64,000 bases of DNA from NCBI GenBank assembly GCA_002011035.2, contig MTLY02000001.1, positions 416,001 through 480,000 on the forward strand, in the 5' to 3' direction. Numbering within the stretch: the stretch's first letter is position 1; each line of letters starts with the position of its first letter. A program made the position numbers and the translations under genes. The notes below the pieces were generated by a model that saw only the letters and a program-made list of their open reading frames with translations, was not told the DNA's origin and made no database searches. Below, one piece after another: positions 1 through 64,000 of the stretch. Source of the stretch: Candidatus Hecatella orcuttiae (GTDB taxonomy: Archaea; Thermoproteota; Bathyarchaeia; Hecatellales; Hecatellaceae).

Positions 1-1
1 G

Positions 2-1207
2 TGGTTTTTGGTGTACTTTTTTTTGTTATTTTTGTCAGTTTATGGTTTCATGTCGAGGAGGGAGACAGAGGATGAGGCTAAAAGTTTTGCGATAGTTGCT
101 ATAGTGTCGCTTATATTAGCTACAGGTATCTCTACTGCTTATTTTTCGAAATTCTTTCTTTTTTTGTTTGAAAATTTCTTCTTTTTAAAAGCATTCAGAG
201 ACTCGCATAAATTTGTTGTTCTACTAGCTTTGGCGTACTCGTTTCTTGGCGGTTTAGGGGTTGGGGAATTGGCGAGTGCTCTAAAACGTAGAAGCCTTGG
301 GCGTAAGGAAAATTCTTTACAGGTTAAGAAGGCTTTGGGCATATTGCTGATATTTCTAGTTTTAGCTGCACCCTTCATTTATTCCGCCAATATGCTTTTT
401 GGTTTGGGAAATAACTTAAAAGTGGTCGATTATCCGGAGGAGTGGTATGAGGTTAACGAGTATTTTAAGGCTCAAGAAGAAGATTTTAAGGTTCTATTTT
501 TACCTTGGCACCAGTATATGTGGTTAACTTGGGTGGGAAGGATCGTAGGGAATCCAGCGGACATCTTTTTTGATAAACCTATCATTCGGGGAAAAAACAT
601 AGAAGTGGGCCCTATAGAAACGCAATCAACGGAGCTCGACCAACGATATATACATTTTCTGTTAAATAAACGAGACCAGCTCACGAATTTTGGGGAGCTC
701 ATGGCGCCATTAAATGTAAAGTATATTATCTTAGTGAAGGAAGTTGATTACAAGGATTATGATTTCCTATACAAGCAAAAAGACTTAGCTGTGGTTATAG
801 ATAATTCGCATTTAACACTTTTTGAGAACCTACATGAGACACATAAGTTTTATACAGTCGATGACGAGCCTAGTTTTCAGAATTGGAACCAACTTTTAGA
901 TCATTCGTTTAGGCAAGTGGAGGCTAAGCCTGTTAAATTTGAAAAGGTATCGCCGGCGGAATACAGAGTCTGGGGCATCACAGGCAAATATCTTATTTTT
1001 GCTCAGCCTTTTGACGGGGGTTGGAGATTTAACGGTCGCCCACCAAAACCCTACATGGATCTCACGAACGTGTTTGAGGTTAAGGGTGAAAATGAGGGGA
1101 GGATATACTATGAAAACATGAACTTCATGTTTACGGCGTATTCCATCTCGGCGACTAGCTGTTTCATAGTCTTGATGTTATCCATAGTTAATAGGAAAAG
1201 AAAATAG
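2..1207 (+). CDS. YfhO/AftD-like GT-C-fold polytopic membrane protein (5'-partial)
   Basis: Frame is open back to the window edge. N-terminal TM helices, FRDSHKF loop, 'EDFKVLFLPW', 'LAPLNVKYIIL' and C-terminal 'KVSPAEYRV..LIFAQPFDGGW' plus a final TM helix. Same architecture as 13960-17721. Confidence 0.6.
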   Translation, partial: WFLVYFFLLFLSVYGFMSRRETEDEAKSFAIVAIVSLILATGISTAYFSKFFLFLFENFFFLKAFRDSHKFVVLLALAYSFLGGLGVGELASALKRRSLGRKENSLQVKKALGILLIFLVLAAPFIYSANMLFGLGNNLKVVDYPEEWYEVNEYFKAQEEDFKVLFLPWHQYMWLTWVGRIVGNPADIFFDKPIIRGKNIEVGPIETQSTELDQRYIHFLLNKRDQLTNFGELMAPLNVKYIILVKEVDYKDYDFLYKQKDLAVVIDNSHLTLFENLHETHKFYTVDDEPSFQNWNQLLDHSFRQVEAKPVKFEKVSPAEYRVWGITGKYLIFAQPFDGGWRFNGRPPKPYMDLTNVFEVKGENEGRIYYENMNFMFTAYSISATSCFIVLMLSIVNRKRK

Positions 1208-1341
1208 AATATTTACGATAGATAATCTCAACACATTGAAGCTGCGAAGAGTACAGCAAAGCAGATGCTTAACCATGAGCAACCTCAGTGTTGAAAGACA
1301 GCGCAGGCTAATACAACTAACTTCAAGGATTTCTTAGCACT

Positions 1342-2988
1342 TTAATCAGATGTTTTTACTGAATATGCGGAATCCATGTTTAAAATTTTCCTTATAATCT
1401 TAGAAGCTATGCCGGAACCTTTGAGTGCTGCTTCAATCTTGCTGAACATGTATTTTCCACCTGGTATCAGCTTACAGATAAACTGAACATCTTGAAGGTT
1501 TAGAACTTTCATCACGGAAAGAGCAAGTATATAAATTATGAGGGCGAAGATTAAATAAAACGGTAAGAATATTATGTGAAAGTCTGTAAAAAGAGCAACA
1601 GGATATAATGCCGAAGCCATGATGAGGGAGGAGAAAAGACCTTTACCCATTGTTTTCCAATCTAAAGATGCTGCCAGAACCTCGGAACTTGCTCGATAAA
1701 ATAAAAACAACATAACTCCGTACATTACGGAGCGGCCTAAAGCTGCCCCAGGCATGCCCAATACGGGTATGAGACCTATAGAGACAAAGAATTCGACGAT
1801 TATGCTGAAAGTAAATATTAACATAACCTTCACCGTTTTACCTAAAGCGATCAGCGCAGATATCAGAGCTACGGAGATGCCGTAGGTTGCTATACCTAAG
1901 CAAAGTATCGTGAGAAGCATGGCAGCCTCGCTATACGCCTTACCGGCTAAAACGTATATTGCTGTAGGCGATAAAACAGCCAGACCGAGTGCAATCGGCA
2001 AGAAGAATAAAGCGATATAACGACAGATTGCAGTTAAAGTGCTGGAAACTTTCGCTGCACCAGTTCGTCCATCTATTTCACTTAAGCTGGGTATTAAGGT
2101 TGCGAGTATGGGGGTTGCAAAAATTGCTGTAACAAATGTTGAGGCAGTTATAGCAACTGTATAGATGCCTAAAGCTTTAACATCTAAAAAAGCAAGCACC
2201 ACAAAGCTGTCAATTGAGTTGGACACAGAGTTAGCTAGAAAATAACCCATCATCGGAAGAGAAAAAACCAAAAGCGACTTCAAGGTCAGGGGAGGTGAAT
2301 TGTTAAGAGAATTAAATCTTCTTATCCTTAAGAGACCTTTTACGATAAAAGGTAGAGCAATTAATATTGTTACTAATGGAAAAAATATGTAACCTAAAAA
2401 AATAGCGGCCACACCTAAACCCAGTAGGAGAAGCCAAACCGAGAAGCTAATTCTGACTATTTGAGATAGAAGCTTAGCAACTGCTAAAATTGTAAAATTT
2501 CGAAGCCCCTGTATGAATCCTAAGAAAATCGTCGCTATAATGCTTAAAAGAATCGTTACTGAAGCTATTTGCAATATATAAAAATATTGAGGTGTACCAA
2601 ATAGAATGTTAGATAGAATATCCGAGATAAAAAAGAAAAATAAACCTAATCCTAACGCCAATATCAGTGAAATCATAAGTATATGTTTGAAAGTTTGAAA
2701 CACGTTGCTATAATCTCGATTGCCGTAAAAATATGGAATAAAACGGGAAGCTGCTGTCTCCAAACCAAGACGGCCAACGATACCGACGATAGAGGAAACC
2801 AGCATAACTGCCCCGTAGATGCCCATTTCCTCATGTGTGATAACTCTAGCCATGAACACGAAGAAGAAGCCACCGATCAACGTGGTGATAGTACTCTCAA
2901 ACATTAAGATCCCTGTTCCTCTAGCTGCCCTAAGCAAAGTCGAGTCTTCGGTCATTAGCTGATTTTCACCGTAGGTCTTAACCACCAA
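1342..2988 (-). CDS. Oligosaccharide flippase (Wzx/MOP superfamily)
   Basis: About 12-14 hydrophobic segments, 'EEMGIYG', 'GLETAASRFIP', 'LGIYTVA', 'LIPVLGMPGAALG'. Lies in a glycosyltransferase cluster. The start may be the ATG at 2955. Confidence 0.85.
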   Translation of the reverse strand: MVVKTYGENQLMTEDSTLLRAARGTGILMFESTITTLIGGFFFVFMARVITHEEMGIYGAVMLVSSIVGIVGRLGLETAASRFIPYFYGNRDYSNVFQTFKHILMISLILALGLGLFFFFISDILSNILFGTPQYFYILQIASVTILLSIIATIFLGFIQGLRNFTILAVAKLLSQIVRISFSVWLLLLGLGVAAIFLGYIFFPLVTILIALPFIVKGLLRIRRFNSLNNSPPLTLKSLLVFSLPMMGYFLANSVSNSIDSFVVLAFLDVKALGIYTVAITASTFVTAIFATPILATLIPSLSEIDGRTGAAKVSSTLTAICRYIALFFLPIALGLAVLSPTAIYVLAGKAYSEAAMLLTILCLGIATYGISVALISALIALGKTVKVMLIFTFSIIVEFFVSIGLIPVLGMPGAALGRSVMYGVMLFLFYRASSEVLAASLDWKTMGKGLFSSLIMASALYPVALFTDFHIIFLPFYLIFALIIYILALSVMKVLNLQDVQFICKLIPGGKYMFSKIEAALKGSGIASKIIRKILNMDSAYSVKTSD

Positions 2989-3017
2989 TTAAGAGGGAAA
3001 GTTATTTGGTTACCCTG

Positions 3018-4067
3018 TTAAAAAACTCTTTGTCTTAAATTTTTATATAATTCACCAATAAAGGAATGAAATACGACATTAGCTAAGGTGAATGGAAGAC
3101 TTAAAGGTTCCATAGATACTTTAACGTTTATAGTTTTTGGAAGCGCCTTAACTAAAACCCCTAGGGGAATAGTATATGGAAACTGGATGATGTTTTGAGG
3201 GGATAAACCGTGATAAAGCAGATTTTTGATTTCGCGCAACAGTGACATTACTAAAAAAAATTCTTTATTCCATCCGTATTTTTCTGTTTCCTCCCTTAAA
3301 ATACCGAAATCTACACCATTTTTCAACAGAGAATTGATATATATAAAGTCAAGAAGGTTAATTTTTCTATCCGTGAAGAAAGAGCTGGCAAGTATGGATA
3401 AAAGGTCTGCTTCACGGCTTGGAATCAGACAGTCAATACCGTGAAACTCTATCAGGCGAGGTCTTTTCCACATAAACTCTTCATCTAAAACAGGTAACCA
3501 CCACAATAATCCTTTATACATATCTATATCCAACAAATTTTTTGGTCGATAACCTGGGAATGCTAAACGCAACTTTAAGAGTATATTCAGAAAACGTCCA
3601 TCTGTTTTTAAAGCTCCTTTATTTTCCATATTACGCATCGCCTCGCCAAAAGTAGCTTCTCGCAACAAGATGTCTATGTCAAAAGTGCTGTAAGGTAAAC
3701 CTTTAAACGTTTTTATAAGTAGAAAATCAATACCTTCTGCCGCAAATGATGAACGTAGAAATTCGACGGTAACCTTAGCTTTAGCTATATTTTTTTCACC
3801 CAATCTTATCTCAGCCCGAATAAGTTCGGTAACTAGTTCTGGTCTATCTTCTGCTATCCGTTTAGAAAAATAGTAAGATAACTTATTTTCTCTAGCCACT
3901 TGAAGCGCTTCGTTCACGTTGAATCTTTGTTTCTTAATATTTTCTGATTTTTCTAATATATCAGGATTATATTTTCGATATTCGTCGTCAACAAAATATA
4001 AAATTAAGGAGAGAAGCTTATTGGATTTTTCAAAGCTCTCTATATTTTTTGGCAGGCGAGATTTCAC
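3018..4067 (-). CDS. Uncharacterised nucleotidyltransferase-family protein (NTP_transf_5-like)
   Basis: 'GIDFLLIKT..PYSTFDIDILL' DxD motif, a third acidic strand 'LDIDMY', and 'IPSREADLL'. Confidence 0.65.
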   Translation of the reverse strand: MKSRLPKNIESFEKSNKLLSLILYFVDDEYRKYNPDILEKSENIKKQRFNVNEALQVARENKLSYYFSKRIAEDRPELVTELIRAEIRLGEKNIAKAKVTVEFLRSSFAAEGIDFLLIKTFKGLPYSTFDIDILLREATFGEAMRNMENKGALKTDGRFLNILLKLRLAFPGYRPKNLLDIDMYKGLLWWLPVLDEEFMWKRPRLIEFHGIDCLIPSREADLLSILASSFFTDRKINLLDFIYINSLLKNGVDFGILREETEKYGWNKEFFLVMSLLREIKNLLYHGLSPQNIIQFPYTIPLGVLVKALPKTINVKVSMEPLSLPFTLANVVFHSFIGELYKNLRQRVF

Positions 4068-4113
4068 CTATTTTGTTTAAGTTAGATTTTTAACTGATAT
4101 ATTTACTTATTTA

Positions 4114-4791
4114 TTACTTATATTTACTTATAAGTTTCGTTACGTAATTGAGAATTATGGAGTTTACTTTATTAATATCCGAGTTTGTACCAATTACGAT
4201 AAGCTTCCGAGGGTCTAGTTTTTTTATGAGACTTAAATATGATTGTCGGTATTTCACGTAAAAATCTATGGAGGCTTCTTTTTTCCGCCAATATGCTGTA
4301 TTGGGGGAAACGTCGAGTAAAAAGGTCATGTCAGGCGTCGGAATTAAATGCAGATAACATTTTATTAACCATTCGGGACAGACACTCATATAGTTGACTA
4401 TGTGGTCGTAAAAGTACCTATCGTATATGAGAAGAAGATCATGTCTGTGAGGTCTACATTCTATTATGTAGCCGATAAGAGCTTGTATAAATGCAACAAA
4501 AGATAAAAGGATCATAATAATCTTCAATTTCAGAGAACTTTTAACTGGGGATTTACATAAAGTATCCTGCCCTGTCATGTAGGAGAAATGGTTTTGTAGA
4601 CGGGTTCGTAGATTGGAAGGTATATAATTTAATAGGCTATAGGTGTGATGGATATATTTACAATCCAATCCATTAGATTGCATTTTTTCGAATAAGTTTA
4701 CTGCGTGAGTTGTTTTACCGCAGCCATCCATACCAATGAAGCATACTAGCACCCGACACAATTTTCTTTCACATACTAACGTTAAACTCAT
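4114..4791 (-). CDS. Thymidylate-kinase-like P-loop kinase
   Basis: Walker A 'FIGMDGCGKTT', 'IYDRYFYD' and 'PDMTFLLDVSP..AYWRK'. Has an internal hydrophobic segment that canonical Tmk lacks. Confidence 0.75.
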   Translation of the reverse strand: MSLTLVCERKLCRVLVCFIGMDGCGKTTHAVNLFEKMQSNGLDCKYIHHTYSLLNYIPSNLRTRLQNHFSYMTGQDTLCKSPVKSSLKLKIIMILLSFVAFIQALIGYIIECRPHRHDLLLIYDRYFYDHIVNYMSVCPEWLIKCYLHLIPTPDMTFLLDVSPNTAYWRKKEASIDFYVKYRQSYLSLIKKLDPRKLIVIGTNSDINKVNSIILNYVTKLISKYK

Positions 4792-4918
4792 ACTGGTTGG
4801 TTGATATGTTAATAGTGCTTTATATAAAATTGATGAGGAGATTGCTGATGATAAGTTAAAAGGAATACATGCATTAAGGTCATTATTTCCTTATTTATTT
4901 AGAAAACTGTTAAAGAAT

Positions 4919-5686
4919 TTAAGGAAGAACTTTAGCAATAGCGGTCACATGCCAAGTTCTTTCACTTGGCTCGACATTCAAATTAAGAAATTCACAAAAT
5001 TTTAGAAGCTGAAAACCTGTCTCTTTTAAATAATGATTTATTTCCTCTGGAAAATAAAATCTGACTACATGTTTTTCTTTTCCGTCATATATTATAAGAT
5101 TCTCCTTAATGACTACAAAATAGTATTCTACCTCGCAAATGTGATGAAACGTATCTAACTGCGGGTCAGCAAAACGAATTACTTTTATACCATCTTTTTC
5201 CACAATTTTCACTCTTGAAGTAGGGCGAATAATTAAAACTGCAGGGCCATACCAGAAATCGAAAATAAACAGAGAGCCAGTTTTAAGGTGCCTTTTAATT
5301 TTAAGCAGAACGCCTAAAAGTTCATCACCTGCAATCACATAGTTGAGAACAGAAAACATGCAAATGCAAGCATCGAATTTTTTATTCAATTTTAATTCAC
5401 GTAAATCCATCACATTAAAATTTATTTCAACATGATTTTTGTTTGCCTTTTCTTTAGCGATTTTAATCATTTTTTCCGATAAATCTATCCCAGTTACTTT
5501 GTAGCCTCTTTTCGCTAACAAAATAGCATGATTTCCTGTTCCGCATCCTGCATCAAGTATTGTTTTTGGCATTGGATTTGAATAGCGCTTAAAAATTTCC
5601 TCTAAGAAGTCACATTCTTTCTCGTAGTTTTTGTCCAAGTAAATTATGTCATAAAAATTTCCGTAAGACTGAAAAATATCATTCAT
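4919..5686 (-). CDS. Class I SAM methyltransferase, TylM1/DesVI-like (candidate NDP-aminosugar N-methyltransferase)
   Basis: 'YDIIYLDKNYEKECDFL', motif I 'ILDAGCGTGNH', 'FDACICMFSVLNY'. ATG at 5686 preferred because it avoids overlap with the upstream gene. Confidence 0.75.
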   Translation of the reverse strand: MNDIFQSYGNFYDIIYLDKNYEKECDFLEEIFKRYSNPMPKTILDAGCGTGNHAILLAKRGYKVTGIDLSEKMIKIAKEKANKNHVEINFNVMDLRELKLNKKFDACICMFSVLNYVIAGDELLGVLLKIKRHLKTGSLFIFDFWYGPAVLIIRPTSRVKIVEKDGIKVIRFADPQLDTFHHICEVEYYFVVIKENLIIYDGKEKHVVRFYFPEEINHYLKETGFQLLKFCEFLNLNVEPSERTWHVTAIAKVLP

Positions 5687-5696
5687 CTCGAAGTAC

Positions 5697-6680
5697 CTAT
5701 ACGAGTCTTTCCCAAGTCCAATGTTTTCCATTTTCTATGTACCATTCTATAGTACGCTTGAGCCCCTCTCGAATGTCAACCTCAGGTTCCCAGTTAATAT
5801 AGGTTTTTGCCTTTGAGTAATCGCATTGTAGCAGAGTAACATCTCGTGGCCTTAACCTCAAGTTTTCAATCTCTATTTTGATATCATCATAACCAATCAG
5901 ATTTCCTACTAGATAAGCGATTTCTTTGATAGAGTAAGTTTTGTTTGAACCTAGGTTAATTATCTCTCCATCAGGAATCTCTGCTTCCATTACATTCACG
6001 GCACCTTTTGCTATATCTTCGACATACGTGAAATCTCTCTTTGCATTTACGTTTCCAAGCTTAACAACGTTTCCTCTTGACAGTTGGGAAACGATTTCGG
6101 GTATGACATAAGGCTGAGTTTCTCTAGGTCCATAACAGTTGAAAGGCCGAAGGATTATGACGGGAATGTTATGCTCGTAATGGAAAACGAAACAGAGTCT
6201 ATCGGCAGCAAGCTTACTGACAGCATAAGTTGACAAAGGTAGTGTTGGGTGTTTCTCGTCCATAGGTACGTATTGGGCAGTTCCGTAAACTTCAGAGCTA
6301 GAGAAATGTACAATACGTTCGACATCTAACGTCTTACAAGCCATAAGAACATTCATGGTGCCCTTTACGTTCACGTCGAAAAATTTTTCAGGATTGTCAT
6401 AACAGTATGGTATAAAGGGTTCCGCTGCTAAGTGAAAGACATATTTTACTTTATGTTTCTTTATCGTGTCATATATTTTCCAGCTTAATATATCAGCATT
6501 TATGATCTGTATCGATTCATGTATTTCACTTAGGTTAGACTTATCACCATAGAGAAAATTATCATAAACAATTACATTTGCTCCTTTTTTCAATAATTCT
6601 CTTGTTAATGCTGAACCTATAAAGCCGGCACCACCTGTAACTAAGACTTTTTCTCCCTCAATATTATTAACGATCATCAA
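5697..6680 (-). CDS. NDP-sugar 4,6-dehydratase/epimerase (extended SDR)
   Basis: 'VLVTGGAGFIGS', 'HLAA', 'SSSEVYG', YxxxK 'YAVSK', 'LRPFNCYGPR', 'RDFTYVED'. Confidence 0.9.
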   Translation of the reverse strand: MMIVNNIEGEKVLVTGGAGFIGSALTRELLKKGANVIVYDNFLYGDKSNLSEIHESIQIINADILSWKIYDTIKKHKVKYVFHLAAEPFIPYCYDNPEKFFDVNVKGTMNVLMACKTLDVERIVHFSSSEVYGTAQYVPMDEKHPTLPLSTYAVSKLAADRLCFVFHYEHNIPVIILRPFNCYGPRETQPYVIPEIVSQLSRGNVVKLGNVNAKRDFTYVEDIAKGAVNVMEAEIPDGEIINLGSNKTYSIKEIAYLVGNLIGYDDIKIEIENLRLRPRDVTLLQCDYSKAKTYINWEPEVDIREGLKRTIEWYIENGKHWTWERLV

Positions 6681-6769
6681 TTATTTTTCCTACCGTTTTA
6701 GTTTATTGTTAATTGGTTCAATTTTTCGTCTTCAACTAGATTAATAATTTACTGGGACTCTTTTGACCA

Positions 6770-7891
6770 TTAATGATCTTTTTTAATATCTTTAATCTTA
6801 TTTACAATATATTTAAGCTCTTTTTCTTTGAGTAGGGGGCTACTCGGTAAATAGAATCCGTTTCTTGCGATATAGTTAGCAACTGGACACTCATTACCTT
6901 TGACCCAACCTTTCTGAATAAAAATTTTTTGCAGATTGTAAGGAATGAATGCCTCACGTGTTTCTATACCGTGGTCTTTTAGTTTTTCCATTAGTAAATC
7001 TCTCGTAAAACCAAAGTTTTCACTATGGACCACCACATGGTACATCCAATAGACATTTTTAGCGTAAGATTTTTCGACAGGAAGTTGTAGACCTAGAACA
7101 TCTTTAAGATTTTCGGTATAATAGTGGGCAATGTGACGTTTTTTCTCAATTATTTTATCTATTTTTTTTAGCTGAGCACAGCCAATAGCAGCTTGTATAT
7201 TTGTCATCCTATAATTAAAGCCAATATCTTGATGCATAAATTTATTATTTGCTCCAAAAGCTAGGCTTTTAAGGGTACGAGCTTTATCTGCTATTTCAGA
7301 GTTGTTTGTAGTTAACATGCCTCCTTCTCCAGTAGTGATTATTTTATTTGCGTAAAAACTAAAGCAACCCACATCACCTAAGGAGCCCACTTTTTTCCCT
7401 TTATACGTAGCTCCGTGTGCTTCAGCACAGTCCTCGATAACATATAATCCATATTTTTTAGCGATCTTAAGAACAGGATCCATATCGACAGGATGACCGT
7501 AAATGTGTGCAACTAAAATGGCCTTAGTGCGTTCGCTGATTTTTTCTTCAATTAAAGCTGAGTTAATATTCCAAGTGTCAGGTTCTATGTCGATGGGGAG
7601 AGGTTTAGCATATTGATAGAGAACAGCAAAAAATGTAGCCATATTAGTGAAAGATGAAACTACAATTTCATCTTTTTGTTTGATTCCGAGTGAGGCTAAC
7701 GCTAGATGTAACGCGGCGGTTCCGCTGCTTACAGCAATACCGTAAGAGCATCCCACGTAATGCGAGAATTCTTCTTCAAATTTGCCTATATATTCTCCAT
7801 AAAGGCCTGAAATTTCTCCGCGGGAAATAGCGGAAACAACGTATTCAATTTCTTCTTCGCCCAATAACGGTTTGTATACTGGAATCTTCAT
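6770..7891 (-). CDS. DegT/DnrJ/EryC1/StrS sugar aminotransferase (perosamine-synthase-like)
   Basis: 'VSSGTAALHLAL', 'IEDCAEAHGA', PLP lysine in 'FSFYANKIITTGEGGM', 'GFNYRMTNIQAAIG'. Probable ATG at 7891 (MKIPVYKP). Confidence 0.92.
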   Translation of the reverse strand: MKIPVYKPLLGEEEIEYVVSAISRGEISGLYGEYIGKFEEEFSHYVGCSYGIAVSSGTAALHLALASLGIKQKDEIVVSSFTNMATFFAVLYQYAKPLPIDIEPDTWNINSALIEEKISERTKAILVAHIYGHPVDMDPVLKIAKKYGLYVIEDCAEAHGATYKGKKVGSLGDVGCFSFYANKIITTGEGGMLTTNNSEIADKARTLKSLAFGANNKFMHQDIGFNYRMTNIQAAIGCAQLKKIDKIIEKKRHIAHYYTENLKDVLGLQLPVEKSYAKNVYWMYHVVVHSENFGFTRDLLMEKLKDHGIETREAFIPYNLQKIFIQKGWVKGNECPVANYIARNGFYLPSSPLLKEKELKYIVNKIKDIKKDH

Positions 7892-7892
7892 C

Positions 7893-8285
7893 TTACACTC
7901 TTCCTTCAACCAGTGACTCCGACGCGCCAAGCCTGTAAGTGTCTTTTTCATAATATCGTCCCCCACGAAGCCCCTTCGTTAGGATGAGAAGTTCCGAGTC
8001 TTCCAAAGCGATTAGCGCATGTCTCTCCGTGGGGGGTGTGAAAATCAGGTCTTCAGATTTTACGATTTTAGTTTTAATTTTTCTTCCTGGCATTTGCGTT
8101 AAAAGTTTGAGTTTGCCTTTAAGGACGTAAGTATATTGAATCGATTTCTTATGATAATGATTTCCGCGAACAGTTCCTTTTTTTGACAATATGAATGTAA
8201 CATATTCTATTGGCTCATTTTCTAAGATATCAATTATCTTACCTCTTTCATCTTCAAATACAGGATTTCTTTTGAGTACTTTCAT
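7893..8285 (-). CDS. Cupin, FdtA/QdtA/WxcM-like sugar 3,4-ketoisomerase
   Basis: 'FEDERGKI', 'GTVRGNHYHK', 'PPTERHAL'. Probable ATG at 8285. Confidence 0.75.
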   Translation of the reverse strand: MKVLKRNPVFEDERGKIIDILENEPIEYVTFILSKKGTVRGNHYHKKSIQYTYVLKGKLKLLTQMPGRKIKTKIVKSEDLIFTPPTERHALIALEDSELLILTKGLRGGRYYEKDTYRLGASESLVEGRV

Positions 8286-8316
8286 TTTTTCCAGCCCATA
8301 CGCGTAATAGTTTAAC

Positions 8317-9552
8317 TCAGTTAACAATACGAGGTCTAGGAATAGGAATAATGAATTTACCTCCCGCATCCTCATAATCCTTCAAGTTGTTCATTATTTC
8401 ATCAGCAAAATTCCACGCTAATAGCAATACGTAGTTTGGCATTCTTTTAATTAATTCCGAATCTGGTACAATTGGTATATGGGTTCCTGGCGTATATTTT
8501 CCTATTTTTAAAGTTGATTTTTCGGTGATAAAATCTATCGTATCTGGACCTATTTTACAGTAATTAAGCAGTGTCATTCCTTTTGCTGGCGCGCTTAACC
8601 CAGCAATACATTTACCTTCATGTTTTAGTGACTTTAACATCCATGTAAGTTCTTCTCGGTTACGTTCAACATTTCTCGCAAAATTTATTAAAGTGTCTCT
8701 TTCGTAAAACTTTTTCTCGTTTTTAAGGAATTTATGAACATTTTTAGAAACAGGATAAGTATTTTTTCTTGTTACGAAATAACGTAGTGAACCTCCATGA
8801 ATACTTATTTTTTCGACATCGAATATTTCCATTCTAAACTTATGAAACAGTACGTTCAAAGGTTTAATAGATAAATAGGATAGATGTTCATGGTATATGG
8901 TGTCATATTCTAGTTTTTCTATCAAATCGACTAAGTAAGGGGCCTCAATGATGAATACTCCCTCTTTATCTAGCAATATATCTACCGCCCTTGCTAAGGA
9001 ATGAAGATCATCTATATGAGCGACAACATTTGTTCCGGTTATGATTTTTGCTTTTCCTCTGGTCTTTACAATTTCACTTGCAACTTTTTCGTTAAAAAAG
9101 TCGTTTATAGTTTCGATACCATTTCTTCTGGCTATCTCGCAAATGTTAGGAGCTGGATCAATACCTAATACATTGGCTCCTTGGTTCTTGAAACCTTGTA
9201 GTAGCACACCAACGTTACTCCCAATGTCGATAACTAAATCTCCCGAAGAAAGACTGAATTTCGAGTATGCTGTTTTTGCTAAGGAGTGGAAGTGTTCTCT
9301 ACCAGTTTTGGTAATAGACGACTCATACGGGTAATCTTTTTGGAATAATATTCTTGGTGAAACTACGTAATTAAGTTGAACCAAAGAACAATTGTTACAG
9401 ATAAGGACTTTTAAAGGATACCATGTTTCTGGTCTATTCAACCTATCTGGGGACAAGAAAGCATCTGCCGGAGGAGTAAATCCCAGATCTAAGAACATTG
9501 TTAAGTTCTTATCACGACATATTCTACAAGTCACTTGATAATGGCTTCTCAT
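8317..9552 (-). CDS. NDP-hexose C3-methyltransferase (TylCIII/TcaB9-like, Zn-binding N-terminus)
   Basis: 'CRIC...CNNCSLVQL' zinc site, 'IDIGSNVG', 'YDTIYHEHLSY', 'HGGSLRY', 'APAKGMTLLNYC', 'LLLAWNFADEI'. Confidence 0.88.
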   Translation of the reverse strand: MRSHYQVTCRICRDKNLTMFLDLGFTPPADAFLSPDRLNRPETWYPLKVLICNNCSLVQLNYVVSPRILFQKDYPYESSITKTGREHFHSLAKTAYSKFSLSSGDLVIDIGSNVGVLLQGFKNQGANVLGIDPAPNICEIARRNGIETINDFFNEKVASEIVKTRGKAKIITGTNVVAHIDDLHSLARAVDILLDKEGVFIIEAPYLVDLIEKLEYDTIYHEHLSYLSIKPLNVLFHKFRMEIFDVEKISIHGGSLRYFVTRKNTYPVSKNVHKFLKNEKKFYERDTLINFARNVERNREELTWMLKSLKHEGKCIAGLSAPAKGMTLLNYCKIGPDTIDFITEKSTLKIGKYTPGTHIPIVPDSELIKRMPNYVLLLAWNFADEIMNNLKDYEDAGGKFIIPIPRPRIVN

Positions 9553-10643
9553 TCGTTATTCACCAGTTCTAGATAAACATCCATCGTTTTTTTAGCTATA
9601 TTATCCCAAGATAAACAGTTTGCTTTTTGATAAGCCTTATAGGCTAACTCTTCTCTTAACGCCTCGTCTGTTAGGACATAACATATCAGTTCAGCTAATT
9701 TGTCTACATCATTCGGGAAAACGGTAATGACAGAATCACCTACTATTTCTTTTATGTCAGGAGTGTCGCTCGTTATGATCGCTTTCTTACAGGCCATTCC
9801 TTCCAGTATAGGTAGGCAAAATCCTATTTTGGAGGGCATGACTACTACATCGGCTAAATTGTAGTAGATGGGAAGTTTATCTTCTGGGATGTGCCCTAAG
9901 AATCGTATATGCTCAAGAATGCCTAAGTTTTTTGCTAATTTAATACCATCAAAAAAGAACCATTTCCCGCAGATCCAGAGTTCAACTTTCGAAAACTTCT
10001 CCACGACGGTTTTAAATGCTTCCATTAATACATCTGTGCCTTTTGCCGTGGAAAAACCTCCCACAAAGAGAACGATTTTTTTTCCTTCCTTTTTTTTAAG
10101 CATATTATTGCTTAATTTTAGAGGTCTAAAACGGTTAGTATTTACTCCATAGGAGATAATCCTAATTTTATTGGGATTCACGCCTAGAGTCGAGATAAGG
10201 TCTCGTCGAGTTACTTCAAACGGAGCAATTAATATGTCACTTCTAACGGCTATACGCGAGCATATTCTCAAATACTGAAACCGAACTGAAGCACTAAAAT
10301 TCAACTTTTTCTGATAAAAACTTGTTAACGATTCTTTAATCGGGATCAAGTCATGGAAGGTCGTAACTAGAGGGAATTTATGGAACAGTAAAGCGGCTTT
10401 AGCAAGTTGGGGTGAAGCTGCATGATAGACATCTGCTCTGACAGGTATAGTTTTTATGGGGAGGATTATTTCTTTTACGCCCCAATACAGAATATTTGAT
10501 AGAGTGCCTTGGCTCAAGATAGTTAAGTTGAAGTATCTTCTTACCCTTTCGCTCAACTCAAAACAGTATCTATCAATACCATAGCCTGTATCGGCTACAG
10601 GGTTGTTAGCTAACAAGCATACCTTGATAACGTTTCCCTCCAA
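9549..10643 (-). CDS. Glycosyltransferase family 4
   Basis: 'GIDRY', 'TFHDLIP', 'VLFVG...KG', 'GFCLPILEGMACKKAII'. Confidence 0.88.
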   Translation of the reverse strand: MEGNVIKVCLLANNPVADTGYGIDRYCFELSERVRRYFNLTILSQGTLSNILYWGVKEIILPIKTIPVRADVYHAASPQLAKAALLFHKFPLVTTFHDLIPIKESLTSFYQKKLNFSASVRFQYLRICSRIAVRSDILIAPFEVTRRDLISTLGVNPNKIRIISYGVNTNRFRPLKLSNNMLKKKEGKKIVLFVGGFSTAKGTDVLMEAFKTVVEKFSKVELWICGKWFFFDGIKLAKNLGILEHIRFLGHIPEDKLPIYYNLADVVVMPSKIGFCLPILEGMACKKAIITSDTPDIKEIVGDSVITVFPNDVDKLAELICYVLTDEALREELAYKAYQKANCLSWDNIAKKTMDVYLELVNNE

Positions 10644-10655
10644 TTAATAGTCAAT

Positions 10656-11888
10656 TTAGGTTGGCAAAGTTACTTCTCTTTTTATGATGTCTAAGATTCT
10701 TCTAACATTTTTCTCGGATGCACACATTTTCTTAATAGTTTCTCTGGCTTTTTTACCTACCTCATCTGCTGTTTTAGGATTCTCAAGTATTATCTCAAGT
10801 TTATTCGCTATTTCTTCAATATCACCCACTCCTGCAAGAAAGCCATTTTCTCCGTCGGATATAAGTTCAGAAGTCCATTTTATTCTTGTTGTAACCACTG
10901 GTTTTCCTGCCGCCATGGCTTCAATGAGCTTTATTGAAGGCGTGTCACGGTACGGTAAAGCGATGACGGTGGACGGTAACATTAATTCGTGGTACACATC
11001 ATTTACTTTGCCTATTCTTATCAAGCGAGACTCCAGCTTAAATTTTCGAATAAGCTTATTGAGGTAGTGTTCTGTTAGTCCATGGATGTTAGTAGATGCG
11101 ATTACCAACTTTGCTTGCGGGTACCGATCAATAATTTTAGAGAATGCCAAGACTAGGTCGAGTACACCTCTTCCTTGCCACAGATGCCCCAAGTACGTAA
11201 TTAAGCATTCGTGATTTCTTGCTTCCCAAGTTAAGGTCGGCAAATCCACATGCGGGTAAACTACGTATATATTGTTTCCTACGGGAATAAATTTTTGAAT
11301 GAGCCTCTTTACATAGTTTGATGAGGCTATTATCTTTGTGACATTTTTCAATCCCCATTTCTGTAGAATTTCTCTTCTGAATAACTCTCTGGGCAACGTA
11401 TTGATGAATTGGTTAATCTTGTATGTCAGGGGTATTTTATAACCCTTTAGAGTTTCACTGTCTCCCTTCCACCACATCCAGGGTTCTGTATATTCAAAGA
11501 CATAATGAACAGTCGGGATACCTGTTAACCTGCCTAGCAATGCGGCGAATACAGCTGAAAACGATGTACCACATGTATAAATCACATCCAAATTTAGCTT
11601 TCTTAAAATTCTGGCAGCTTTGGAAATTATTTCAGGAGAAAACACTCCAGAAAAATAAGATATTTCTTTGCGATCTAAAAAGGTTCGGCTAAAAGGTGTT
11701 ATTACACCTGTCAAAGAGGATATTGTATAGAGACCTCCATTTTCTACGGATGTTTTTCCTTCAGCTAACACTGTCACTTCGTTTCCTAGTTTTGCAAACC
11801 ATTCCACTTGGTTTTTTAAAAGAACCATGTACGACGGTGAGTTAGGTCTTGGTGTCAAATATGCAGATTCAAAAACCCCTATCCTCAA
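10656..11888 (-). CDS. Glycosyltransferase family 4
   Basis: GT-B C-terminal 'LIEAMAAGKPVVTT...DGENGFL'. Confidence 0.85.
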   Translation of the reverse strand: MRIGVFESAYLTPRPNSPSYMVLLKNQVEWFAKLGNEVTVLAEGKTSVENGGLYTISSLTGVITPFSRTFLDRKEISYFSGVFSPEIISKAARILRKLNLDVIYTCGTSFSAVFAALLGRLTGIPTVHYVFEYTEPWMWWKGDSETLKGYKIPLTYKINQFINTLPRELFRREILQKWGLKNVTKIIASSNYVKRLIQKFIPVGNNIYVVYPHVDLPTLTWEARNHECLITYLGHLWQGRGVLDLVLAFSKIIDRYPQAKLVIASTNIHGLTEHYLNKLIRKFKLESRLIRIGKVNDVYHELMLPSTVIALPYRDTPSIKLIEAMAAGKPVVTTRIKWTSELISDGENGFLAGVGDIEEIANKLEIILENPKTADEVGKKARETIKKMCASEKNVRRILDIIKREVTLPT

Positions 11889-12002
11889 AGCCGCTCACCA
11901 TTCAGAGAAAATCTGTTCTTTACATTACCTGAAAATCTTAAGATTTAATGCGTATCTCACACTCGGCACTAACAATCTTTGCATGATTTATACCAGTCAT
12001 CT

Positions 12003-12779
12003 TTATGAAGTTTTTAGTGTTTGAGGGGCTGGAACATCAATGTTTTTTGTTATCAAAACGAACTTTCTTGTGGCGTATCTTCTTAAAAATGGAAGCTGCG
12101 AAAAGAGACTGTCAAATAATTTTAGGGGCTTGAGTAATATTTCTGGAATTTTGTCGTAAAGTGTAAGACCTAATAGGAAAGCGCTTGCGGATCCTCGTAT
12201 AGACAATTCGGCGTCATTTATACAACCTTGTAGTTCTTTGAGATTAGTAAAATCTCCACGCTTTTCCTTTTGAGCCCCTATAAGCGCTAGTAAGCTTTCA
12301 CTATCATAATAGTCGAAGACCATGAAGCCTCTTGAATTTAATACTCTACTCACTTCTTTAAAGACCACGTATTTGTTTGATAGATGAGAAATTAGCCGTA
12401 TACTGATTACACCATTAAAGGAAGCTTGTTTAAACGGCAAATACCTAGCATCACCTAATACTAGATCCACATTCGGCTTCAAGCTTCTAAAAACCATATT
12501 TAAATTTTTTTTAGCCATGCTTAACATAGCCAAAGAAGAGTCAAGGCCGATATAATTATTCACGGATTTGTTGTTCATTAAATTAAATCCAAATGCACCA
12601 CTCCCTATCCCTAATTCGACGACCACCTCTTTAGAATTGACTTTTTCCATAAGTTGACTTACCGCTTTAACCTCTGTTTCTATGACCACAAGGCCGCGAA
12701 GACTGACGCGTTCTTCAATGTATTTCTTTGCTTTGCTTATTGAGGTATAAGCCTTGGAGTAGGGCTCCATCGTCTTCAA
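12003..12779 (-). CDS. Class I SAM methyltransferase (Methyltransf_11)
   Basis: 'VELGIGSG', 'GLDSSLAML', 'GDARYLPFKQASFNGV', 'EVSRVLNSRG'. Confidence 0.85.
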   Translation of the reverse strand: MKTMEPYSKAYTSISKAKKYIEERVSLRGLVVIETEVKAVSQLMEKVNSKEVVVELGIGSGAFGFNLMNNKSVNNYIGLDSSLAMLSMAKKNLNMVFRSLKPNVDLVLGDARYLPFKQASFNGVISIRLISHLSNKYVVFKEVSRVLNSRGFMVFDYYDSESLLALIGAQKEKRGDFTNLKELQGCINDAELSIRGSASAFLLGLTLYDKIPEILLKPLKLFDSLFSQLPFLRRYATRKFVLITKNIDVPAPQTLKTS

Positions 12780-12787
12780 CCTATTAG

Positions 12788-13963
12788 TTAAGCCCTTGCT
12801 ACTTCTTTAATTATTTTCAGCATTTCTTTAATGACTAAGTTCCAATTGCACATTGCCAAGATTCGTTCTCTCGCTCTTTTACCAATTTCTTGAGCTGATT
12901 CGGTGTGTAGCAAAGTCATTCTGATCTTCTGGACTAATGCCTTTATATCCATAACGTCTATAAGAAAGCCTGTTTCACCATCTTTGATAAATTCTTGAAT
13001 TCCGCCCAGCTTCGTAGTAATTACTGGTTTACCAGTAGCCATAGCCTCCAGAATAGTTAAAGGTGGATCTAAAACGTAACTTCGGAAAGGTAAACAGATA
13101 GTAGTCGAAGGCATTAAAATTTCTCGATATATATCATTACAAAAGCCTTTCCATATAATTTTTGAATTGAGGTTCAAATTGTTTATTATTCTTTCACAAT
13201 AATGTTTAGTAACGGGGTCATCCCGCGGAGAAGCTATCATTAATCTTACATTATGTTTTTCTTTAGCAACCTGTGAAAAAGCTGTTATTACATCTAGGGG
13301 ACCTCTCCACATAGCCAAAGCTCCAAAATAGGTCAGAGTATATTTCGAGGACGCAAAAATATCTGTTACTAAGTTTGGTATATAAATTCCTGGCGGTATT
13401 ATTTTTATGTTAAGAAGATTAGGGGTTATTTTTTGTAAAATACATTTAATATATTTAGACGTGACTACTAATTGAGTTACATTAGATAGACTCCATTTAA
13501 GAATAAATTTAAAAGAATGAATCTTGTTATCGAATAGATTTGGTGTTTTAATTTTTTTAAACAACATAAAAGCAGATAAAAACTCATTAATTGATGTTGG
13601 ATAATTTATTGTATCAATATGATGAATAACAGGCACGTTTGTTAATTTTTCTAAAAGTGCTGAAATAATGCTGAATGATATAGAATTGCGGACATAAATA
13701 ACATCAAATTTTTCTTTTTTAATTATTTTTGAGATTTCAATAAATGATTGTAATTTTTCATTATATAATCCTTTTTTTAAATATTTTATTTGAAAAACAT
13801 TTAAGATGTCGTTTGAAATCGGAAATTTTCCTCGTTCTGTTAATATGATAATATCAGAATGGGGAAGATGTTCCATAAGATGCAATATGGTACTGAGTAA
13901 TTGTTTATTGGTTCCATAAACAACATCCTGTAATATTCCTGGCGCAACGATTCCTATTTTCAT
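12788..13963 (-). CDS. Glycosyltransferase family 4
   Basis: 'PLTILEAMATGKPVITTKLGGIQEFIKDGETGFL'. Paralog of 10656-11888. Confidence 0.87.
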   Translation of the reverse strand: MKIGIVAPGILQDVVYGTNKQLLSTILHLMEHLPHSDIIILTERGKFPISNDILNVFQIKYLKKGLYNEKLQSFIEISKIIKKEKFDVIYVRNSISFSIISALLEKLTNVPVIHHIDTINYPTSINEFLSAFMLFKKIKTPNLFDNKIHSFKFILKWSLSNVTQLVVTSKYIKCILQKITPNLLNIKIIPPGIYIPNLVTDIFASSKYTLTYFGALAMWRGPLDVITAFSQVAKEKHNVRLMIASPRDDPVTKHYCERIINNLNLNSKIIWKGFCNDIYREILMPSTTICLPFRSYVLDPPLTILEAMATGKPVITTKLGGIQEFIKDGETGFLIDVMDIKALVQKIRMTLLHTESAQEIGKRARERILAMCNWNLVIKEMLKIIKEVARA

Positions 13964-16900
13964 CTTTTGCCCTTAACAAGATTTAGAATTTTTTTAAAAA
14001 AATTAGTTGGAATAGATATTAATAGTGTTAAAACACTAAATGATACGAATGACATGTAAAACCCAAATTCGTATAATAGTTGCTTATCAAATTTTAAATA
14101 CATGTCGAAAGTTCCTGTTTTATTGATAAAAAAGATATTGCCAAAAGAATACGCAGGATAACTTTTTATGTAAGTTTCGTTATTTAAATAAATTTTCCAT
14201 GAAGGATTATATCTTTCAGAGAAGAATACATAAAAAGGTTCAGATGCTCTGGCAGAGATCACGTAGTTTGTTGGGTTAATTTTTTGCGCTCTAAAGTCTG
14301 CCGGTTTAGAAGTTTGGGGTCTAAACGATGATTCTATTATTGTAAGTTGATCTAAATATATAATATTTTTTTTATCAGGTTTAAATTGTATTTTAAAATG
14401 GCCTTCATACAAATGTAATTCTCCGATTTTGTACCATTCATATTTGGATGTAGAATTTAATCGAATTGTAAATTTATGGTGGTTGTTGACCTCGACATTC
14501 ACAGTAGATGGAATTTCACTCAAGCATCTCACGTACAGATTATAGAAACCTTGTTTTGGGATATATAGAGAATAGCTGAACGGCATTTCCTTAACAGAAA
14601 AAGCAAACCCTTCGCTTGTGTTTACTCCGTAATCTTCTGAAAGCATTATCCCCGTAACACCCACTCCTCCTTCATCAAGAAACCAACTTCCGGCTTCATA
14701 CTTTGCGATCCTTATCTTTGCCACATCAGAGAGGTTTGCTGGATTATGCCAGAAAACATCGGGTTCTTTCAATGGTAAAATAAGTTCTTTCCAGCCAAAC
14801 CAGTTTTCGATTAGTCGCCATTCCTGAGCTTGGCCTAGCGAGTCTTCAATTCGGATAGTTAACCGTTCACCTGTGTTTTTTCCATACCACCATAATGAAA
14901 GGAAATCGTAACCACTCCAATCTTCAGATGGGGAGTATGTATGATCCATTGCCGCATAAGTATAATTACCACCAGAAGGAACTGTAAACTTAAATGCTTT
15001 ATCTCCCTTTTTTACTATTACTGTTTCAGTTGTTATTGCAGGAGCACCAAGCTTTCCCTCAGATCCGCCGAATGAAATAGTCCAAAACTCCGCATTCTCA
15101 TCATCCCATTTTGCGGTGAAGAGAGATTTCTTTAACTTAATATCATCTTGAACCGACCCCATTTCAGAAAATAAAATTATCTGCTTATTTAGCATTATTT
15201 CAGTAACTAATTTTTTTGCTTCCTCAACGGCTTCTTTCGGAACAACAACTACATTCGTAATAGCATTTTCTCCTTTTTCACTTTCAATTGCAAGTATATG
15301 ATTGCCGTAATTTAAATTGACATCTCCTACGTGCGCCCATCTAAAACCCGCGTCAGCTATTCTTTTTGTTCTAATTTCTTTAATTTTTAAATCATCGATG
15401 TAAAACTTAATTTTTGATGCTTCGGGACCAAAGTAAAGTTTTGAGTAAACTTCATAGACCCCTTTTTGTTCTACATAAAATGGAATACGCAAAGTAGAAG
15501 GGACAAATGTAAAAGCTACATGTTCTAATTGTGCTTGGTAACGCCATTTATACCAAATCCAACCTGTAAAACTCCATCCTTCATCTGGAGAAAATTCTGA
15601 GACATAGTGAATAGGGTAAAAAAGGTATTTTTTTGATGCTGCAGCTAAAATTATATCAAAAAAATGGCCATCTTGAATTATAACTGCAACATTTGGAAGA
15701 TTAGCAAGGGTAATAAGATCATTTTTTGTTAATTGTTGCACGAAAATTAAACCTAAATCATCTAGTTTTAATCCGTCTAAATAACTAAGGCTGATTAAAC
15801 CATCAAGATCCCCTGCGAATAAACCAATACGACTAATAGGAAAGGTATGGCCTTGGAATCTTTTATTAACAAAAATTTGTATAGAATCTATTAAGCTAAG
15901 TTGCGTTAAGTCTTTCTGCTGTTTTATAGTATTGATAATTTTTTTATTAGTAAACTCCATTTCGGGAAATTCTAGCGCCCATCCATGGTCTGTTGCTGTT
16001 GTGCGTTTATTTAGGTCTAGAATAATATATTTAACGGCTGCTAAGTTAAGAAGTTCAGCCAAGTATTCTGTTCGATTTTCATACAATGTTTTAATTAAAA
16101 ACCTTTCAAATGGCGGAGAATTTACCTTCCCGTAATATATAAAATCTCTGCCTATATATCTGGACATCATGTCATAGCCGGGAGTTGGGCTATATTTTGC
16201 GTCATTATATAACGTGGGATAGGGTGCAGGTAATGTAAAAACTCTGAAATCGTCGGGTTCGGTGGAAAGCCAATGTAATAACTGTTCATATTTTTCTCCG
16301 AATTCATATGTTTGCATTCTACCACCAAAGTTGCCAGTAAAAAATGGATAAGCATAAGTAGAAATGCTACTTATGAAAATTAAGAATATGATAAGTAATG
16401 AAATAATCTTAATTTTGCCATCAGGTTTTAAAGTAGCAATTCTATTATGATTTCTTATTAAAACTACACGCTTAATTAATTTATAGAGGTAATGTTTGAA
16501 TGTTTCAGATGATAATCCTAAGAGAACAGCTAGCCCTAAACTTTGTAGAGGATACCACTTTTCGACGCTTCTAAAGATCTGTAAGAATGGAATAGATTCT
16601 AATATTAAGAACCATAAAGATCCAAGTATTCCCTTTGTCGCTGAAACTAAAGTAACACCCAAAACTGTTAAAGTAGCAAAAAAAATAATTCTACAATCCT
16701 TCTTGGAAAATAAAAGAATAGAAAAAGCAAAAATTACTGGAATAAAACTTAAAAGTTGCCATATAGGCGCATCCCTAACTACGAGGGTAAAATAGCCAAG
16801 GTGTGTACCTATAAATCGTAGGACTTCATTAGGCTCATATCCTTCTGAGATAAAAAATCTCATAGGAATATATCCTAACTGAGCTGATATTATTTGCGCT

Positions 16901-17721
16901 CCCTTGCTTTGGAATATATCTACAATAAAGGGAACAGTCCAGTAAGCTTGAATTAAAAACGGAGCAAATAATATGATGAATGTGTTTCTCATGCTCTTTA
17001 AGAAGTAATCTTTATTTCTCTTAGCTAAACCGCTATAGATAAAACAGAATAGTAAGAGCATTATTGATATGACAAAATAATTTGTAATCCGCATACTTGC
17101 AATAGCTGACAGTATGCAAGTTAGTAGAAGACACTTAAATTTATGACTTCCTTCAAGAGAGCATGCGAAAAAAGCGAGGACTAAAGGCAGCAATGCGTAG
17201 GTTAATACCATACCAAGATGACCTACTGCGAATTTGTTGAAAATATCAGGTGTCATCATGTAGAAGACCCCTGCTATAATTGATGAGGAAATCGTGACTT
17301 TCATTTGTCTGCATAGATAAAACATGGAATATCCAGCTAAAACCATCGCAAATATGCTGACAAATTTAGAGATAGCTTCACCATCCATGCCGAGCAGGGA
17401 TAGAGAGTAAAGAAATAGCTTATAGTAAAGCCCTGACGAGAAATGCTCGCTTCCGAAAGAGCCCATTGTACCGCCCCAAACGTAGAGGTCCTCTTCGAAC
17501 AGTTGCTTAAATTGAATCGAGAATGGCGGGATATTCCATTCGCCCTCCATAGTGATAACACCAGGGGAAGTGATTACCTTCCGAAACGTGATGAAAGATA
17601 TGCCTAGAAAAAAGGAGAATACACCTAGATTCTGAACAAACGCCCTCATTAATACTTTCTTTTCTAACATTTCTAGATTCTTTCTTTTCGAATATTCAAT
17701 ACAATAGTCTCTCCGCAACAT
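13960..17721 (-). CDS. Large YfhO/AftD-like GT-C membrane protein with extracellular carbohydrate-binding modules
   Basis: About 12 N-terminal TM helices ('GHLGMVLTYALLP', 'FRSVEKW'), 'DDFRVFTLP', 'LNLAAVKYIILD'. Two galactose-binding-like beta-sandwiches flank a CBM11-like insert ('DWSGYDFLSLWWYG...WFGWKELILPL'). C-terminal 'KINPTNYVI..FSERYNPSWK' plus a TM helix. Confidence 0.65.
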   Translation of the reverse strand: MLRRDYCIEYSKRKNLEMLEKKVLMRAFVQNLGVFSFFLGISFITFRKVITSPGVITMEGEWNIPPFSIQFKQLFEEDLYVWGGTMGSFGSEHFSSGLYYKLFLYSLSLLGMDGEAISKFVSIFAMVLAGYSMFYLCRQMKVTISSSIIAGVFYMMTPDIFNKFAVGHLGMVLTYALLPLVLAFFACSLEGSHKFKCLLLTCILSAIASMRITNYFVISIMLLLFCFIYSGLAKRNKDYFLKSMRNTFIILFAPFLIQAYWTVPFIVDIFQSKGAQIISAQLGYIPMRFFISEGYEPNEVLRFIGTHLGYFTLVVRDAPIWQLLSFIPVIFAFSILLFSKKDCRIIFFATLTVLGVTLVSATKGILGSLWFLILESIPFLQIFRSVEKWYPLQSLGLAVLLGLSSETFKHYLYKLIKRVVLIRNHNRIATLKPDGKIKIISLLIIFLIFISSISTYAYPFFTGNFGGRMQTYEFGEKYEQLLHWLSTEPDDFRVFTLPAPYPTLYNDAKYSPTPGYDMMSRYIGRDFIYYGKVNSPPFERFLIKTLYENRTEYLAELLNLAAVKYIILDLNKRTTATDHGWALEFPEMEFTNKKIINTIKQQKDLTQLSLIDSIQIFVNKRFQGHTFPISRIGLFAGDLDGLISLSYLDGLKLDDLGLIFVQQLTKNDLITLANLPNVAVIIQDGHFFDIILAAASKKYLFYPIHYVSEFSPDEGWSFTGWIWYKWRYQAQLEHVAFTFVPSTLRIPFYVEQKGVYEVYSKLYFGPEASKIKFYIDDLKIKEIRTKRIADAGFRWAHVGDVNLNYGNHILAIESEKGENAITNVVVVPKEAVEEAKKLVTEIMLNKQIILFSEMGSVQDDIKLKKSLFTAKWDDENAEFWTISFGGSEGKLGAPAITTETVIVKKGDKAFKFTVPSGGNYTYAAMDHTYSPSEDWSGYDFLSLWWYGKNTGERLTIRIEDSLGQAQEWRLIENWFGWKELILPLKEPDVFWHNPANLSDVAKIRIAKYEAGSWFLDEGGVGVTGIMLSEDYGVNTSEGFAFSVKEMPFSYSLYIPKQGFYNLYVRCLSEIPSTVNVEVNNHHKFTIRLNSTSKYEWYKIGELHLYEGHFKIQFKPDKKNIIYLDQLTIIESSFRPQTSKPADFRAQKINPTNYVISARASEPFYVFFSERYNPSWKIYLNNETYIKSYPAYSFGNIFFINKTGTFDMYLKFDKQLLYEFGFYMSFVSFSVLTLLISIPTNFFKKILNLVKGKR

Positions 17722-17743
17722 GATGTCAAAAACTTGATTTTTC

Positions 17744-18937
17744 TCAACTAAAAACTCCGCCTGCTTCTACACCCAATTTAATTAGGTTTAACTCCCTTTC
17801 CGCTGTAACCTCCCAATCATATTGTTCTGCTATCTTTTTTGCTTTTTCGCCTATTCCAGCTCGCAGTTTCTCGTCTGAAAGAAGATTTAATACCGCTCCC
17901 GAGAAAGCTTTTTTGTTGCCTACTGGAATTTTGATTATTGCATCTCTAAAGACCTTATAAGCCGGCAAATCATAAGCCACCACAGGCAATCCACAGGCCA
18001 TAGCTTCGCATACCGCAATACCCCAACCCTCCTCATAACTCGGGAAAATAAAGATCTTGCATGTCTTAAGAAAAGCATACTTCTCATCCTCAGGCAATAC
18101 CCCAAGCAATTTAATGTTTTTCTTAAGCCCTTCTATTTCAATCTTTTTTCTTAACTGTGAGACATATTTTTCTAACTCAGTTCCGATGATTAGTAATTGT
18201 GCATTAGGATAGCTCCGACATACAATCTTCCAAATATCGATCAAATCAAAAGCCTTAAATGGCGATAATCTTCCGAGAAAACATGCATCATATTTCTTCT
18301 CTTCTTTATTAACTCGACGGATTCTTTTAATATCTATGCCTTGCTGCATAATCCTAATTCTCTCCATCGATACTCCTAACCTTGATACCTGTTTCTTGTC
18401 ACGGGGGTTTATGAAAACAAGATTAGCATTTTTCTTTATTAACATAAGACTGACATTTTGGGAGATCCAGGTAAGAAGACTTGGTAGAAAGGGATGATAT
18501 TTATTTCTTTCCAAAGGTTTGGGTTCTAAGTGGTGAATGTAAACAATTAATTTAGAAAATGGAAATCTTCTAGAAATCATTACGGCAGGTAAAATATTGA
18601 CTAAGAAGTGGGAGAACGTGCATATTATGTGAAAATTTTCACGTAACCCGAATGAGAAAAATGAGAAGAGTGACTTTACCATACGGATAAGATAGAGTAT
18701 GGCAAGCCCGATAATGGTCTTACATAAAATTTTTTCAAAAGGGACTGAGACTATATGGGTTTTCATACTAATGCCATACCACTTAACAATTTCAGCTCCA
18801 GTTTCACTTGTTAATAAAGTACTATCATAATTATAATCTCTGAGCCGCTTGCATACCTCAAGCATGTGCCGGTCTCCACCACTCACAAAGCTAGCAAAAA
18901 GAGGGTAAACAGAAAGATCAATAATTAATATTCTCAA
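17744..18937 (-). CDS. Glycosyltransferase family 4
   Basis: 'SGGDRH', 'FLGRLSPFK', EX7E in 'PSYEEGWGIAVCEAMACGLPVV'. Confidence 0.92.
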   Translation of the reverse strand: MRILIIDLSVYPLFASFVSGGDRHMLEVCKRLRDYNYDSTLLTSETGAEIVKWYGISMKTHIVSVPFEKILCKTIIGLAILYLIRMVKSLFSFFSFGLRENFHIICTFSHFLVNILPAVMISRRFPFSKLIVYIHHLEPKPLERNKYHPFLPSLLTWISQNVSLMLIKKNANLVFINPRDKKQVSRLGVSMERIRIMQQGIDIKRIRRVNKEEKKYDACFLGRLSPFKAFDLIDIWKIVCRSYPNAQLLIIGTELEKYVSQLRKKIEIEGLKKNIKLLGVLPEDEKYAFLKTCKIFIFPSYEEGWGIAVCEAMACGLPVVAYDLPAYKVFRDAIIKIPVGNKKAFSGAVLNLLSDEKLRAGIGEKAKKIAEQYDWEVTAERELNLIKLGVEAGGVFS

Positions 18938-19113
18938 GTTACTATTTCACTTTCTTCAAATTATAAATCAGGGTGATTTAAAAATTCCCTTTCTATAATG
19001 TTTTCGGTTGAAATCATATATGATCCCACCCCTGAATACGCTAAAACCATAGCCGAAATCAAATTTTGAATCAGAGTATAAAAATTAATCATTTATATTT
19101 TGCAACAAATAAA

Positions 19114-19971
19114 TTACTTTCTCCCGATGACAATAACACAGCTACTTAATCCAAGCTTTTTCAGCGGATTGTCTAAAAAAGCTATTACTCTGAGAAAACG
19201 TAGAAAAACTTTCTGATATATTTGGGTCCAAGGCTTTCTTATTAATAGCTGACTAAATTTTGGAAGTATTATAAGGTCAAAAATAGCACTTATAAAAACA
19301 AAAATATATGCTTCTCCTTCAATCTGCAAACCATTTTTTACAAAATAACTTTTAATCTCATAGATACTATAATACCGATTTTTTGAATGACCCATAGCTC
19401 TAAAATACCCTGGTAATAACATTTCATAAATCTTACGAAAGGGATACCTCCTATTAACAGTATAAAGGAAAATCTTACCCCCGTTTTTTAGAATCCTTGA
19501 TGCCTCAGATAAACTAGCTTCAGGATTATCTACGTGTTCCAAGACCATTGAATGAATGACTGCATCAAAACATTCACTATTAAACGGTAAATGGTTTACA
19601 TCCGCAACAACAATATGAAATGAGCCGGAAAAATTCGATCTGGATGCATTTTTTTTAGCGCGTTTTAAACCTCTCACTGATAGATCTACACCAACAGAAA
19701 AGCAAGATATATTAAACGCGTAGATGCAAGTGAGAGGTTGATCACCGCAGCCTATATCCAAAACTGAAGAGGAATTCCTTAATTCAAGTCTATTAAACAT
19801 TTTTGCTATTTCAAAGTCACTAATATTAAAACGATCTTTGTAAAATCTTGACCAGTAACTTTCCCACGCCCACTTTATATACTTCCTATCAAAGAAGGCT
19901 TTTTGAGATTTCTTAATGTCAGAAATATTTTTATGTCTCGTGTACTTATCCACCTTTGTAGCTTTCTTCAA
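19114..19971 (-). CDS. Class I SAM methyltransferase (Methyltransf_11)
   Basis: 'VLDIGCGD', 'GVDLS', 'LPFNSECFDAV..VLEHVDNP..SEASRILKNGG'. Confidence 0.88.
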   Translation of the reverse strand: MKKATKVDKYTRHKNISDIKKSQKAFFDRKYIKWAWESYWSRFYKDRFNISDFEIAKMFNRLELRNSSSVLDIGCGDQPLTCIYAFNISCFSVGVDLSVRGLKRAKKNASRSNFSGSFHIVVADVNHLPFNSECFDAVIHSMVLEHVDNPEASLSEASRILKNGGKIFLYTVNRRYPFRKIYEMLLPGYFRAMGHSKNRYYSIYEIKSYFVKNGLQIEGEAYIFVFISAIFDLIILPKFSQLLIRKPWTQIYQKVFLRFLRVIAFLDNPLKKLGLSSCVIVIGRK

Positions 19972-21103
19972 TTATTTTTGCATTACGTTCACTAAATAAC
20001 ATCTCTGCAAATTTCCTACAGTTTTTACTCATTTGTAATAATTCATTCCGATTTTTAAAGAAATATATAATTTGACTTTTAATTTTATCAACATCCGGCT
20101 CAACAAGCACACTAACAGATGGCTCTAAGATTTCAGAAATTCCGCTTCTGTTAGTAGCTATGACAGGTGTACCACAAGAGAGAGCTTCAGGGAGAACCCT
20201 ACCAAAAGGTTCATCATATATCGAGGGAACAACTACAAGATCTGCGGCGTTATAACAGATAGCTAAATGTTTTTCGCCGACATTCCCTAAATAAATTACA
20301 TTTTTATAAAAATTGGATCTTAACATATCTTTTACCAGAGGGCCTTCACCGATAAAGACAAAGTATACGTTTTTTTCGCAACTAAACTCCTTGGCAATAT
20401 CAATTAATAATCTAACACCTTTTATCTCCACAAGACGCCCAACAAAAAGTACAATAAATTTATCATTCCAACCGAGCTTTCTTTTACACCAGATTTTATC
20501 TAATGGTTTAAATACTTCTTGGTTAACCCAGTGTGTGAAAACTTTAATTTTTTTATTATCTAATCCTATATAAGTTAATTCTTTTTTCGACCTATTAGAT
20601 AAAGTTAATATAGTATTAAAAGAGTTTAAAATTGTTTTTAACATTTTAATAAGTATAGGTTTTTTATCTACATTATAAATAGTGTGAAGACTAATAATAG
20701 TTCTTTTTTTAAAAAACTTAACAAGTATCTTAACAATGAAAGCACTAATAATGCCATGCGCATGAATAACATCAATTTTTTTATGATATTTAAGCATAAA
20801 AAATAAGGAGTAAATCAGTAACATCGGTGCAAAATAAAGAAACTTAAGCTGAGGATAAGATTCCAGTTTATAAAATAAGTGACCAAACAAATAAACTCTA
20901 TGGATTTCTAAATTACTTTTTCTTTCGATTCTTTCACCTAATACTTTTGTTATTGTAGGTTGAGGAGCAATTACATAAACTCGATAATTACGCTTTATTA
21001 AATAATTACAAAGATCATCTAGATGAGTTTCCAATCCTCCAATATTCGGCCTAAAACCAGTAGTAATAAATAAAATAGTTTTTAAAAAGGTATTAGAGGA
21101 CAA
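19946..21103 (-). CDS. Glycosyltransferase family 4
   Basis: 'PNIGGLETH', 'DVIHAH', 'FVGRLVEIKG', 'PSIYDEPFGRVLPEALSCGTPVI'. Confidence 0.92.
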   Translation of the reverse strand: MSSNTFLKTILFITTGFRPNIGGLETHLDDLCNYLIKRNYRVYVIAPQPTITKVLGERIERKSNLEIHRVYLFGHLFYKLESYPQLKFLYFAPMLLIYSLFFMLKYHKKIDVIHAHGIISAFIVKILVKFFKKRTIISLHTIYNVDKKPILIKMLKTILNSFNTILTLSNRSKKELTYIGLDNKKIKVFTHWVNQEVFKPLDKIWCKRKLGWNDKFIVLFVGRLVEIKGVRLLIDIAKEFSCEKNVYFVFIGEGPLVKDMLRSNFYKNVIYLGNVGEKHLAICYNAADLVVVPSIYDEPFGRVLPEALSCGTPVIATNRSGISEILEPSVSVLVEPDVDKIKSQIIYFFKNRNELLQMSKNCRKFAEMLFSERNAKIIEESYKGG

Positions 21104-21155
21104 CTTTTTTCTTTCTCTCCTGTGTAGATGAAGTTTCCCCTTTAAAAAGACCTAT

Positions 21156-22700
21156 TTATTTCGATTTTCCGCCTTCTAAACGAGTTTTCGAAAAATAATC
21201 AACTTCACCTGTGACTAAAGCATTTAATACTATTTTTAAGCCGTTTAATCCAATTTTTAACATATACCTTAAATCTTCAACAGACCCCAGTTTATTTGAT
21301 AATTTAACTAGGTTATTAGGTTTGAAATAATTAAGTATACGATATTTTAAAAATTCGATATGTGCCTTGTTGGCTAATTTTATCAATTCTTCACTCTTAA
21401 AGTATCTAGTATTATGTGAAGTCTTGGTCACAGAATCGTATAAACTCTCATTTTTTATCAAACCATTTTTCTTAAAAATACCATATAAATCTGTGCCGGG
21501 ATACGGGGTCGCTATATAAAATGTTGCAAAGTCAAGCCCTGATTTTTTTGCGAATTCTATTGTTTGATTTATTGAGTCTAAAGTTTCGTTAGGAAATCCT
21601 ATTACAAATGTTGAATGAGTCCATAACCCTATATCATTACAGAATTTTATCACTTTACGCGCGTAATTCAGATTTACTGGCTTTCTAACGAAATTTAATG
21701 TTTCTTTACAGCCTGATTCAATACCAAATGTTGCTCTATAATATCCACTTTTTTTCATCATTGTTAATACTTCTTTATCTAATGTCCAAAAAGCAATCCC
21801 GTTTGGTGTTGACCATTTTATATCAATGTGACGCGTAATAATTTCATTACAAATTCTCATAACTCTTTTCTTATCTAAAGTAAAATTATCATCTAGAATT
21901 GCTAACTCCCTAATTCTATATTTTTCTACTAAAAATTCTATTTCATCAGCAACATTTTTTGGGCTCCTTGCTCTCCATTTACGTCCCCATACAGAATGGA
22001 TTGAACAAAATACACAATTAAAAGGACAACCTCTACTAGTGATTATTGAAGTGCGAGGAGAACGAACTGCATACATATGGGCACGTGGATCGTTGAGATA
22101 AATATGCATAGGTAATAAATGTCTAGCCGGAAACGGTAAAATATCTAAATGCTGAATAAACTCTCTTGGGGGGGTTTTTATAATTTTTCCATTTTTTTTA
22201 AAAACTATCCCTTTTACTTCTGAGATATCTTTTTCCATCAGTACGTTATCAACTATGTTTAGAAAGGTCATTTCTCCCTCTCCTATGACAACAATATCTA
22301 TGCTTTCATCTTTTAGTATAATTTCAGGTATCGCTGAGGCATGCGCTCCGCCAAAAATTATGTGGGCTTTTGGATAAAGCTCCTTAATTATTTTTGCAAC
22401 TTTATGTGCTTCCATGGCAGATGACGTATAAGGACAGCTAATTCCAACTATATCCGGGTTAAGTGATTTAACCCGCTCTTTAAGACTCTCTATATTTAAC
22501 CCAACTCTGATTAAACCATTTTTTAAAACTTTAATAATGTTTGATCCCTCAGCTAACGAATCTATCAGATGTACATTAACTTCTTTTTCTTCAAGAACTG
22601 CAGCAATATAGGCTAATCCAAGAGGGGGAAATAATTCGGGGAGGTCTGTGGGTGCACATATTGTTGGAGGGAAAATTAATAAAATTGTTAAAGAAATTTT
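21156..22700 (-). CDS. B12-binding radical SAM protein (class B methyltransferase-like); 5' end lacks a canonical start
   Basis: CxxxCxxC 'SRGCPFNCVFC', 'GGAHAS', 'GEGE', 'FGIESG', 'TPYPGT'. The frame stays open upstream of the tracked ATG (22415) to 22700 and encodes the typical 'ILLIFPP...PPLGLAYIAAVL...PDIVGIS' B12-domain start. Confidence 0.85.
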   Translation of the reverse strand, partial: KISLTILLIFPPTICAPTDLPELFPPLGLAYIAAVLEEKEVNVHLIDSLAEGSNIIKVLKNGLIRVGLNIESLKERVKSLNPDIVGISCPYTSSAMEAHKVAKIIKELYPKAHIIFGGAHASAIPEIILKDESIDIVVIGEGEMTFLNIVDNVLMEKDISEVKGIVFKKNGKIIKTPPREFIQHLDILPFPARHLLPMHIYLNDPRAHMYAVRSPRTSIITSRGCPFNCVFCSIHSVWGRKWRARSPKNVADEIEFLVEKYRIRELAILDDNFTLDKKRVMRICNEIITRHIDIKWSTPNGIAFWTLDKEVLTMMKKSGYYRATFGIESGCKETLNFVRKPVNLNYARKVIKFCNDIGLWTHSTFVIGFPNETLDSINQTIEFAKKSGLDFATFYIATPYPGTDLYGIFKKNGLIKNESLYDSVTKTSHNTRYFKSEELIKLANKAHIEFLKYRILNYFKPNNLVKLSNKLGSVEDLRYMLKIGLNGLKIVLNALVTGEVDYFSKTRLEGGKSK

Positions 22701-22712
22701 TTACAACCTTTT

Positions 22713-23537
22713 TTATATTTTCAATGATGAAATCTTTGAGTAAACTAGGCCAGCAGTCCCAGCGATGTATTCAACAAACTTTATGAAGAGCATGCCGCAG
22801 GCATATAAAGGTTGATTAGCAAGTATTCTCCATTTCCTTATAAAATTTAACCTTATAGGCATTAGTTGAACCATAGCCCTTTTGGGTTGCTTTTTGGCAT
22901 AATAAATATAGGTTTTGCCGTACCGATAACTCCTAATTACTAGCTCCCTTAACTTTACATGTCCTTCAAGATGTTTCATAATTGCCTTAACGGAGATTAT
23001 TTTGTATTTTGCATCTTCTACACGCGCATGCAACTCTTTATCTTCACCAGCTTCGAGCATCTCATCATATCCACCTAACTTCTCGAAAACACTCTTTCTA
23101 TAAAATCTAGCGCTTTCAACTAGAGGATCGCCTATATATGTGAGGCGTTCCAAAGCCCTACACTTTGCCCAAAAACCTTCACCAACTCTTACTTCCGGGA
23201 TCATCACAGCATCAACACAATCATTCACCACCTTTTGAACACATTCTTCGATAACTTTTGGGGTTAATTTCTGATCTGCATCTAAAAAAATCAGAAACTC
23301 TCCTTTTGCCTTCCATGCCCCATAATTTCTTGCCTGGGACCTTAAAGCCTTTACTTGAAAAACTGTTGGACCGTATTTCTCTGCAATTTTTACAGTGTCA
23401 TCTGTGCTATAGTTGTCTACTACTATAATCTCTAGGTTGGGATAGGTTTGCCGTTTAACCGATCCTAAACAGACATCCAAAGTTTTAGAGGAGTTATGCG
23501 TCGGAACGACCACCGACACCAAAGGCGCCTCTTTCAC
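22713..23537 (-). CDS. Glycosyltransferase family 2
   Basis: 'VSVVVPTHN', 'EIIVVDNYSTDDT', 'ARNYGA', 'FLDAD', 'GGYDE..GED'. Confidence 0.92.
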   Translation of the reverse strand: MKEAPLVSVVVPTHNSSKTLDVCLGSVKRQTYPNLEIIVVDNYSTDDTVKIAEKYGPTVFQVKALRSQARNYGAWKAKGEFLIFLDADQKLTPKVIEECVQKVVNDCVDAVMIPEVRVGEGFWAKCRALERLTYIGDPLVESARFYRKSVFEKLGGYDEMLEAGEDKELHARVEDAKYKIISVKAIMKHLEGHVKLRELVIRSYRYGKTYIYYAKKQPKRAMVQLMPIRLNFIRKWRILANQPLYACGMLFIKFVEYIAGTAGLVYSKISSLKI

Positions 23538-23604
23538 AATCTATCCCTTGGGCTGAGCCGCCTTTTCCGCCTCAATAACCACGTTAAACCTAACGTTAAT
23601 GTAG

Positions 23605-23886
23605 CTACTTTCCTGACAGGTTAGGCTTGCTTAACAACTCATCCACGTCTAATATTTCAACCGCAGTTATTTTTCCCGAATTTTTATCCCTGAAAAGATG
23701 TATTTGCGGATGGACGGGTTCTCCCATCTCGGCTTGGATTGGCTTTTCAAACCTTATGCATAGAAGGCTTAACTTCGGCTCTAAACTTACCTCAATGACT
23801 TCGGAGGGGAAATCGATTTTAACCATATCCCCAACTCTATCAACCAGCTTTTTCAGATCTAACTTTAGCAGAGAGGCCGTAGCCAC
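23605..23886 (-). CDS. DUF2283-like small protein
   Basis: 'LLCIRFEKP...HLFRDKNSGKITAVEILD' matches the DUF2283 pattern. GTG start behind a GGGTGAG SD-like sequence. Confidence 0.55.
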   Translation of the reverse strand: MATASLLKLDLKKLVDRVGDMVKIDFPSEVIEVSLEPKLSLLCIRFEKPIQAEMGEPVHPQIHLFRDKNSGKITAVEILDVDELLSKPNLSGK

Positions 23887-23944
23887 CTCACCCTTTTCAT
23901 CCTAGCGTAGGCTTTAACTTTATAGCCGACTAACGGTCTTCACC

Positions 23945-24742
23945 TTACCGCCTCTCAGCTATGATGCCTATGTTGCTCTTATACCGTCTGGGCAGAAACC
24001 TGTCCAGACACGTAAAAAGGAGGAGAAACGGAAAAATCGACTTATAGATTCCTAAAGCACCCCTCACAAACAACGATTTCTCATCAAACAACCTATTCAG
24101 GTTAGAGGGGGTATATCCGAAAATGCTCCCAAGCTTGATTATGCAACATTCAACTAACGCCGTCAGAGGCCCGCAACCATACTTATTCCTAAGCGTTTTA
24201 AACCCCGAATCTTCGATAAGCTTCGAGATTTCTGCGATAGAGTAACCCCTTCTGAAGTGTCCGACACTGTTATCGACCATGTCTCGCTGCCAATTCACAA
24301 AAACGTTATCGCACAATATATTCGGCACAGATAATATCAGCCTCCCTGAAGGTTTCATCACCCTCGCCAACTCCGCCAAAACTGCTTTATCCTTTGAAAC
24401 ATGCTCCAACACCTCGCTACAAATAACGTGGTCAAACACCGAGCCCCGGAAAGGAAGCTTCGTAGCGTCGCCGACGACAAACATGTTTTCAGGGTAAAAC
24501 CTATGGGCCAGTTTAATCGATAGAGCGTCAACATCTAACCCCACATACTGTTCCTCATCAAGCCTATATGCATAGGACCCCCTACCACAACCACAATCTA
24601 AAACAAGCGGCCGCGCATTTCCAACCTCAGAGTTGTAAAGACCCCAAACAGTACGCATGATACTGTATTTTCCTATCAGGTAAAAGTCTACAGGTTTAGT
24701 CTTTGACCTTTTAGGTTCTCGCCGAAGCAAAGTCTTTAACAT
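23945..24742 (-). CDS. Class I SAM methyltransferase (Methyltransf_11)
   Basis: 'VLDCGCGRG', 'GDATKLPF..FDHVICSEVLEHV', 'LARVMKPSGRLILSVP', 'GHFRRGYS'. True start probably internal. Confidence 0.88.
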   Translation of the reverse strand: MLKTLLRREPKRSKTKPVDFYLIGKYSIMRTVWGLYNSEVGNARPLVLDCGCGRGSYAYRLDEEQYVGLDVDALSIKLAHRFYPENMFVVGDATKLPFRGSVFDHVICSEVLEHVSKDKAVLAELARVMKPSGRLILSVPNILCDNVFVNWQRDMVDNSVGHFRRGYSIAEISKLIEDSGFKTLRNKYGCGPLTALVECCIIKLGSIFGYTPSNLNRLFDEKSLFVRGALGIYKSIFPFLLLFTCLDRFLPRRYKSNIGIIAERR

Positions 24743-26180
24743 GCCCTACAGCCGCTTTAATGCCGCGGAGGTTAAGCATGAAATCGTCCTTGGACACCAG
24801 CGACTTCACGAATCGGCGGAGAATATATTTGGGCGAAAGGTAGATCTTGTAAATCTCATCGCAGAATTCCACCACTTCCTCCGCTGTCATGTCCTCCGTC
24901 TTTAAAACAGGTTCGGTCATGTCGTACCTTTCATAATCCTTTGGGTCAACCCTGAACCAGTCGAACTGGATGGCCTGCCGGTATAATTCCGTGCCAGGGT
25001 AGGGAATGACAATAGTGCTCTGCAGCACGTCTGCCAGTCCGTCTTCCATCAGCTTCTTAGCCAAAGCCAACGTCCTGAGAGCGTCTTCTCTTGTCTCCCA
25101 AGGGTAGCCGACCATGATGGTCAGGTGTATCTCCAAACCAGCCTCCTTCGCTATCCTAGACCCCTCCACAATCTGCTGGACGGCGATGCCCTTGTTTATT
25201 CTGTCCAAGGTTTCCTGGCTTGCAGATTCAAGGCCGACCTTCAACAGGCGGAACCCCGCCTTCTTCATCAGCCTGCATACCTCTCTGCCAACTTGGTCGT
25301 AGCGGAAGTTACAGGAAAACAGCACCTCCTCATGGTATCCTCTTTCCACCATACCCTTACAAAATCTCTCCAGCCAACGCCCCAGCGGGAAAGTCCCCGT
25401 ATCGTCAAAGATCTCCCGGACATGGAACTTCTCGACCAGGTAGCCGATCTCGTCCAGATGCCTTTCAGGGCTTCTCACCCTAAACTTCGGGTAGGGCACC
25501 GTCCATGCGCAAAAGGTGCAGCCCCCCGCCTTCCTCCACCAACAATCCCTCCCAGCCATGGTATAGGTGAAAACCTTCCGCTTGTACCAGTTTTCACGGT
25601 ATAGTTGATATTTCGTTAAAACCCTGTCTATGAAGGGGATCCCATCCAAATCGCCGACCAGCTCAAAGGGCCCGGAGTTTCTTATCCCCCCATCCTCACG
25701 ATACCATACCCCCTTAGGCATAGGGCTTTCATCCTCCAGATGTTTGGCTAACCCCAGCAGCGAAACGTCGAAGTCCCCCCCAGTTACGACATAATCCACA
25801 TGGCTCAGCTCCATGCTTTCCTGCGGGAAGGCGGTAACATGGTCTCCCACCAGAACGGTCTTAACCTCGCTTAACAGCTCCTTTAAACGGTCGACTATCT
25901 GCCAATGCTGTTTTACCACAGGCGTTTTGGTTTCAAAAACCACCAAGTCCGGCCGGCTTTTTTGAACATGATCCATAAACTGCCCGTAAGACCACTGTTG
26001 GGCTATGCCGTCGACAAATTCAACCTCAAAGCCGTTTATTTTTAAAAGGGTGGCAGCGCTGGCCGGAACCATGGGATATATGAAGGTGGGATGCGAAAAC
26101 CACTGGAACTGGCGGTTCTGGGTCAGCTGAGGAACGCCTTTCACCTCTAACAAAGGCGGGAAGGCTATCATCACTTTCAT
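24711..26180 (-). CDS. B12-binding radical SAM protein, HpnJ-like
   Basis: N-terminal 'MIAFPP...YPMVPASAA', variant cluster motif 'GRDCWWRKAGGCTFCAW' (CX7CX2C), 'LLKVGLESASQ', 'IPYPGTELY'. Confidence 0.8.
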   Translation of the reverse strand: MKVMIAFPPLLEVKGVPQLTQNRQFQWFSHPTFIYPMVPASAATLLKINGFEVEFVDGIAQQWSYGQFMDHVQKSRPDLVVFETKTPVVKQHWQIVDRLKELLSEVKTVLVGDHVTAFPQESMELSHVDYVVTGGDFDVSLLGLAKHLEDESPMPKGVWYREDGGIRNSGPFELVGDLDGIPFIDRVLTKYQLYRENWYKRKVFTYTMAGRDCWWRKAGGCTFCAWTVPYPKFRVRSPERHLDEIGYLVEKFHVREIFDDTGTFPLGRWLERFCKGMVERGYHEEVLFSCNFRYDQVGREVCRLMKKAGFRLLKVGLESASQETLDRINKGIAVQQIVEGSRIAKEAGLEIHLTIMVGYPWETREDALRTLALAKKLMEDGLADVLQSTIVIPYPGTELYRQAIQFDWFRVDPKDYERYDMTEPVLKTEDMTAEEVVEFCDEIYKIYLSPKYILRRFVKSLVSKDDFMLNLRGIKAAVGHVKDFASART

Positions 26181-26185
26181 CGCTG

Positions 26186-27157
26186 TTAGACCTTTTTCGA
26201 AAAAAACCCTCTGATGAAGGAAAGACCGTAGCAGAGGTGCGTCGCCATTGTTCCTAGAAAAACGTGGAGGACCATTTTAACATTCCTTTCCTTCAAGCCG
26301 GCTGAGATTCCACTCGACAGCGAAAGAAGCACGTAGGCGAGAATCGATAAAACATAGAGCAGACGAATAACCGGATTAACCAACGCCAAGGGGAAGCCGC
26401 CGACCACTCCCACAATCAATAGGGCTGGCATGAAAAACTGCAGCCTGACAAATTTCGGGTAAGACTTGGACAGATGCCCCTTAACGAGGCCGTAGCTCCA
26501 TATCTGCTTGAGGTGAGGGCGGTAAAGCGGCCTTCGACGATGGTAAACCAGCACCCGCGGGTCATACAGTATTTTCATCCCCAGCTTGTGGGTGATCAGC
26601 CCGCAGAATACGATCTCCTCCCCAGGCCACACGTCCGGGGCCAGTTTTTCAACGGCTCCCAGCACAGATTTTCGAATCACTAGGTTACAGGTAGGCGTCT
26701 CGGTGATGTATACCAGTCTTTCATGCGGCCTATACCGAATCGACGCGGCGCCAGCTCCCAAGGAGGAAGCCAAAATGAGGCTGCTGGCCTTCTCCATCAC
26801 ACTGCTTTTCTCGTCCGTTAGAGAGGGCCCGGCTACGGCGGCAACCTCAGGGTTCACGAAGTGGGGAACAGCGTTTTTCAGCCAGCCAGGGTCTGGGTAG
26901 GCGTCGGAGTCGATGAAGGCGCAAATCTCCCCATCGGAAGCAACACTCCCAATGAAACGTTTTTTCAGAGGCTTAACAGCCCCCGTGGGGATCACCTTAA
27001 CCTTCTCCCCAGAAAGCTCATCCGCCTCGTCCGGGAGCACTATTATTTCGTAGTTTGTGTAGCTTAACTTCGAGCAACGTTCGACGCATTTCTTGGTATA
27101 GGTGTCCACCGTCTTACAGGGGATTATTATCGCTACTTTCGGCTCTTTGAATACCAG
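26186..27157 (-). CDS. Glycosyltransferase family 2 with C-terminal TM helices
   Basis: 'YEIIVLPD', 'AFIDSDAYP', 'TCNLVIRK', 'WPGEE'. The conserved 'KVAIIIPC' first strand lies upstream of the tracked start (27109); candidate CTG start at 27157. Confidence 0.85.
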   Translation of the reverse strand: MVFKEPKVAIIIPCKTVDTYTKKCVERCSKLSYTNYEIIVLPDEADELSGEKVKVIPTGAVKPLKKRFIGSVASDGEICAFIDSDAYPDPGWLKNAVPHFVNPEVAAVAGPSLTDEKSSVMEKASSLILASSLGAGAASIRYRPHERLVYITETPTCNLVIRKSVLGAVEKLAPDVWPGEEIVFCGLITHKLGMKILYDPRVLVYHRRRPLYRPHLKQIWSYGLVKGHLSKSYPKFVRLQFFMPALLIVGVVGGFPLALVNPVIRLLYVLSILAYVLLSLSSGISAGLKERNVKMVLHVFLGTMATHLCYGLSFIRGFFSKKV

Positions 27158-27199
27158 GCGCCTACACCGTCAGCCAGCATTCAAGTTTCATGGGGGCTG

Positions 27200-28168
27200 C
27201 TAGCTTCTGCCAAAAGCAGCCATAAAATAGACTTTTCGGAGAAAGTTCATCACCCTCTCCCGCTTCACATTGAAGCGCCGCTGAACTATAGGATAACTTC
27301 TACCGGAGTTCCCATCGACAAACACGCCGCCGTTTTTCACGGTTTTTAACCTGAGAAGTCTCTTCCCGAAAGCCAAGCTGAGCCTTAAAGCTAACAGGTC
27401 CATGAACATGGTTAAAACCGTCCTCGCAGGGACTATTTTGGACTCCCCCTTAGACCTCTGATCCTGCCACTCCACATTCACCGCCTCCACCGGAACGCCC
27501 AGCCTCCTCGCGTTGACTATGAGGCTTGTGTCGAACAGAAAGCCGTCAGACCTAACCTCCTCCACCACTCGCCTGGCAACTTCAACCCTCATGGCCTTTA
27601 ACCCCGTCTGGTGGTCCCTCACCCCGGTTCTGAAGAGAAGCTTGACCAAGGTGTTATAGCCCACGCTCAGGAGCCTTCTGGCTGCACCGTAGGAACCCCC
27701 TGTGAGCATCCTCCGAACCCCCACAACCAAGCCGCCTTTATCCTTAGCTGAAGCAACAGCGTGGAGGACGTTTTCGCCGAGGCTTACAGGCAGGTCTGCG
27801 TCCAGTATGAGGAGGACTTCACCCCTAGCAACCTGGACGGCATTCCGTATGGTGCCGCCTTTCCCTATTCTCCGCGTAAACCTCAAAACATTCACCTTCC
27901 CCGTGGAAGAGCCGACGGCTTTAGCAACGTCAGGAGTCCCATCTTTGCTGCAGTCGTCGCAGACAACTATCTCGTACTCCAAACTGCTGCCATCGAAAAA
28001 GCTGCACAGCTTATCCAAGGACCTGCCGATGATCTTCGACTCGTTGTAGGCGGGGATGAGAACGGACACGGTGACAGGCTTCACCCTCAAACCTGACAGC
28101 GAGCTTTCAGTTTTAGGTAAAACCGCTTCCCCAAAGGCGGAAATAGCCCGGCTACCTCTTATCGGCAA
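27200..28168 (-). CDS. Glycosyltransferase family 2, dolichyl-phosphate glycosyltransferase (DPM1/AglD/AglJ-like)
   Basis: 'VSVLIPAYNE', 'EIVVCDDCSKDGT', 'GKGG', 'LDADL', 'RDHQTGLKA', 'GFLFDT'. Confidence 0.85.
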   Translation of the reverse strand: MPIRGSRAISAFGEAVLPKTESSLSGLRVKPVTVSVLIPAYNESKIIGRSLDKLCSFFDGSSLEYEIVVCDDCSKDGTPDVAKAVGSSTGKVNVLRFTRRIGKGGTIRNAVQVARGEVLLILDADLPVSLGENVLHAVASAKDKGGLVVGVRRMLTGGSYGAARRLLSVGYNTLVKLLFRTGVRDHQTGLKAMRVEVARRVVEEVRSDGFLFDTSLIVNARRLGVPVEAVNVEWQDQRSKGESKIVPARTVLTMFMDLLALRLSLAFGKRLLRLKTVKNGGVFVDGNSGRSYPIVQRRFNVKRERVMNFLRKVYFMAAFGRS

Positions 28169-28655
28169 GAGCCTTCAATACAGTTGCGGCGGATAAAACC
28201 GCGAAGACCATCAAGCCCTCCCCCGTGAAGAGCGGCGCATCCAAGGTTTTAAAGTAGGAGAACACCGTGGGGGCTGTGAGAACCTTTACGCTGAGGTGAA
28301 TAGCCGGGGAGCTGGCTATGCGAACGGCCGAGTCAACTAAAACCCTGAACGACTGACCGTAGAGCGGCCAAAACAAAGGCGTGTAGTATCCTAGGTCCAT
28401 GACCGGATGGGACAAGGCTGCCAACAGCCCCAAAGCCGCAGGTTTCCGCAGACGAGTCCTCCAAACCAGCAACATGAAGGGAGCTGACAAGGCTAAAATG
28501 ACGACAAGCGAATGGGAAAAAGACCTGTGAACATGAAAAAACACATCCAAATCCGGCAGGACGGCGGCCAAAGAAATAGGCAACGCCCTCCTGAGCTGGA
28601 CCCCTAGGATAGTGAGGGCGGCGAGAGGGATGACAAAGTGGATCAGAGGCTCCAT
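28152..28655 (-). CDS. Membrane-bound metal-dependent hydrolase (YdjM/DUF457-like)
   Basis: 'H..I', 'LPDLDVFFHVHRSFSHSL', 'SHPVMD', 'PLFWP'. Confidence 0.8.
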   Translation of the reverse strand: MEPLIHFVIPLAALTILGVQLRRALPISLAAVLPDLDVFFHVHRSFSHSLVVILALSAPFMLLVWRTRLRKPAALGLLAALSHPVMDLGYYTPLFWPLYGQSFRVLVDSAVRIASSPAIHLSVKVLTAPTVFSYFKTLDAPLFTGEGLMVFAVLSAATVLKALADKR

Positions 28656-28721
28656 ACTTACAGCTCGGGAGGGGGGCGGTGATTTACCTTTGAGAGCCCA
28701 AAGGCGCCTGAGCCTTTGCCC

Positions 28722-29096
28722 TCAACCTTGCACATAATATTTCGTGGAAAGCCGGGTTAACCCAAGCCAGAATACGTACCGGGGCTCTGTCAACCATACC
28801 CTGAGCTGCGGACACCAGGTGAAGACGGCTGATTCCTCGCCGCGGGTCAGCATTTCTTTGGCCGCTGCCACACCAGCCTGAACAATCCGGTTTCCAAGGG
28901 TGTCTTTAATTTTCTCAACTATGCTGAGAAGCTGGCTGGCGACTTTCCAGTTGAGTATTCTGCCCTTGAACCTAGCGTACCATAATGCTGCTTTAAACAA
29001 AGCCTTCTCCGTGGTCTTCAACCTCCTCCAGTTTCCGTTTCTTAAACCCTTCCGCATCCAGCCCAGCAACCCGGCATAACTGAGAATGGGGAACAT
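28722..29096 (-). CDS. Basic hypothetical protein
   Basis: Protein-like composition ('RKGLRNGNWRRL..EKALFKAA'). ATG at 29096 lies about 35 nt below a TATTTAAATA box. Confidence 0.55.
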   Translation of the reverse strand: MFPILSYAGLLGWMRKGLRNGNWRRLKTTEKALFKAALWYARFKGRILNWKVASQLLSIVEKIKDTLGNRIVQAGVAAAKEMLTRGEESAVFTWCPQLRVWLTEPRYVFWLGLTRLSTKYYVQG

Positions 29097-29332
29097 TCCT
29101 AAACCCTTAATCCAGTAGATTCTCGGAACATATTTAAATAGATTTACGACTTCGGAAGAGAAACGGAAAACAAACACCAAAAATAGCTAAAAAAGGCCCT
29201 TTAGGGAAACCATACCGGCAATACTTTAACGAGAATAGGCCGCCTTTTTAGTCGCCGAAGTTGAAATAAATAGATTAAATTAACAGAAACAGTCGAGGAA
29301 ACTTGTCGATTTTTAATTAAGTTCTACTAAAG

Positions 29333-29368
29333 TTTAAATATTTCTAACTTAAGTGTAACTTTGGTTAC
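29333..29368 (+). promoter_or_regulatory. TATA box and inverted-repeat operator of the AbrB-VapC operon
   Basis: TTTAAATA at 29333-29340, then GTAAC-TTTG-GTTAC at 29355-29368 just before the ATG at 29371. Typical layout of an autoregulated leaderless TA operon. Confidence 0.55.
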
Positions 29369-29370
29369 CT

Positions 29371-29643
29371 ATGGTTGAACTTAAAGTTAAAGTCGGCAGC
29401 AAAGGACAGATCCTCATCCCCAAGATCCTCAGAGAAAGATACGGCATAAACCAGGGGGAATCGGTGACGATAGAACCTGCAAGCGAGGGTCTACTCATAA
29501 GGGGAAAACCCAGCCCTGACGAGGTAATGAGGAGGCTGAAAAACCACGTAGAAAAGATCAAAACCATGGCGACAGAAGAACCCAAGCTCGGCGACCTGAA
29601 AAAGACCTATCTTGAGGAGGAGTTCGAGGAGGAGAGAGCTTGA
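29371..29643 (+). CDS. AbrB/MazE/SpoVT-family antitoxin
   Basis: 'VKVGSKGQILIPKILRERYGINQGESV', acidic C-terminus, overlaps the PIN gene (TTGA). Confidence 0.9.
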   Translation: MVELKVKVGSKGQILIPKILRERYGINQGESVTIEPASEGLLIRGKPSPDEVMRRLKNHVEKIKTMATEEPKLGDLKKTYLEEEFEEERA

Positions 29644-30041
29644 AAGCTTTCTTGGACTCCAACCTCCTAGTCTACCTGAACACGATGACAGGCGAGGAGA
29701 GGAAAAGCATCGACAAGTTTTTCAGAAAGCTGCTGAACGAAACACTCTTCACCAACATGCTCGTTTTGGATGAAACCCTCTACATATCCAAAAGAAAATT
29801 TAAAGTCCCCTATGAAACCACGCTGGGTTTTCTCAGAGAAATAGTGTTACCCTACACGAAAGTTATACCCTTGGATGAGGAAGACGTAAAGTCGATGGAA
29901 AAATACCTTACCAAGCACGATTTAAAGCCATCCGACACCTTGCATCTAGCCACCATGGAAAAGGCCGGCGTAACCCGCATAGTAACAGAGGACGAAGACT
30001 ACGATAAGGTTGAGGAAGTAAGAAGGATCTGGCTCCAATAA
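29640..30041 (+). CDS. vapC: PIN-domain VapC toxin
   Basis: 'FLDSNLLVY', 'VLDET', 'LKPSDTLHLATM', 'IVTEDEDYD' acidic PIN residues. Confidence 0.9.
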   Translation: MKAFLDSNLLVYLNTMTGEERKSIDKFFRKLLNETLFTNMLVLDETLYISKRKFKVPYETTLGFLREIVLPYTKVIPLDEEDVKSMEKYLTKHDLKPSDTLHLATMEKAGVTRIVTEDEDYDKVEEVRRIWLQ

Positions 30042-30238
30042 CTTCTCCCTAGGGAATAACACCACCGCCTCAGGGCTAATTCAGACGGTTTTAAAAGACG
30101 TGGAAAGTTTACCGAAGTTTACCGTAGATAAGCTGTCTCAAATCAGAATGCAGACGATTTTCTTCAAATCGGCTTAAGCTTCCTCCCAGGCGGAAAGTCT
30201 TAAATGATTTCGAATTATATTTTCAAGTCGAGGTTTTC

Positions 30239-30478
30239 ATGTTCGAGTTTGACACCGTGATCGTGGAGGATGAGACCGGAGGCTATGTGGCATTTGTCCC
30301 CGCTTTGCCCGGCTGCCATACTCAAGGCGACACGCTGGGAGAGTTGATGAGAAATATCAAAGAGGCTATAGAGCTGTATCTTGAAACTTTAGCCGAAGAG
30401 GAGGAAGGGGGGAGTTTTAAAGCAGAGGGTGGTCAGGGTTCAGAAAGTGAAAGCCTTTGTCTAGAATCCTCCCCCTGA
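30239..30478 (+). pseudogene. hicB: HicB antitoxin, apparently frameshifted near the C-terminus
   Basis: 'EDETGGYVAFVPALPGCHTQGDTLGELMRNIKEAIELYLE'. The natural-looking tail 'VLKQRVVRVQKVKAFV*' continues in another frame after the G-run near 30407-30412. Confidence 0.7.
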
Positions 30479-30559
30479 AGCTAGATAAACCCATCAAAAT
30501 CCTCCAGAAAGCAGAATTAAGGCCGGGAAGAATTAAACAAACTCATCAAACAGGTTTGA
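30457..30559 (+). pseudogene. HicA toxin remnant with internal deletion
   Basis: TTG at 30457 gives 'MSRILPLKLDKPIKILQKAE' (HicA-like N-terminus), joined out of frame to 'REELNKLIKQV*' (HicA-like C-terminus). The catalytic GSH core is absent. Confidence 0.55.
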
Positions 30560-30568
30560 AGACCCAAA

Positions 30569-31582
30569 ATGGCTAAATCAACCATCGGAAAAGAGATAAA
30601 CCAAGTATTATCCCAGCTTAAAGAAAACATGTTTGCAGGTAAGAGAATTCTTGTTACAGGAGGAGCTGGGTTTCTGGGAAGCTGGCTCTGCGACATACTG
30701 ACAGGGACAGACGCAGAAGTATTCTGCCTAGACAACCTCGCCACAGGACTAAGGGAAAACATAGACCACCTCAGAGGGAACAAAAACTTCCATTTTATAG
30801 AGGGTAATGCGGAGAATTTCAGCCAACCCCAAAGGCTGGACATCATACTCCACTTGGCAAGCAGAACATCCCCGGAAGAATATCAGAAGCACCCCATCGA
30901 AACCCTGAAAGCCAACTCCCTTGGAACGTTGACGGTGCTGGAAGCCGCCCGCCTCAACGACGCCCTCACCCTCTACGCGTCCACAAGCGAAGTCTACGGA
31001 GACGCGCAGGTGATACCTACTCCTGAGACCTATTGGGGTCACGTCAACCCGGTGGGTGTTCGCTCCTGCTACGACGAAGGCAAGAGGTTCGGCGAAGCCC
31101 TCTGCGCCGCCTACAGGCGCCAGTACAGCTTGGATGTGAGGGTCGTCAGGATCTTCAACACCTACGGGCCGAGGATCAGGGCGGACGGCGCCTACGCTCG
31201 CGCTGTTCCAAGGTTTATAACCCAAGCCCTCTTGCAGAGGGACATAACCGTCTACGGAGACGGCTCCCAGACACGTAGCTTCTGCTACGTAACCGACACC
31301 GTAGCCGGGATGTTGAAGGCCTTAACCAGCCCCCATGCCAAGGGTGAAATATTCAACATCGGAAACCCCCATGAAATAACCATCCTCCAGCTTGCGGAAA
31401 AAATAAAGCAGATAGCCGGGAGCACTTCGCAGGTCACCTTCCATCCCCTGCCCGAAGACGACCCTAAGAGGAGATGCCCGGACATAAGCAAGGCGAAAAC
31501 CGTCTTAGGCTGGGAGCCGGTGACTTCGCTTGAAGAAGGACTGGCCAAGACGGTGGACTGGTTCCGGTCGAGGATTTTCTAA
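30569..31582 (+). CDS. uxs: UDP-glucuronate decarboxylase (UDP-xylose synthase)
   Basis: 'ILVTGGAGFLGSWLC', 'ASTSEVYGD', 'ETYWGHVNPVGVRSCYDEGKR', 'RIFNTYGPR', 'DDPKRRCPDI'. Confidence 0.92.
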   Translation: MAKSTIGKEINQVLSQLKENMFAGKRILVTGGAGFLGSWLCDILTGTDAEVFCLDNLATGLRENIDHLRGNKNFHFIEGNAENFSQPQRLDIILHLASRTSPEEYQKHPIETLKANSLGTLTVLEAARLNDALTLYASTSEVYGDAQVIPTPETYWGHVNPVGVRSCYDEGKRFGEALCAAYRRQYSLDVRVVRIFNTYGPRIRADGAYARAVPRFITQALLQRDITVYGDGSQTRSFCYVTDTVAGMLKALTSPHAKGEIFNIGNPHEITILQLAEKIKQIAGSTSQVTFHPLPEDDPKRRCPDISKAKTVLGWEPVTSLEEGLAKTVDWFRSRIF

Positions 31583-31594
31583 GTTACGGGGAGA

Positions 31595-32473
31595 CTATTT
31601 CGCACGGCCGTAGGATACGCGCAGAGCATCCCAGTAGGTCGTCGGGTTTCCTATATCCACCCGGATGTTGTCGGAGCCCAGTTTCAGGGCGTATACTTTA
31701 AAGCCGCCTTCAACCAGCATCTGAATGGCATCCGTCAACTGCTTTTCCCCCCTCTCGTCCACACCAACTCTCTCCAGCATCTTGAAGATTACGGGGTTGA
31801 ACAAATACAGGGCGACAACAGCCAGTTTGGAGGGGGCGACCTTAGGTTTCTCGACGATGCGTTTGACACTGTAGATTCTCCCCGCCACCCTCTCGCCTTC
31901 TATGACTCCGTAGATTCGGGGGTCTTCAACCTCATCCACCACAAACGTGGCATCCGACCCATACTTGCTGTGTACGTCTACAAGGTTTTTCAGAAGCTTA
32001 TCCGCGTTCGCAGCTATGTAGGTGTCCCCTGCATAAACCAGGAAGGGCTCGTCTCCGATGAAGTAGCGGGCCCTGTAGACGGCGTCGCCGAAGCCTCGGG
32101 GGCTAGGCTGGTTCACCCAAACGATGTTGGAGCGGTCGACCATCCTGTAAAACCTCCTGACCTCTGAGACGGTGAGCTTGTTGCTGGGTTTCTTGACCTT
32201 CAACGCCTTCTCGTCGTGGGCGAAATGGTCTTCGATAGCCCGCTTACCCCGGCCTACGATGAAACAGAAGTTTCTTATTCCGAAATCGAATATCTGCTCG
32301 AAGACAGATTGGAGAAGGGGCTTAACGTAGACCCCGCCATTTCTGCCCTTGCAGAAAATGGGCAGCATTTCTTTGGGCTGTTCTATGGTGGCGGGATAAA
32401 GCCGGGTGCCAAGCCCCGCGGCGGGGATGACAACCTTCCGCACCTGCATTTTTTCACGCACCGAGTCCGCCAA
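31595..32473 (-). CDS. galU: UTP-glucose-1-phosphate uridylyltransferase
   Basis: 'VIPAAGLGTRLYPAT..PKEMLP', 'GRGKRAIEDHF', 'Q..PRGFGDAV', 'VEKP', 'QLTDAI'. Confidence 0.88.
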   Translation of the reverse strand: MADSVREKMQVRKVVIPAAGLGTRLYPATIEQPKEMLPIFCKGRNGGVYVKPLLQSVFEQIFDFGIRNFCFIVGRGKRAIEDHFAHDEKALKVKKPSNKLTVSEVRRFYRMVDRSNIVWVNQPSPRGFGDAVYRARYFIGDEPFLVYAGDTYIAANADKLLKNLVDVHSKYGSDATFVVDEVEDPRIYGVIEGERVAGRIYSVKRIVEKPKVAPSKLAVVALYLFNPVIFKMLERVGVDERGEKQLTDAIQMLVEGGFKVYALKLGSDNIRVDIGNPTTYWDALRVSYGRAK

Positions 32474-32506
32474 ATATCCCCCTCACGAGAATGCATATAA
32501 GAGTTA

Positions 32507-33850
32507 TTACGAAGGTTGATGGCCCCAACCAACAGCGGCAAACCTCAACTTTTTGGAGAAAACATTGGGGTTGAAAACCTTCCTGCCGTCGACCACGGCG
32601 GGGTTGCGCATGACCTTTGTGAAGTCTCCGGGTTTAAGTTTCTTGAACTCACTCCACTCTGTGACCAGTATGCAGCAGTCAGCCTTTTTGAGGCAGTCCC
32701 GCGGGGAACCAGCATACATGATTTTTTTCCCGTAGAGTTTTTCCACCTCAGGCATAGCCACAGGGTCGTACACAGCTACCTCAGCCCCCAAACCCAGCAG
32801 CCTGTCGATGATCTTCAGCGAAGCAGCCTCCCGGATGTCGCTGGTCTCAGGCTTGAAGGCTAAACCTAAAAGGGCCACCCGTTTCCCCTTCAAGCTTCCC
32901 ACCAGCTGCTCAGCAAGCTCCACCCCATGAAACGCCTGCCGCTCATTTACATCCAAAATGCTCCGGAGGAGGAGGGGAGGGTATCTCTTCCGCTGGGCAT
33001 AGGCTATCAGGGCCCTAACGTCTTTTGGGAAACATGAGCCGCCGAAGCCCAGCCCAGCCTCAAGAAACAGGTGGCCGATGCGCTTGTCGTAGCCCATACC
33101 CTTCGCCACCTCAGCCACATCCACGCCGGCCGTGGCTTCGCAGATACGGGCTATTTCGTTTATGAAAGAGATTTTAGCAGCGAGGAAAGCGTTGCTGGCG
33201 TACTTCACCATCTCAGCTGAAGCCAAACTCATCCGGAGAATGGGAGGGGTCTTCTTTCCGTAAAACCTGCGGTAAAACTTGTGCAGAATGTCCCCCGACT
33301 TTCGGTCGTACTCACCTATCACAACGCGGTCTGTGTGAAACGTATCGTAGACAGCCTTGCCCTCGCGCAGAAACTCGGGGCTCATGCAGAGGCCGAAACC
33401 GTCTCCCGCCTTCTTCCCCGAGTGTTTCTCAACGGAATCCTTAACCAGCCCGCCGGTGGTTCCCGGTACAACCGTACTCTTAACCACAACAAGATGATAC
33501 CCCCTTTTCTCAGCGATGGCCTCCCCGATTTCTTCACTGGACCGCTTGATGATGGACAGGTCGATGTCTCCGTCCGGCCGGCTGGGGGTTCCCACAGCGA
33601 TAAACGTGATCTCAGAATTTGAAGCCGCCTCCTTGAGATCCGTGGTGCATCGGAAAAGCTTACTCTTCAACGAGCTTCTGAGGAGACGCTTCAGTTTAGG
33701 CTCGTAGAAGGGGGGCTCCCCTTGGTTAATAGTCTTCGCCTTGTCTTCGTCGTGGGTTACAGCGTAGGCCTTGAAGCCTCTCTCGGCAAAGCAGACTGCG
33801 GAAACTAAACCTACAAACCCAGTGCCGGTGACTGATACGCCTTTAATCAA
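32507..33850 (-). CDS. ugd: UDP-glucose 6-dehydrogenase
   Basis: 'GTGFVGL', 'IAVGTP', 'KSTVVPGT', 'PEFLREG', 'KYASNAFLAAKISFINE', catalytic 'GFGGSCFPKD'. Confidence 0.93.
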   Translation of the reverse strand: MIKGVSVTGTGFVGLVSAVCFAERGFKAYAVTHDEDKAKTINQGEPPFYEPKLKRLLRSSLKSKLFRCTTDLKEAASNSEITFIAVGTPSRPDGDIDLSIIKRSSEEIGEAIAEKRGYHLVVVKSTVVPGTTGGLVKDSVEKHSGKKAGDGFGLCMSPEFLREGKAVYDTFHTDRVVIGEYDRKSGDILHKFYRRFYGKKTPPILRMSLASAEMVKYASNAFLAAKISFINEIARICEATAGVDVAEVAKGMGYDKRIGHLFLEAGLGFGGSCFPKDVRALIAYAQRKRYPPLLLRSILDVNERQAFHGVELAEQLVGSLKGKRVALLGLAFKPETSDIREAASLKIIDRLLGLGAEVAVYDPVAMPEVEKLYGKKIMYAGSPRDCLKKADCCILVTEWSEFKKLKPGDFTKVMRNPAVVDGRKVFNPNVFSKKLRFAAVGWGHQPS

Positions 33851-34134
33851 CGGTTATTCCACCTGAAAAATGCAGCTTAACTTCAATGAGCCCTCAACCT
33901 GCTACAAAAGATAACGTATAACGCACTTCACATACACTCTTTAGGAATTAGTTAGGCGGCTTATATTTAAAATAATTTACGTTTTCCGAACGATGAACAA
34001 ACATCGAAAGCCACTGAATCGAGAATCCCTTGTTCTTGCTCATCAGGGGAAAGACTGGCCGCCTAAGATATGAATGTTTTTAAATATTTAGAGGAGGCTA
34101 AGTTTGTTCCGTCAATCAGGGGCGGGGGTCTCTC

Positions 34135-35514
34135 CTGTCGAGAAAAGTTTTGGTCGTAGGCTTGGACGCTGCTCCTCCTGAGCTGGTCTTCCACAAGTTC
34201 AGAGACATCCTCCCCAACCTAGGGGAAATGCTGGACAGAGGCGCCTACGGGGAACTGGAAAGCTGCCATCCGCCCATAACCATCCCCGCTTGGGCTGTTT
34301 TGGCCACAGGCAAGAACCCGGGGAAACTGGGGCTTTACGGTTTCAGGTATAGGAGGAACTTTTCCTACACTGAGCAGGGCATCGCCACCTCCCTTTCGGT
34401 TAGGGAGCCGGCTCTCTGGGAGGTTTTCTCAGACCAAGGGCATTCCTCCTGCCTGGTGGGAGTTCCTCCCAGCTACCCCCCACGGCCCCTGAACGGTAAC
34501 ATGATCTCCTGCTTCATAACCCCCAGTGCGGAGAAGGCTTACACCTACCCCCTGGGGCTGAAGAGGGAAGTGGAGAGGCTGGTGGGGAGGTACCTCTTCG
34601 ACGTGGAGTTCAGAGTTGAAGACAGAGAAAGACTTCTCCGGAGGCTTTACGAGATGACGGAGAAGAGGTTTAGAGTCCTAAACTACCTGATGGAACACAA
34701 GAAATGGGATTTTTTCATGTTCGTCGAAATCGGCTTGGACAGGCTTCACCACGCCTTCTGGAAGTTCTTCGACCCCCAGCACCCCAAATACGAGGCCGGC
34801 AACAGCTTCGAAGGGGTGATCGAAGACTACTACAAATACCTCGACTTGAAGGTGGGGGAAATGCTGAAGACCGCGGGAAAGGACACGCTGACCTTCGCCG
34901 TCTCCGACCACGGGGTCAAAGGGATGAAAGGCGCCTTCTGCATCAACCAATGGCTGGCTGAGGAAGGATACCTCACCTTCACCCACCCGCCGGGCGGAGT
35001 CGTAGACTTGGAAGAAGCTCCCGTCGACTGGGAGAAAACCCTAGCCTGGGGGTGGGGCGGCTACTATGCGAGGATTTTCCTCAACGTCAAAGGCCGGGAG
35101 CCCCGGGGCGTGGTAGACCCCGGGGACTATGAATCCCTCAGGGATGAGCTGGCTGGGAAGCTGTCGGAGCTCAGAGACCCTGAGGGAAGAAGAATGCGGA
35201 ACAGAGTGTTTAAACCCCAACAGCTCTACCCGGAGCTCCACGGCGAGCCTCCAGACCTGCTGGTGTACTTGGACGACCTTTACTGGAGGTCCGCTGGAAC
35301 GGTAGGGCATGGAAGCCTTTACCTCTCTGAGAACGACAAAGGCCCCGACGACGCGGTGCACTCCATGCACGGCATCTACATCGCCTACGATCCCCAAGAA
35401 ACCCTGAAGAAGGGAAGAGTGGAGAAAGCCCGCCTCCTAGATGTGGCGCCTACCATCCTCCACCTAGCCGGCCTCCCGGTACCAGAGGACATGGAGGGTA
35501 GAGTCCTAGAATAG
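34135..35514 (+). CDS. AlkP-superfamily type I phosphodiesterase/nucleotide pyrophosphatase-like protein
   Basis: 'KVLVVGLDAA', nucleophile region 'SCHPPITIPAW...TGKNPG', 'DRLHHAFW', 'VSDHG', 'DVAPTIL'. Candidate CTG start at 34135 (tracked TTG at 34150). Confidence 0.85.
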   Translation: MSRKVLVVGLDAAPPELVFHKFRDILPNLGEMLDRGAYGELESCHPPITIPAWAVLATGKNPGKLGLYGFRYRRNFSYTEQGIATSLSVREPALWEVFSDQGHSSCLVGVPPSYPPRPLNGNMISCFITPSAEKAYTYPLGLKREVERLVGRYLFDVEFRVEDRERLLRRLYEMTEKRFRVLNYLMEHKKWDFFMFVEIGLDRLHHAFWKFFDPQHPKYEAGNSFEGVIEDYYKYLDLKVGEMLKTAGKDTLTFAVSDHGVKGMKGAFCINQWLAEEGYLTFTHPPGGVVDLEEAPVDWEKTLAWGWGGYYARIFLNVKGREPRGVVDPGDYESLRDELAGKLSELRDPEGRRMRNRVFKPQQLYPELHGEPPDLLVYLDDLYWRSAGTVGHGSLYLSENDKGPDDAVHSMHGIYIAYDPQETLKKGRVEKARLLDVAPTILHLAGLPVPEDMEGRVLE

Positions 35515-35520
35515 AGGAGC

Positions 35521-36054
35521 GTGCTCAGGGTGGGTAAAGGCTTCACAGTCTGGTTAACCGGCCTTCCCGGAGCCGGGAAGACCACCACAGCCCGAGGCTT
35601 GGAGCATGCCCTGAAGACCAAGGGCCTGCGGGTTGAAGTCTTGGACGGGGATGAAATCCGAAAGGCGCTGAGCCCTGAGGCTGGGTTCAGCCGAGAGGAC
35701 CGGGAGAGGCACATCCGACGGGTTGCCCACGTGAGCAAGCTGCTGGCCCGGAATGGGGTGGCTGTCATCGTCTCCTTGGTTTCCCCCTACCGCTCCGTCA
35801 GGGAGCACGCTCGGAGGGAGATTCGGAACTTCGTGGAGGTTTGGGTGAAATGCCCCTTGGAAACCTGCATTCAACGGGACCCTAAGGGCCTCTACAAGAA
35901 GGCTTTGGCCGGGGAGCTGGAGAATATGACGGGGATTCAAGACCCCTACGAGGAGCCGCTGAACCCTGAGGTCGTCGTGGACACGGAAGCGGAGCCGCCT
36001 GAGGCCTGCGTGGAAAAAATCCTGAACAAGCTGAGAGAGCTGGATTACTGTTAA
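35521..36054 (+). CDS. cysC: Adenylyl-sulfate kinase
   Basis: 'WLTGLPGAGKTT', 'LDGDEIR', 'GFSREDR', 'SLVSPYR', 'RDPKGLYKKA', 'TGIQDPYEEP'. Confidence 0.95.
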   Translation: MLRVGKGFTVWLTGLPGAGKTTTARGLEHALKTKGLRVEVLDGDEIRKALSPEAGFSREDRERHIRRVAHVSKLLARNGVAVIVSLVSPYRSVREHARREIRNFVEVWVKCPLETCIQRDPKGLYKKALAGELENMTGIQDPYEEPLNPEVVVDTEAEPPEACVEKILNKLRELDYC

Positions 36055-36155
36055 ATTCGAAAAAGGCTTAATTTTTTAACCCAATACACCTATCACGTGG
36101 GCGGAGCGTAGCCCTACGCTAGGGCTGTTCCACAGCAAGTTGAAGGTTTCAAAAA

Positions 36156-36725
36156 TTGAGTGAGAAAATCCGCTCCTTCATATCCGTCGACGTGGAAGAC
36201 AGGCAGCTGGTGGAGAGGCTGGTGGAGCTTCAGCAAACCCTCCGGCAGACGGGAGCCGACCTCAAACTGGTGGAGCCTGAAAACCTGCACTTCACCCTCC
36301 GCTTCCTCGGGGAGCTTTCACCGTCAACCCTCAAGGCGGTGGTTGAAGAGCTGGGGAAGCTGCGTTTTCAACCCTTCCCTGTCCGCCTTCAAGGCCTAGG
36401 CGCCTTCCCCAGCGTGAGGAGGATCAACGTCGTCTGGGTGGGGATGTCGGAGGGGGCTGAAAAGCTGGGGGAAATCGCCAAAAACCTAGAAGCCGGCTTG
36501 CGGAGGATAGGCATCCCCCCTGATCCCAAAGGCTTCAGCCCCCACCTAACCCTAGCCCGGGTGAAAACAGGGAAGAACCGGGAAGAACTGTCCCGCCTCC
36601 TGGCTCAGCATTCCCAAACTCCAGTGGGCAGGATGGAGGTGAAGGCAGTTCGGCTGAAGAGAAGCATCCTCACCCCAAAAGGGCCTAGGTACTCTACCGT
36701 CCACGAGGTTTCAGGCTTTGGCTAG
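36156..36725 (+). CDS. thpR: RNA 2',3'-cyclic phosphodiesterase (2H family)
   Basis: Two HxT motifs, 'NLHFTLRFLG' and 'FSPHLTLAR'; 'LTPKGPRY'. Coupled to cca. Confidence 0.93.
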   Translation: MSEKIRSFISVDVEDRQLVERLVELQQTLRQTGADLKLVEPENLHFTLRFLGELSPSTLKAVVEELGKLRFQPFPVRLQGLGAFPSVRRINVVWVGMSEGAEKLGEIAKNLEAGLRRIGIPPDPKGFSPHLTLARVKTGKNREELSRLLAQHSQTPVGRMEVKAVRLKRSILTPKGPRYSTVHEVSGFG

Positions 36726-38145
36726 AAGAAAAGAAATCTACACCATCCTAGCTGAAGTAGCCCGGAGGGTTACTCCCACCCCTGCGGAGCGGAGGCAGGT
36801 TTCCGGGATGGCGGAGGAGCTGAGGAAGAGGGTTGAAGAACTAGCTCGGGAGAGGGGTGTTCCCGCGGAGGTGAGGGTGGAAGGCTCCGTGGCCAAGGAC
36901 ACTTGGCTGAGGGGAGACGCGGACATCGACGTGTTCATGCTCATCCCCGAGCATGTGGAGAGGCGGGAGATAGCCTCCACCTACATGGAAATAGCCCGCG
37001 AAAGCCTGAGAGGCTACCCTCAAACCGAAAGGTACGCGGAGCACCCCTACGTGGAAGCCCAGCTTACCCCCACGGTCAAGGCCAACATCGTCCCCTGCTA
37101 CCGGGTTAAGCCGCCCCGATGGAAGACAGCCACCGACAGGACGCCCTACCACACGGAGTATGTCAGAAAAAAGCTGAGGTCGGAGAAGGGGAAAAAAGAG
37201 GTTCGGCTTCTCAAGAGGTTCATGAAGGGAATCAGCGTCTACGGCTCCGACATCAAGGTAGGCGGCTTCAGCGGATACCTCGCCGAGCTGCTCATCATCC
37301 ACTACGGAAGCTTCCTCAACACCTTAGAGGCTTCCTCCCAGTGGAGAAGGGGGGAGTTCCTCGACGTGGAAGACTACTTCGGCGGGAGGGGGGAGGAAGC
37401 TCGAAAGCTTTTCGACAGCCCTCCCCTCCTCGCCGTCGACCCGGTGGACAGGCATAGGAACGTGGCCTCAGCCCTCAGGGAGGAGTGCTTCCACTTCTTC
37501 CGGGAGGCTTCGAAACGCTTCCTCCACCAGCCCAGCCGGAGGTTTTTCTATCCCCCCTCCCCCAAGCCTTTGGCGGCTAGGCGGCTGCAGGAAGCCCTAG
37601 CCCGCCGTGGAGGCTACCTTCTCTTCCTCAAGCTGGGGGCGGTGAAGGCGGTTCCCGACGTCCTCTGGGGACAGCTTTACAAGACGGAGAAGGCCCTCGT
37701 GAGGCTGCTGGAGGATTTCGACTTCCAAGTCCTAAGGTCCGCTGTGTGGAGTGACGAAGCCTCCAACTCTGTCTTGGTCTTTGAACTCGAAGAAGGCTCG
37801 CAAGGGGGGACGGTGAAACACCTAGGGCCGCCTGTCTTGGCCGGGGAGGAAGAAAATTTCCTAGCCAAACATCTGGGTGGAAGAAACACCGTTTCAGGAC
37901 CCTACATCGAGGGCGGCAGGTGGGCTGTCCTGGTCAGGAGGAAGTACACCGACGCCAAAACCATGCTCAGAGATAAACTGGCCGACGGCGGCCGGAGCGT
38001 AGGCGTGGCCAGCCGCTTGGCTGAAACCATCCGGGAAGGCTTCAACCTCCTAGCCAGCGGAGAAATCTCCCGCTTCTACCAGCAGCACCGAGACTTCGCC
38101 GCCTTCCTAACGAGGTTCTTAGACGGGAAGCCTCCTTGGCTTTGA
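36718..38145 (+). CDS. cca: Archaeal class I CCA-adding enzyme
   Basis: 'GSVAKDTWLRGDADIDVF', 'YAEHPY', 'DRTPYHT', 'GFSGYLAELL', 'DPVDRHRNVA'. Confidence 0.95.
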   Translation: MARRKEIYTILAEVARRVTPTPAERRQVSGMAEELRKRVEELARERGVPAEVRVEGSVAKDTWLRGDADIDVFMLIPEHVERREIASTYMEIARESLRGYPQTERYAEHPYVEAQLTPTVKANIVPCYRVKPPRWKTATDRTPYHTEYVRKKLRSEKGKKEVRLLKRFMKGISVYGSDIKVGGFSGYLAELLIIHYGSFLNTLEASSQWRRGEFLDVEDYFGGRGEEARKLFDSPPLLAVDPVDRHRNVASALREECFHFFREASKRFLHQPSRRFFYPPSPKPLAARRLQEALARRGGYLLFLKLGAVKAVPDVLWGQLYKTEKALVRLLEDFDFQVLRSAVWSDEASNSVLVFELEEGSQGGTVKHLGPPVLAGEEENFLAKHLGGRNTVSGPYIEGGRWAVLVRRKYTDAKTMLRDKLADGGRSVGVASRLAETIREGFNLLASGEISRFYQQHRDFAAFLTRFLDGKPPWL

Positions 38146-38231
38146 CCCGGGTTTTTTCAGGCACCAGCCCTAAAGCTCTTTAAGCCACTTGTCCTTCACT
38201 AAAAAGTTAAACAGTGAATGGGGAAAAGGCT

Positions 38232-39131
38232 ATGTGGAAGTTTGAGGCAGAGCAGAAAAAGTACAGGATAGGAAACGTGGAAGTGGGTGGTGTCCCCGGG
38301 GAAAGACCCACCGTCCTGGTAGGCTCCATTTTCCACCACAAACACAGGGTCGTCCGAGACGAACAAAAGGGGGAATTCGACCGGAAGACGGCGGAGGCCC
38401 TGATAAACCTCCAGCATGAGTTCTCCGACAAGACAGGGAACCCCTGCATGCTGGATGTGGTGGGTTCCACGCCTGAGGCCTTGGAGAAGTTCATCGACTT
38501 CGCCGCCGAAGTAAGCGACGGCCCCCTCCTGTTGGACGGGGTCTCGGAATCCGTCCGTTTACCTGTGCTGGACCACGTGAAGGCAGCGGGCCTGTCGGAG
38601 AGAATAGTCTACAACACCGTGTCCCCCCGAGCCTCAGAGGGGGAGCTGGAGAAAATAAAGGAAGCTGGAATCAAAAGCGCTGTGCTCCTCATCTGCCCCA
38701 AGGCGGGTTTCGGCTCCAAGGAAAGGGTGGCCACGGCCAAAGAGCTACTGAAAACGGTGAAGAAGGCCGGGGTGGAGAAACCTCTGATCGACACCTGCAT
38801 CCTCGACGTTCCCACCCTCGGATTCGCCTGCCGAACCATCACCCAGCTGAAAAATGAGCTGGGCGCGGTCATGGGAGGAGGAGCCCACAACGCCGTGGAC
38901 ACGTGGAGGGGCCTCCGGTCTAAGATGGGCCTGCCAGCCGTGAAGCCGGCGGAAGCTTCAGCCAACATCCTCATCGCCGCCGCGGGAGCCGACTTCATCC
39001 TCTACGGCCCTCTAGAAAACGCCGAGTACGTCTTCCCCACGGTGGCCATGGTGGACGCGGCCTTCGCCCAGCTTCGCATGGAGGAAGGCGTGAGGATAAG
39101 CCGGGAGCATCCTAAATACAGAATCGCCTAA
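38232..39131 (+). CDS. mtrH: Tetrahydromethanopterin S-methyltransferase subunit H-like (stand-alone MtrH/MtgA-type)
   Basis: 'MWKFEAEQK..IGNVEVGGVPGERPTVLVGSIFH..H', 'GGAHNA', 'GADFILYGP'. No other mtr subunits nearby. Confidence 0.9.
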   Translation: MWKFEAEQKKYRIGNVEVGGVPGERPTVLVGSIFHHKHRVVRDEQKGEFDRKTAEALINLQHEFSDKTGNPCMLDVVGSTPEALEKFIDFAAEVSDGPLLLDGVSESVRLPVLDHVKAAGLSERIVYNTVSPRASEGELEKIKEAGIKSAVLLICPKAGFGSKERVATAKELLKTVKKAGVEKPLIDTCILDVPTLGFACRTITQLKNELGAVMGGGAHNAVDTWRGLRSKMGLPAVKPAEASANILIAAAGADFILYGPLENAEYVFPTVAMVDAAFAQLRMEEGVRISREHPKYRIA

Positions 39132-39151
39132 CCGGATTCAGGTTCCCAAAA

Positions 39152-39931
39152 TTGGGTGAACTTCTCCCTCTGGAGGAGGTGAAGCTTGAACACCACGGAC
39201 TACTTCTCTGCTATCCAGCTCCAGAGCGGAAGGAATTCGAAAAGCGCCTCCGAGAGCTGGAAAAACTGGGCATCCGGTGCTTAGAGCTGGCGGGAAGCAA
39301 GAGGGTTCACCCCTTCTCCATCCTTGGGAAAGGCTACTCCAGCCTAGTGGTCGCGGCGGTGAGAAGGGATGGACTGCGGTGTGCGCTTAAAATTCGCAGA
39401 CTGGACTCCGGAAAGCCTGACCTCGGCCATGAAGCCACCATGCACTCCGCAGCCAACAGGGTGGGAGTCGGACCCCGCCTCTACGGTTTCACGGAAAACA
39501 TCCTCTCCATGGAGCTGGTGGAAGGCGTACACCTGCCGGAGTGGCTCACCGCTGTGGAGGAGAAGGGAAAGCGGGATGCGGTGAAAAAAGTCTTGAAAGA
39601 AACCCTCACCCAGTGCCGCAGCCTAGATAAGGCTGGGCTGGACCACGGGGAGCTGAGCCTAGCCTCCAAGCACATCCTCATCAGCCGGGAGGATAGGCCG
39701 TACCTCATCGACTTTGAGAAATCCAGCCTAAGGCGGAGGCCTGCCAACGTCACGGCTCTCTGCCACTTCCTCTTCCTCGGAGGCGCCACAGCCGAGCGGA
39801 TAGCCGCACTGATGGGGCGGATAAGCCGGGAGGCTCTCCGCGAGCTGCTGAGACGGTACAAGGCTGAGCTTGACGACGGAGCCTTTGAAAAGCTTCTCTC
39901 CGCCCTGTTTCCCAGGTCGGTTTTTTCGTAG
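39152..39931 (+). CDS. Archaeal RIO/Bud32-like Ser/Thr protein kinase
   Basis: 'ILGKGYSSLVV', 'ALKIRR', 'HGELS..KHILI', 'IDFEKSS'. Confidence 0.82.
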   Translation: MGELLPLEEVKLEHHGLLLCYPAPERKEFEKRLRELEKLGIRCLELAGSKRVHPFSILGKGYSSLVVAAVRRDGLRCALKIRRLDSGKPDLGHEATMHSAANRVGVGPRLYGFTENILSMELVEGVHLPEWLTAVEEKGKRDAVKKVLKETLTQCRSLDKAGLDHGELSLASKHILISREDRPYLIDFEKSSLRRRPANVTALCHFLFLGGATAERIAALMGRISREALRELLRRYKAELDDGAFEKLLSALFPRSVFS

Positions 39932-39979
39932 TTCAATTTATATCCTCCCACCGCCCCGTAGTTTACGGGGGGCAGCCCT

Positions 39980-40303
39980 TTGGTTGAGGAGCTGATGTAT
40001 TTTAAGCTGAAGACCTTGGAAGACATGGTGAAGCTGGTAGCCTTCTCCCCGGCGCCCATGCTCCAGCATACGGTGGTGGAGGGTAGGCAGGTCTATTTTA
40101 TTCAAAGCTTCTCCATTGTAGGTAAGCCCTTGGTCTACTACCTGGAAAGGGATGAGAAGCTTGAGAGTAAATACGTCGTCTACAACCGGTTTAACGACAC
40201 CATATCCTTCAGCGACAAGCCCGGCTCCGACGGGCAGTCTGTCTACATACCCATCATCGAGATAGAGAAAACAAACCTGCTGGACATCATAGGCCGAAGG
40301 TGA
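39980..40303 (+). CDS. Conserved hypothetical protein (Thermoproteota-type)
   Basis: Clean 107-aa ORF with its own TATA (TTTATAT near 39937) and G-rich SD; 'KYVVYNRF...IPIIEIEK'. Confidence 0.65.
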   Translation: MVEELMYFKLKTLEDMVKLVAFSPAPMLQHTVVEGRQVYFIQSFSIVGKPLVYYLERDEKLESKYVVYNRFNDTISFSDKPGSDGQSVYIPIIEIEKTNLLDIIGRR

Positions 40304-40318
40304 AGGTGAGGGAAAAGC

Positions 40319-40762
40319 CTACATTTCCTCCACCGACACAGCTGCCTTCCAGTTTTCCTCGAACTTCACCGTCACCTTGAGAACCTTGAAGCCCAGAGCC
40401 TTTTCGGAGGCATAGTTTTCCTGCCCTCCGGTTTTCTGTTGGTTCTCCCCCTCAGCAATCTTCACCGTGGCTAGGTAGAATTCTCCTTCCCGGGTGCAGA
40501 AGAAACTCCAGCTGGGACGTCGGAGGGATTGAAGGTAAGCTTTCTGGCGGTCGCTGAGCCCGTAGAAGCGGATGTCGTGGGCGGGCATGAAGTAGCCTCG
40601 CTTCATTCCGGAGGGGTCCAGAAGCTTGTCTGTGAAAGGCCTGTAACACTTCAGACCTATCTTTTTCAGGGCCCAGTAGGCTAGGACTTCTCCCACATCC
40701 CCCGTCAGCTCAGCGTCTTCCTCCACGGTTATCTTCACTTTTTCGGAAAGCGTTTCCACCAC
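40319..40762 (-). CDS. Degenerate PD-(D/E)XK nuclease-fold protein
   Basis: 'GDVGEVLA' helix and 'WSFFCTREGEFYLATVKI' in the PD...ExK positions, with the acidic residues replaced. Confidence 0.45.
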   Translation of the reverse strand: MVETLSEKVKITVEEDAELTGDVGEVLAYWALKKIGLKCYRPFTDKLLDPSGMKRGYFMPAHDIRFYGLSDRQKAYLQSLRRPSWSFFCTREGEFYLATVKIAEGENQQKTGGQENYASEKALGFKVLKVTVKFEENWKAAVSVEEM

Positions 40763-40870
40763 CCGGAAACAGATAAACTAATTCGCCCCTCTCCTTTAAA
40801 GGTTCATCACCCCTCTTTTTATGCCAGAGAAGCGATACTCATATTACTTCTAGGGGAGAAGCTGGAAGGG

Positions 40871-42643
40871 ATGCGCCTTAAACATTCAGGTTTGCTCCTA
40901 ACCTTAACCATCTTGCTGAGCCTGCTTTCAGCCCTCCCATCCGTTTCCGCCAATGCAAAAGGCGAAACCGTATCCCTCCAGCTGAGCGCTGCTCCTATGA
41001 TGGTCAACATCGGCGAGGGGGTTCAGGTGGAGGGTGAAACCACGCCTCCGCTAGACGGAACCCTCATCCTCATTCCCTACAAGGGCGCCTTTGCTCCCGA
41101 AATCTTGAGGGACATCCCGGTGGTGGAAGGCACTGTCTCCCTCGTATGGACTCCCAAAGAAGCCGGCCGCTACATGCTTGTAGCCATGTTCGTCCCTGAG
41201 GACTCCCGCTATCCCCCTGCCTTCGCAGCCGTCAAGAGCATCATTGTGAAAGACGTCCACATAGTCCTAACTGCGGAGAAAACCTTCTACAACACCGGGG
41301 AGACCGTGGGCCTGTCGGTCGCGGTTACGAGGAAAACCGACGGCAGACCTGTCCCTTACGCCAAGGTGCAGCTCAGCTTCGCAGACAGGACGCTGGAAGC
41401 CTCCGCCGACCGGCAGGGAAGTCTGTCCCTCAGCCTGACCTTTCCTGAGGATGCCTTCGGCGAGTACACCATCACCGCTGAACATCCGCCAGCCCAGGCT
41501 GCCGTGAAGATTCACATAGGACAGGACGTGATAGTCCAAAGGGTTGAGCTCATCCGAGGGCTTCCCTTTGACGGGGAGTTCTCGGCGAAAAGCATCAGCA
41601 GAGCCGAGTACGGGGAAACCTTCAAGAGCGCCTTGGAAGAAGTGCCACCGCAAGAATGGGAACTGGCACAGCAGGAGTATGAAGCCCTCTACATCCTCAC
41701 CGAGGAGGAAAACATCAAGGCTGTGACTGAATCCTTCTTCTCAGGGGCTGTAAGCGGATACTACGACGTGGAAGGAGACGAAATAGTGCTGGTGGGCGAG
41801 GCCATCGTCGACGAGGAAACCCTAGTCCACGAGCTTGTCCATCTTCTCCAAGACCGACACTTCCCGGAAATATTCGAATTCACCTCAAAGCTAACTGACA
41901 GCTCCTTCGCGGTAGACGCCTTGATTGAGGGAGACGCAGAGCTGGTGAGGGAGCTGTACGAAGCCCGATGGGGTTTCCCGCCTGTGGACGGGGGTGCGGC
42001 CGCGGCGGCTGACGGTGTGCCTTGGGGCTTCAGGCTGATCCAGTATTTCCCATACATTGAGGGTTTAAACTTCGTCCGGGAGCTTTGGATGCAGGGCGGC
42101 TGGGAGGCTGTTGACCAAGCCTACGCAGACCCGCCAAAAAGCACAGAGCAGATAATCCACCCGGAAAAATACGGCGTCGACACGCCTGTGAACGTCACCC
42201 TCCCTGACCTAAGCCTAGAAGAGTGGGAGGTCCTTGGAAACGACACCCTGGGGGAGTTCGCCCTGTTTATCATGTTCTGGAATCAGGGCATCGTCCCCAT
42301 CGGGGTGAAGGGCGACAGCTACACCTACTCAGCCAGCGTATCCGAGGGCTGGGACGGGGACCTGATGGTGGTGTACAAGAAAAGTGAAAGCTACGGCTAC
42401 GTGTGGAGAATCGCATGGGACAGCGAAGCCGACGCGGAGGAGTTCGTCGACGGATACGAATGGATGCTGTGGCGTATGGGCGCGGCGAAGGTGGAGGGCG
42501 TCTGGGAAATCGACTCCAACGACTACGTTCAAATCCTCCGGGAAGGCGGCACCGTCACCATCATAAATGCGCCAAGCTTGGAAGAACTAGGTGAAATTTG
42601 GGCTCTGAGCATGGAGTCGGAGAAACCGGAAACAGAAATCTGA
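40871..42643 (+). CDS. Secreted Ig-fold plus zincin metallopeptidase-like surface protein (Hvo_1808-like C-terminal domain)
   Basis: Signal peptide, Ig-like strands, 'GYYD', HExxH 'LVHELVHLLQD', 'ALIEGDA', 'PYIEG..FV', 'PPKSTEQIIHPEKY', 'GWDGD'. Confidence 0.72.
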   Translation: MRLKHSGLLLTLTILLSLLSALPSVSANAKGETVSLQLSAAPMMVNIGEGVQVEGETTPPLDGTLILIPYKGAFAPEILRDIPVVEGTVSLVWTPKEAGRYMLVAMFVPEDSRYPPAFAAVKSIIVKDVHIVLTAEKTFYNTGETVGLSVAVTRKTDGRPVPYAKVQLSFADRTLEASADRQGSLSLSLTFPEDAFGEYTITAEHPPAQAAVKIHIGQDVIVQRVELIRGLPFDGEFSAKSISRAEYGETFKSALEEVPPQEWELAQQEYEALYILTEEENIKAVTESFFSGAVSGYYDVEGDEIVLVGEAIVDEETLVHELVHLLQDRHFPEIFEFTSKLTDSSFAVDALIEGDAELVRELYEARWGFPPVDGGAAAAADGVPWGFRLIQYFPYIEGLNFVRELWMQGGWEAVDQAYADPPKSTEQIIHPEKYGVDTPVNVTLPDLSLEEWEVLGNDTLGEFALFIMFWNQGIVPIGVKGDSYTYSASVSEGWDGDLMVVYKKSESYGYVWRIAWDSEADAEEFVDGYEWMLWRMGAAKVEGVWEIDSNDYVQILREGGTVTIINAPSLEELGEIWALSMESEKPETEI

Positions 42644-42653
42644 GGTCGGAGTC

Positions 42654-43646
42654 TTGACAGCCGAGAAAACCTTGGGGGAAAGAGAAATCATCCAGCTACT
42701 CCTAGAAAAGTTTCAGCCCAGCCCTATGCCCATTCCCAGCGGGGACGACGTTTCAGCCGTGGACCTAGGAGGCGGAAGACTCGCCGTCTTAAAAGTAGAC
42801 ATGCTGGTGGGGAAAACCGACATGCCCCCAGGCATGACCGCCTATCAAGCAGCCAGGAAGGCGGTGGTCATGGCCGTCAGCGACTTCGCCGCCAAGGGCG
42901 TCCGCCCCAGAGCCGCCCTAGTGGGCTTAGGGCTGCCGAGGTATGGCAGCCGGAAGGTGAAAAGCCTAGCCGAAGGCCTCAGGGATGCAGCCCGCCAATA
43001 CGGCCTCAGCCTCATCGGAGGGGACACCAACGAGGCTGGGGACCTTGTCATCACCGTGGCCGCCCTAGGGTTCTGCGGGAAAGGCCGGCTTCTCCTCCGG
43101 GGAGGAGCCAAGCCCGGGGACCTCCTAGCGGTCACAGGCCCCTTCGGCAGGACTGCTGCGGGGTTGAAGATTCTCCTAGAAAACCTGAAGGCCCCCGGCA
43201 ACCTCAGGGAGAAGCTTCTCCGCCCCGTTTTCACTCCTGAGGCAAGGCTTCAGGTGGGGCTTAGGCTTCGGAGGCTAGGTGCCACCGCGGCCATCGACTC
43301 CAGCGACGGCTTGGCTTGGAGCCTCCGAGAACTGGCCGTGGCAAGCGGTGTGGGCTTCAGCGTCCACCGGCTTCCCTTGGCTCCGGAGGCCAAGGCCTTC
43401 GCCGACCTCCACCGGCTGGACCCTTTTGACTTGACGTTCTACGGGGGAGAGGAGTACGAGCTGGTGGTGACGTTGGACCCTCGGAGATTTCGGAGAGGCT
43501 GGGAAAAACGCTGGGGGTTGCAAGTCATAGGGCGGGCGGTGGAACAGGGCGGACTGGTCTTCGAGGAGAAAGATGTTAGGAGGACCATTCAGCCTCGAGG
43601 CTGGGAGCATTTTAAAGCTAGAAGACGGGGAAGGAAGCTAGCATGA
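42654..43646 (+). CDS. thiL: Thiamine-monophosphate kinase
   Basis: 'GEREII', 'GDDVSA', 'VSDFAAKG', 'IGGDT', 'IDSSDGL', 'GGEEYELV'. Confidence 0.93.
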   Translation: MTAEKTLGEREIIQLLLEKFQPSPMPIPSGDDVSAVDLGGGRLAVLKVDMLVGKTDMPPGMTAYQAARKAVVMAVSDFAAKGVRPRAALVGLGLPRYGSRKVKSLAEGLRDAARQYGLSLIGGDTNEAGDLVITVAALGFCGKGRLLLRGGAKPGDLLAVTGPFGRTAAGLKILLENLKAPGNLREKLLRPVFTPEARLQVGLRLRRLGATAAIDSSDGLAWSLRELAVASGVGFSVHRLPLAPEAKAFADLHRLDPFDLTFYGGEEYELVVTLDPRRFRRGWEKRWGLQVIGRAVEQGGLVFEEKDVRRTIQPRGWEHFKARRRGRKLA

Positions 43647-44380
43647 GCCGCCTGTTGGAGGAGATGAACTGGAAGGAGCTAGAAAAGGCCCTCAGAGAAA
43701 CCAAGACGGTCATTGTTCCTTGCGGCTCCACCGAGGAGCACGGCTACCATCTCCCTCTCTCCACCGACACACTGATAGCCTGCGAGATAGCCCGCCGGAC
43801 GGCAGAACGGGTCAACGTCCTCGTAGCTCCGCCCATAAACTACGGAGTATGCCGGAGCACGGGGTCGTTCCCCGGCACCCTGACCATCAGCCTAGACGCC
43901 TTGAGGGCGCTGGTGGAGGAAATCTGCGAAAGCCTCCACGCCCACGGCTTCCGCAACATCATCCTCCTCCCCGGCCACCTGGGCGCCGCCCAGATGGTGG
44001 GGCTGGAGCTGGCAGCCCAGAAGCTCGTAGAGAAGCATCAGGACCTCTCCATGGCTGTTGTGAGGTGGGAGGAGGCGATCAAAAAACTGACTGGAACAGT
44101 CCTAAAGGACCCACGGGACGGCCACGCGGGGGAGGCTGAGACATCCCTCATGCTGGCCCTCAAACCTGAACTCGTCAGGATGGAGAAGACAGTCGACGAG
44201 CATCCCCGTTTCCCAGAACATTTGGTGGTCGCGAAGCCTGGAGACTATCTCAAGTCCGGGGTGATGGGCTCCCCCACCAAGGCCTCGAGAGAGAAGGGTG
44301 AAAAAATCTTGGAAGCCCTCGTCCGAGAGGTGGAGGAGCTGGTGAAAAGGATGGAGAAGAGAAGACAGCATCGAAAATAA
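43643..44380 (+). CDS. Creatininase-family amidohydrolase
   Basis: 'PCGSTEEHGYHLPLSTD', 'FPGTL', 'GH.G', 'DGHAGEAETS', 'GVMGSP..AS.EKG'. Confidence 0.9.
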   Translation: MSRLLEEMNWKELEKALRETKTVIVPCGSTEEHGYHLPLSTDTLIACEIARRTAERVNVLVAPPINYGVCRSTGSFPGTLTISLDALRALVEEICESLHAHGFRNIILLPGHLGAAQMVGLELAAQKLVEKHQDLSMAVVRWEEAIKKLTGTVLKDPRDGHAGEAETSLMLALKPELVRMEKTVDEHPRFPEHLVVAKPGDYLKSGVMGSPTKASREKGEKILEALVREVEELVKRMEKRRQHRK

Positions 44381-44477
44381 GCAACTTGCTCTCATGCATG
44401 GGGGACCGGGGATCCCCTAAGGCTTATCTCACCATGGGGTATTTCCGCACACTATATTTTCTACCTGTCTGAAAAAC

Positions 44478-45068
44478 TCATTTTCCAAGTTCATTTTCAA
44501 GTTTTTCGACAAGCCGCAGATAGCGCTGGTGCAGGTTCACTCCGATTTTTTTCTCCGCTTCCTCAAATCTTCTCCGCAGCTGCTTTTTCTCAGCGTCGGG
44601 GATGAGGCGGTCGGCGACGGGGAAGATGAAGCTGTCTTCCTTGAAAATATGCTCGGTGAGAAGCCTGATGTAGCTTTGAAGGCTTTTCGCCAAGGCTTTC
44701 CTGGCAGGTGCGTCTCCTCCCTCATATTTTTGGAGACTTTTAGCCGCAGCCCGGATAAGCCGGCGTCCTTCTTCATGCTCTGAAAGCATAACTCCGATCT
44801 CCGCGGAGGGCATGACACCTATGTGCCCCACCGCCTCCACGGCGGAAAACCCGTGCTCCTGGAGGGCTGAGAACAGTACGTCCTCCTCCTTACCATGATG
44901 GCAGCGGTCGGCGAAAGTTCTGAGAAAGTCTAACGCATCCTTTAAAAGGGACGGCTGAACAGGCTCTCCCTCACTCAGCCTAGCAGCGGCTTTCTTCAAC
45001 ACCTCCAGCATCCTCTCTATGACCCGGTGCTCCTCCTCCAGAACCTCAACCAAAGATGAACCCGCCAA
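44478..45068 (-). CDS. Hemerythrin (HHE) domain protein
   Basis: 'EEHRVIE', 'FADRCHHGKEEDVLF', 'EHEEGR', 'HIFKED..IFP'. Confidence 0.9.
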   Translation of the reverse strand: MAGSSLVEVLEEEHRVIERMLEVLKKAAARLSEGEPVQPSLLKDALDFLRTFADRCHHGKEEDVLFSALQEHGFSAVEAVGHIGVMPSAEIGVMLSEHEEGRRLIRAAAKSLQKYEGGDAPARKALAKSLQSYIRLLTEHIFKEDSFIFPVADRLIPDAEKKQLRRRFEEAEKKIGVNLHQRYLRLVEKLENELGK

Positions 45069-45177
45069 GTTTCGTCCCCTATTCCTCTATTCTCATAAAG
45101 CCTTTTAACCGAACACCGCTACAGAACTGGGCTGAAGCATCGGATCACACCCGAGAGGATTCGCCTCGGTTAAGCCG

Positions 45178-45861
45178 CTATGTCCCCTTATCCAATAAAA
45201 CCAGTTGACTGCAGAGATCGTCTCCTCTCACGATGCATTTTTCCAGTTTTATTCTATCAGTGTTCAAGATTCTAGCCACAGCTCCCTGATGCATCACGCA
45301 GAGTAGACCGTTTAACTCAGGGATAACGTCCCCGAAAACACAGTTCCGGTAAGTGATGATATACTCCTCGCCGCGCTTCGAAAGGGATGTGAAAAAACCG
45401 AACTCATCGAAAAGCTTCACCATCTTCTTCAGCCGACGGCTGCCGTCTTTGGGCAGGTGAGGCAGGAAGTAGCCGGCAAGGTCTTCGGAGAGCCCCTCCA
45501 TCAGCACCCTGAGAGCCTGCTTGCCGTATATTCTAGTGATTCTCCGGGTTAGCAAAGCGACGAGCACGTCGCTTTTTTTCGGAAGAATCCTCCTGCCCAG
45601 CTGGGTTAGGCGGTATTTCTTCTTCGGCCGCCCGACGGAAGACCTGTCGAAGTATGGGGAAACGAGGCCCTCCCGCTCCAAGATGGATAGATGACGCCTG
45701 ACTGCGCTTTCGTTGATACCCAGTTTCTTCTCGAGTTCAATGGCGTTGAGATCTCCTTGGAGAAGATAGGTGAAGATCAGCTCTCGAGTCCCCTTTATTT
45801 CCACCCCTAATCTTCGGCCGTGCTCAGCAGGCTGATTTATTTGTTCAATTTTCGCTGCCAT
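45178..45861 (-). CDS. Winged-HTH transcriptional regulator with Cys-containing C-terminal sensor (SufR/V4R-like)
   Basis: 'ELEKKLGINESAVRRHLSILEREGLV...GRPKKKYRLT'. C-terminal 'YRNC..LLCVMH..KCIVRGDDLC'. Confidence 0.82.
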   Translation of the reverse strand: MAAKIEQINQPAEHGRRLGVEIKGTRELIFTYLLQGDLNAIELEKKLGINESAVRRHLSILEREGLVSPYFDRSSVGRPKKKYRLTQLGRRILPKKSDVLVALLTRRITRIYGKQALRVLMEGLSEDLAGYFLPHLPKDGSRRLKKMVKLFDEFGFFTSLSKRGEEYIITYRNCVFGDVIPELNGLLCVMHQGAVARILNTDRIKLEKCIVRGDDLCSQLVLLDKGT

Positions 45862-45914
45862 GATGTTCCCTCAGGATGCTAGAGGCTGACTGTATTGTTT
45901 AACGGAGGTAAATA

Positions 45915-45945
45915 TTTATATAGTTTACTCACAAAATAGTGAGTA
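45915..45945. promoter_or_regulatory. TATA box followed by a perfect 7-6-7 inverted-repeat operator
   Basis: TTTATATA at 45915-45922 and TACTCAC-AAAATA-GTGAGTA at 45926-45945, in the divergent intergenic region between the regulator and the hemerythrin gene. Confidence 0.7.
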
Positions 45946-45981
45946 TATCTTTCACCCTCATCGTCGAAACGGGTCCCCACC

Positions 45982-46761
45982 ATGGACGAATATCTGAACA
46001 TGGAGGTCAAGGAGGTTATCTCAAAATTTCCCGAGGCAGCGCGAGTGCTGGACGAATACAACATCGGATGCACCGTCTGCAACGCAGGGTCTTGCCTCCT
46101 AAAGGACATCGTGGAAATACACAGTCTATCTTCGGATGAAGAGCAAGAGCTGATGGCCAAACTTGCCAGAGTGGTCTATCCAGGCCGGGATGTGAAGGTG
46201 CTTGAGGTTGGAAGAAAACCTAAAGCTAAACCTGAGAGGGTGAAGTATTCCCCGCCCTTGAAAAAACTGGTGGACGAGCATTTGCTGATAAAAAGGTGGA
46301 TAGCGCTGATACCCAAGCTGGCTGAAAGCTTGGACGTTAACACAGAAGAGGGGAGACAATTGGTCCTTCAAGGAGTTGATTTTATCCGCACCTATGCAGA
46401 CCGGTATCACCACGCCAAGGAGGAGGAAGTTCTCTTCAAGTACTTTGACGAAAACCTAGAAATCCTCAAGACCATGCACGCCGACCATGAAAAGGCGAGA
46501 AGCCATGTGAGGAGCATCCTTCAAGCTGTGGAGGAAAAAAATGGAGAAGCCGTCAAGGAGCATCTAAACGCCTACAGGGAGTTGCTGACAGAGCACATCA
46601 AAAAAGAAGATGAGATCCTCTACCCTTGGATGGACAGGGGACTCTCCCTAACTCAAGTGGGAGAGCTGTTTTCAAGATTCAACGAGTTGGAGGAGCAGTT
46701 TCAAACTGTCCCTGAAAAATATGAAGAGTTCATCCGAAAACTGGAAGAAAAATTCAGGTAA
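45982..46761 (+). CDS. ScdA_N/DUF1858-like plus hemerythrin domain protein (RIC/YtfE-like architecture)
   Basis: N-terminal 'VKEVISKFPEAARVLDEYNIGCTVC..C.LKDI'. HHE motifs 'DEH', 'YADRYHHAKEEEVLF', 'DHEKAR', 'HIKKEDEILYP'. Confidence 0.85.
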   Translation: MDEYLNMEVKEVISKFPEAARVLDEYNIGCTVCNAGSCLLKDIVEIHSLSSDEEQELMAKLARVVYPGRDVKVLEVGRKPKAKPERVKYSPPLKKLVDEHLLIKRWIALIPKLAESLDVNTEEGRQLVLQGVDFIRTYADRYHHAKEEEVLFKYFDENLEILKTMHADHEKARSHVRSILQAVEEKNGEAVKEHLNAYRELLTEHIKKEDEILYPWMDRGLSLTQVGELFSRFNELEEQFQTVPEKYEEFIRKLEEKFR

Positions 46762-46784
46762 CAATAAGACAAGGAGGTGAAAAG

Positions 46785-47252
46785 ATGGTGTTTGAAGGCT
46801 GTCCGGGTTCGCATACATTGGATTTGAGGGAAAAAGAAACCCGAGAAACAACCCCCACAGAAAAAGTTAGGTCTCAGCTTAGACAGTGGCCGATTCAGCT
46901 ACACCTGATCTCGCCCACCGCGCCCTACTATCAGGGGGCGGATGTGCTTCTGACGGCTGACTGCGTGGCTTACGCGTTGGGTAACTTCCACACCGACTAC
47001 TTGAAGGGCAAGTCCATTGCCATCGCCTGCCCTAAGCTGGACGAAGGCCAAGATGTCTACGTGGAGAAGATTAAGTCTTGGCTGGAAGATGCTAAGATAA
47101 ACACTCTCTCGGTGTTGATCATGCAGGTTCCCTGCTGCATGGGATTGGTGAACCTAGCTCAGCAGGCTGCTGAACGTTCGAAGAGAAAAGTCCCCATCAA
47201 ATCCATCATCGTCGGCATACAGGGCGACATCCTCTCAGAGGAGTGGGTGTGA
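46785..47252 (+). CDS. Cys-rich Fe-S-binding protein (C-terminal domain of FrdX-like ferredoxins), no N-terminal ferredoxin domain
   Basis: 'GCPGS', 'SQLRQWPIQLHL', 'LLTADC', 'ACPKLD', 'MQVPCCMGL'. Strong GGAGGTG SD. Confidence 0.75.
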   Translation: MVFEGCPGSHTLDLREKETRETTPTEKVRSQLRQWPIQLHLISPTAPYYQGADVLLTADCVAYALGNFHTDYLKGKSIAIACPKLDEGQDVYVEKIKSWLEDAKINTLSVLIMQVPCCMGLVNLAQQAAERSKRKVPIKSIIVGIQGDILSEEWV

Positions 47253-47404
47253 AAGAAATTAAGAACCTGACAATCCTGGGTGAAAGCATTGTTTCAAAGC
47301 GGAGCGGAGAACGCGCCTAAAGATTTAAGTTCTTCTTAGACGCATCCAGCAGTAAAATTTCAACCCTCTTTTCCAGCTTCCTCCACGACTCCGGGGAGTA
47401 TCCC

Positions 47405-48961
47405 TTGGTCAACCTTAGAAAAAGCCTTTGGGGCAAAGGCTACCAGCCCAAGCTGGTTCAAGTTCCCCAAACCGACTACAAAGAACTGGTGAGGGTGGGG
47501 CTGGACAGGTTCACCGAGAGCGCCGCCGGATTCGCGAAGCCGGTATACTTCATCGTAGCCTCAGTGGAGCTGGGGAACACCACCACCAAGTGCATCCTGA
47601 CGGCCACCAACCTTCGGGAACAGAAGATCTACCTCCTGAACAAAACCGTCCGGTTGACCAAGGAGATGAGAAGCCCCCTACCTGGGGAGGAGGTCTTTGG
47701 GGAGACCGTCTGGAAAAAAGAGCTCACCGTCAACGCGGTGAAGGAGTTCATCCGCGACACTCTCCTCCAGTGTTTGGAGGAGGCAAAAATAGACAAGGAC
47801 AGAGACCTCCACTTCGTGGTAAGGTCCACCGGTGTGACCGCCGGTTTCGCCACGCCGGAGGAAGTGGGCGCCATGATCCACGCCTTGGCCCAAGGCTGTC
47901 TAGCTGCCGGCATCAGCTCCTCCAAGATGGTGGCCCCCCTGACCAAGGAGCATGTCCCCAAGGAGCTCAGAGAATACTCGCTGCTGGACAAGGTGCCCTT
48001 CGACGGCTCTGTAGCCGGAAGCTTGCCGCCTCGAACCCCCGGCCAAGTTATCGCCAACGAAATGGAAGCCGAGCTGTCCACTGCTGGGTTGAAGATGGGA
48101 GCCCGCTGGATAGGCTTCGACTTCCGAAACCCGGTGGTGGCAATGGACTTCGGCACAACCCTGAAGGGTAGGATAACCGACAAGTCGTCTCCCTACGCTC
48201 AAACCGTGGGAAGCATAGCCGGCTTGGGCGGAGCTATACCCGACGCCCTCGTCCAAGGCGCCGGCCTCGTGGACGCTGAAAACGGCTCTGTCCTAGAAGC
48301 TCGGGCTGAGGAAGCCGGCGGGAGGAGGGTCTCAGGAGGCTGGGAAGACTGGGTGGAGGACGCCTTGAAACATCTGCGGATAATGGCGATTCCCCCTGAC
48401 AGTTCAAGGTTTGGAACGGTTCCAGTGAACCCTAAGGCTGCTAGGGAGGCAGCCGTGTTCCTGATAGGCTGCGACATCGGAGTGAACGGGAGCAACATCC
48501 CCAAGCTCCGCAGGCTGGGGGAGAAAATCCGCCGAGAGCAAGGGCTCCCAGCCCTGTTTAGGGTGATAGACGCTCTCATGGCCCGGGTGGCCTCCCGCAT
48601 CGTGGAGCTGGCCATGGAAGCGGGGCTGATAGGCGCTGATGTCTCCATAGGCCTCACCGGTCGGGCGGGCATAACAGGCGAGAAACCTCAGGCCTTCCTG
48701 AAGCTCGTTGACGATTTGGGGCTGTATCCTCGTGGAGCCGTAAGCGACCGGGTGGTGTTCGTGGAGGACGCCTTGGCCCTCGGAGCCGGAGTGATGAGCA
48801 GGTGCATGTTCAGCTTGGGCACGCCTAAGAAGCCTTTGGGGGGAAGACGGGGGGAACCCTGCATCCTAGCCAAGCGGATGAAATATTTGGAGAAGACAGC
48901 CGCCTGGACTCCCCAGCACCTCAAGGAACTGAAGACATCTCCAGCAGCCCGAGAAGAGTAG
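47405..48961 (+). CDS. Methanogenesis marker protein 14 (DUF2114) homolog, ASKHA-type ATPase fold
   Basis: 'YFIVASVELGNTTTKCILTATNL', 'LHFVVRSTGVTAGF', 'ANEMEAEL', 'FRNPVVAMDFGTTL.GRIT', 'GL.GAIPD', 'TGRAGITG.KP', 'LGTPKKPLGGRRGEPCIL'. Confidence 0.85.
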   Translation: MVNLRKSLWGKGYQPKLVQVPQTDYKELVRVGLDRFTESAAGFAKPVYFIVASVELGNTTTKCILTATNLREQKIYLLNKTVRLTKEMRSPLPGEEVFGETVWKKELTVNAVKEFIRDTLLQCLEEAKIDKDRDLHFVVRSTGVTAGFATPEEVGAMIHALAQGCLAAGISSSKMVAPLTKEHVPKELREYSLLDKVPFDGSVAGSLPPRTPGQVIANEMEAELSTAGLKMGARWIGFDFRNPVVAMDFGTTLKGRITDKSSPYAQTVGSIAGLGGAIPDALVQGAGLVDAENGSVLEARAEEAGGRRVSGGWEDWVEDALKHLRIMAIPPDSSRFGTVPVNPKAAREAAVFLIGCDIGVNGSNIPKLRRLGEKIRREQGLPALFRVIDALMARVASRIVELAMEAGLIGADVSIGLTGRAGITGEKPQAFLKLVDDLGLYPRGAVSDRVVFVEDALALGAGVMSRCMFSLGTPKKPLGGRRGEPCILAKRMKYLEKTAAWTPQHLKELKTSPAAREE

Positions 48962-49077
48962 GCCGGGACTTCAGCCTGCCCGGGGAACATTCCGCAACGT
49001 CCTCACGCCGGCTGGGAGTCAGGGAGACTAAACCTTAAAAATTCTCAAGCACCTAGAGAGTCTAGCTTCCCTAGGCG

Positions 49078-51015
49078 GTGGAGATGACTTCATCCAACGT
49101 GGAAAATACTCGCCCCCCAAACAAGCATCTGGTTGTCTTCCAGCCCAGTGGGCGAAGAGAATATTTCAGTAGCTCGCAGACGCTGCTGGACGCTGCCAAA
49201 GAGCTGGGAGTGCCCATCGAAAGCGTGTGCGGCGGGGAGCGGTGGTGCGCCAAGTGCAAGGTCATCATCGAGAGAGGCATGGAAAACCTCTCCCCTCTCA
49301 CTTTGGAGGAAAAGCAGCTTCTGAGGGATGAAGAGCTTAACTCCAACTACAGGCTGGCTTGTTGCAGCGAGATAAGGGGGGATGTCGTTGCCCTCGTGCC
49401 CGAGGTCAGCAAGGCGGCGGTTCAGGTTGTCCGAAAGCCTGTTCGGGAGATCCCTGTAAAACTGGACCCCGCGGTGAAGAAATACTACGTGGAACTGAAG
49501 CCTCCAAGCCTTCAAGACCCCCTAGGCGACTTGGACAGGCTGCTAGAAGCTTTAAGGGACAGCTACGGCCTAGACGGCTTAAACATCGATTACTCCGTCC
49601 TCCGGGAGCTTCCCTCCACCTTGAGGGAGGGAAACTGGAAGGTCACGGTCACTGTTTGGGATTCCAGGGAAATCATCCGGGTGGAGCCCGGCTTGGTTAA
49701 GGAGGCCTACGGCTTAGCTGTGGACATAGGAACCACCACGGTGGTCGGCTATCTGCTGGAGCTCTCCACCGGAAAGCTGGTTTCGGTTTACTCCATGATG
49801 AACCCCCAAGTGCCGTTCGGGGAGGATGTCATGTCCCGGATCAGCTACACCATCGCCAACCCCGACGGCTTAGAGAAGCTTCACTCGAAGATTCTCACGG
49901 GCATAAACCTCATCCTCCTCAACACGGCGAGGGATGCGGGGATCACCTACGACGACATCTACGAAATTGTCCTCGTGGGAAACACCTGCATGCACCATCT
50001 CTTCCTAAAATTGGACCCCCAGTTTTTAGGCCGGTCTCCTTTCCCTCCCACAGTTCACAGGGCCGTTAACCTGAAACCCCGGGAGCTGGGCTTGAACATG
50101 TGGAAGGCGGGGAACGTTCACTTTCTCCCCGTGGAAGCCGGGTTCGTGGGGGCTGACAACGTGGGCGTGCTCATCACAGTGGAGCCTTGGAAAAAATCTG
50201 AGGTTCAACTCATCATCGACATCGGAACCAACGGGGAGCTGGTCTTGGGAAACAACACCCGGCTTCTCTCCGCCTCCTGCGCCACAGGGCCTGCCTTCGA
50301 GGGAGCCCACATGAAATATGGGATGAGGGCGGCTCCAGGGGCCATTGAGAGAGTCAAGATAGACCCAGACAGCATGGAGGTTGAATACGAAACCATCGAG
50401 GGCGAAAAGGCCCGGGGCATATGCGGCTCAGGCATCATCGAAGCCATGGCTGAAATGTTCAAGGCGGGAGTCATTCTGAAAAACGGAAACATCAACAAAG
50501 ACCTCCGCAGCCCACGCCTGAGGCAGGGGGAAGACGGCTACGAGTTCATTCTCGTCCCCAAGGAGGAAACGGCCATCGGAGCCGACATCGTCGTAACCCA
50601 GAAAGACGTGAGAGCCATCCAGCTGGCTAAGGGAGCCATGTACACAGGGGCTAAAATCTTGATGAAGCACTTCGGCGTCCGGGAGCTGGATGAGGTTGTC
50701 TTGGCAGGGGCTTTCGGAAGCTACATCGACAGGGAAGCCTCCATGGCCATAGGCTTGTTCCCCGACTGCGACCTAGCCAAGGTGAAGGCGGTGGGGAACG
50801 CGGCGGGCGACGGGGCGAGGTTAGCTCTTCTCAGCAGGGAGAAAAGGGAAGAAGCCTATGAAGTTGCGAAGAAGGTGAAATATGTGGAATTGACCGTGGA
50901 CCCTTCCTTCCAATCGGAGTTCATGAAGTCCATGTTTTTCCCCCACAAGGAGGACCCTTTCCCCCACCTCAACCACCTCTGGGATAACATGCCCAAACAG
51001 CAGGGAAAAGTTTAA
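49078..51015 (+). CDS. RACo/RamA-type reductive activator of corrinoid proteins (2Fe-2S plus ASKHA)
   Basis: N-terminal [2Fe-2S] 'SVCGGERWCAKC...RLACC', 'AVDIGTTT', 'NPQ..GEDVMSRI', 'IDIGTNGE', 'CATGPAFEG', 'GICGSG', 'LAGAFG', 'GNAAG.GA'. Confidence 0.92.
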   Translation: MEMTSSNVENTRPPNKHLVVFQPSGRREYFSSSQTLLDAAKELGVPIESVCGGERWCAKCKVIIERGMENLSPLTLEEKQLLRDEELNSNYRLACCSEIRGDVVALVPEVSKAAVQVVRKPVREIPVKLDPAVKKYYVELKPPSLQDPLGDLDRLLEALRDSYGLDGLNIDYSVLRELPSTLREGNWKVTVTVWDSREIIRVEPGLVKEAYGLAVDIGTTTVVGYLLELSTGKLVSVYSMMNPQVPFGEDVMSRISYTIANPDGLEKLHSKILTGINLILLNTARDAGITYDDIYEIVLVGNTCMHHLFLKLDPQFLGRSPFPPTVHRAVNLKPRELGLNMWKAGNVHFLPVEAGFVGADNVGVLITVEPWKKSEVQLIIDIGTNGELVLGNNTRLLSASCATGPAFEGAHMKYGMRAAPGAIERVKIDPDSMEVEYETIEGEKARGICGSGIIEAMAEMFKAGVILKNGNINKDLRSPRLRQGEDGYEFILVPKEETAIGADIVVTQKDVRAIQLAKGAMYTGAKILMKHFGVRELDEVVLAGAFGSYIDREASMAIGLFPDCDLAKVKAVGNAAGDGARLALLSREKREEAYEVAKKVKYVELTVDPSFQSEFMKSMFFPHKEDPFPHLNHLWDNMPKQQGKV

Positions 51016-51052
51016 ACAAAATTCGCGGAAAAGACATACCTGAGGCTTTCAG

Positions 51053-52120
51053 ATGAAACCCTACGACAGGGTTATGGCTGTCCTCCAAGGAAGAAGCGGG
51101 GAAGCAGATAGAATTCCCTGCGTAAACTTCACCTCCACAGCCACCCTCCAGTTCATGGAAGCCACAGGCGCATGGTGGCCTGAAGCCCACCGGGAGCCTG
51201 AAAAAATGGCTAAGCTGGGCTCCGCAGCCCACCGCCTCTGCGGCTTAGACAACGTCACCGTCCCCTTCGACATGGTTGTGGAAGCCGAACTGCTGGGTGC
51301 TCCTCCAGAGTTTTTCGAAGCTGAGAAGGCGGAAGGCGAAGTGAGGCAGCCCAGTGTCAAAGCTTTCGTGGTTAAGGAGCCTTCAGACCTGAAGATTCCC
51401 AGCGACGTCGCTTCGGCTGGGAGGCTGCCCGTGGTAGTTAAGGCTGTGAAAATTTTGAAGGAGGAGTTTGGAGGGAAAACCCCCGTCAACGTCTTCATGG
51501 TTCCCCCCTTCACATGCCTCTGCAACTACTTGGTGGACACTCTCACCTTTCTCAAAACCATGGTTAAGGAGCCTGAGAAGATCCGTAGCTTCCTAGACGC
51601 CAGCCTAGACCTTTTCATCCAGGAAGCCCGCGTCTACGAGGAGGCCGGCGCGGATGTCATCACCCTCCACGAGATGGGCGCCTGCTGCGGGGTCATAGCG
51701 CCCAGCCACTTCAAGGACTTTGTCGCCCCCTACCTGAAAAAACTGGTCAAAAGCGTGAAATGCCCCACTGTGCTCAACATCTGCGGCCCCACGGAGAAGA
51801 TTCTCCCCATGATGGTGGAATGCGGAGCCAACGCTGTGGCCATCGATGAAACAACCCCCATCAAGGAGGCGAGGAGAATCGTCGACGCAGCGAAACCCGG
51901 CTATCCCATCGCCGGCAACATCTCCCCAAAAAAAATCCTGAGGGACGGAACCCCGGAAGTCATCGCTGGGGCGGTGAAGACGGTTATTGAGGAGGGAGTC
52001 AGCATCGTTTCCCCAGGCTGCGATTTCTTCTTGGACACGCCCATCGGAAACATCAAAACCTTCGTGGAGACTGTGGTGAAATTCGGCTCAGGAGGCGGAG
52101 GTCTCACCATAAATCCCTGA
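51053..52120 (+). CDS. MtaA/CmuA-family methylcobamide methyltransferase (URO-D fold)
   Basis: 'WPEAHREPEKMAKL', 'VPFDMVVEAELLG', 'GADVI', Zn-site-like 'LNICG' (Asn in place of the usual His), 'GNISP', 'SPGC'. Confidence 0.85.
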   Translation: MKPYDRVMAVLQGRSGEADRIPCVNFTSTATLQFMEATGAWWPEAHREPEKMAKLGSAAHRLCGLDNVTVPFDMVVEAELLGAPPEFFEAEKAEGEVRQPSVKAFVVKEPSDLKIPSDVASAGRLPVVVKAVKILKEEFGGKTPVNVFMVPPFTCLCNYLVDTLTFLKTMVKEPEKIRSFLDASLDLFIQEARVYEEAGADVITLHEMGACCGVIAPSHFKDFVAPYLKKLVKSVKCPTVLNICGPTEKILPMMVECGANAVAIDETTPIKEARRIVDAAKPGYPIAGNISPKKILRDGTPEVIAGAVKTVIEEGVSIVSPGCDFFLDTPIGNIKTFVETVVKFGSGGGGLTINP

Positions 52121-52180
52121 AAGCCCCTTTTAGGGTATGTTTTTTAAACGTCGGAGACCTACTAATGGTGGGTCGCTGTC

Positions 52181-52384
52181 ATGTATGAGAAGCACCGCCA
52201 CTGTGTTGTTTGCGACATATCCATAAGCCCTGAGAAGAATCCGCCTGTCTGCAGCAAGAAATGTCTTCTTGAATACAATAAAAGAATGAAGAAGCAGCAG
52301 TGGGTTCGACTGCTCATGTTCATCCCCCTCATAGCCATCATGGCCATGCTTCTCCTAGGCCAACTGTTAGGCGGCTCTCCCTAG
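52181..52384 (+). CDS. DUF2116-family Zn-ribbon membrane protein
   Basis: 'HRHCVVC..I.P....CSKKC' plus a C-terminal TM helix. Confidence 0.78.
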   Translation: MYEKHRHCVVCDISISPEKNPPVCSKKCLLEYNKRMKKQQWVRLLMFIPLIAIMAMLLLGQLLGGSP

Positions 52385-52433
52385 AAGCTCTAAACCAAAG
52401 CCTCTGCAGCCGTTTCCTAAGAGCCGGAAGAGG

Positions 52434-52844
52434 CTAAGCTTCAAGCTGTTGTTTCACGTATTCAGCGTAGTCCTCCGCTTTCATGAGACTTTCCAGCTCT
52501 TTCAAGTCCTTAGGCTTCAGCCGGGCAATCCAGCCCTTGCCGTAGGGGTCTCGGTTGATGAGCTCCGGAGAGTCCTTCAAGGCTTCGTTGACTTCCACAA
52601 CCCGGCCTGAGAGGGGACTGTAGACCTCCGCCACCGCCTTCACCGACTCTAGGCTGCCCAGGGAATCCTTCTGCTTGACCTCCGCATCCTTCTCCGGCAG
52701 CTGGACGAAGACAACTTCGTGGAGCATTCTCTGAGCGTAGTCAGCAACGCCCACCCTTACCAAGCCGTCTTCCTCCAGCGAAGCCCACCCATGCTCCGCG
52801 GTGTAGTAGAGGTTTTCCCGCACTTCCACACTGTCAACCTTCAC
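52434..52844 (-). CDS. gcvH: Glycine cleavage H protein (lipoyl carrier)
   Basis: 'YYTAEHGW', 'VGVADYAQ', lipoyl-Lys 'ESVKAVAEVYSPLSG', 'PELINRDPYGKGW'. Probable GTG start at 52844 after GGGAGGGG. Confidence 0.93.
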   Translation of the reverse strand: MKVDSVEVRENLYYTAEHGWASLEEDGLVRVGVADYAQRMLHEVVFVQLPEKDAEVKQKDSLGSLESVKAVAEVYSPLSGRVVEVNEALKDSPELINRDPYGKGWIARLKPKDLKELESLMKAEDYAEYVKQQLEA

Positions 52845-52964
52845 AGCTTTCCCCTCCCATACCCAAGGAGCTGCCGAGAGGATAAGAAACACTTTAGGGG
52901 AGGTCCTTTATAAATTCCCTTTCCAAAGCTAATTCATAAACCCCCAGCCAAGGCGGAGCGGAAG

Positions 52965-53984
52965 ATGGAGGGCGCCCCCGGGTTTATCAGGGTTTCCCGA
53001 GGCTCCGAGTTTACCCTAGGCCTGAAAAGGGGCTTCGCAAGCGTGAAGCCCACCGTGGCTTATCTTCTAACCCACCATCCCCAAGGATGCTTCGCCAACT
53101 GTGCCTTCTGCACCCAAGCGAGGAGCAGCGTCTCCCACGCTGACATGCTTTCCCGGGTAATCTGGCCTCTCCACCCCCTTCAAGCAGTGGTCCGAGGTCT
53201 GAGGCGGGCTGAGGCTGAAGGGGCTGTTAAGAGAATCTGCATTCAAACCTTGAACTATCCCGGCATGTTCGCCGATGTCCTAAGCCTCCTGAGTGTTTTC
53301 AGAAAAGCCGTGGAGATGCCTGTTTCCCTCTCCTGCCAACCCTTGGAAGAGGAAGAAATTAGGCTTCTGAAGGAAGCCGGCTTAGACAGGCTTGTCTTCC
53401 CCTTGGACGCTGCCACCGAAGAGGTCTTCGAGAGGGTGAAGGGCAAGGGGGTGGGAAACCCCTTCACCCGAAGCGGGTGTCTCACCGCGTTGGAGAAGGC
53501 TGTGGAAATCTTCGGGCGAGGCAAGGTTGGAAGTTACTTGATGGTGGGGTTGGGGGAAACGGAGCGGGAGGCTGTGGCCGCTGTTCAGGAGCTGAAAGAC
53601 CTAGAAGTCTTCACCAGCCTCTTCGCCTTCACACCCATCCCCGGAACGGGGCTGGAGAACCAGCCTAAACCGTCTTTGGTAAGCTACAGGAAGATTCAGC
53701 TGGCCCACTTCCTCATCGAACGAGAACTGGCTAGGTTCGAAGACATGACCTTCACGGAAAAAAACAACCTAGCCGGCTTCGGCCTAAGCTACGACACGCT
53801 GAAGGACATCGTAGCCTCTGGGTTGCCCTTCCAAACTCGAGGCTGCGCAGGGTGCAACCGGCCCTACTACAACGAGGACCCTAAAGGGCCCTTCTACAAT
53901 TATCCCCGCTCCTTAACGGCGGCGGAAGTTTCCGAAATTGCAGCGGCTTTGAAGCCCTACCTGAATGGGGAACTTAGAGGGTGA
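52965..53984 (+). CDS. lipS2: Archaeal-type lipoyl synthase subunit LipS2 (radical SAM)
   Basis: CxxxCxxC 'GCFANCAFCTQ', 'LSRVIWP', C-terminal 'TRGCAGCNRP' signature. Adjacent to gcvH and lplA. Confidence 0.85.
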   Translation: MEGAPGFIRVSRGSEFTLGLKRGFASVKPTVAYLLTHHPQGCFANCAFCTQARSSVSHADMLSRVIWPLHPLQAVVRGLRRAEAEGAVKRICIQTLNYPGMFADVLSLLSVFRKAVEMPVSLSCQPLEEEEIRLLKEAGLDRLVFPLDAATEEVFERVKGKGVGNPFTRSGCLTALEKAVEIFGRGKVGSYLMVGLGETEREAVAAVQELKDLEVFTSLFAFTPIPGTGLENQPKPSLVSYRKIQLAHFLIERELARFEDMTFTEKNNLAGFGLSYDTLKDIVASGLPFQTRGCAGCNRPYYNEDPKGPFYNYPRSLTAAEVSEIAAALKPYLNGELRG

Positions 53985-54044
53985 AAAACTATTTATCTCC
54001 GTTTTTTCCTCTTTGAGGGGAGCATTTTCCCAGAGCTGTAAAGG

Positions 54045-54824
54045 GTGTTCGACATGGGAGTTGAGGAATGGCGGTACCTAGACCATGGGGCCTCCGACGC
54101 CTGCACCAACATGGCTGTGGATGAGGCTGTTTTGCAGGGAAGCATCCGAGGGGTTTCCCCGCCTACCCTCCGCCTCTACACATGGAAGCCTTCCGCTGTC
54201 TCCATAGGTTTCTTCCAGAGCGTGGAGCAGGAAGTAGACTTGGAGGCATGCCGGGAGCTGGGCGTCGACGTCATCAGGCGGATAACAGGAGGCGGGGCGG
54301 TTTACCATGATAGGCAAGGGGAGCTAACCTACAGCATCGTGGTGCCTGAATCTTGGGGGAAAACTCCGAAGGACTTTCTCGAGTCCTACCGGTTTCTTTG
54401 CAGGGGACTGGTCTTAGGATTGAGGCAGATGGGTGTAGAGGCGGAGTTCACCCCCATCAACGACATCACCGTCCGGGGGAGGAAGATTTCAGGGAACGCC
54501 CAGACGAGGAGAAGCGGCTCCATCCTCCAGCATGGAACTCTCCTGCTCCAGACGGACATCCCCACCATCTTCCGGGTGTTGAAGGTGTCCAAAGAAAAGC
54601 TCAGCGACAAAGCCGTCCGAGCCTTCGAGGGAAGAGTGACCACTCTCCTCAAGGAAACGGGGAGAAAGCCTGAGCTGGAGAGGGTGAAGGAAACCTTGAA
54701 AAAAGGCTTCGAGGAAGCCTTGGAGGTGAGGCTTACCCCCGGCCGGCTCACTGAAGGGGAAAGAGCGGAGGCGGAGAAGCTGAAGCGAAAATACTCCTCC
54801 AGAGAGTGGACCTTCAGGAGGTGA
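54045..54824 (+). CDS. lplA: Lipoate-protein ligase catalytic subunit
   Basis: 'NMAVDEA', 'RRITGGGAVYHD', 'NDI..GRKISGNAQ', 'LQHGTLL'. Confidence 0.93.
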   Translation: MFDMGVEEWRYLDHGASDACTNMAVDEAVLQGSIRGVSPPTLRLYTWKPSAVSIGFFQSVEQEVDLEACRELGVDVIRRITGGGAVYHDRQGELTYSIVVPESWGKTPKDFLESYRFLCRGLVLGLRQMGVEAEFTPINDITVRGRKISGNAQTRRSGSILQHGTLLLQTDIPTIFRVLKVSKEKLSDKAVRAFEGRVTTLLKETGRKPELERVKETLKKGFEEALEVRLTPGRLTEGERAEAEKLKRKYSSREWTFRR

Positions 54825-54830
54825 AGCCTC

Positions 54831-55124
54831 ATGTCTGTCTGCGAAGCGGAATACAAGGTGGCGGGAGGGAAGATGATCCGCATCCGCCTGAACGTGAAAG
54901 AAGGAGCTCTTTCCTCCATCCGGATTACCGGGGACTTTTTCATGCACCCGGAGGAAGCCTTGGAAAAGCTGGAATCCTCCCTCCGAGGCGTCAAGGTGGA
55001 AGAGGCCGAGGGGCTGGAGAGGCATATCGACGCCTTCCTCAGCGAAAACCATGTTACTGTCCTCGGAGCCGCCTCCAGAGACTTCGCCGCCGCCATCCTG
55101 AAAGCCTTAAGGACGCCGGCTTAG
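54831..55124 (+). CDS. lplB: Lipoate-protein ligase accessory subunit (LplB)
   Basis: 'YKVAGGKMIRI', 'ITGDFFMHPEEA..LE..L.G'. Confidence 0.87.
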   Translation: MSVCEAEYKVAGGKMIRIRLNVKEGALSSIRITGDFFMHPEEALEKLESSLRGVKVEEAEGLERHIDAFLSENHVTVLGAASRDFAAAILKALRTPA

Positions 55125-55153
55125 CAGGAAACGGTAACCCAGCTGGCTTAGGA

Positions 55154-56194
55154 TTAATGCTGAATTTGCTGACGGATCGGAGTCTGGCTCAAGTCGCTGA
55201 AAACCTGAGAGCAGCAAAAGGGCGAAAAGCTCACGTCTAAGCCCATCTTTTCCGCCAGGCGAACTGCCTCCTCCGAGGGGAAGGCGATGGCATTCACACC
55301 AGCCTCTACGGCCAGCCTGTCGGTTTCCGCCCTATGCCTCCTCAGAGGCCTTACGCACCCCAAGACCAAGGGGGTTGCCGGCATCAGTTTTCTTGCATGG
55401 ATAATTACCTGAACTACTTCCCGTGGGCTGGGCGGGGTCACCGACTCCATGACTGTTCCTTTCAAAGGGTTCAGGACGATGATTATGAGGGCTTGGGGGT
55501 TGTAGCGGGAGATAAGCTTCAAAGCCTTGAACTCCCCCCTTAGTCTTCCGTGGTGAAGACCCACGAGGACGTGAGGCACTAGGGGAACCTGCGCCTCATG
55601 AAGCAGTTGAAGGGTCCTCCGGTAGTCTTCTACCCCCAGCTCAGCATGGTAAACCTGTTTCACCGTCTCCTCACAGCCGATAACATCTACGAGGACAGCG
55701 TCCACCTCGGCCTCCTTCAGCCCCCAAGCCAGTTCTTCGTCCTTGACCACGCCTGTGTGAACCGCCACGTGGAAGCCCAGCTCCCTCTTCACCCACCTGA
55801 TGGCTGGGAGGAACCGGCGGAGGGGAACTTCCCCCGTAGGCTGGCAGCCGCCGCTGATGAGGCATCCCACAGCGCCTTTCTCTTTCAGGCTTCTGCAGAG
55901 TTCGGCCAGCTTTTGAGGGGAAGTGGCGGAAAGCATGTTCTCCAGCACTTTTCCGCCGCAGTGGTCGCATCGGAGAGAGCAGAAGCTTCCTGTGATGGAG
56001 ATGGAAGGGTAACTCCCCCGGAGAGCGGAGGCCAGCCGGCTTCGGTGAGGGGAGAAGGAGGGAACATAGAAATGTATCTGCTTCCCGAAGCTTCTCCAGC
56101 TGACTTCTCTCGCCCATCTTAGATCTTTTCTCAGAGACCCTTCCTTCAGGAGTGGGGGAGCGAGTCCTCCTTCTCCTCTGTCGCTTTGTTTCAC
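55154..56194 (-). CDS. lipS1: Archaeal-type lipoyl synthase subunit LipS1 (radical SAM)
   Basis: 'SITGSFCSLRCDHC', 'GCLISGG', 'LGCVRP' and C-terminal 'FCCS' signatures. Confidence 0.85.
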   Translation of the reverse strand: MKQSDRGEGGLAPPLLKEGSLRKDLRWAREVSWRSFGKQIHFYVPSFSPHRSRLASALRGSYPSISITGSFCSLRCDHCGGKVLENMLSATSPQKLAELCRSLKEKGAVGCLISGGCQPTGEVPLRRFLPAIRWVKRELGFHVAVHTGVVKDEELAWGLKEAEVDAVLVDVIGCEETVKQVYHAELGVEDYRRTLQLLHEAQVPLVPHVLVGLHHGRLRGEFKALKLISRYNPQALIIIVLNPLKGTVMESVTPPSPREVVQVIIHARKLMPATPLVLGCVRPLRRHRAETDRLAVEAGVNAIAFPSEEAVRLAEKMGLDVSFSPFCCSQVFSDLSQTPIRQQIQH

Positions 56195-57285
56195 GGCGGA
56201 TCCCTTTGTGGGTAGAGGCGTTGTTCCACGTCCTTCTTCAATGCGGTGATGGACTCCACGGGAGTGGGGTCCACCTGGTTTAGGACGGCGAGGTAGAGGC
56301 TGAGATAGTCGCCTAGGTAGATGAGGGACAGCATCTTCGCCATCCTCGAAGAGCCCTCTCCGTAGAGCTCATGGACGCGGGGAATCTTGCGGGTAAAAAG
56401 GCTTTTGGCCGCTTCGATTCTAGCCCTCATGTCCGGCGGCTCCTCCCTGTCCCGGAGGAGAAGGACGGAAAGCATCGAAGCCAGCTGAGGGCTAAGCCTC
56501 TCCCAGCCTTGAACCTCGTTGTGGTTGGCCTCCGGGAAAAGCTCGAACCTGCTGAGCATCTTGCTGTTCTCGTTGAGCTGAGTTTTCACCCGGTAGGCGA
56601 CGCTGGCGTATTCCCTGAAACCGTAGACCGTGGGCAAAGTGCCCTTAAGCTCAACAGCCAAGGCTTTGGCGGGATTCTTCTCCGTGGGCGTGGAAACCTT
56701 CAAGCTGCCGGCCATGGCCTCCATCACCTTCACAGCCTCCGCCACTTCAGCCTTCACGCCATCCAACAGCCGCAGCCGCTCCAAGACCACGGCTGGCGGA
56801 ACCATCAGGTAGGGTAAAGCCTGCCGGGGCTGAAGGCCCTTGGGAACCTTCACATGAGGCAGCCCTGACTCCCGGCACTGCTCGCGGAGGAAGCCTCCGG
56901 AGCTGAGGGCGAGGGTGGGGCAGCCTCTCTTCACCGCCTCCGAGAAGGAAGTTAAGGTTTCCAAGGTGTTGCCTGAGTAGCTGATGGCAACTATCAGAGT
57001 CTTCTCATCCGCGTACCGGGGTAGGGTGGAGTCCCTCCAAACCTCCACCGGCACAGGCAGCCTGTCGTAAGCCCAGTCTTTGATGAGGCTGCCTCCGATG
57101 GAGGAGCCGCCCATGCCTAGGAAGAGGATCTTTTCAAAGCCGTCGGCCTTCTCCAGACTTCCCAGTTCCGCCTGTTCCCCGATTTCCAAGGCCTGCTTGT
57201 AGTGGGCGGGGTTCTCCTCCAGAAACCTGGACATGCCCCCTCTGTCCACGGAGGCCACGGCTTCAGGGTCGTCTAGCTCTTCCAA
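56191..57285 (-). CDS. Bifunctional phosphoglucose/phosphomannose isomerase
   Basis: 'GMGGSSIGG', 'SYSGNTLET', 'SSGG', 'QPRQA', 'RVKTQLNENSK', 'PEANHNE', 'DPTPV..I..LK'. Confidence 0.92.
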   Translation of the reverse strand: MEELDDPEAVASVDRGGMSRFLEENPAHYKQALEIGEQAELGSLEKADGFEKILFLGMGGSSIGGSLIKDWAYDRLPVPVEVWRDSTLPRYADEKTLIVAISYSGNTLETLTSFSEAVKRGCPTLALSSGGFLREQCRESGLPHVKVPKGLQPRQALPYLMVPPAVVLERLRLLDGVKAEVAEAVKVMEAMAGSLKVSTPTEKNPAKALAVELKGTLPTVYGFREYASVAYRVKTQLNENSKMLSRFELFPEANHNEVQGWERLSPQLASMLSVLLLRDREEPPDMRARIEAAKSLFTRKIPRVHELYGEGSSRMAKMLSLIYLGDYLSLYLAVLNQVDPTPVESITALKKDVEQRLYPQRDPP

Positions 57286-57337
57286 AAATTTTCACCCGAC
57301 ACTTAAACCAAGAGGGCGTAAGGAGAAATAAAGGTTA

Positions 57338-58246
57338 ATGTTGAGCGGCTGGGAGATTTTTTCGGAGTCAAGGTCCATGGAGTCGAGTGCACCGAGGCGT
57401 AAGCCGCCTTTAACAGTGGCCATTCCCGCCTCCGTTGTGGCTGACACACCGCATCTGAGGGAGAAAACCTCCAAACTAGGCCTCATCGGCAGAGCCCTCG
57501 CCATCTTCCGAGTGGACTACGTGGTCATATACCAAGATGAGGGGGGAAGGCGAGAAGGCGAGCTGAGGTTCGTCGAAAGAGTCTTAGCCTACATGGCTAC
57601 ACCCCAGTATCTCCGACGGGCGCTTTTCCAGTTGAGCCCTGAACTTCGCTACGCGGGAATCCTACCTCCCCTCCGAACGCCTCACCACCCCGTCAAAAAA
57701 TCGGTGCGGGATCTGAGGGTGGGAGAAGTCAGGCAGGGCTTGGTGGTGAAGAGGGGGAAAACTCTGCCCCAGGTGGACATAGGCGTGGAGAAACCTGCGC
57801 TGTTGGAGGGTGTCCTCCCCTCCGAGAGGCTTCTCAACGTTCAGGTTACCCGTTTGGAAGGGGGCGATGTCTACGTTAAGCCTGTGGCTTTGGAGGAGAT
57901 TCCCTCCTACTGGGGTTTCCAGGTGGAGTGCGTCAACCGCCCCTTAGACGAGGTGGTGAAGCGGGGAAACTACGGCTTAACCGTGGCTACCTCCAAGTTC
58001 GGAACTCCCTTGGAAAGGGTGGCGGAAAGCCTAGTGGAGGAGTGGCGGAGGGCTGGAAAGGTCTTGGTGGCCTTCGGCTCCCCTACGGAGGGTTTGAGGG
58101 AAATCTTAGCTCGGAGGAGGCTTAGGGTGGAAGACCTGTTCGACTACACCGTGAATACTGTGGGTAAGCAGGGTACAGAAACCGTGAGGGTGGAGGAAGC
58201 CCTCACCGCCAGCTTGGCTGTCTTCAATTTTTTGTTGGAGAGGTAG
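57338..58246 (+). CDS. SPOUT RNA methyltransferase (MTH1/DUF171 family)
   Basis: 'VAIPAS', 'IGRALAIFRVD', 'TPQYLRR', 'GILPPLRTPHH', 'FGSP..GL', 'QGTETVRVEEA'. This family usually sits just upstream of rpl3. Confidence 0.9.
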   Translation: MLSGWEIFSESRSMESSAPRRKPPLTVAIPASVVADTPHLREKTSKLGLIGRALAIFRVDYVVIYQDEGGRREGELRFVERVLAYMATPQYLRRALFQLSPELRYAGILPPLRTPHHPVKKSVRDLRVGEVRQGLVVKRGKTLPQVDIGVEKPALLEGVLPSERLLNVQVTRLEGGDVYVKPVALEEIPSYWGFQVECVNRPLDEVVKRGNYGLTVATSKFGTPLERVAESLVEEWRRAGKVLVAFGSPTEGLREILARRRLRVEDLFDYTVNTVGKQGTETVRVEEALTASLAVFNFLLER

Positions 58247-58347
58247 AAGGCGGGTTCAAATATTATTATTTTAATTTTTATATCGGAAATGTATAAAGGT
58301 ATAAATCACTCTCCGTATATCTCCAATAATTTTCTGGAGGGCGCTTA

Positions 58348-59199
58348 TTGTCTGAAAGGTTTCCGCTTCTCAAGAAAGTCAGTGAAGTTATGACCAAAAA
58401 TGTCCTAACCGTCAAACCAGCTCAGAATCTGGGTGAAGCGGCTAAGGTCATGGAAGAAAAAAATGTCGGTAGCTTAGTCGTTATGGATAGGAAAAGAATA
58501 GTCGGCATCATCACTGAAAGGGATCTTCTCAAGTTTATGGCCAAGCAGTACGACCCGCGTGCTGTTGTAAAACTGAGGAAGCCTTGGTCTTCCATAACCG
58601 TAAAAGAGGCAATGAGTAAACCGGTGGTCATGTGTACTCCGGACACAACGGTTGAGGCTGCGTTGAGGCTCATGAACGAAAGGCAAATCCGCCACCTCCC
58701 CGTGGTCAAGGACGGATCACTGCTGGGGATCATTAGCTGCCGCGGCTTGGATTGGATTAGTGTCGCCGAAATAACCTCCCTCTTCCATCGGCTTTTCGTC
58801 AGCTACTGCAAGACCTTAGGCCAAATACTGAAATCTGGAGCCGCTTCCTTTACACCCAACTTTATCGAGGAACTGGTAGAACTTTTTGGGCGGAAGGGTT
58901 TCAAGCCTGTAGAAGAAGGGTTGACTGGGGCTCTTGTGGTGGCAGAGGATACTTTGAAAAGTTCGCAACTGGTCAAAGAAGTCCGTTTCCATGAGGTGAA
59001 GGCGGAGAAATACAGGCTTGAGATCCGAAACTGTATGTTCGCAGCCGAAACTCATCCTTCGCCCCAAGAGGCTGAATTCACATGCCCCCTCGCAATAGTT
59101 GCAACAGCTATCCTACGCAGAGTCACCGGTCGTGATGTGACGGTAAGCTTCTCCATCCTCAGCGAAACTGGATCCGCTACTTATCTGACCGTGAAATAA
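58348..59199 (+). CDS. CBS-pair protein fused to a V4R/methanogen-output-like domain
   Basis: Two CBS repeats ('VSEVMTKNV..GIITERD', 'VKEAMSKPV..IRHLPVV..GIIS') and a C-terminal 'IRNCMFA..H..FTCPL' domain. Confidence 0.8.
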   Translation: MSERFPLLKKVSEVMTKNVLTVKPAQNLGEAAKVMEEKNVGSLVVMDRKRIVGIITERDLLKFMAKQYDPRAVVKLRKPWSSITVKEAMSKPVVMCTPDTTVEAALRLMNERQIRHLPVVKDGSLLGIISCRGLDWISVAEITSLFHRLFVSYCKTLGQILKSGAASFTPNFIEELVELFGRKGFKPVEEGLTGALVVAEDTLKSSQLVKEVRFHEVKAEKYRLEIRNCMFAAETHPSPQEAEFTCPLAIVATAILRRVTGRDVTVSFSILSETGSATYLTVK

Positions 59200-59341
59200 A
59201 GTGCTGGACGCCTGATAAGCTTGCGGTGAACAGTAAGGGTTAAAAAAAGCTTTCCGCAGATTCTGGGTTTTTAGGAAAATCTTAAATAATCTTCGCTCTT
59301 TTGTGATGTGGTTTCCCCTTTTTAGGGTGAAGGGGTAAAGG

Positions 59342-60325
59342 ATGGGTCGGAGAAAGAAACACGCTCCCAGAAGAGGCTCCCTAGCTTTCAGGCCTAGGGC
59401 TAGAGCTGAAACTCTGGTTCCTAGAATCCGCTATTGGCCGGAGGTTCCGGAGACCAAACTCTTAGGCTTCGCAGGCTACAAAGCGGGAATGACCTACGGC
59501 TTTGTAATAGAAAACGAGCCCGGTTCAAGGGACTACGGAAAAGAAGTCTTCTGCCCCCTAACCGTCGTGGAGACGCCTCCCCTCCGGATCTGTGCCCTCA
59601 GGACCTACGAAGCCACCGTAGACGACCTGAGGACGCTGGGAGAGGTTTGGGCTGAAAAGCTTCCCAAAGAACTTGGGAGGCTGGTGAAGCCGCCTAACAA
59701 GCCGTCCCCCAAGGAGAAGTTGGCGGACTTGGAGAAAAACCTTCACAGAGCCTGCGACGTCAGAGTTTTAGCCTGCACCAACCCCCGGGAGGCTGGGATC
59801 GGTAAGAAAAAGCCTGAGCTCATGGAAATCGCCCTAGGGGGAAAGTCTGTGGAGGAAAAGTTTCAGTTTGCCAAAAATCTTCTGGGAAAAACCGTCCCCG
59901 TCACCGAAGTCTTCCAGGAAGGCCAGCTGGTGGACGCGGTAGCCGTGACCAAGGGTAAAGGCTTCGCCGGGCCTGTGAAACGTTTCGGAATACGAATCCT
60001 CCAAAAGAAATCCAGGAAGACAGTGAGAGGGGTGGGCACCATCGGCCCGTGGCACCCAGCTCTAGTCATGTCCTCCGTCCCCAGAGCCGGCCAGCTAGGT
60101 TTCGCGCGGAGAACAGAGCTGAACAAGAAAATCGTGAAGATAGGGGTGAACGGCTCTGAAATCACCCCCAAAGGCGGCTTTCTCAGGTATGGAAGGGTGA
60201 AAGGCCCCTACATTCTTTTGAAGGGAAGCATCCCCGGACCTCCCAAGCGCCTCATCAGGCTTAGGCACGCGGTAAGGGCTCCTGAGAAAATTTTGAAGCC
60301 TGAAATCACCTACCTGCATGTCTAA
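59342..60325 (+). CDS. rpl3: 50S ribosomal protein uL3
   Basis: 'HAPRRGSLAFRPR', 'GYKAGMT', 'TKGKGFAGPVKRFG', 'GPWHP', 'GSIPGP.KR'. Confidence 0.97.
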   Translation: MGRRKKHAPRRGSLAFRPRARAETLVPRIRYWPEVPETKLLGFAGYKAGMTYGFVIENEPGSRDYGKEVFCPLTVVETPPLRICALRTYEATVDDLRTLGEVWAEKLPKELGRLVKPPNKPSPKEKLADLEKNLHRACDVRVLACTNPREAGIGKKKPELMEIALGGKSVEEKFQFAKNLLGKTVPVTEVFQEGQLVDAVAVTKGKGFAGPVKRFGIRILQKKSRKTVRGVGTIGPWHPALVMSSVPRAGQLGFARRTELNKKIVKIGVNGSEITPKGGFLRYGRVKGPYILLKGSIPGPPKRLIRLRHAVRAPEKILKPEITYLHV

Positions 60326-60342
60326 AGAGGCGAGGCTGGCTT

Positions 60343-61200
60343 ATGCCAAAAATAGAGTTGGAAGAAGAAGCCGAGGAAGAAGAGGAGGCTGCCGAGGTTG
60401 AGGAGGTCTCTGTGAAGCCGGGGAACCTCCCCATATACGACTTGAGGGGGAGAGTGAGAGGCGAGGTTTCACCGCCCAAAGTGCTGGCAACCCCCATCAG
60501 GCCGGATGTGATCAAAAGAGCTGTGGTGGCCCTGCAGAGTCGGAGACATCAACCCCAAGGCCGGGACCCCATGGCTGGAAAGAGAACCACCGCCCAGTCC
60601 TTGGGTGTAGGGTTGGGAATAGCTAGGATCCCCCGGGTCAAAGGCCGCGGTACCCCCAGAGCCGGCCAAGGGGCCTTTGCCCCTGGAACAGTCGGGGGGA
60701 GACTGGCTCATCCGCCTGTGGCTTGGAAGAATATTCTGAAACACATCAACGAGAAGGAGAGAAAACTGGCGTTGAAGTCAGCCATCGCCGCCTCCGCTCA
60801 GAGGGAACTGGTGGAGGCCCGAGGGCATAGGATAGACGCTGTTAAAAGTCTGCCCCTAGTGGTTCAGGACGAATTGGAGGGAATCAAGCGTACGGGAACC
60901 CTGCGAATGGTTCTGAGGGTCTTGGGGTTGCAGGCGGAGTTGGAGCGGGTGGAGGAAAGCCGTAAGGTTCGAAGCGGCAAAGGTAAACTCAGAGGCAGAA
61001 AACTAAAGCAGAAGAAGGGCCCCCTCATCGTAGTTCAGGGAGACGGAACTCTCAGAAGAGCAGCCTCCAACATCCCCGGAGTCGACGTGGCGAAGGTGGA
61101 AAGCCTCAACGCGGAGCTTCTCGCCCCCGGAGCCCATCCCGGACGGCTTACGATTTGGAGCGAGTCAGCCTTTAAGAGGCTGGGAGAGCTTTTCTCTTGA
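60343..61200 (+). CDS. rpl4: 50S ribosomal protein uL4
   Basis: 'RPDVIKRAV', '[13 protein letters not shown]', 'GGRLAHPP', '[14 protein letters not shown]'. Alternative GTG start at 60412. Confidence 0.97.
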
Positions 61201-61216
61201 AGGAGGTGCCTGGGTT

Positions 61217-61483
61217 TTGAAGCTCAGCCCCCATAAGGTCATCCTTCATCCGGTGATAACCGAGGATGCTGTGGCCCTCATCGAAACCGAAAACAAGCTG
61301 GTCTTCGTCGTCGACAGGAGGGCGGGTAAGGAGCAGATAAAGAGGACGGTGGAAACCCTCTACAAGGTAGGCGTGGAGAAGGTGAACACTGTCATAACCC
61401 CCAGAGGGCAGAAGAAAGCCTTCATCAAGCTTAAACCCGAATTTAAGGCTTCAGAAATAGCCATAAAGCTGGGCATCCTCTAA
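61217..61483 (+). CDS. rpl23: 50S ribosomal protein uL23
   Basis: 'HPVITE', 'ENKLVFVVD', '[18 protein letters not shown]', 'IAIKLGIL'. Confidence 0.97.
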
Positions 61484-61689
61484 AGGACCAACCGCTAACC
61501 CATGGGCAAATGAATTAAAGCGATTCGTTGAAGGGCATCAATCGCTTTTGCTAACCATACTGTCCCGAAGAAGATAGAGGGAATACAAGTCCTGAGCAGA
61601 TTGGAACTCATATAAATTGTGGAAGAAAGTTTGCGTTTTCAACGGCATACGGCTATATTTTTTATGGCATTCGGAATTCTCGCTGGGAA

Positions 61690-61939
61690 GATGTTTAGCC
61701 GTCCCTTCCTTGCCTCGCATCTTAGATATAACGGGCTTCATGATGTCGGCATCTAGAATGCCTATTAGGTTTGGTCGACCCTTCCATGCTAGGGCAGTTG
61801 CCAAGTTTCCTGTTACCGTGCTTTTCCCAACGCCACCTTTACCGCTTAGAATGACCAGTTTATGTTTGACCCTTGCCATTGAGGTTTTGATGCAGTGTTC
61901 TTGTTCTTCAATTTCTTTTCTTCGGTCTTTCGTGGGCAG
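61690..61939 (-). pseudogene. Truncated Mrp/NBP35 (ApbC) P-loop ATPase
   Basis: 'VKHKLVILSGKGGVGKSTV..NLA..LA' and 'GILDADI'. Similarity is lost after about 60 residues from the ATG and the CPxC domain is missing. Endpoints approximate. Confidence 0.75.
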
Positions 61940-61950
61940 CCCACCTGAAT

Positions 61951-62535
61951 TTACCCTTTCTCAAGTTCTTCCATTCTTTTCTTAACCTGTTCCAGCTGCT
62001 GCTGTAGGTTTTTTATATGGTTTTCAAGCATCTGCATTTCTTGCTCCTTTGACGCAGAGCGATCTGCCACGGAAGAGATACCGGTTGGTGGTTGAGTGGG
62101 ATAAGGCGGGGTAATCTGTCCTCTTCCCCGGCCCATACCTCGGCCCACGCCTCTTCCGCGGCCCATACCTGAGCCCATTCCAAAACCCATGGGAGCGGTA
62201 GGGCCGCCGGTAGCGGTTAGTTGACCTTTCTTGAATCTCTCAACAGCCTCCCTGACCGTGCCTGATGCACCCGTTATGAGTTCGATTCCTGCTGATGAGA
62301 GGACCTGGTAGGCGTTGGGGCCGACGTTTCCTGTTATGACTACTTTTACTCCTTTGTTTGCAACTGTTTGTGCTGCTTGGATTCCGGCGCCGCCCATAGC
62401 ACCTGCGCTGATGTTGGGTATGGCCTCAAACTCCATGGTTTCGCTGTTAACTATTACAAAACACTGGCATCTTCCGAATCGCGGGTCAATTTGAGCGTCT
62501 AAATCGCCGGAAACAGCGCTTACACAAATCTTCAT
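61951..62535 (-). CDS. NifB/NifX (FeMo-cofactor-binding-like) protein fused to a Gly/Arg-rich linker and DUF5320-like coiled coil
   Basis: 'IDPRFGRCQCF', 'GGAGIQAAQ', 'ITGNVGPNA', then 'GMGRGRGVGRGMGRGRG' and 'EQEMQMLENHIKNLQQQLEQVKKRMEEL'. Confidence 0.88.
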   Translation of the reverse strand: MKICVSAVSGDLDAQIDPRFGRCQCFVIVNSETMEFEAIPNISAGAMGGAGIQAAQTVANKGVKVVITGNVGPNAYQVLSSAGIELITGASGTVREAVERFKKGQLTATGGPTAPMGFGMGSGMGRGRGVGRGMGRGRGQITPPYPTQPPTGISSVADRSASKEQEMQMLENHIKNLQQQLEQVKKRMEELEKG

Positions 62536-62556
62536 CCATCATGCCTCCTTTTAAGA

Positions 62557-62622
62557 ATATGTGCATTACCACAAAATATAAATATTGCTATTGCACAAAA
62601 TGTTATGTGCAAAAACACATAA
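62557..62622. promoter_or_regulatory. Divergent promoter with two 7-6-7 inverted-repeat operators flanking a TATA box
   Basis: Perfect TTATGTG-CAAAAA-CACATAA (62603-62622) and imperfect ATATGTG-CATTAC-CACAAAA (62557-62576), with TATAAATA between them. Confidence 0.7.
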
Positions 62623-62644
62623 TTGAGAGGAGAGCTAAATATAA

Positions 62645-62956
62645 ATGGCTTGGGGTTGGTTCGGTCGAGGTCGTGGCGGATGGGCTGGTCCATGGCCAGG
62701 AAGAGGCCCGTTCAGCTACCTGCCTCCTTGGCAGAGACCGGGGTGGTGGTTCGGCAGAGGAGCATATTGGTGGCTCCTCGCACCCTATATCTGGAGCCAA
62801 TACGGGTATCCCAGCTACTATGGATATCCACCTTTCAGATATCAAGCCTACGGTCCATACTCACCACCGCTCGGCTATCCGGCTTACGCGCCTTGGCCGT
62901 ACTTAGGTTATCTAGCCACCGCTCAACAGTATAGATTCCCTCCCCTCTGGTGGTGA
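62645..62956 (+). CDS. Low-complexity G/W/P/Y-rich small protein (DUF5320-associated)
   Basis: GAGAGGAGAG SD-like sequence upstream; 'WPGRGPFSYLPPWQRPGW' and PY/GY repeats. Confidence 0.65.
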   Translation: MAWGWFGRGRGGWAGPWPGRGPFSYLPPWQRPGWWFGRGAYWWLLAPYIWSQYGYPSYYGYPPFRYQAYGPYSPPLGYPAYAPWPYLGYLATAQQYRFPPLWW

Positions 62957-63504
62957 AAGACATGGGTTATAGATGGAGAAGAATGTATTACGCCACAGGT
63001 CTGCCCGGATGGATGAGGTTCGGTTATTCTCCCGGATGGGTGGGCAGATCCCCGACAGGGCTGCCTCCAACTGCTGAATGGTTGATGGTAAGCGGATTAG
63101 TGCCGCAGTACCGTGAATACCTCAGAACACAAGCACTTACTTCTCCGACTGCTGTTCCGTCGACAGCACCGACGCCATCGCTAGGCATCCCGGTAACAAA
63201 GGAACAGGAAAGACAGATGCTCGAGCATCAAGTGAAGGCCATCGAATCCCAACTGGATGCCACGAAAAGGAAACTGGAAAAATTACGCGAGAGCACCTCA
63301 ACCCGGCAACAGCAGTAAATTCCATCATACTATCCAGTTGCACCCTACGGTTACCCGCCGATACCCTACGGTACTCCGTCACCTGAAGAAGAACTAACTT
63401 CACTCGAAGACTACAGGAAAAACCTAGGCGATGAAGTCAAAGGCGTAGAGGCTAGAATCGAAGAGTTGAAGAAACTCGTAGAGCAAAAAAAGACCTCCAC
63501 ATAA
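62950..63504 (+). CDS. DUF5320-family protein, interrupted by an in-frame TAA at 63316-63318
   Basis: 'WRRMYYATGLPGWMRFG', coiled coil 'EQERQMLEHQVKAIESQL'. After the TAA the same frame encodes 61 more residues ('IPSYYPVAPYGYPP...SPEEELTSLEDYRKNL..EARIEELKK') to TAA at 63502-63504. Confidence 0.7.
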
Positions 63505-63541
63505 ACGGCTGATAGACCTCATAACGCCTTCCGGTAAGTAG

Positions 63542-63803
63542 ATGGACAAAGAAAGAGCTCGAATAACCGTAGCCAGCTAAAGGAGACTTAGATTATTGTA
63601 TCAAACGTATTCGGTAAGACTGTTACATTCACCCTCACGGATATCGTAAAGGACAACTAAAAATGTGGAAGTACCTAATTCAGCTACATCCTATGAACAT
63701 GTAACCAAACCTATCGTTGTAAAGACTGTTGCAGATTCTGGAGTAAACGTGATAATACAAGTGAGACAGGTTTTGGCGAATCAGCGTTGCCAAACAACAT
63801 AAA
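63542..63803 (+). pseudogene. Degraded NifB/NifX-family gene
   Basis: Fragments in shifting frames with internal stops: 'MDKERARITVAS*', 'VSNVFGKTVTFTLTDIV', 'NVEVPNSATSYEHVTKPIVVKTVADSGVNVII'. Confidence 0.65.
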
Positions 63804-63804
63804 C

Positions 63805-64000
63805 ATGTCTCATGAAGTTAAGATATCAAAGATAACCAAAGCAAAGAGGTCTAAGAGTGTTGAAGATTACTTAGAAGCAATATACAATTCGACAAAAAAG
63901 GGCTACGCCAGAAACCTCGAGATCTCCTTCGCCTTAAAAGTCCGACCGCCCAGCGTCACTGAAATGCTACAGAAACTACATCGGAACAAGTTAGTTGTCT
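63805..64000 (+). CDS. DtxR/MntR-family metal-dependent regulator (3'-partial)
   Basis: Not in the ORF track. ATG at 63805 gives 'SKSVEDYLEAIY...GYARNLEISFALKVRPPSVTEMLQKL', which runs off the window. Confidence 0.85.
   Translation, partial: MSHEVKISKITKAKRSKSVEDYLEAIYNSTKKGYARNLEISFALKVRPPSVTEMLQKLHRNKLVV

Follow-up and report, generated by a model that had tools for sequence, protein, structure and literature searches.

What does methanogenesis marker 14 do when its gene stands among corrinoid genes and no mcr gene is at hand? To our knowledge, it is one of the few "methanogenesis markers" still without a function. In the stretch of DNA analyzed here (the window, 64,000 nucleotides), marker 14 is followed by genes for a RACo and an MtaA-like methyltransferase, and a domain search of the window found no mcr genes, as the original prediction had stated. 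The trio had been interpreted as a repair module for methyltransferase corrinoid proteins. The evidence assembled below points to Mtr. In hydrogenotrophic methanogenesis no other step conserves energy, and Mtr works only with Co(I).

Gene content of the locus

The features considered are, in window coordinates:

38214..39131, + strand: MtrH-family paralogue, context only (PF02007 MtrH, 2e-80)
45178..45861, − strand: MsvR-like regulator combining an ArsR-type HTH and the methanogen output domain MetOD1 (HTH_5 3.6e-9, MetOD1 7.3e-5)
45926..45945, strand unassigned: candidate operator within the divergent promoter region, a perfect inverted repeat of 7 nt (TACTCAC-6-GTGAGTA) that adjoins a TTTATATA box
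45982..46761, + strand: DUF1858-like and hemerythrin-domain protein (RIC/iron-centre-repair-like; Hemerythrin 2.4e-14)
46785..47252, + strand: Cys-rich ORF, 155 aa, directly 5' of marker 14 (gap of 153 bases)
47405..48961, + strand: marker 14 (DUF2114, arCOG04866), a putative ATPase of the ASKHA fold, 518 aa (TIGR03285, PF09887)
49078..51015, + strand: RACo, 645 aa (Fer2, RACo_linker, Raco_middle and RACo_C_ter domains)
51053..52120, + strand: MtaA/CmuA-family methyltransferase of the URO-D fold, distinct clade, 355 aa (URO-D, TIGR01463)
52140..52145, + strand: T6 run read from the sequence, 20 bases past the stop of the MtaA-like gene; could mark the end of an archaeal transcript

The three co-oriented genes were found where they had been claimed. 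The adjacency of marker 14 and RACo is not an assembly artefact, since their junction is spanned by contigs from four public DNA runs, one of them 890 bases long and from a run that carried no flag as a possible source. The 153-base and 117-base gaps carry TATA-like boxes and leave room for separate promoters, which the three genes may possess. The hemerythrin-domain gene, whose RIC/YtfE-type matches are weak, opens the co-oriented run that leads into marker 14; the regulator is divergently transcribed, and its MsvR match is also weak (5e-4). The Cys-rich ORF matches nothing in Pfam or NCBIfam, and tblastn against 85 marker 14 loci found no counterpart. The MtrH paralogue, 8 kb upstream, shares 34% identity (tblastn) with the canonical MtrH of the genome's own mtr operon.

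The RACo assignment holds: all four Pfam domains score above their cut-offs (Fer2, 5e-10; RACo_linker, 4e-31; Raco_middle, 4e-53; RACo_C_ter, 3e-102), with a [2Fe-2S] ferredoxin domain at the N-terminus and an ASKHA domain at the C-terminus. The protein falls under the equivalog cut-offs for AcsV (501.5 bits vs. 800) and the RamA subfamily (118.8 vs. 500). It is the sole RACo of the genome (a single genomic match), which also encodes 15 corrinoid proteins, and most likely serves the soluble corrinoid proteins.

The MtaA-like protein matches URO-D (4e-69), TIGR01463 MtaA/CmuA (244.9 bits, cut-off 235.4) and NF004889 (285.1 bits, cut-off 244), and scores under the equivalog cut-offs for MtaA_Meth (269.1 bits vs. 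400) and MtbA (221.4 vs. 600). In MtaA, His-x-Cys...Cys is the zinc site. The replacement of H-x-C by N-x-C, noted earlier by eye, is borne out by alignment to the solved MtaA 4AY7, in which "LNICG" pairs with "LHICG": Asn242 of Asn242-x-Cys244 aligns to the 4AY7 His, and both Cys are retained. Asn occupies this position in 119 of 120 homologues and is a clade-wide trait; source names in this clade include Hadarchaeum, Syntropharchaeia, Heimdallarchaeota, Hecatellales and Bathyarchaeota, and the other five URO-D paralogues of the genome have H-x-C. Methyl transfer between a thiol acceptor and a corrinoid protein, by way of an altered metal site, is the probable reaction of the enzyme. Many archaea that are not methanogens have members of this clade, a minor lead of its own towards a changed metal site or acceptor. 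Residues 212-213 of the window protein are an additional Cys-Cys pair found in it alone (1/120).

Marker 14 as a predicted ASKHA ATPase

Profile searches confirm the identity of marker 14: TIGR03285 (methan_mark_14) matches at 572.1 bits (cut-off 274) over profile positions 1-445 of 446, and PF09887 (DUF2114) at 613 bits over positions 2-448 of 449. The gene is single-copy in this genome, and its product is 47-60% identical to 34 other aligned members. In the resulting 35-member alignment, with the window protein as row 1, the motifs VELGNTTTK, ANEMEAE and MDFGTT picked out earlier fall on invariant columns; ELGNTTTK, ANEMExEL, DFGTT, GCDxGxNG and TGRAG are invariant, as are C165, C356, C467 and C486. 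We take the invariant phosphate-loop and adenosine-type motifs to be the named ASKHA motifs, with ATP binding and hydrolysis putative.

Modelling agrees with the alignment on an ASKHA fold with conserved phosphate loops: the AF2 model (pLDDT 85.4, pTM 0.87) depicts a two-lobed, actin-like ASKHA protein, a putative ATPase. In a fold comparison, 150 chains reach Z ≥ 8, led by type III pantothenate kinase (CoaX; Z 17.4, rmsd 3.3 over 244 residues) and followed, down to Z 15.4, by FtsA, the ATPase subunit of 3-methylbenzoyl-CoA reductase and an HgdC-type activator; PilM and EutJ are also among the top matches, and several sugar kinases score Z 12-15. Foldseek returned 404 matches at E ≤ 0.001, the top matches listed being ASKHA proteins. 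The lowest E-value belongs to RACo chains, yet with a TM of only 0.29, and hhalign of marker 14 against the window RACo gives a probability of 0.4%. Pfam finds DUF2114 alone in marker 14, with no recognizable Fe-S or ferredoxin domain.

The phosphate loops had been likened to those of DdrA. The common ASKHA superfamily stands; special closeness does not. DdrA (2D0O_A) ranks 45th (Z 12.4, 276 residues aligned), behind 44 better-scoring entries that include CoaX, FtsA, benzoyl-CoA-reductase-type and HgdC-type ATPases, and the TM of the model to a DDR cluster is 0.46. A search of 35 members against Pfam with E up to 10 found only DUF2114 consistently and no DDR or EutA, although HMMER filters may drop weak matches; the marker 14 profile matched no PDB chain by sequence, DdrA included. 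With E. coli EutA, hhalign gives 0.6% probability over 20 columns, confined to the P-loop, where the phosphate-1 loops are indeed alike (ELGNTTTK in marker 14, DIGTTTTQ in EutA). With DUF2114 excluded, the nearest clusters by language-model features are EutA reactivases, at 0.81-0.83, below the 0.9 bar and hence a lead only.

Marker 14 accompanies Mtr

The host is a Bathyarchaeia-like archaeon with a genome that is 97% complete. A search of the whole genome yielded 0 McrA candidates, and tblastn with McrC, DUF2112, DUF2113 and Mmp15 of a same-family relative found no match; homologues of McrC, Mmp5, Mmp6 and Mmp15, linked to Mcr or its activation, are absent. A full mtrEDCBA(F)GH operon is kept, on another contig than the trio. 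Judged by gene content, this archaeon has lost Mcr while keeping the whole Mtr complex, and is unable to make methane.

Among 61 relatives, marker 14 is present in five (G000, G002, G010, G012 and G013). This set coincides with the MtrE set (5/5) and with the set bearing canonical MtrA (223-236 bits); marker 14 is missing from the eight relatives whose MtrA-like proteins are all divergent (95-143 bits). G002 alone has McrA. RACo, by comparison, is present in 35 of the 61, and Mch, a mark of the H4MPT pathway, in 51, so marker 14 does not follow methanopterin in general. A second class (62 genomes), that of the genome behind locus L023, titled "Candidatus Methanomethylicia", gives a matching picture: marker 14 is present in 10 genomes, McrA in 36 and MtrE in five, and all five MtrE genomes have marker 14. 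In this class, whose genomes come without completeness figures, 33 of the 36 McrA genomes lack marker 14, and seven of the 10 marker 14 genomes lack McrA. Each of the two sets consists of related genomes, so their members are not independent evidence.

Gene order points the same way. At 42 of 85 loci mtrH lies 5' of marker 14, with a gap of less than about 450 bases in 19 of those 42, and relatives of the same family have full mtr operons directly 5' of marker 14. Two genomes (G062 and G064) have no MtrE match, yet retain mtrH-marker 14 with mtrA(/B) adjoining; at Methanosarcinales and Methanococcales loci marker 14 does not adjoin mtr. The proposed marker 14-RACo synteny fails to extend beyond this genome: RACo and the MtaA-like gene are near marker 14 in none of the 85 other loci (in the fetched flanks), and conversely marker 14 lies beside none of 29 other RACo loci. 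The trio genes are scattered in the nearest genus and contiguous here, so the trio is a rearrangement found, among the genomes compared, only in this one. The bringing together of three dispersed genes related to corrinoids is suggestive all the same.

By distribution and gene order, the conserved partner of marker 14 is canonical Mtr (mtrH/mtrA) and not RACo, Mcr or soluble corrinoid proteins. The expectation that marker 14 would be tied to a corrinoid methyltransferase is upheld, with Mtr as that enzyme. Its predicted decoupling from methanogenesis is seen as independence from Mcr, and is not new. The Mtr link and decoupling are already stated by Borrel (2014; PMC4153887), and Adam et al. 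(2022; PMC9635834) describe "m26, which is tied to Mtr" as kept in Mcr-less Bathyarchaeia and Thorarchaeia, including Thorarchaeia with MtrAH only; between them, these papers also cover the loss from Mcr-only methanogens. By its matching distribution, m26 is apparently marker 14. A term search of PMC12176620 did not find marker 14 among components of the Mcr activation complex.

A possible maintenance factor for MtrA

Methyl-transfer corrinoids fail by oxidation to Co(II), and their established repair, by RACo and RamA, is reduction. RACo_C_ter was not detected in M. jannaschii, an Mtr-bearing control in which marker 14 is present, so some Mtr organisms have marker 14 and no RACo/RamA-type activase. 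Mtr catalysis requires Co(I), and the purified complex shows Co(II), according to a recent preprint (bioRxiv 10.64898/2026.07.03.736320). Our literature search found no activase described for MtrA and neither biochemical nor genetic data on marker 14.

These observations can be joined in a reading to which we give about even credence: marker 14, having evolved in partnership with canonical Mtr (its MtrA corrinoid carrier and MtrH methyltransferase), would maintain MtrA in an ATP-dependent way. Marker 14 would dock on MtrA whose cobamide is missing or in the inactive Co(II) state, and its binding and hydrolysis of ATP would expose the cofactor so that it can be loaded or brought back to Co(I). 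It would do for Mtr what RACo and RamA do for soluble corrinoid proteins. In this archaeon the gene has moved from its usual place behind mtrH to the side of the sole RACo and the N-x-C MtaA-like methyltransferase; hemerythrin genes and an MsvR-like regulator lie upstream of it, a placement that fits co-regulated repair of oxidized corrinoid enzymes. A fuller version is held tentatively, with the balance somewhat against it: marker 14 would be the long-missing ATP-dependent MtrA activase or cobamide chaperone, a third type of ASKHA corrinoid-maintenance protein next to RACo and RamA, free of an Fe-S domain and recruited with RACo to a redox-stress-controlled repair locus. The electron would there come from RACo (or a ferredoxin), and marker 14 would contribute an ATP-driven conformational step specific to Mtr.

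The original prediction had a different mechanism, a cobamide-exchange chaperone that parallels DdrA and works alongside RACo. As weighed here, a DdrA/EutA-like chaperone would eject damaged cobamide from soluble methyltransferase corrinoid proteins in tandem with RACo. The superfamily shared with DdrA, the proximity to EutA clusters in language-model features, the EutA-like phosphate-1 loop and the physical adjacency of RACo in this genome all suit it, but we now consider it quite improbable, given the 45th rank of DdrA and the lack of any HMM, profile or PDB sequence link to DDR or EutA. Distribution also speaks against it: methyl-reducing methanogens such as those of the second class rely on soluble corrinoid proteins, and yet nearly all Mcr-bearing genomes of that class lack marker 14; RACo is far more widespread among the 61 relatives than marker 14, which its other loci never adjoin. 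The failure known for these proteins is Co(II) oxidation, mended by reduction and not by exchange, and exchange gains no specific support over reductive activation or loading.

The Mtr association would be equally expected if marker 14 served the complex and not its cobamide, as a factor of actin/Hsp70 type that assembles, docks or regulates the MtrA-MtrH stalk, or as a metallocluster helper, which we regard as rather unlikely. FtsA, PilM and EutJ work via protein-protein contacts, and the cytoplasmic domain of MtrA alternates between MtrH-bound and MtrCDE-bound positions and Mtr holds a newly reported Fe8S9C metallocluster (bioRxiv 10.64898/2026.07.03.736320). However, marker 14 persists where only MtrH and MtrA(/B) are seen, in G062 and G064 and in the MtrAH-only Thorarchaeia of Adam et al., which disfavours a role in the membrane part of Mtr or in its cluster, and the strictly invariant nucleotide loops would point to real ATP turnover instead of a purely structural role. 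An enzymatic instead of a chaperone role is possible, the closest folds of the model including small-molecule kinases such as CoaX. That marker 14 is such a kinase or another enzyme, indirectly linked to Mtr and placed beside RACo by chance rearrangement, is nonetheless the least probable of the explanations weighed here. It gains from the kinase fold matches, from the restriction of the trio to one genome and from the possibly separate promoters. We know of no cofactor that canonical MtrA/H alone needs, which counts against it. A general role in making cobamide, methanopterin or coenzyme M does not match the distribution of marker 14, given the prevalence of Mch, the Mcr-bearing genomes without the marker and the RACo-bearing genomes mostly without it; nor does chance readily suit three corrinoid-related genes that adjoin here but are dispersed in the nearest genus.

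Were marker 14 the maintenance ATPase of MtrA, this would fill a gap in how methane formation and anaerobic methane oxidation are understood biochemically, explain why marker 14 is retained in Mcr-less archaea with Mtr or MtrAH, and provide a new target for inhibiting methanogens. The contribution of the window is modest: a second, independent genomic tie of marker 14 to corrinoid repair, and a compact three-gene set for heterologous work.

Comparison with known systems

RACo (3ZYY, 4C1N) and RamA resemble marker 14 in their ASKHA fold and in their association with corrinoid enzymes; unlike them, marker 14 lacks a ferredoxin or Fe-S domain, and its structural similarity to RACo is low. DdrA (2D0O) and EutA, ASKHA ATPases that service B12 enzymes, also have this fold and a T-rich phosphate-1 loop, but there is no family-level sequence match. 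They carry out cofactor exchange on adenosylcobalamin radical enzymes, whereas the methyltransferase Mtr cycles between Co(I) and methyl-Co(III). MtaA of Methanosarcina (4AY7), a methylcobamide:CoM methyltransferase, and the window protein have the URO-D fold in common and align at 1.3e-49 over residues 6-339. The cysteines of ICG and of the C-terminal PGC are present in both, and the His of MtaA is Asn in the window protein. The window gene has in common with the published marker 14 family, from methanogens and from Mcr-less Bathyarchaeia and Thorarchaeia, its invariant residues and an Mtr-bearing host; it differs in standing not behind mtrH but beside RACo and the MtaA-like gene, a placement found at none of 85 other loci.

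Organization of the trio and its genomic setting

Three co-oriented genes encode methanogenesis marker 14 (TIGR03285; DUF2114, PF09887; arCOG04866), the reductive activator of corrinoid proteins (RACo) and an MtaA-like protein. All three were found on the + strand where the original prediction had placed them; they are listed here with an upstream repeat:

47405-48961, +, marker 14, 518 aa; TIGR03285 572 bits (cut-off 274), Pfam DUF2114 613 bits
49078-51015, +, RACo, 645 aa; 2Fe-2S ferredoxin domain, RACo linker, middle region and ASKHA C-terminal domain
51053-52120, +, MtaA/CmuA-family protein, URO-D fold, 355 aa
45926-45945, perfect inverted repeat TACTCAC-6-GTGAGTA (7-nt arms) beside a TTTATATA box, in the promoter region from which the ArsR/MetOD1 regulator gene and the DUF1858-hemerythrin gene diverge

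The intergenic gaps are 117 bases (marker 14/RACo) and 38 bases (RACo/MtaA-like), and a T6 run lies 3' of the MtaA-like gene, the last of the trio. RACo scores below the AcsV and RamA equivalog cut-offs. The trio lies downstream of two hemerythrin-domain genes and near a divergently oriented regulator of ArsR type that carries a methanogen output domain (MetOD1); the inverted repeat is a putative operator, which would give redox-responsive control. This setting, seen in one genome and with co-transcription putative, hints at redox-stress control. On the 3' side, a small ORF read by eye (~67 aa, 52182-52385, +), Cys-rich at its N-terminus and ending in a hydrophobic tail, separates the MtaA-like gene from a convergent gcvH; a complete lipoylation set follows directly (52434-56194: GcvH, LipS2, LplA large subunit, LplB, LipS1).

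The marker 14-RACo junction is bridged by contigs of four public DNA runs, one of which is not flagged as a possible source, and the adjacency is therefore real. The three genes are contiguous in the window genome and lie apart in the nearest genus: there, marker 14 is placed behind mtrH, RACo (67-68% identical) is at a separate location, and the MtaA-like orthologue (52-57% identical) sits among genes for TBP, arginyl-tRNA synthetase and a protease, as scanned in three of the four fetched loci (the fourth, L157, was left out; its ORF layout mirrors that of L156). The order in the window is unusual and mildly informative. Bathyarchaeota and 'Candidatus Hecatellales archaeon B24' supply the closest named homologues of both marker 14 and the MtaA-like protein, so that the organism probably belongs to Bathyarchaeia, in or close to that order.

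The window genome (1.75 Mb in three contigs, 97% complete) yields zero McrA candidates, and tblastn with queries from a same-family relative gave no match to McrC, DUF2112, DUF2113 or the BcrAD-type marker. A complete mtrEDCBA(F)GH operon is present on another contig. The genome also encodes 15 corrinoid-protein cap domains, six URO-D paralogues and exactly one RACo. Elsewhere in the window, positions 1-23500 have ~35% G+C, compared with ~55% in the rest, and are dense in glycosyltransferases, sugar-modifying enzymes and B12-radical-SAM genes; a 1252-aa ORF (13960-17721, - strand) has no Pfam match. This region resembles a surface-glycan island and may have been acquired.

Fold and sequence isolation of marker 14

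Conservation in the family is tight: the 34 other members aligned, methanogen orthologues included, share 47-60% identity with the window protein. Invariant blocks (ELGNTTTK, ANEMExEL, DFGTT, GCDxGxNG and TGRAG) are accompanied by invariant cysteines at positions 165, 356, 467 and 486. An AlphaFold2 model built from 35 sequences (pLDDT 85.4, pTM 0.87) plainly has the actin/Hsp70-like ASKHA fold, and exhaustive structural comparison matched it to type III pantothenate kinase (Z 17.4), FtsA (Z 17.1), the ATPase subunit of a benzoyl-CoA-reductase-type enzyme (Z 16.8), an HgdC-type activator (Z 15.4) and EutJ (Z 15.1). In a Foldseek search with the same model, RACo chains came top by E-value, with a TM-score of merely 0.29. 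The proposal that marker 14 is an ASKHA protein with conserved phosphate loops is thus upheld by the model, its structural matches and the invariant loops. The specific parallel to the reactivase DdrA did not hold beyond superfamily level: DdrA (2D0O) ranks 45th with Z 12.4, and neither a profile link to EutA nor a PDB match was found.

At the sequence level the family stands apart. Its profile matched zero chains among PDB sequences, and hhalign alignments to the window RACo (probability 0.4%), E. coli EutA (0.6%) and E. coli EutJ (0.1%) were insignificant; in a Pfam scan at E up to 10, the 35 members shared no second family consistently. Searched against 1.84 billion representatives, the profile returned just 166 proteins at E <= 0.001; the 21 full-length or near-full-length matches checked were all DUF2114, with no sister family among them, and no related longer protein (908-2590 aa) was found, which is weak evidence on fused forms. 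With DUF2114 set aside, a language-model look-alike search put EutA reactivase clusters nearest (scores 0.81-0.83), a result rated as a lead only. A metagenome scan for close relatives recovered 13 loci, all at <=55% identity and none nearer the window protein; protein P0002, on a 7.4-kb contig, is 89% identical to it. Shorter, divergent DUF2114 forms of ~340-410 aa also occur (proteins P0282-P0342 and P0254), one of them named from an MSBL1 archaeon, and some 398-aa forms carry the names Undinarchaeales or Methanopyri; these may form a sister subgroup that has another partner.

Marker 14 accompanies the Mtr complex

The genomic partners of marker 14 were examined in 85 loci, 80 from species genomes (up to 8 kb per side) and five from relatives (1.5 kb). 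Within these flanks, neither RACo nor the MtaA-like gene was present at any locus (0/85). A gene for MtrH, the methyltransferase of the corrinoid methyl-transfer complex Mtr, was present in 42, and in 19 of those it lay less than about 450 bases upstream. In representative loci annotated with Pfam, whole mtr operons lead straight into marker 14 in two same-family relatives, a Methanomethylicia-titled locus, Methanobacterium and a Methanomicrobiales-titled locus; mtrH-marker 14 adjoins mtrA(/B) in one locus each of Nezhaarchaeales and 'Nitrososphaerota'. Marker 14 loci of Methanosarcinales, Methanococcales and Methanoperedens had no mtr neighbour.

Among 61 relatives, marker 14 (in one case a fragment at a contig end), MtrE and canonical MtrA, the corrinoid carrier, occur in the same five genomes, and McrA occurs in one; eight genomes whose only MtrA-like proteins are divergent all lack marker 14. 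In the class of the genome behind the Methanomethylicia-titled locus (62 genomes, completeness not reported), marker 14 was found in 10, MtrE in five and McrA in 36: all five MtrE genomes carry marker 14, 33 of the 36 McrA genomes do not, and seven of the 10 marker 14 genomes are without McrA. Marker 14 thus co-occurs strictly with canonical MtrA/H, independently of Mcr. A link to the methanopterin pathway in general was rejected, Mch being found in 51 of the 61 relatives and marker 14 in five.

None of the outcomes that would have spoken against the original prediction, in which marker 14 exchanges cobamide alongside RACo, was observed: structural similarity to ASKHA proteins and conserved linkage to corrinoid genes were both found, the window genome yields no Mcr, and marker 14 does not track strictly with mcr. 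The conserved partner, though, is Mtr rather than RACo.

Several neighbouring arrangements were recorded. In same-family genome G002, the only Mcr-bearing genome of the 61 relatives (locus L101 and C1:244851-246497; McrA 968 bits), the mtr operon is followed by marker 14, HypA, DUF2112, a BcrAD-type ATPase, McrC and DUF2113. In genome G000, the position two genes 3' of mtrH, occupied by marker 14 in relatives, holds an a,c-diamide synthase of CobB/CbiA type (contig 2, 113130-114536; L149:7131-8534). RACo was detected in 35 of the 61 relatives; within 1.5 kb of RACo at 29 other loci, neither marker 14 nor the MtaA-like gene was found. The window itself holds an MtrH-family paralogue and, after it, an ORF of 259 aa whose RIO/Kdo kinase-like matches are weak (38214-39931); paralogues of this kind (43-55% identical) adjoin RACo in five of the 29 RACo loci of relatives.

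An N-x-C clade of MtaA-like proteins

Comparison with solved MtaA confirmed that the third protein of the trio has N-x-C rather than H-x-C at its metal site: Asn242 replaces the His and both cysteines are kept. Because the Asn is kept in 119 of 120 homologues and the window genome's remaining five URO-D paralogues keep H-x-C, the N-x-C proteins form a distinct clade and not a decayed copy. Source names of the homologues include Hadarchaeum, Syntropharchaeia, Heimdallarchaeota, Hecatellales and Bathyarchaeota. H206, C23 and C63 are likewise conserved in the clade and could complete an altered metal site. The clade occurs in five of the 61 relatives, four of which have Mtr. The notion that RACo and the N-x-C protein form a conserved pair was rejected (0/29 RACo loci; nearest-genus orthologues among housekeeping genes). 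A Cys-Cys at residues 212-213, in an HEMGxxxx loop, is found in this protein only (1/120 homologues).

A possible role in Mtr maintenance

Corrinoid methyltransferases are inactivated by oxidation to Co(II), and the ASKHA activases RACo and RamA restore the oxidised corrinoid with ATP and a low-potential electron. Marker 14 could be an Mtr-specific, ATP-driven maintenance factor for the cobamide of MtrA, with reductive activation favoured over loading or exchange; taken in total, a part in Mtr maintenance has about an even chance of being correct. Mtr catalysis requires Co(I), and the corrinoid of the purified complex is Co(II), as described in a 2026 preprint on anaerobic Mtr. In M. jannaschii, an Mtr-bearing control, marker 14 is present and the RACo C-terminal family was not detected. 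The trio is a second, independent genomic tie of marker 14 to corrinoid repair, seen in one genome. The lack of an Fe-S domain in marker 14 counts against the maintenance role. Co-folding of marker 14 (residues 44-500, 35-row alignment) with the soluble domain of MtrA (18-186, nine rows) gave a best score of 0.20, below the 0.32 mark, and bears on binding in neither direction.

The same association with mtr genes would fit a role in Mtr assembly or regulation that does not involve the cofactor; we consider this unlikely. DdrA-like cobamide exchange on soluble corrinoid proteins, as first proposed, gains from the ASKHA fold, the EutA look-alikes and the adjacency to RACo; the DdrA parallel stops at superfamily level, RACo is not the conserved partner, and it is now quite improbable. 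Least probable is that marker 14 is an unrelated enzyme: a kinase at the head of the structural matches speaks for this, the strict co-occurrence with canonical MtrA/H against it. The trio of the original prediction is confirmed, and the interpretation has partial support, in the ASKHA fold and the independence from Mcr. The job of marker 14 and the upkeep of active MtrA cobamide pose a real, testable question.

Relation to known systems

Literature searched by name held passing mentions of marker 14 and no functional study; 'Mmp14' is an ambiguous name, shared with a human protease and M. maripaludis locus tags. An MtrA activase was not found by literature search, and none is named in the relevant passages of Borrel et al. 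(2014), Adam et al. (2022), PMC12176620 or the 2026 Mtr preprint. For the Mcr activation complex, PMC12176620 lists McrC, Mmp3, Mmp7, Mmp17, A2 and DUF2098, and a term search of that paper gave no mention of marker 14. Marker 14 (arCOG04866) is reported missing from Methanomassiliicoccales (Borrel et al., 2014; PMC4153887). Two groups of Mcr-less archaea, Bathyarchaeia (Hecatellales) in which Mtr is complete and Thorarchaeia that have MtrAH, are described as keeping 'm26, which is tied to Mtr' (Adam et al., 2022; PMC9635834); from this matching distribution, m26 is taken to be marker 14. The key associations of marker 14 are thus already published; the window case is a marker 14 linked to Mtr, in a genome of Bathyarchaeia type that lacks Mcr, and its gene order is unusual.
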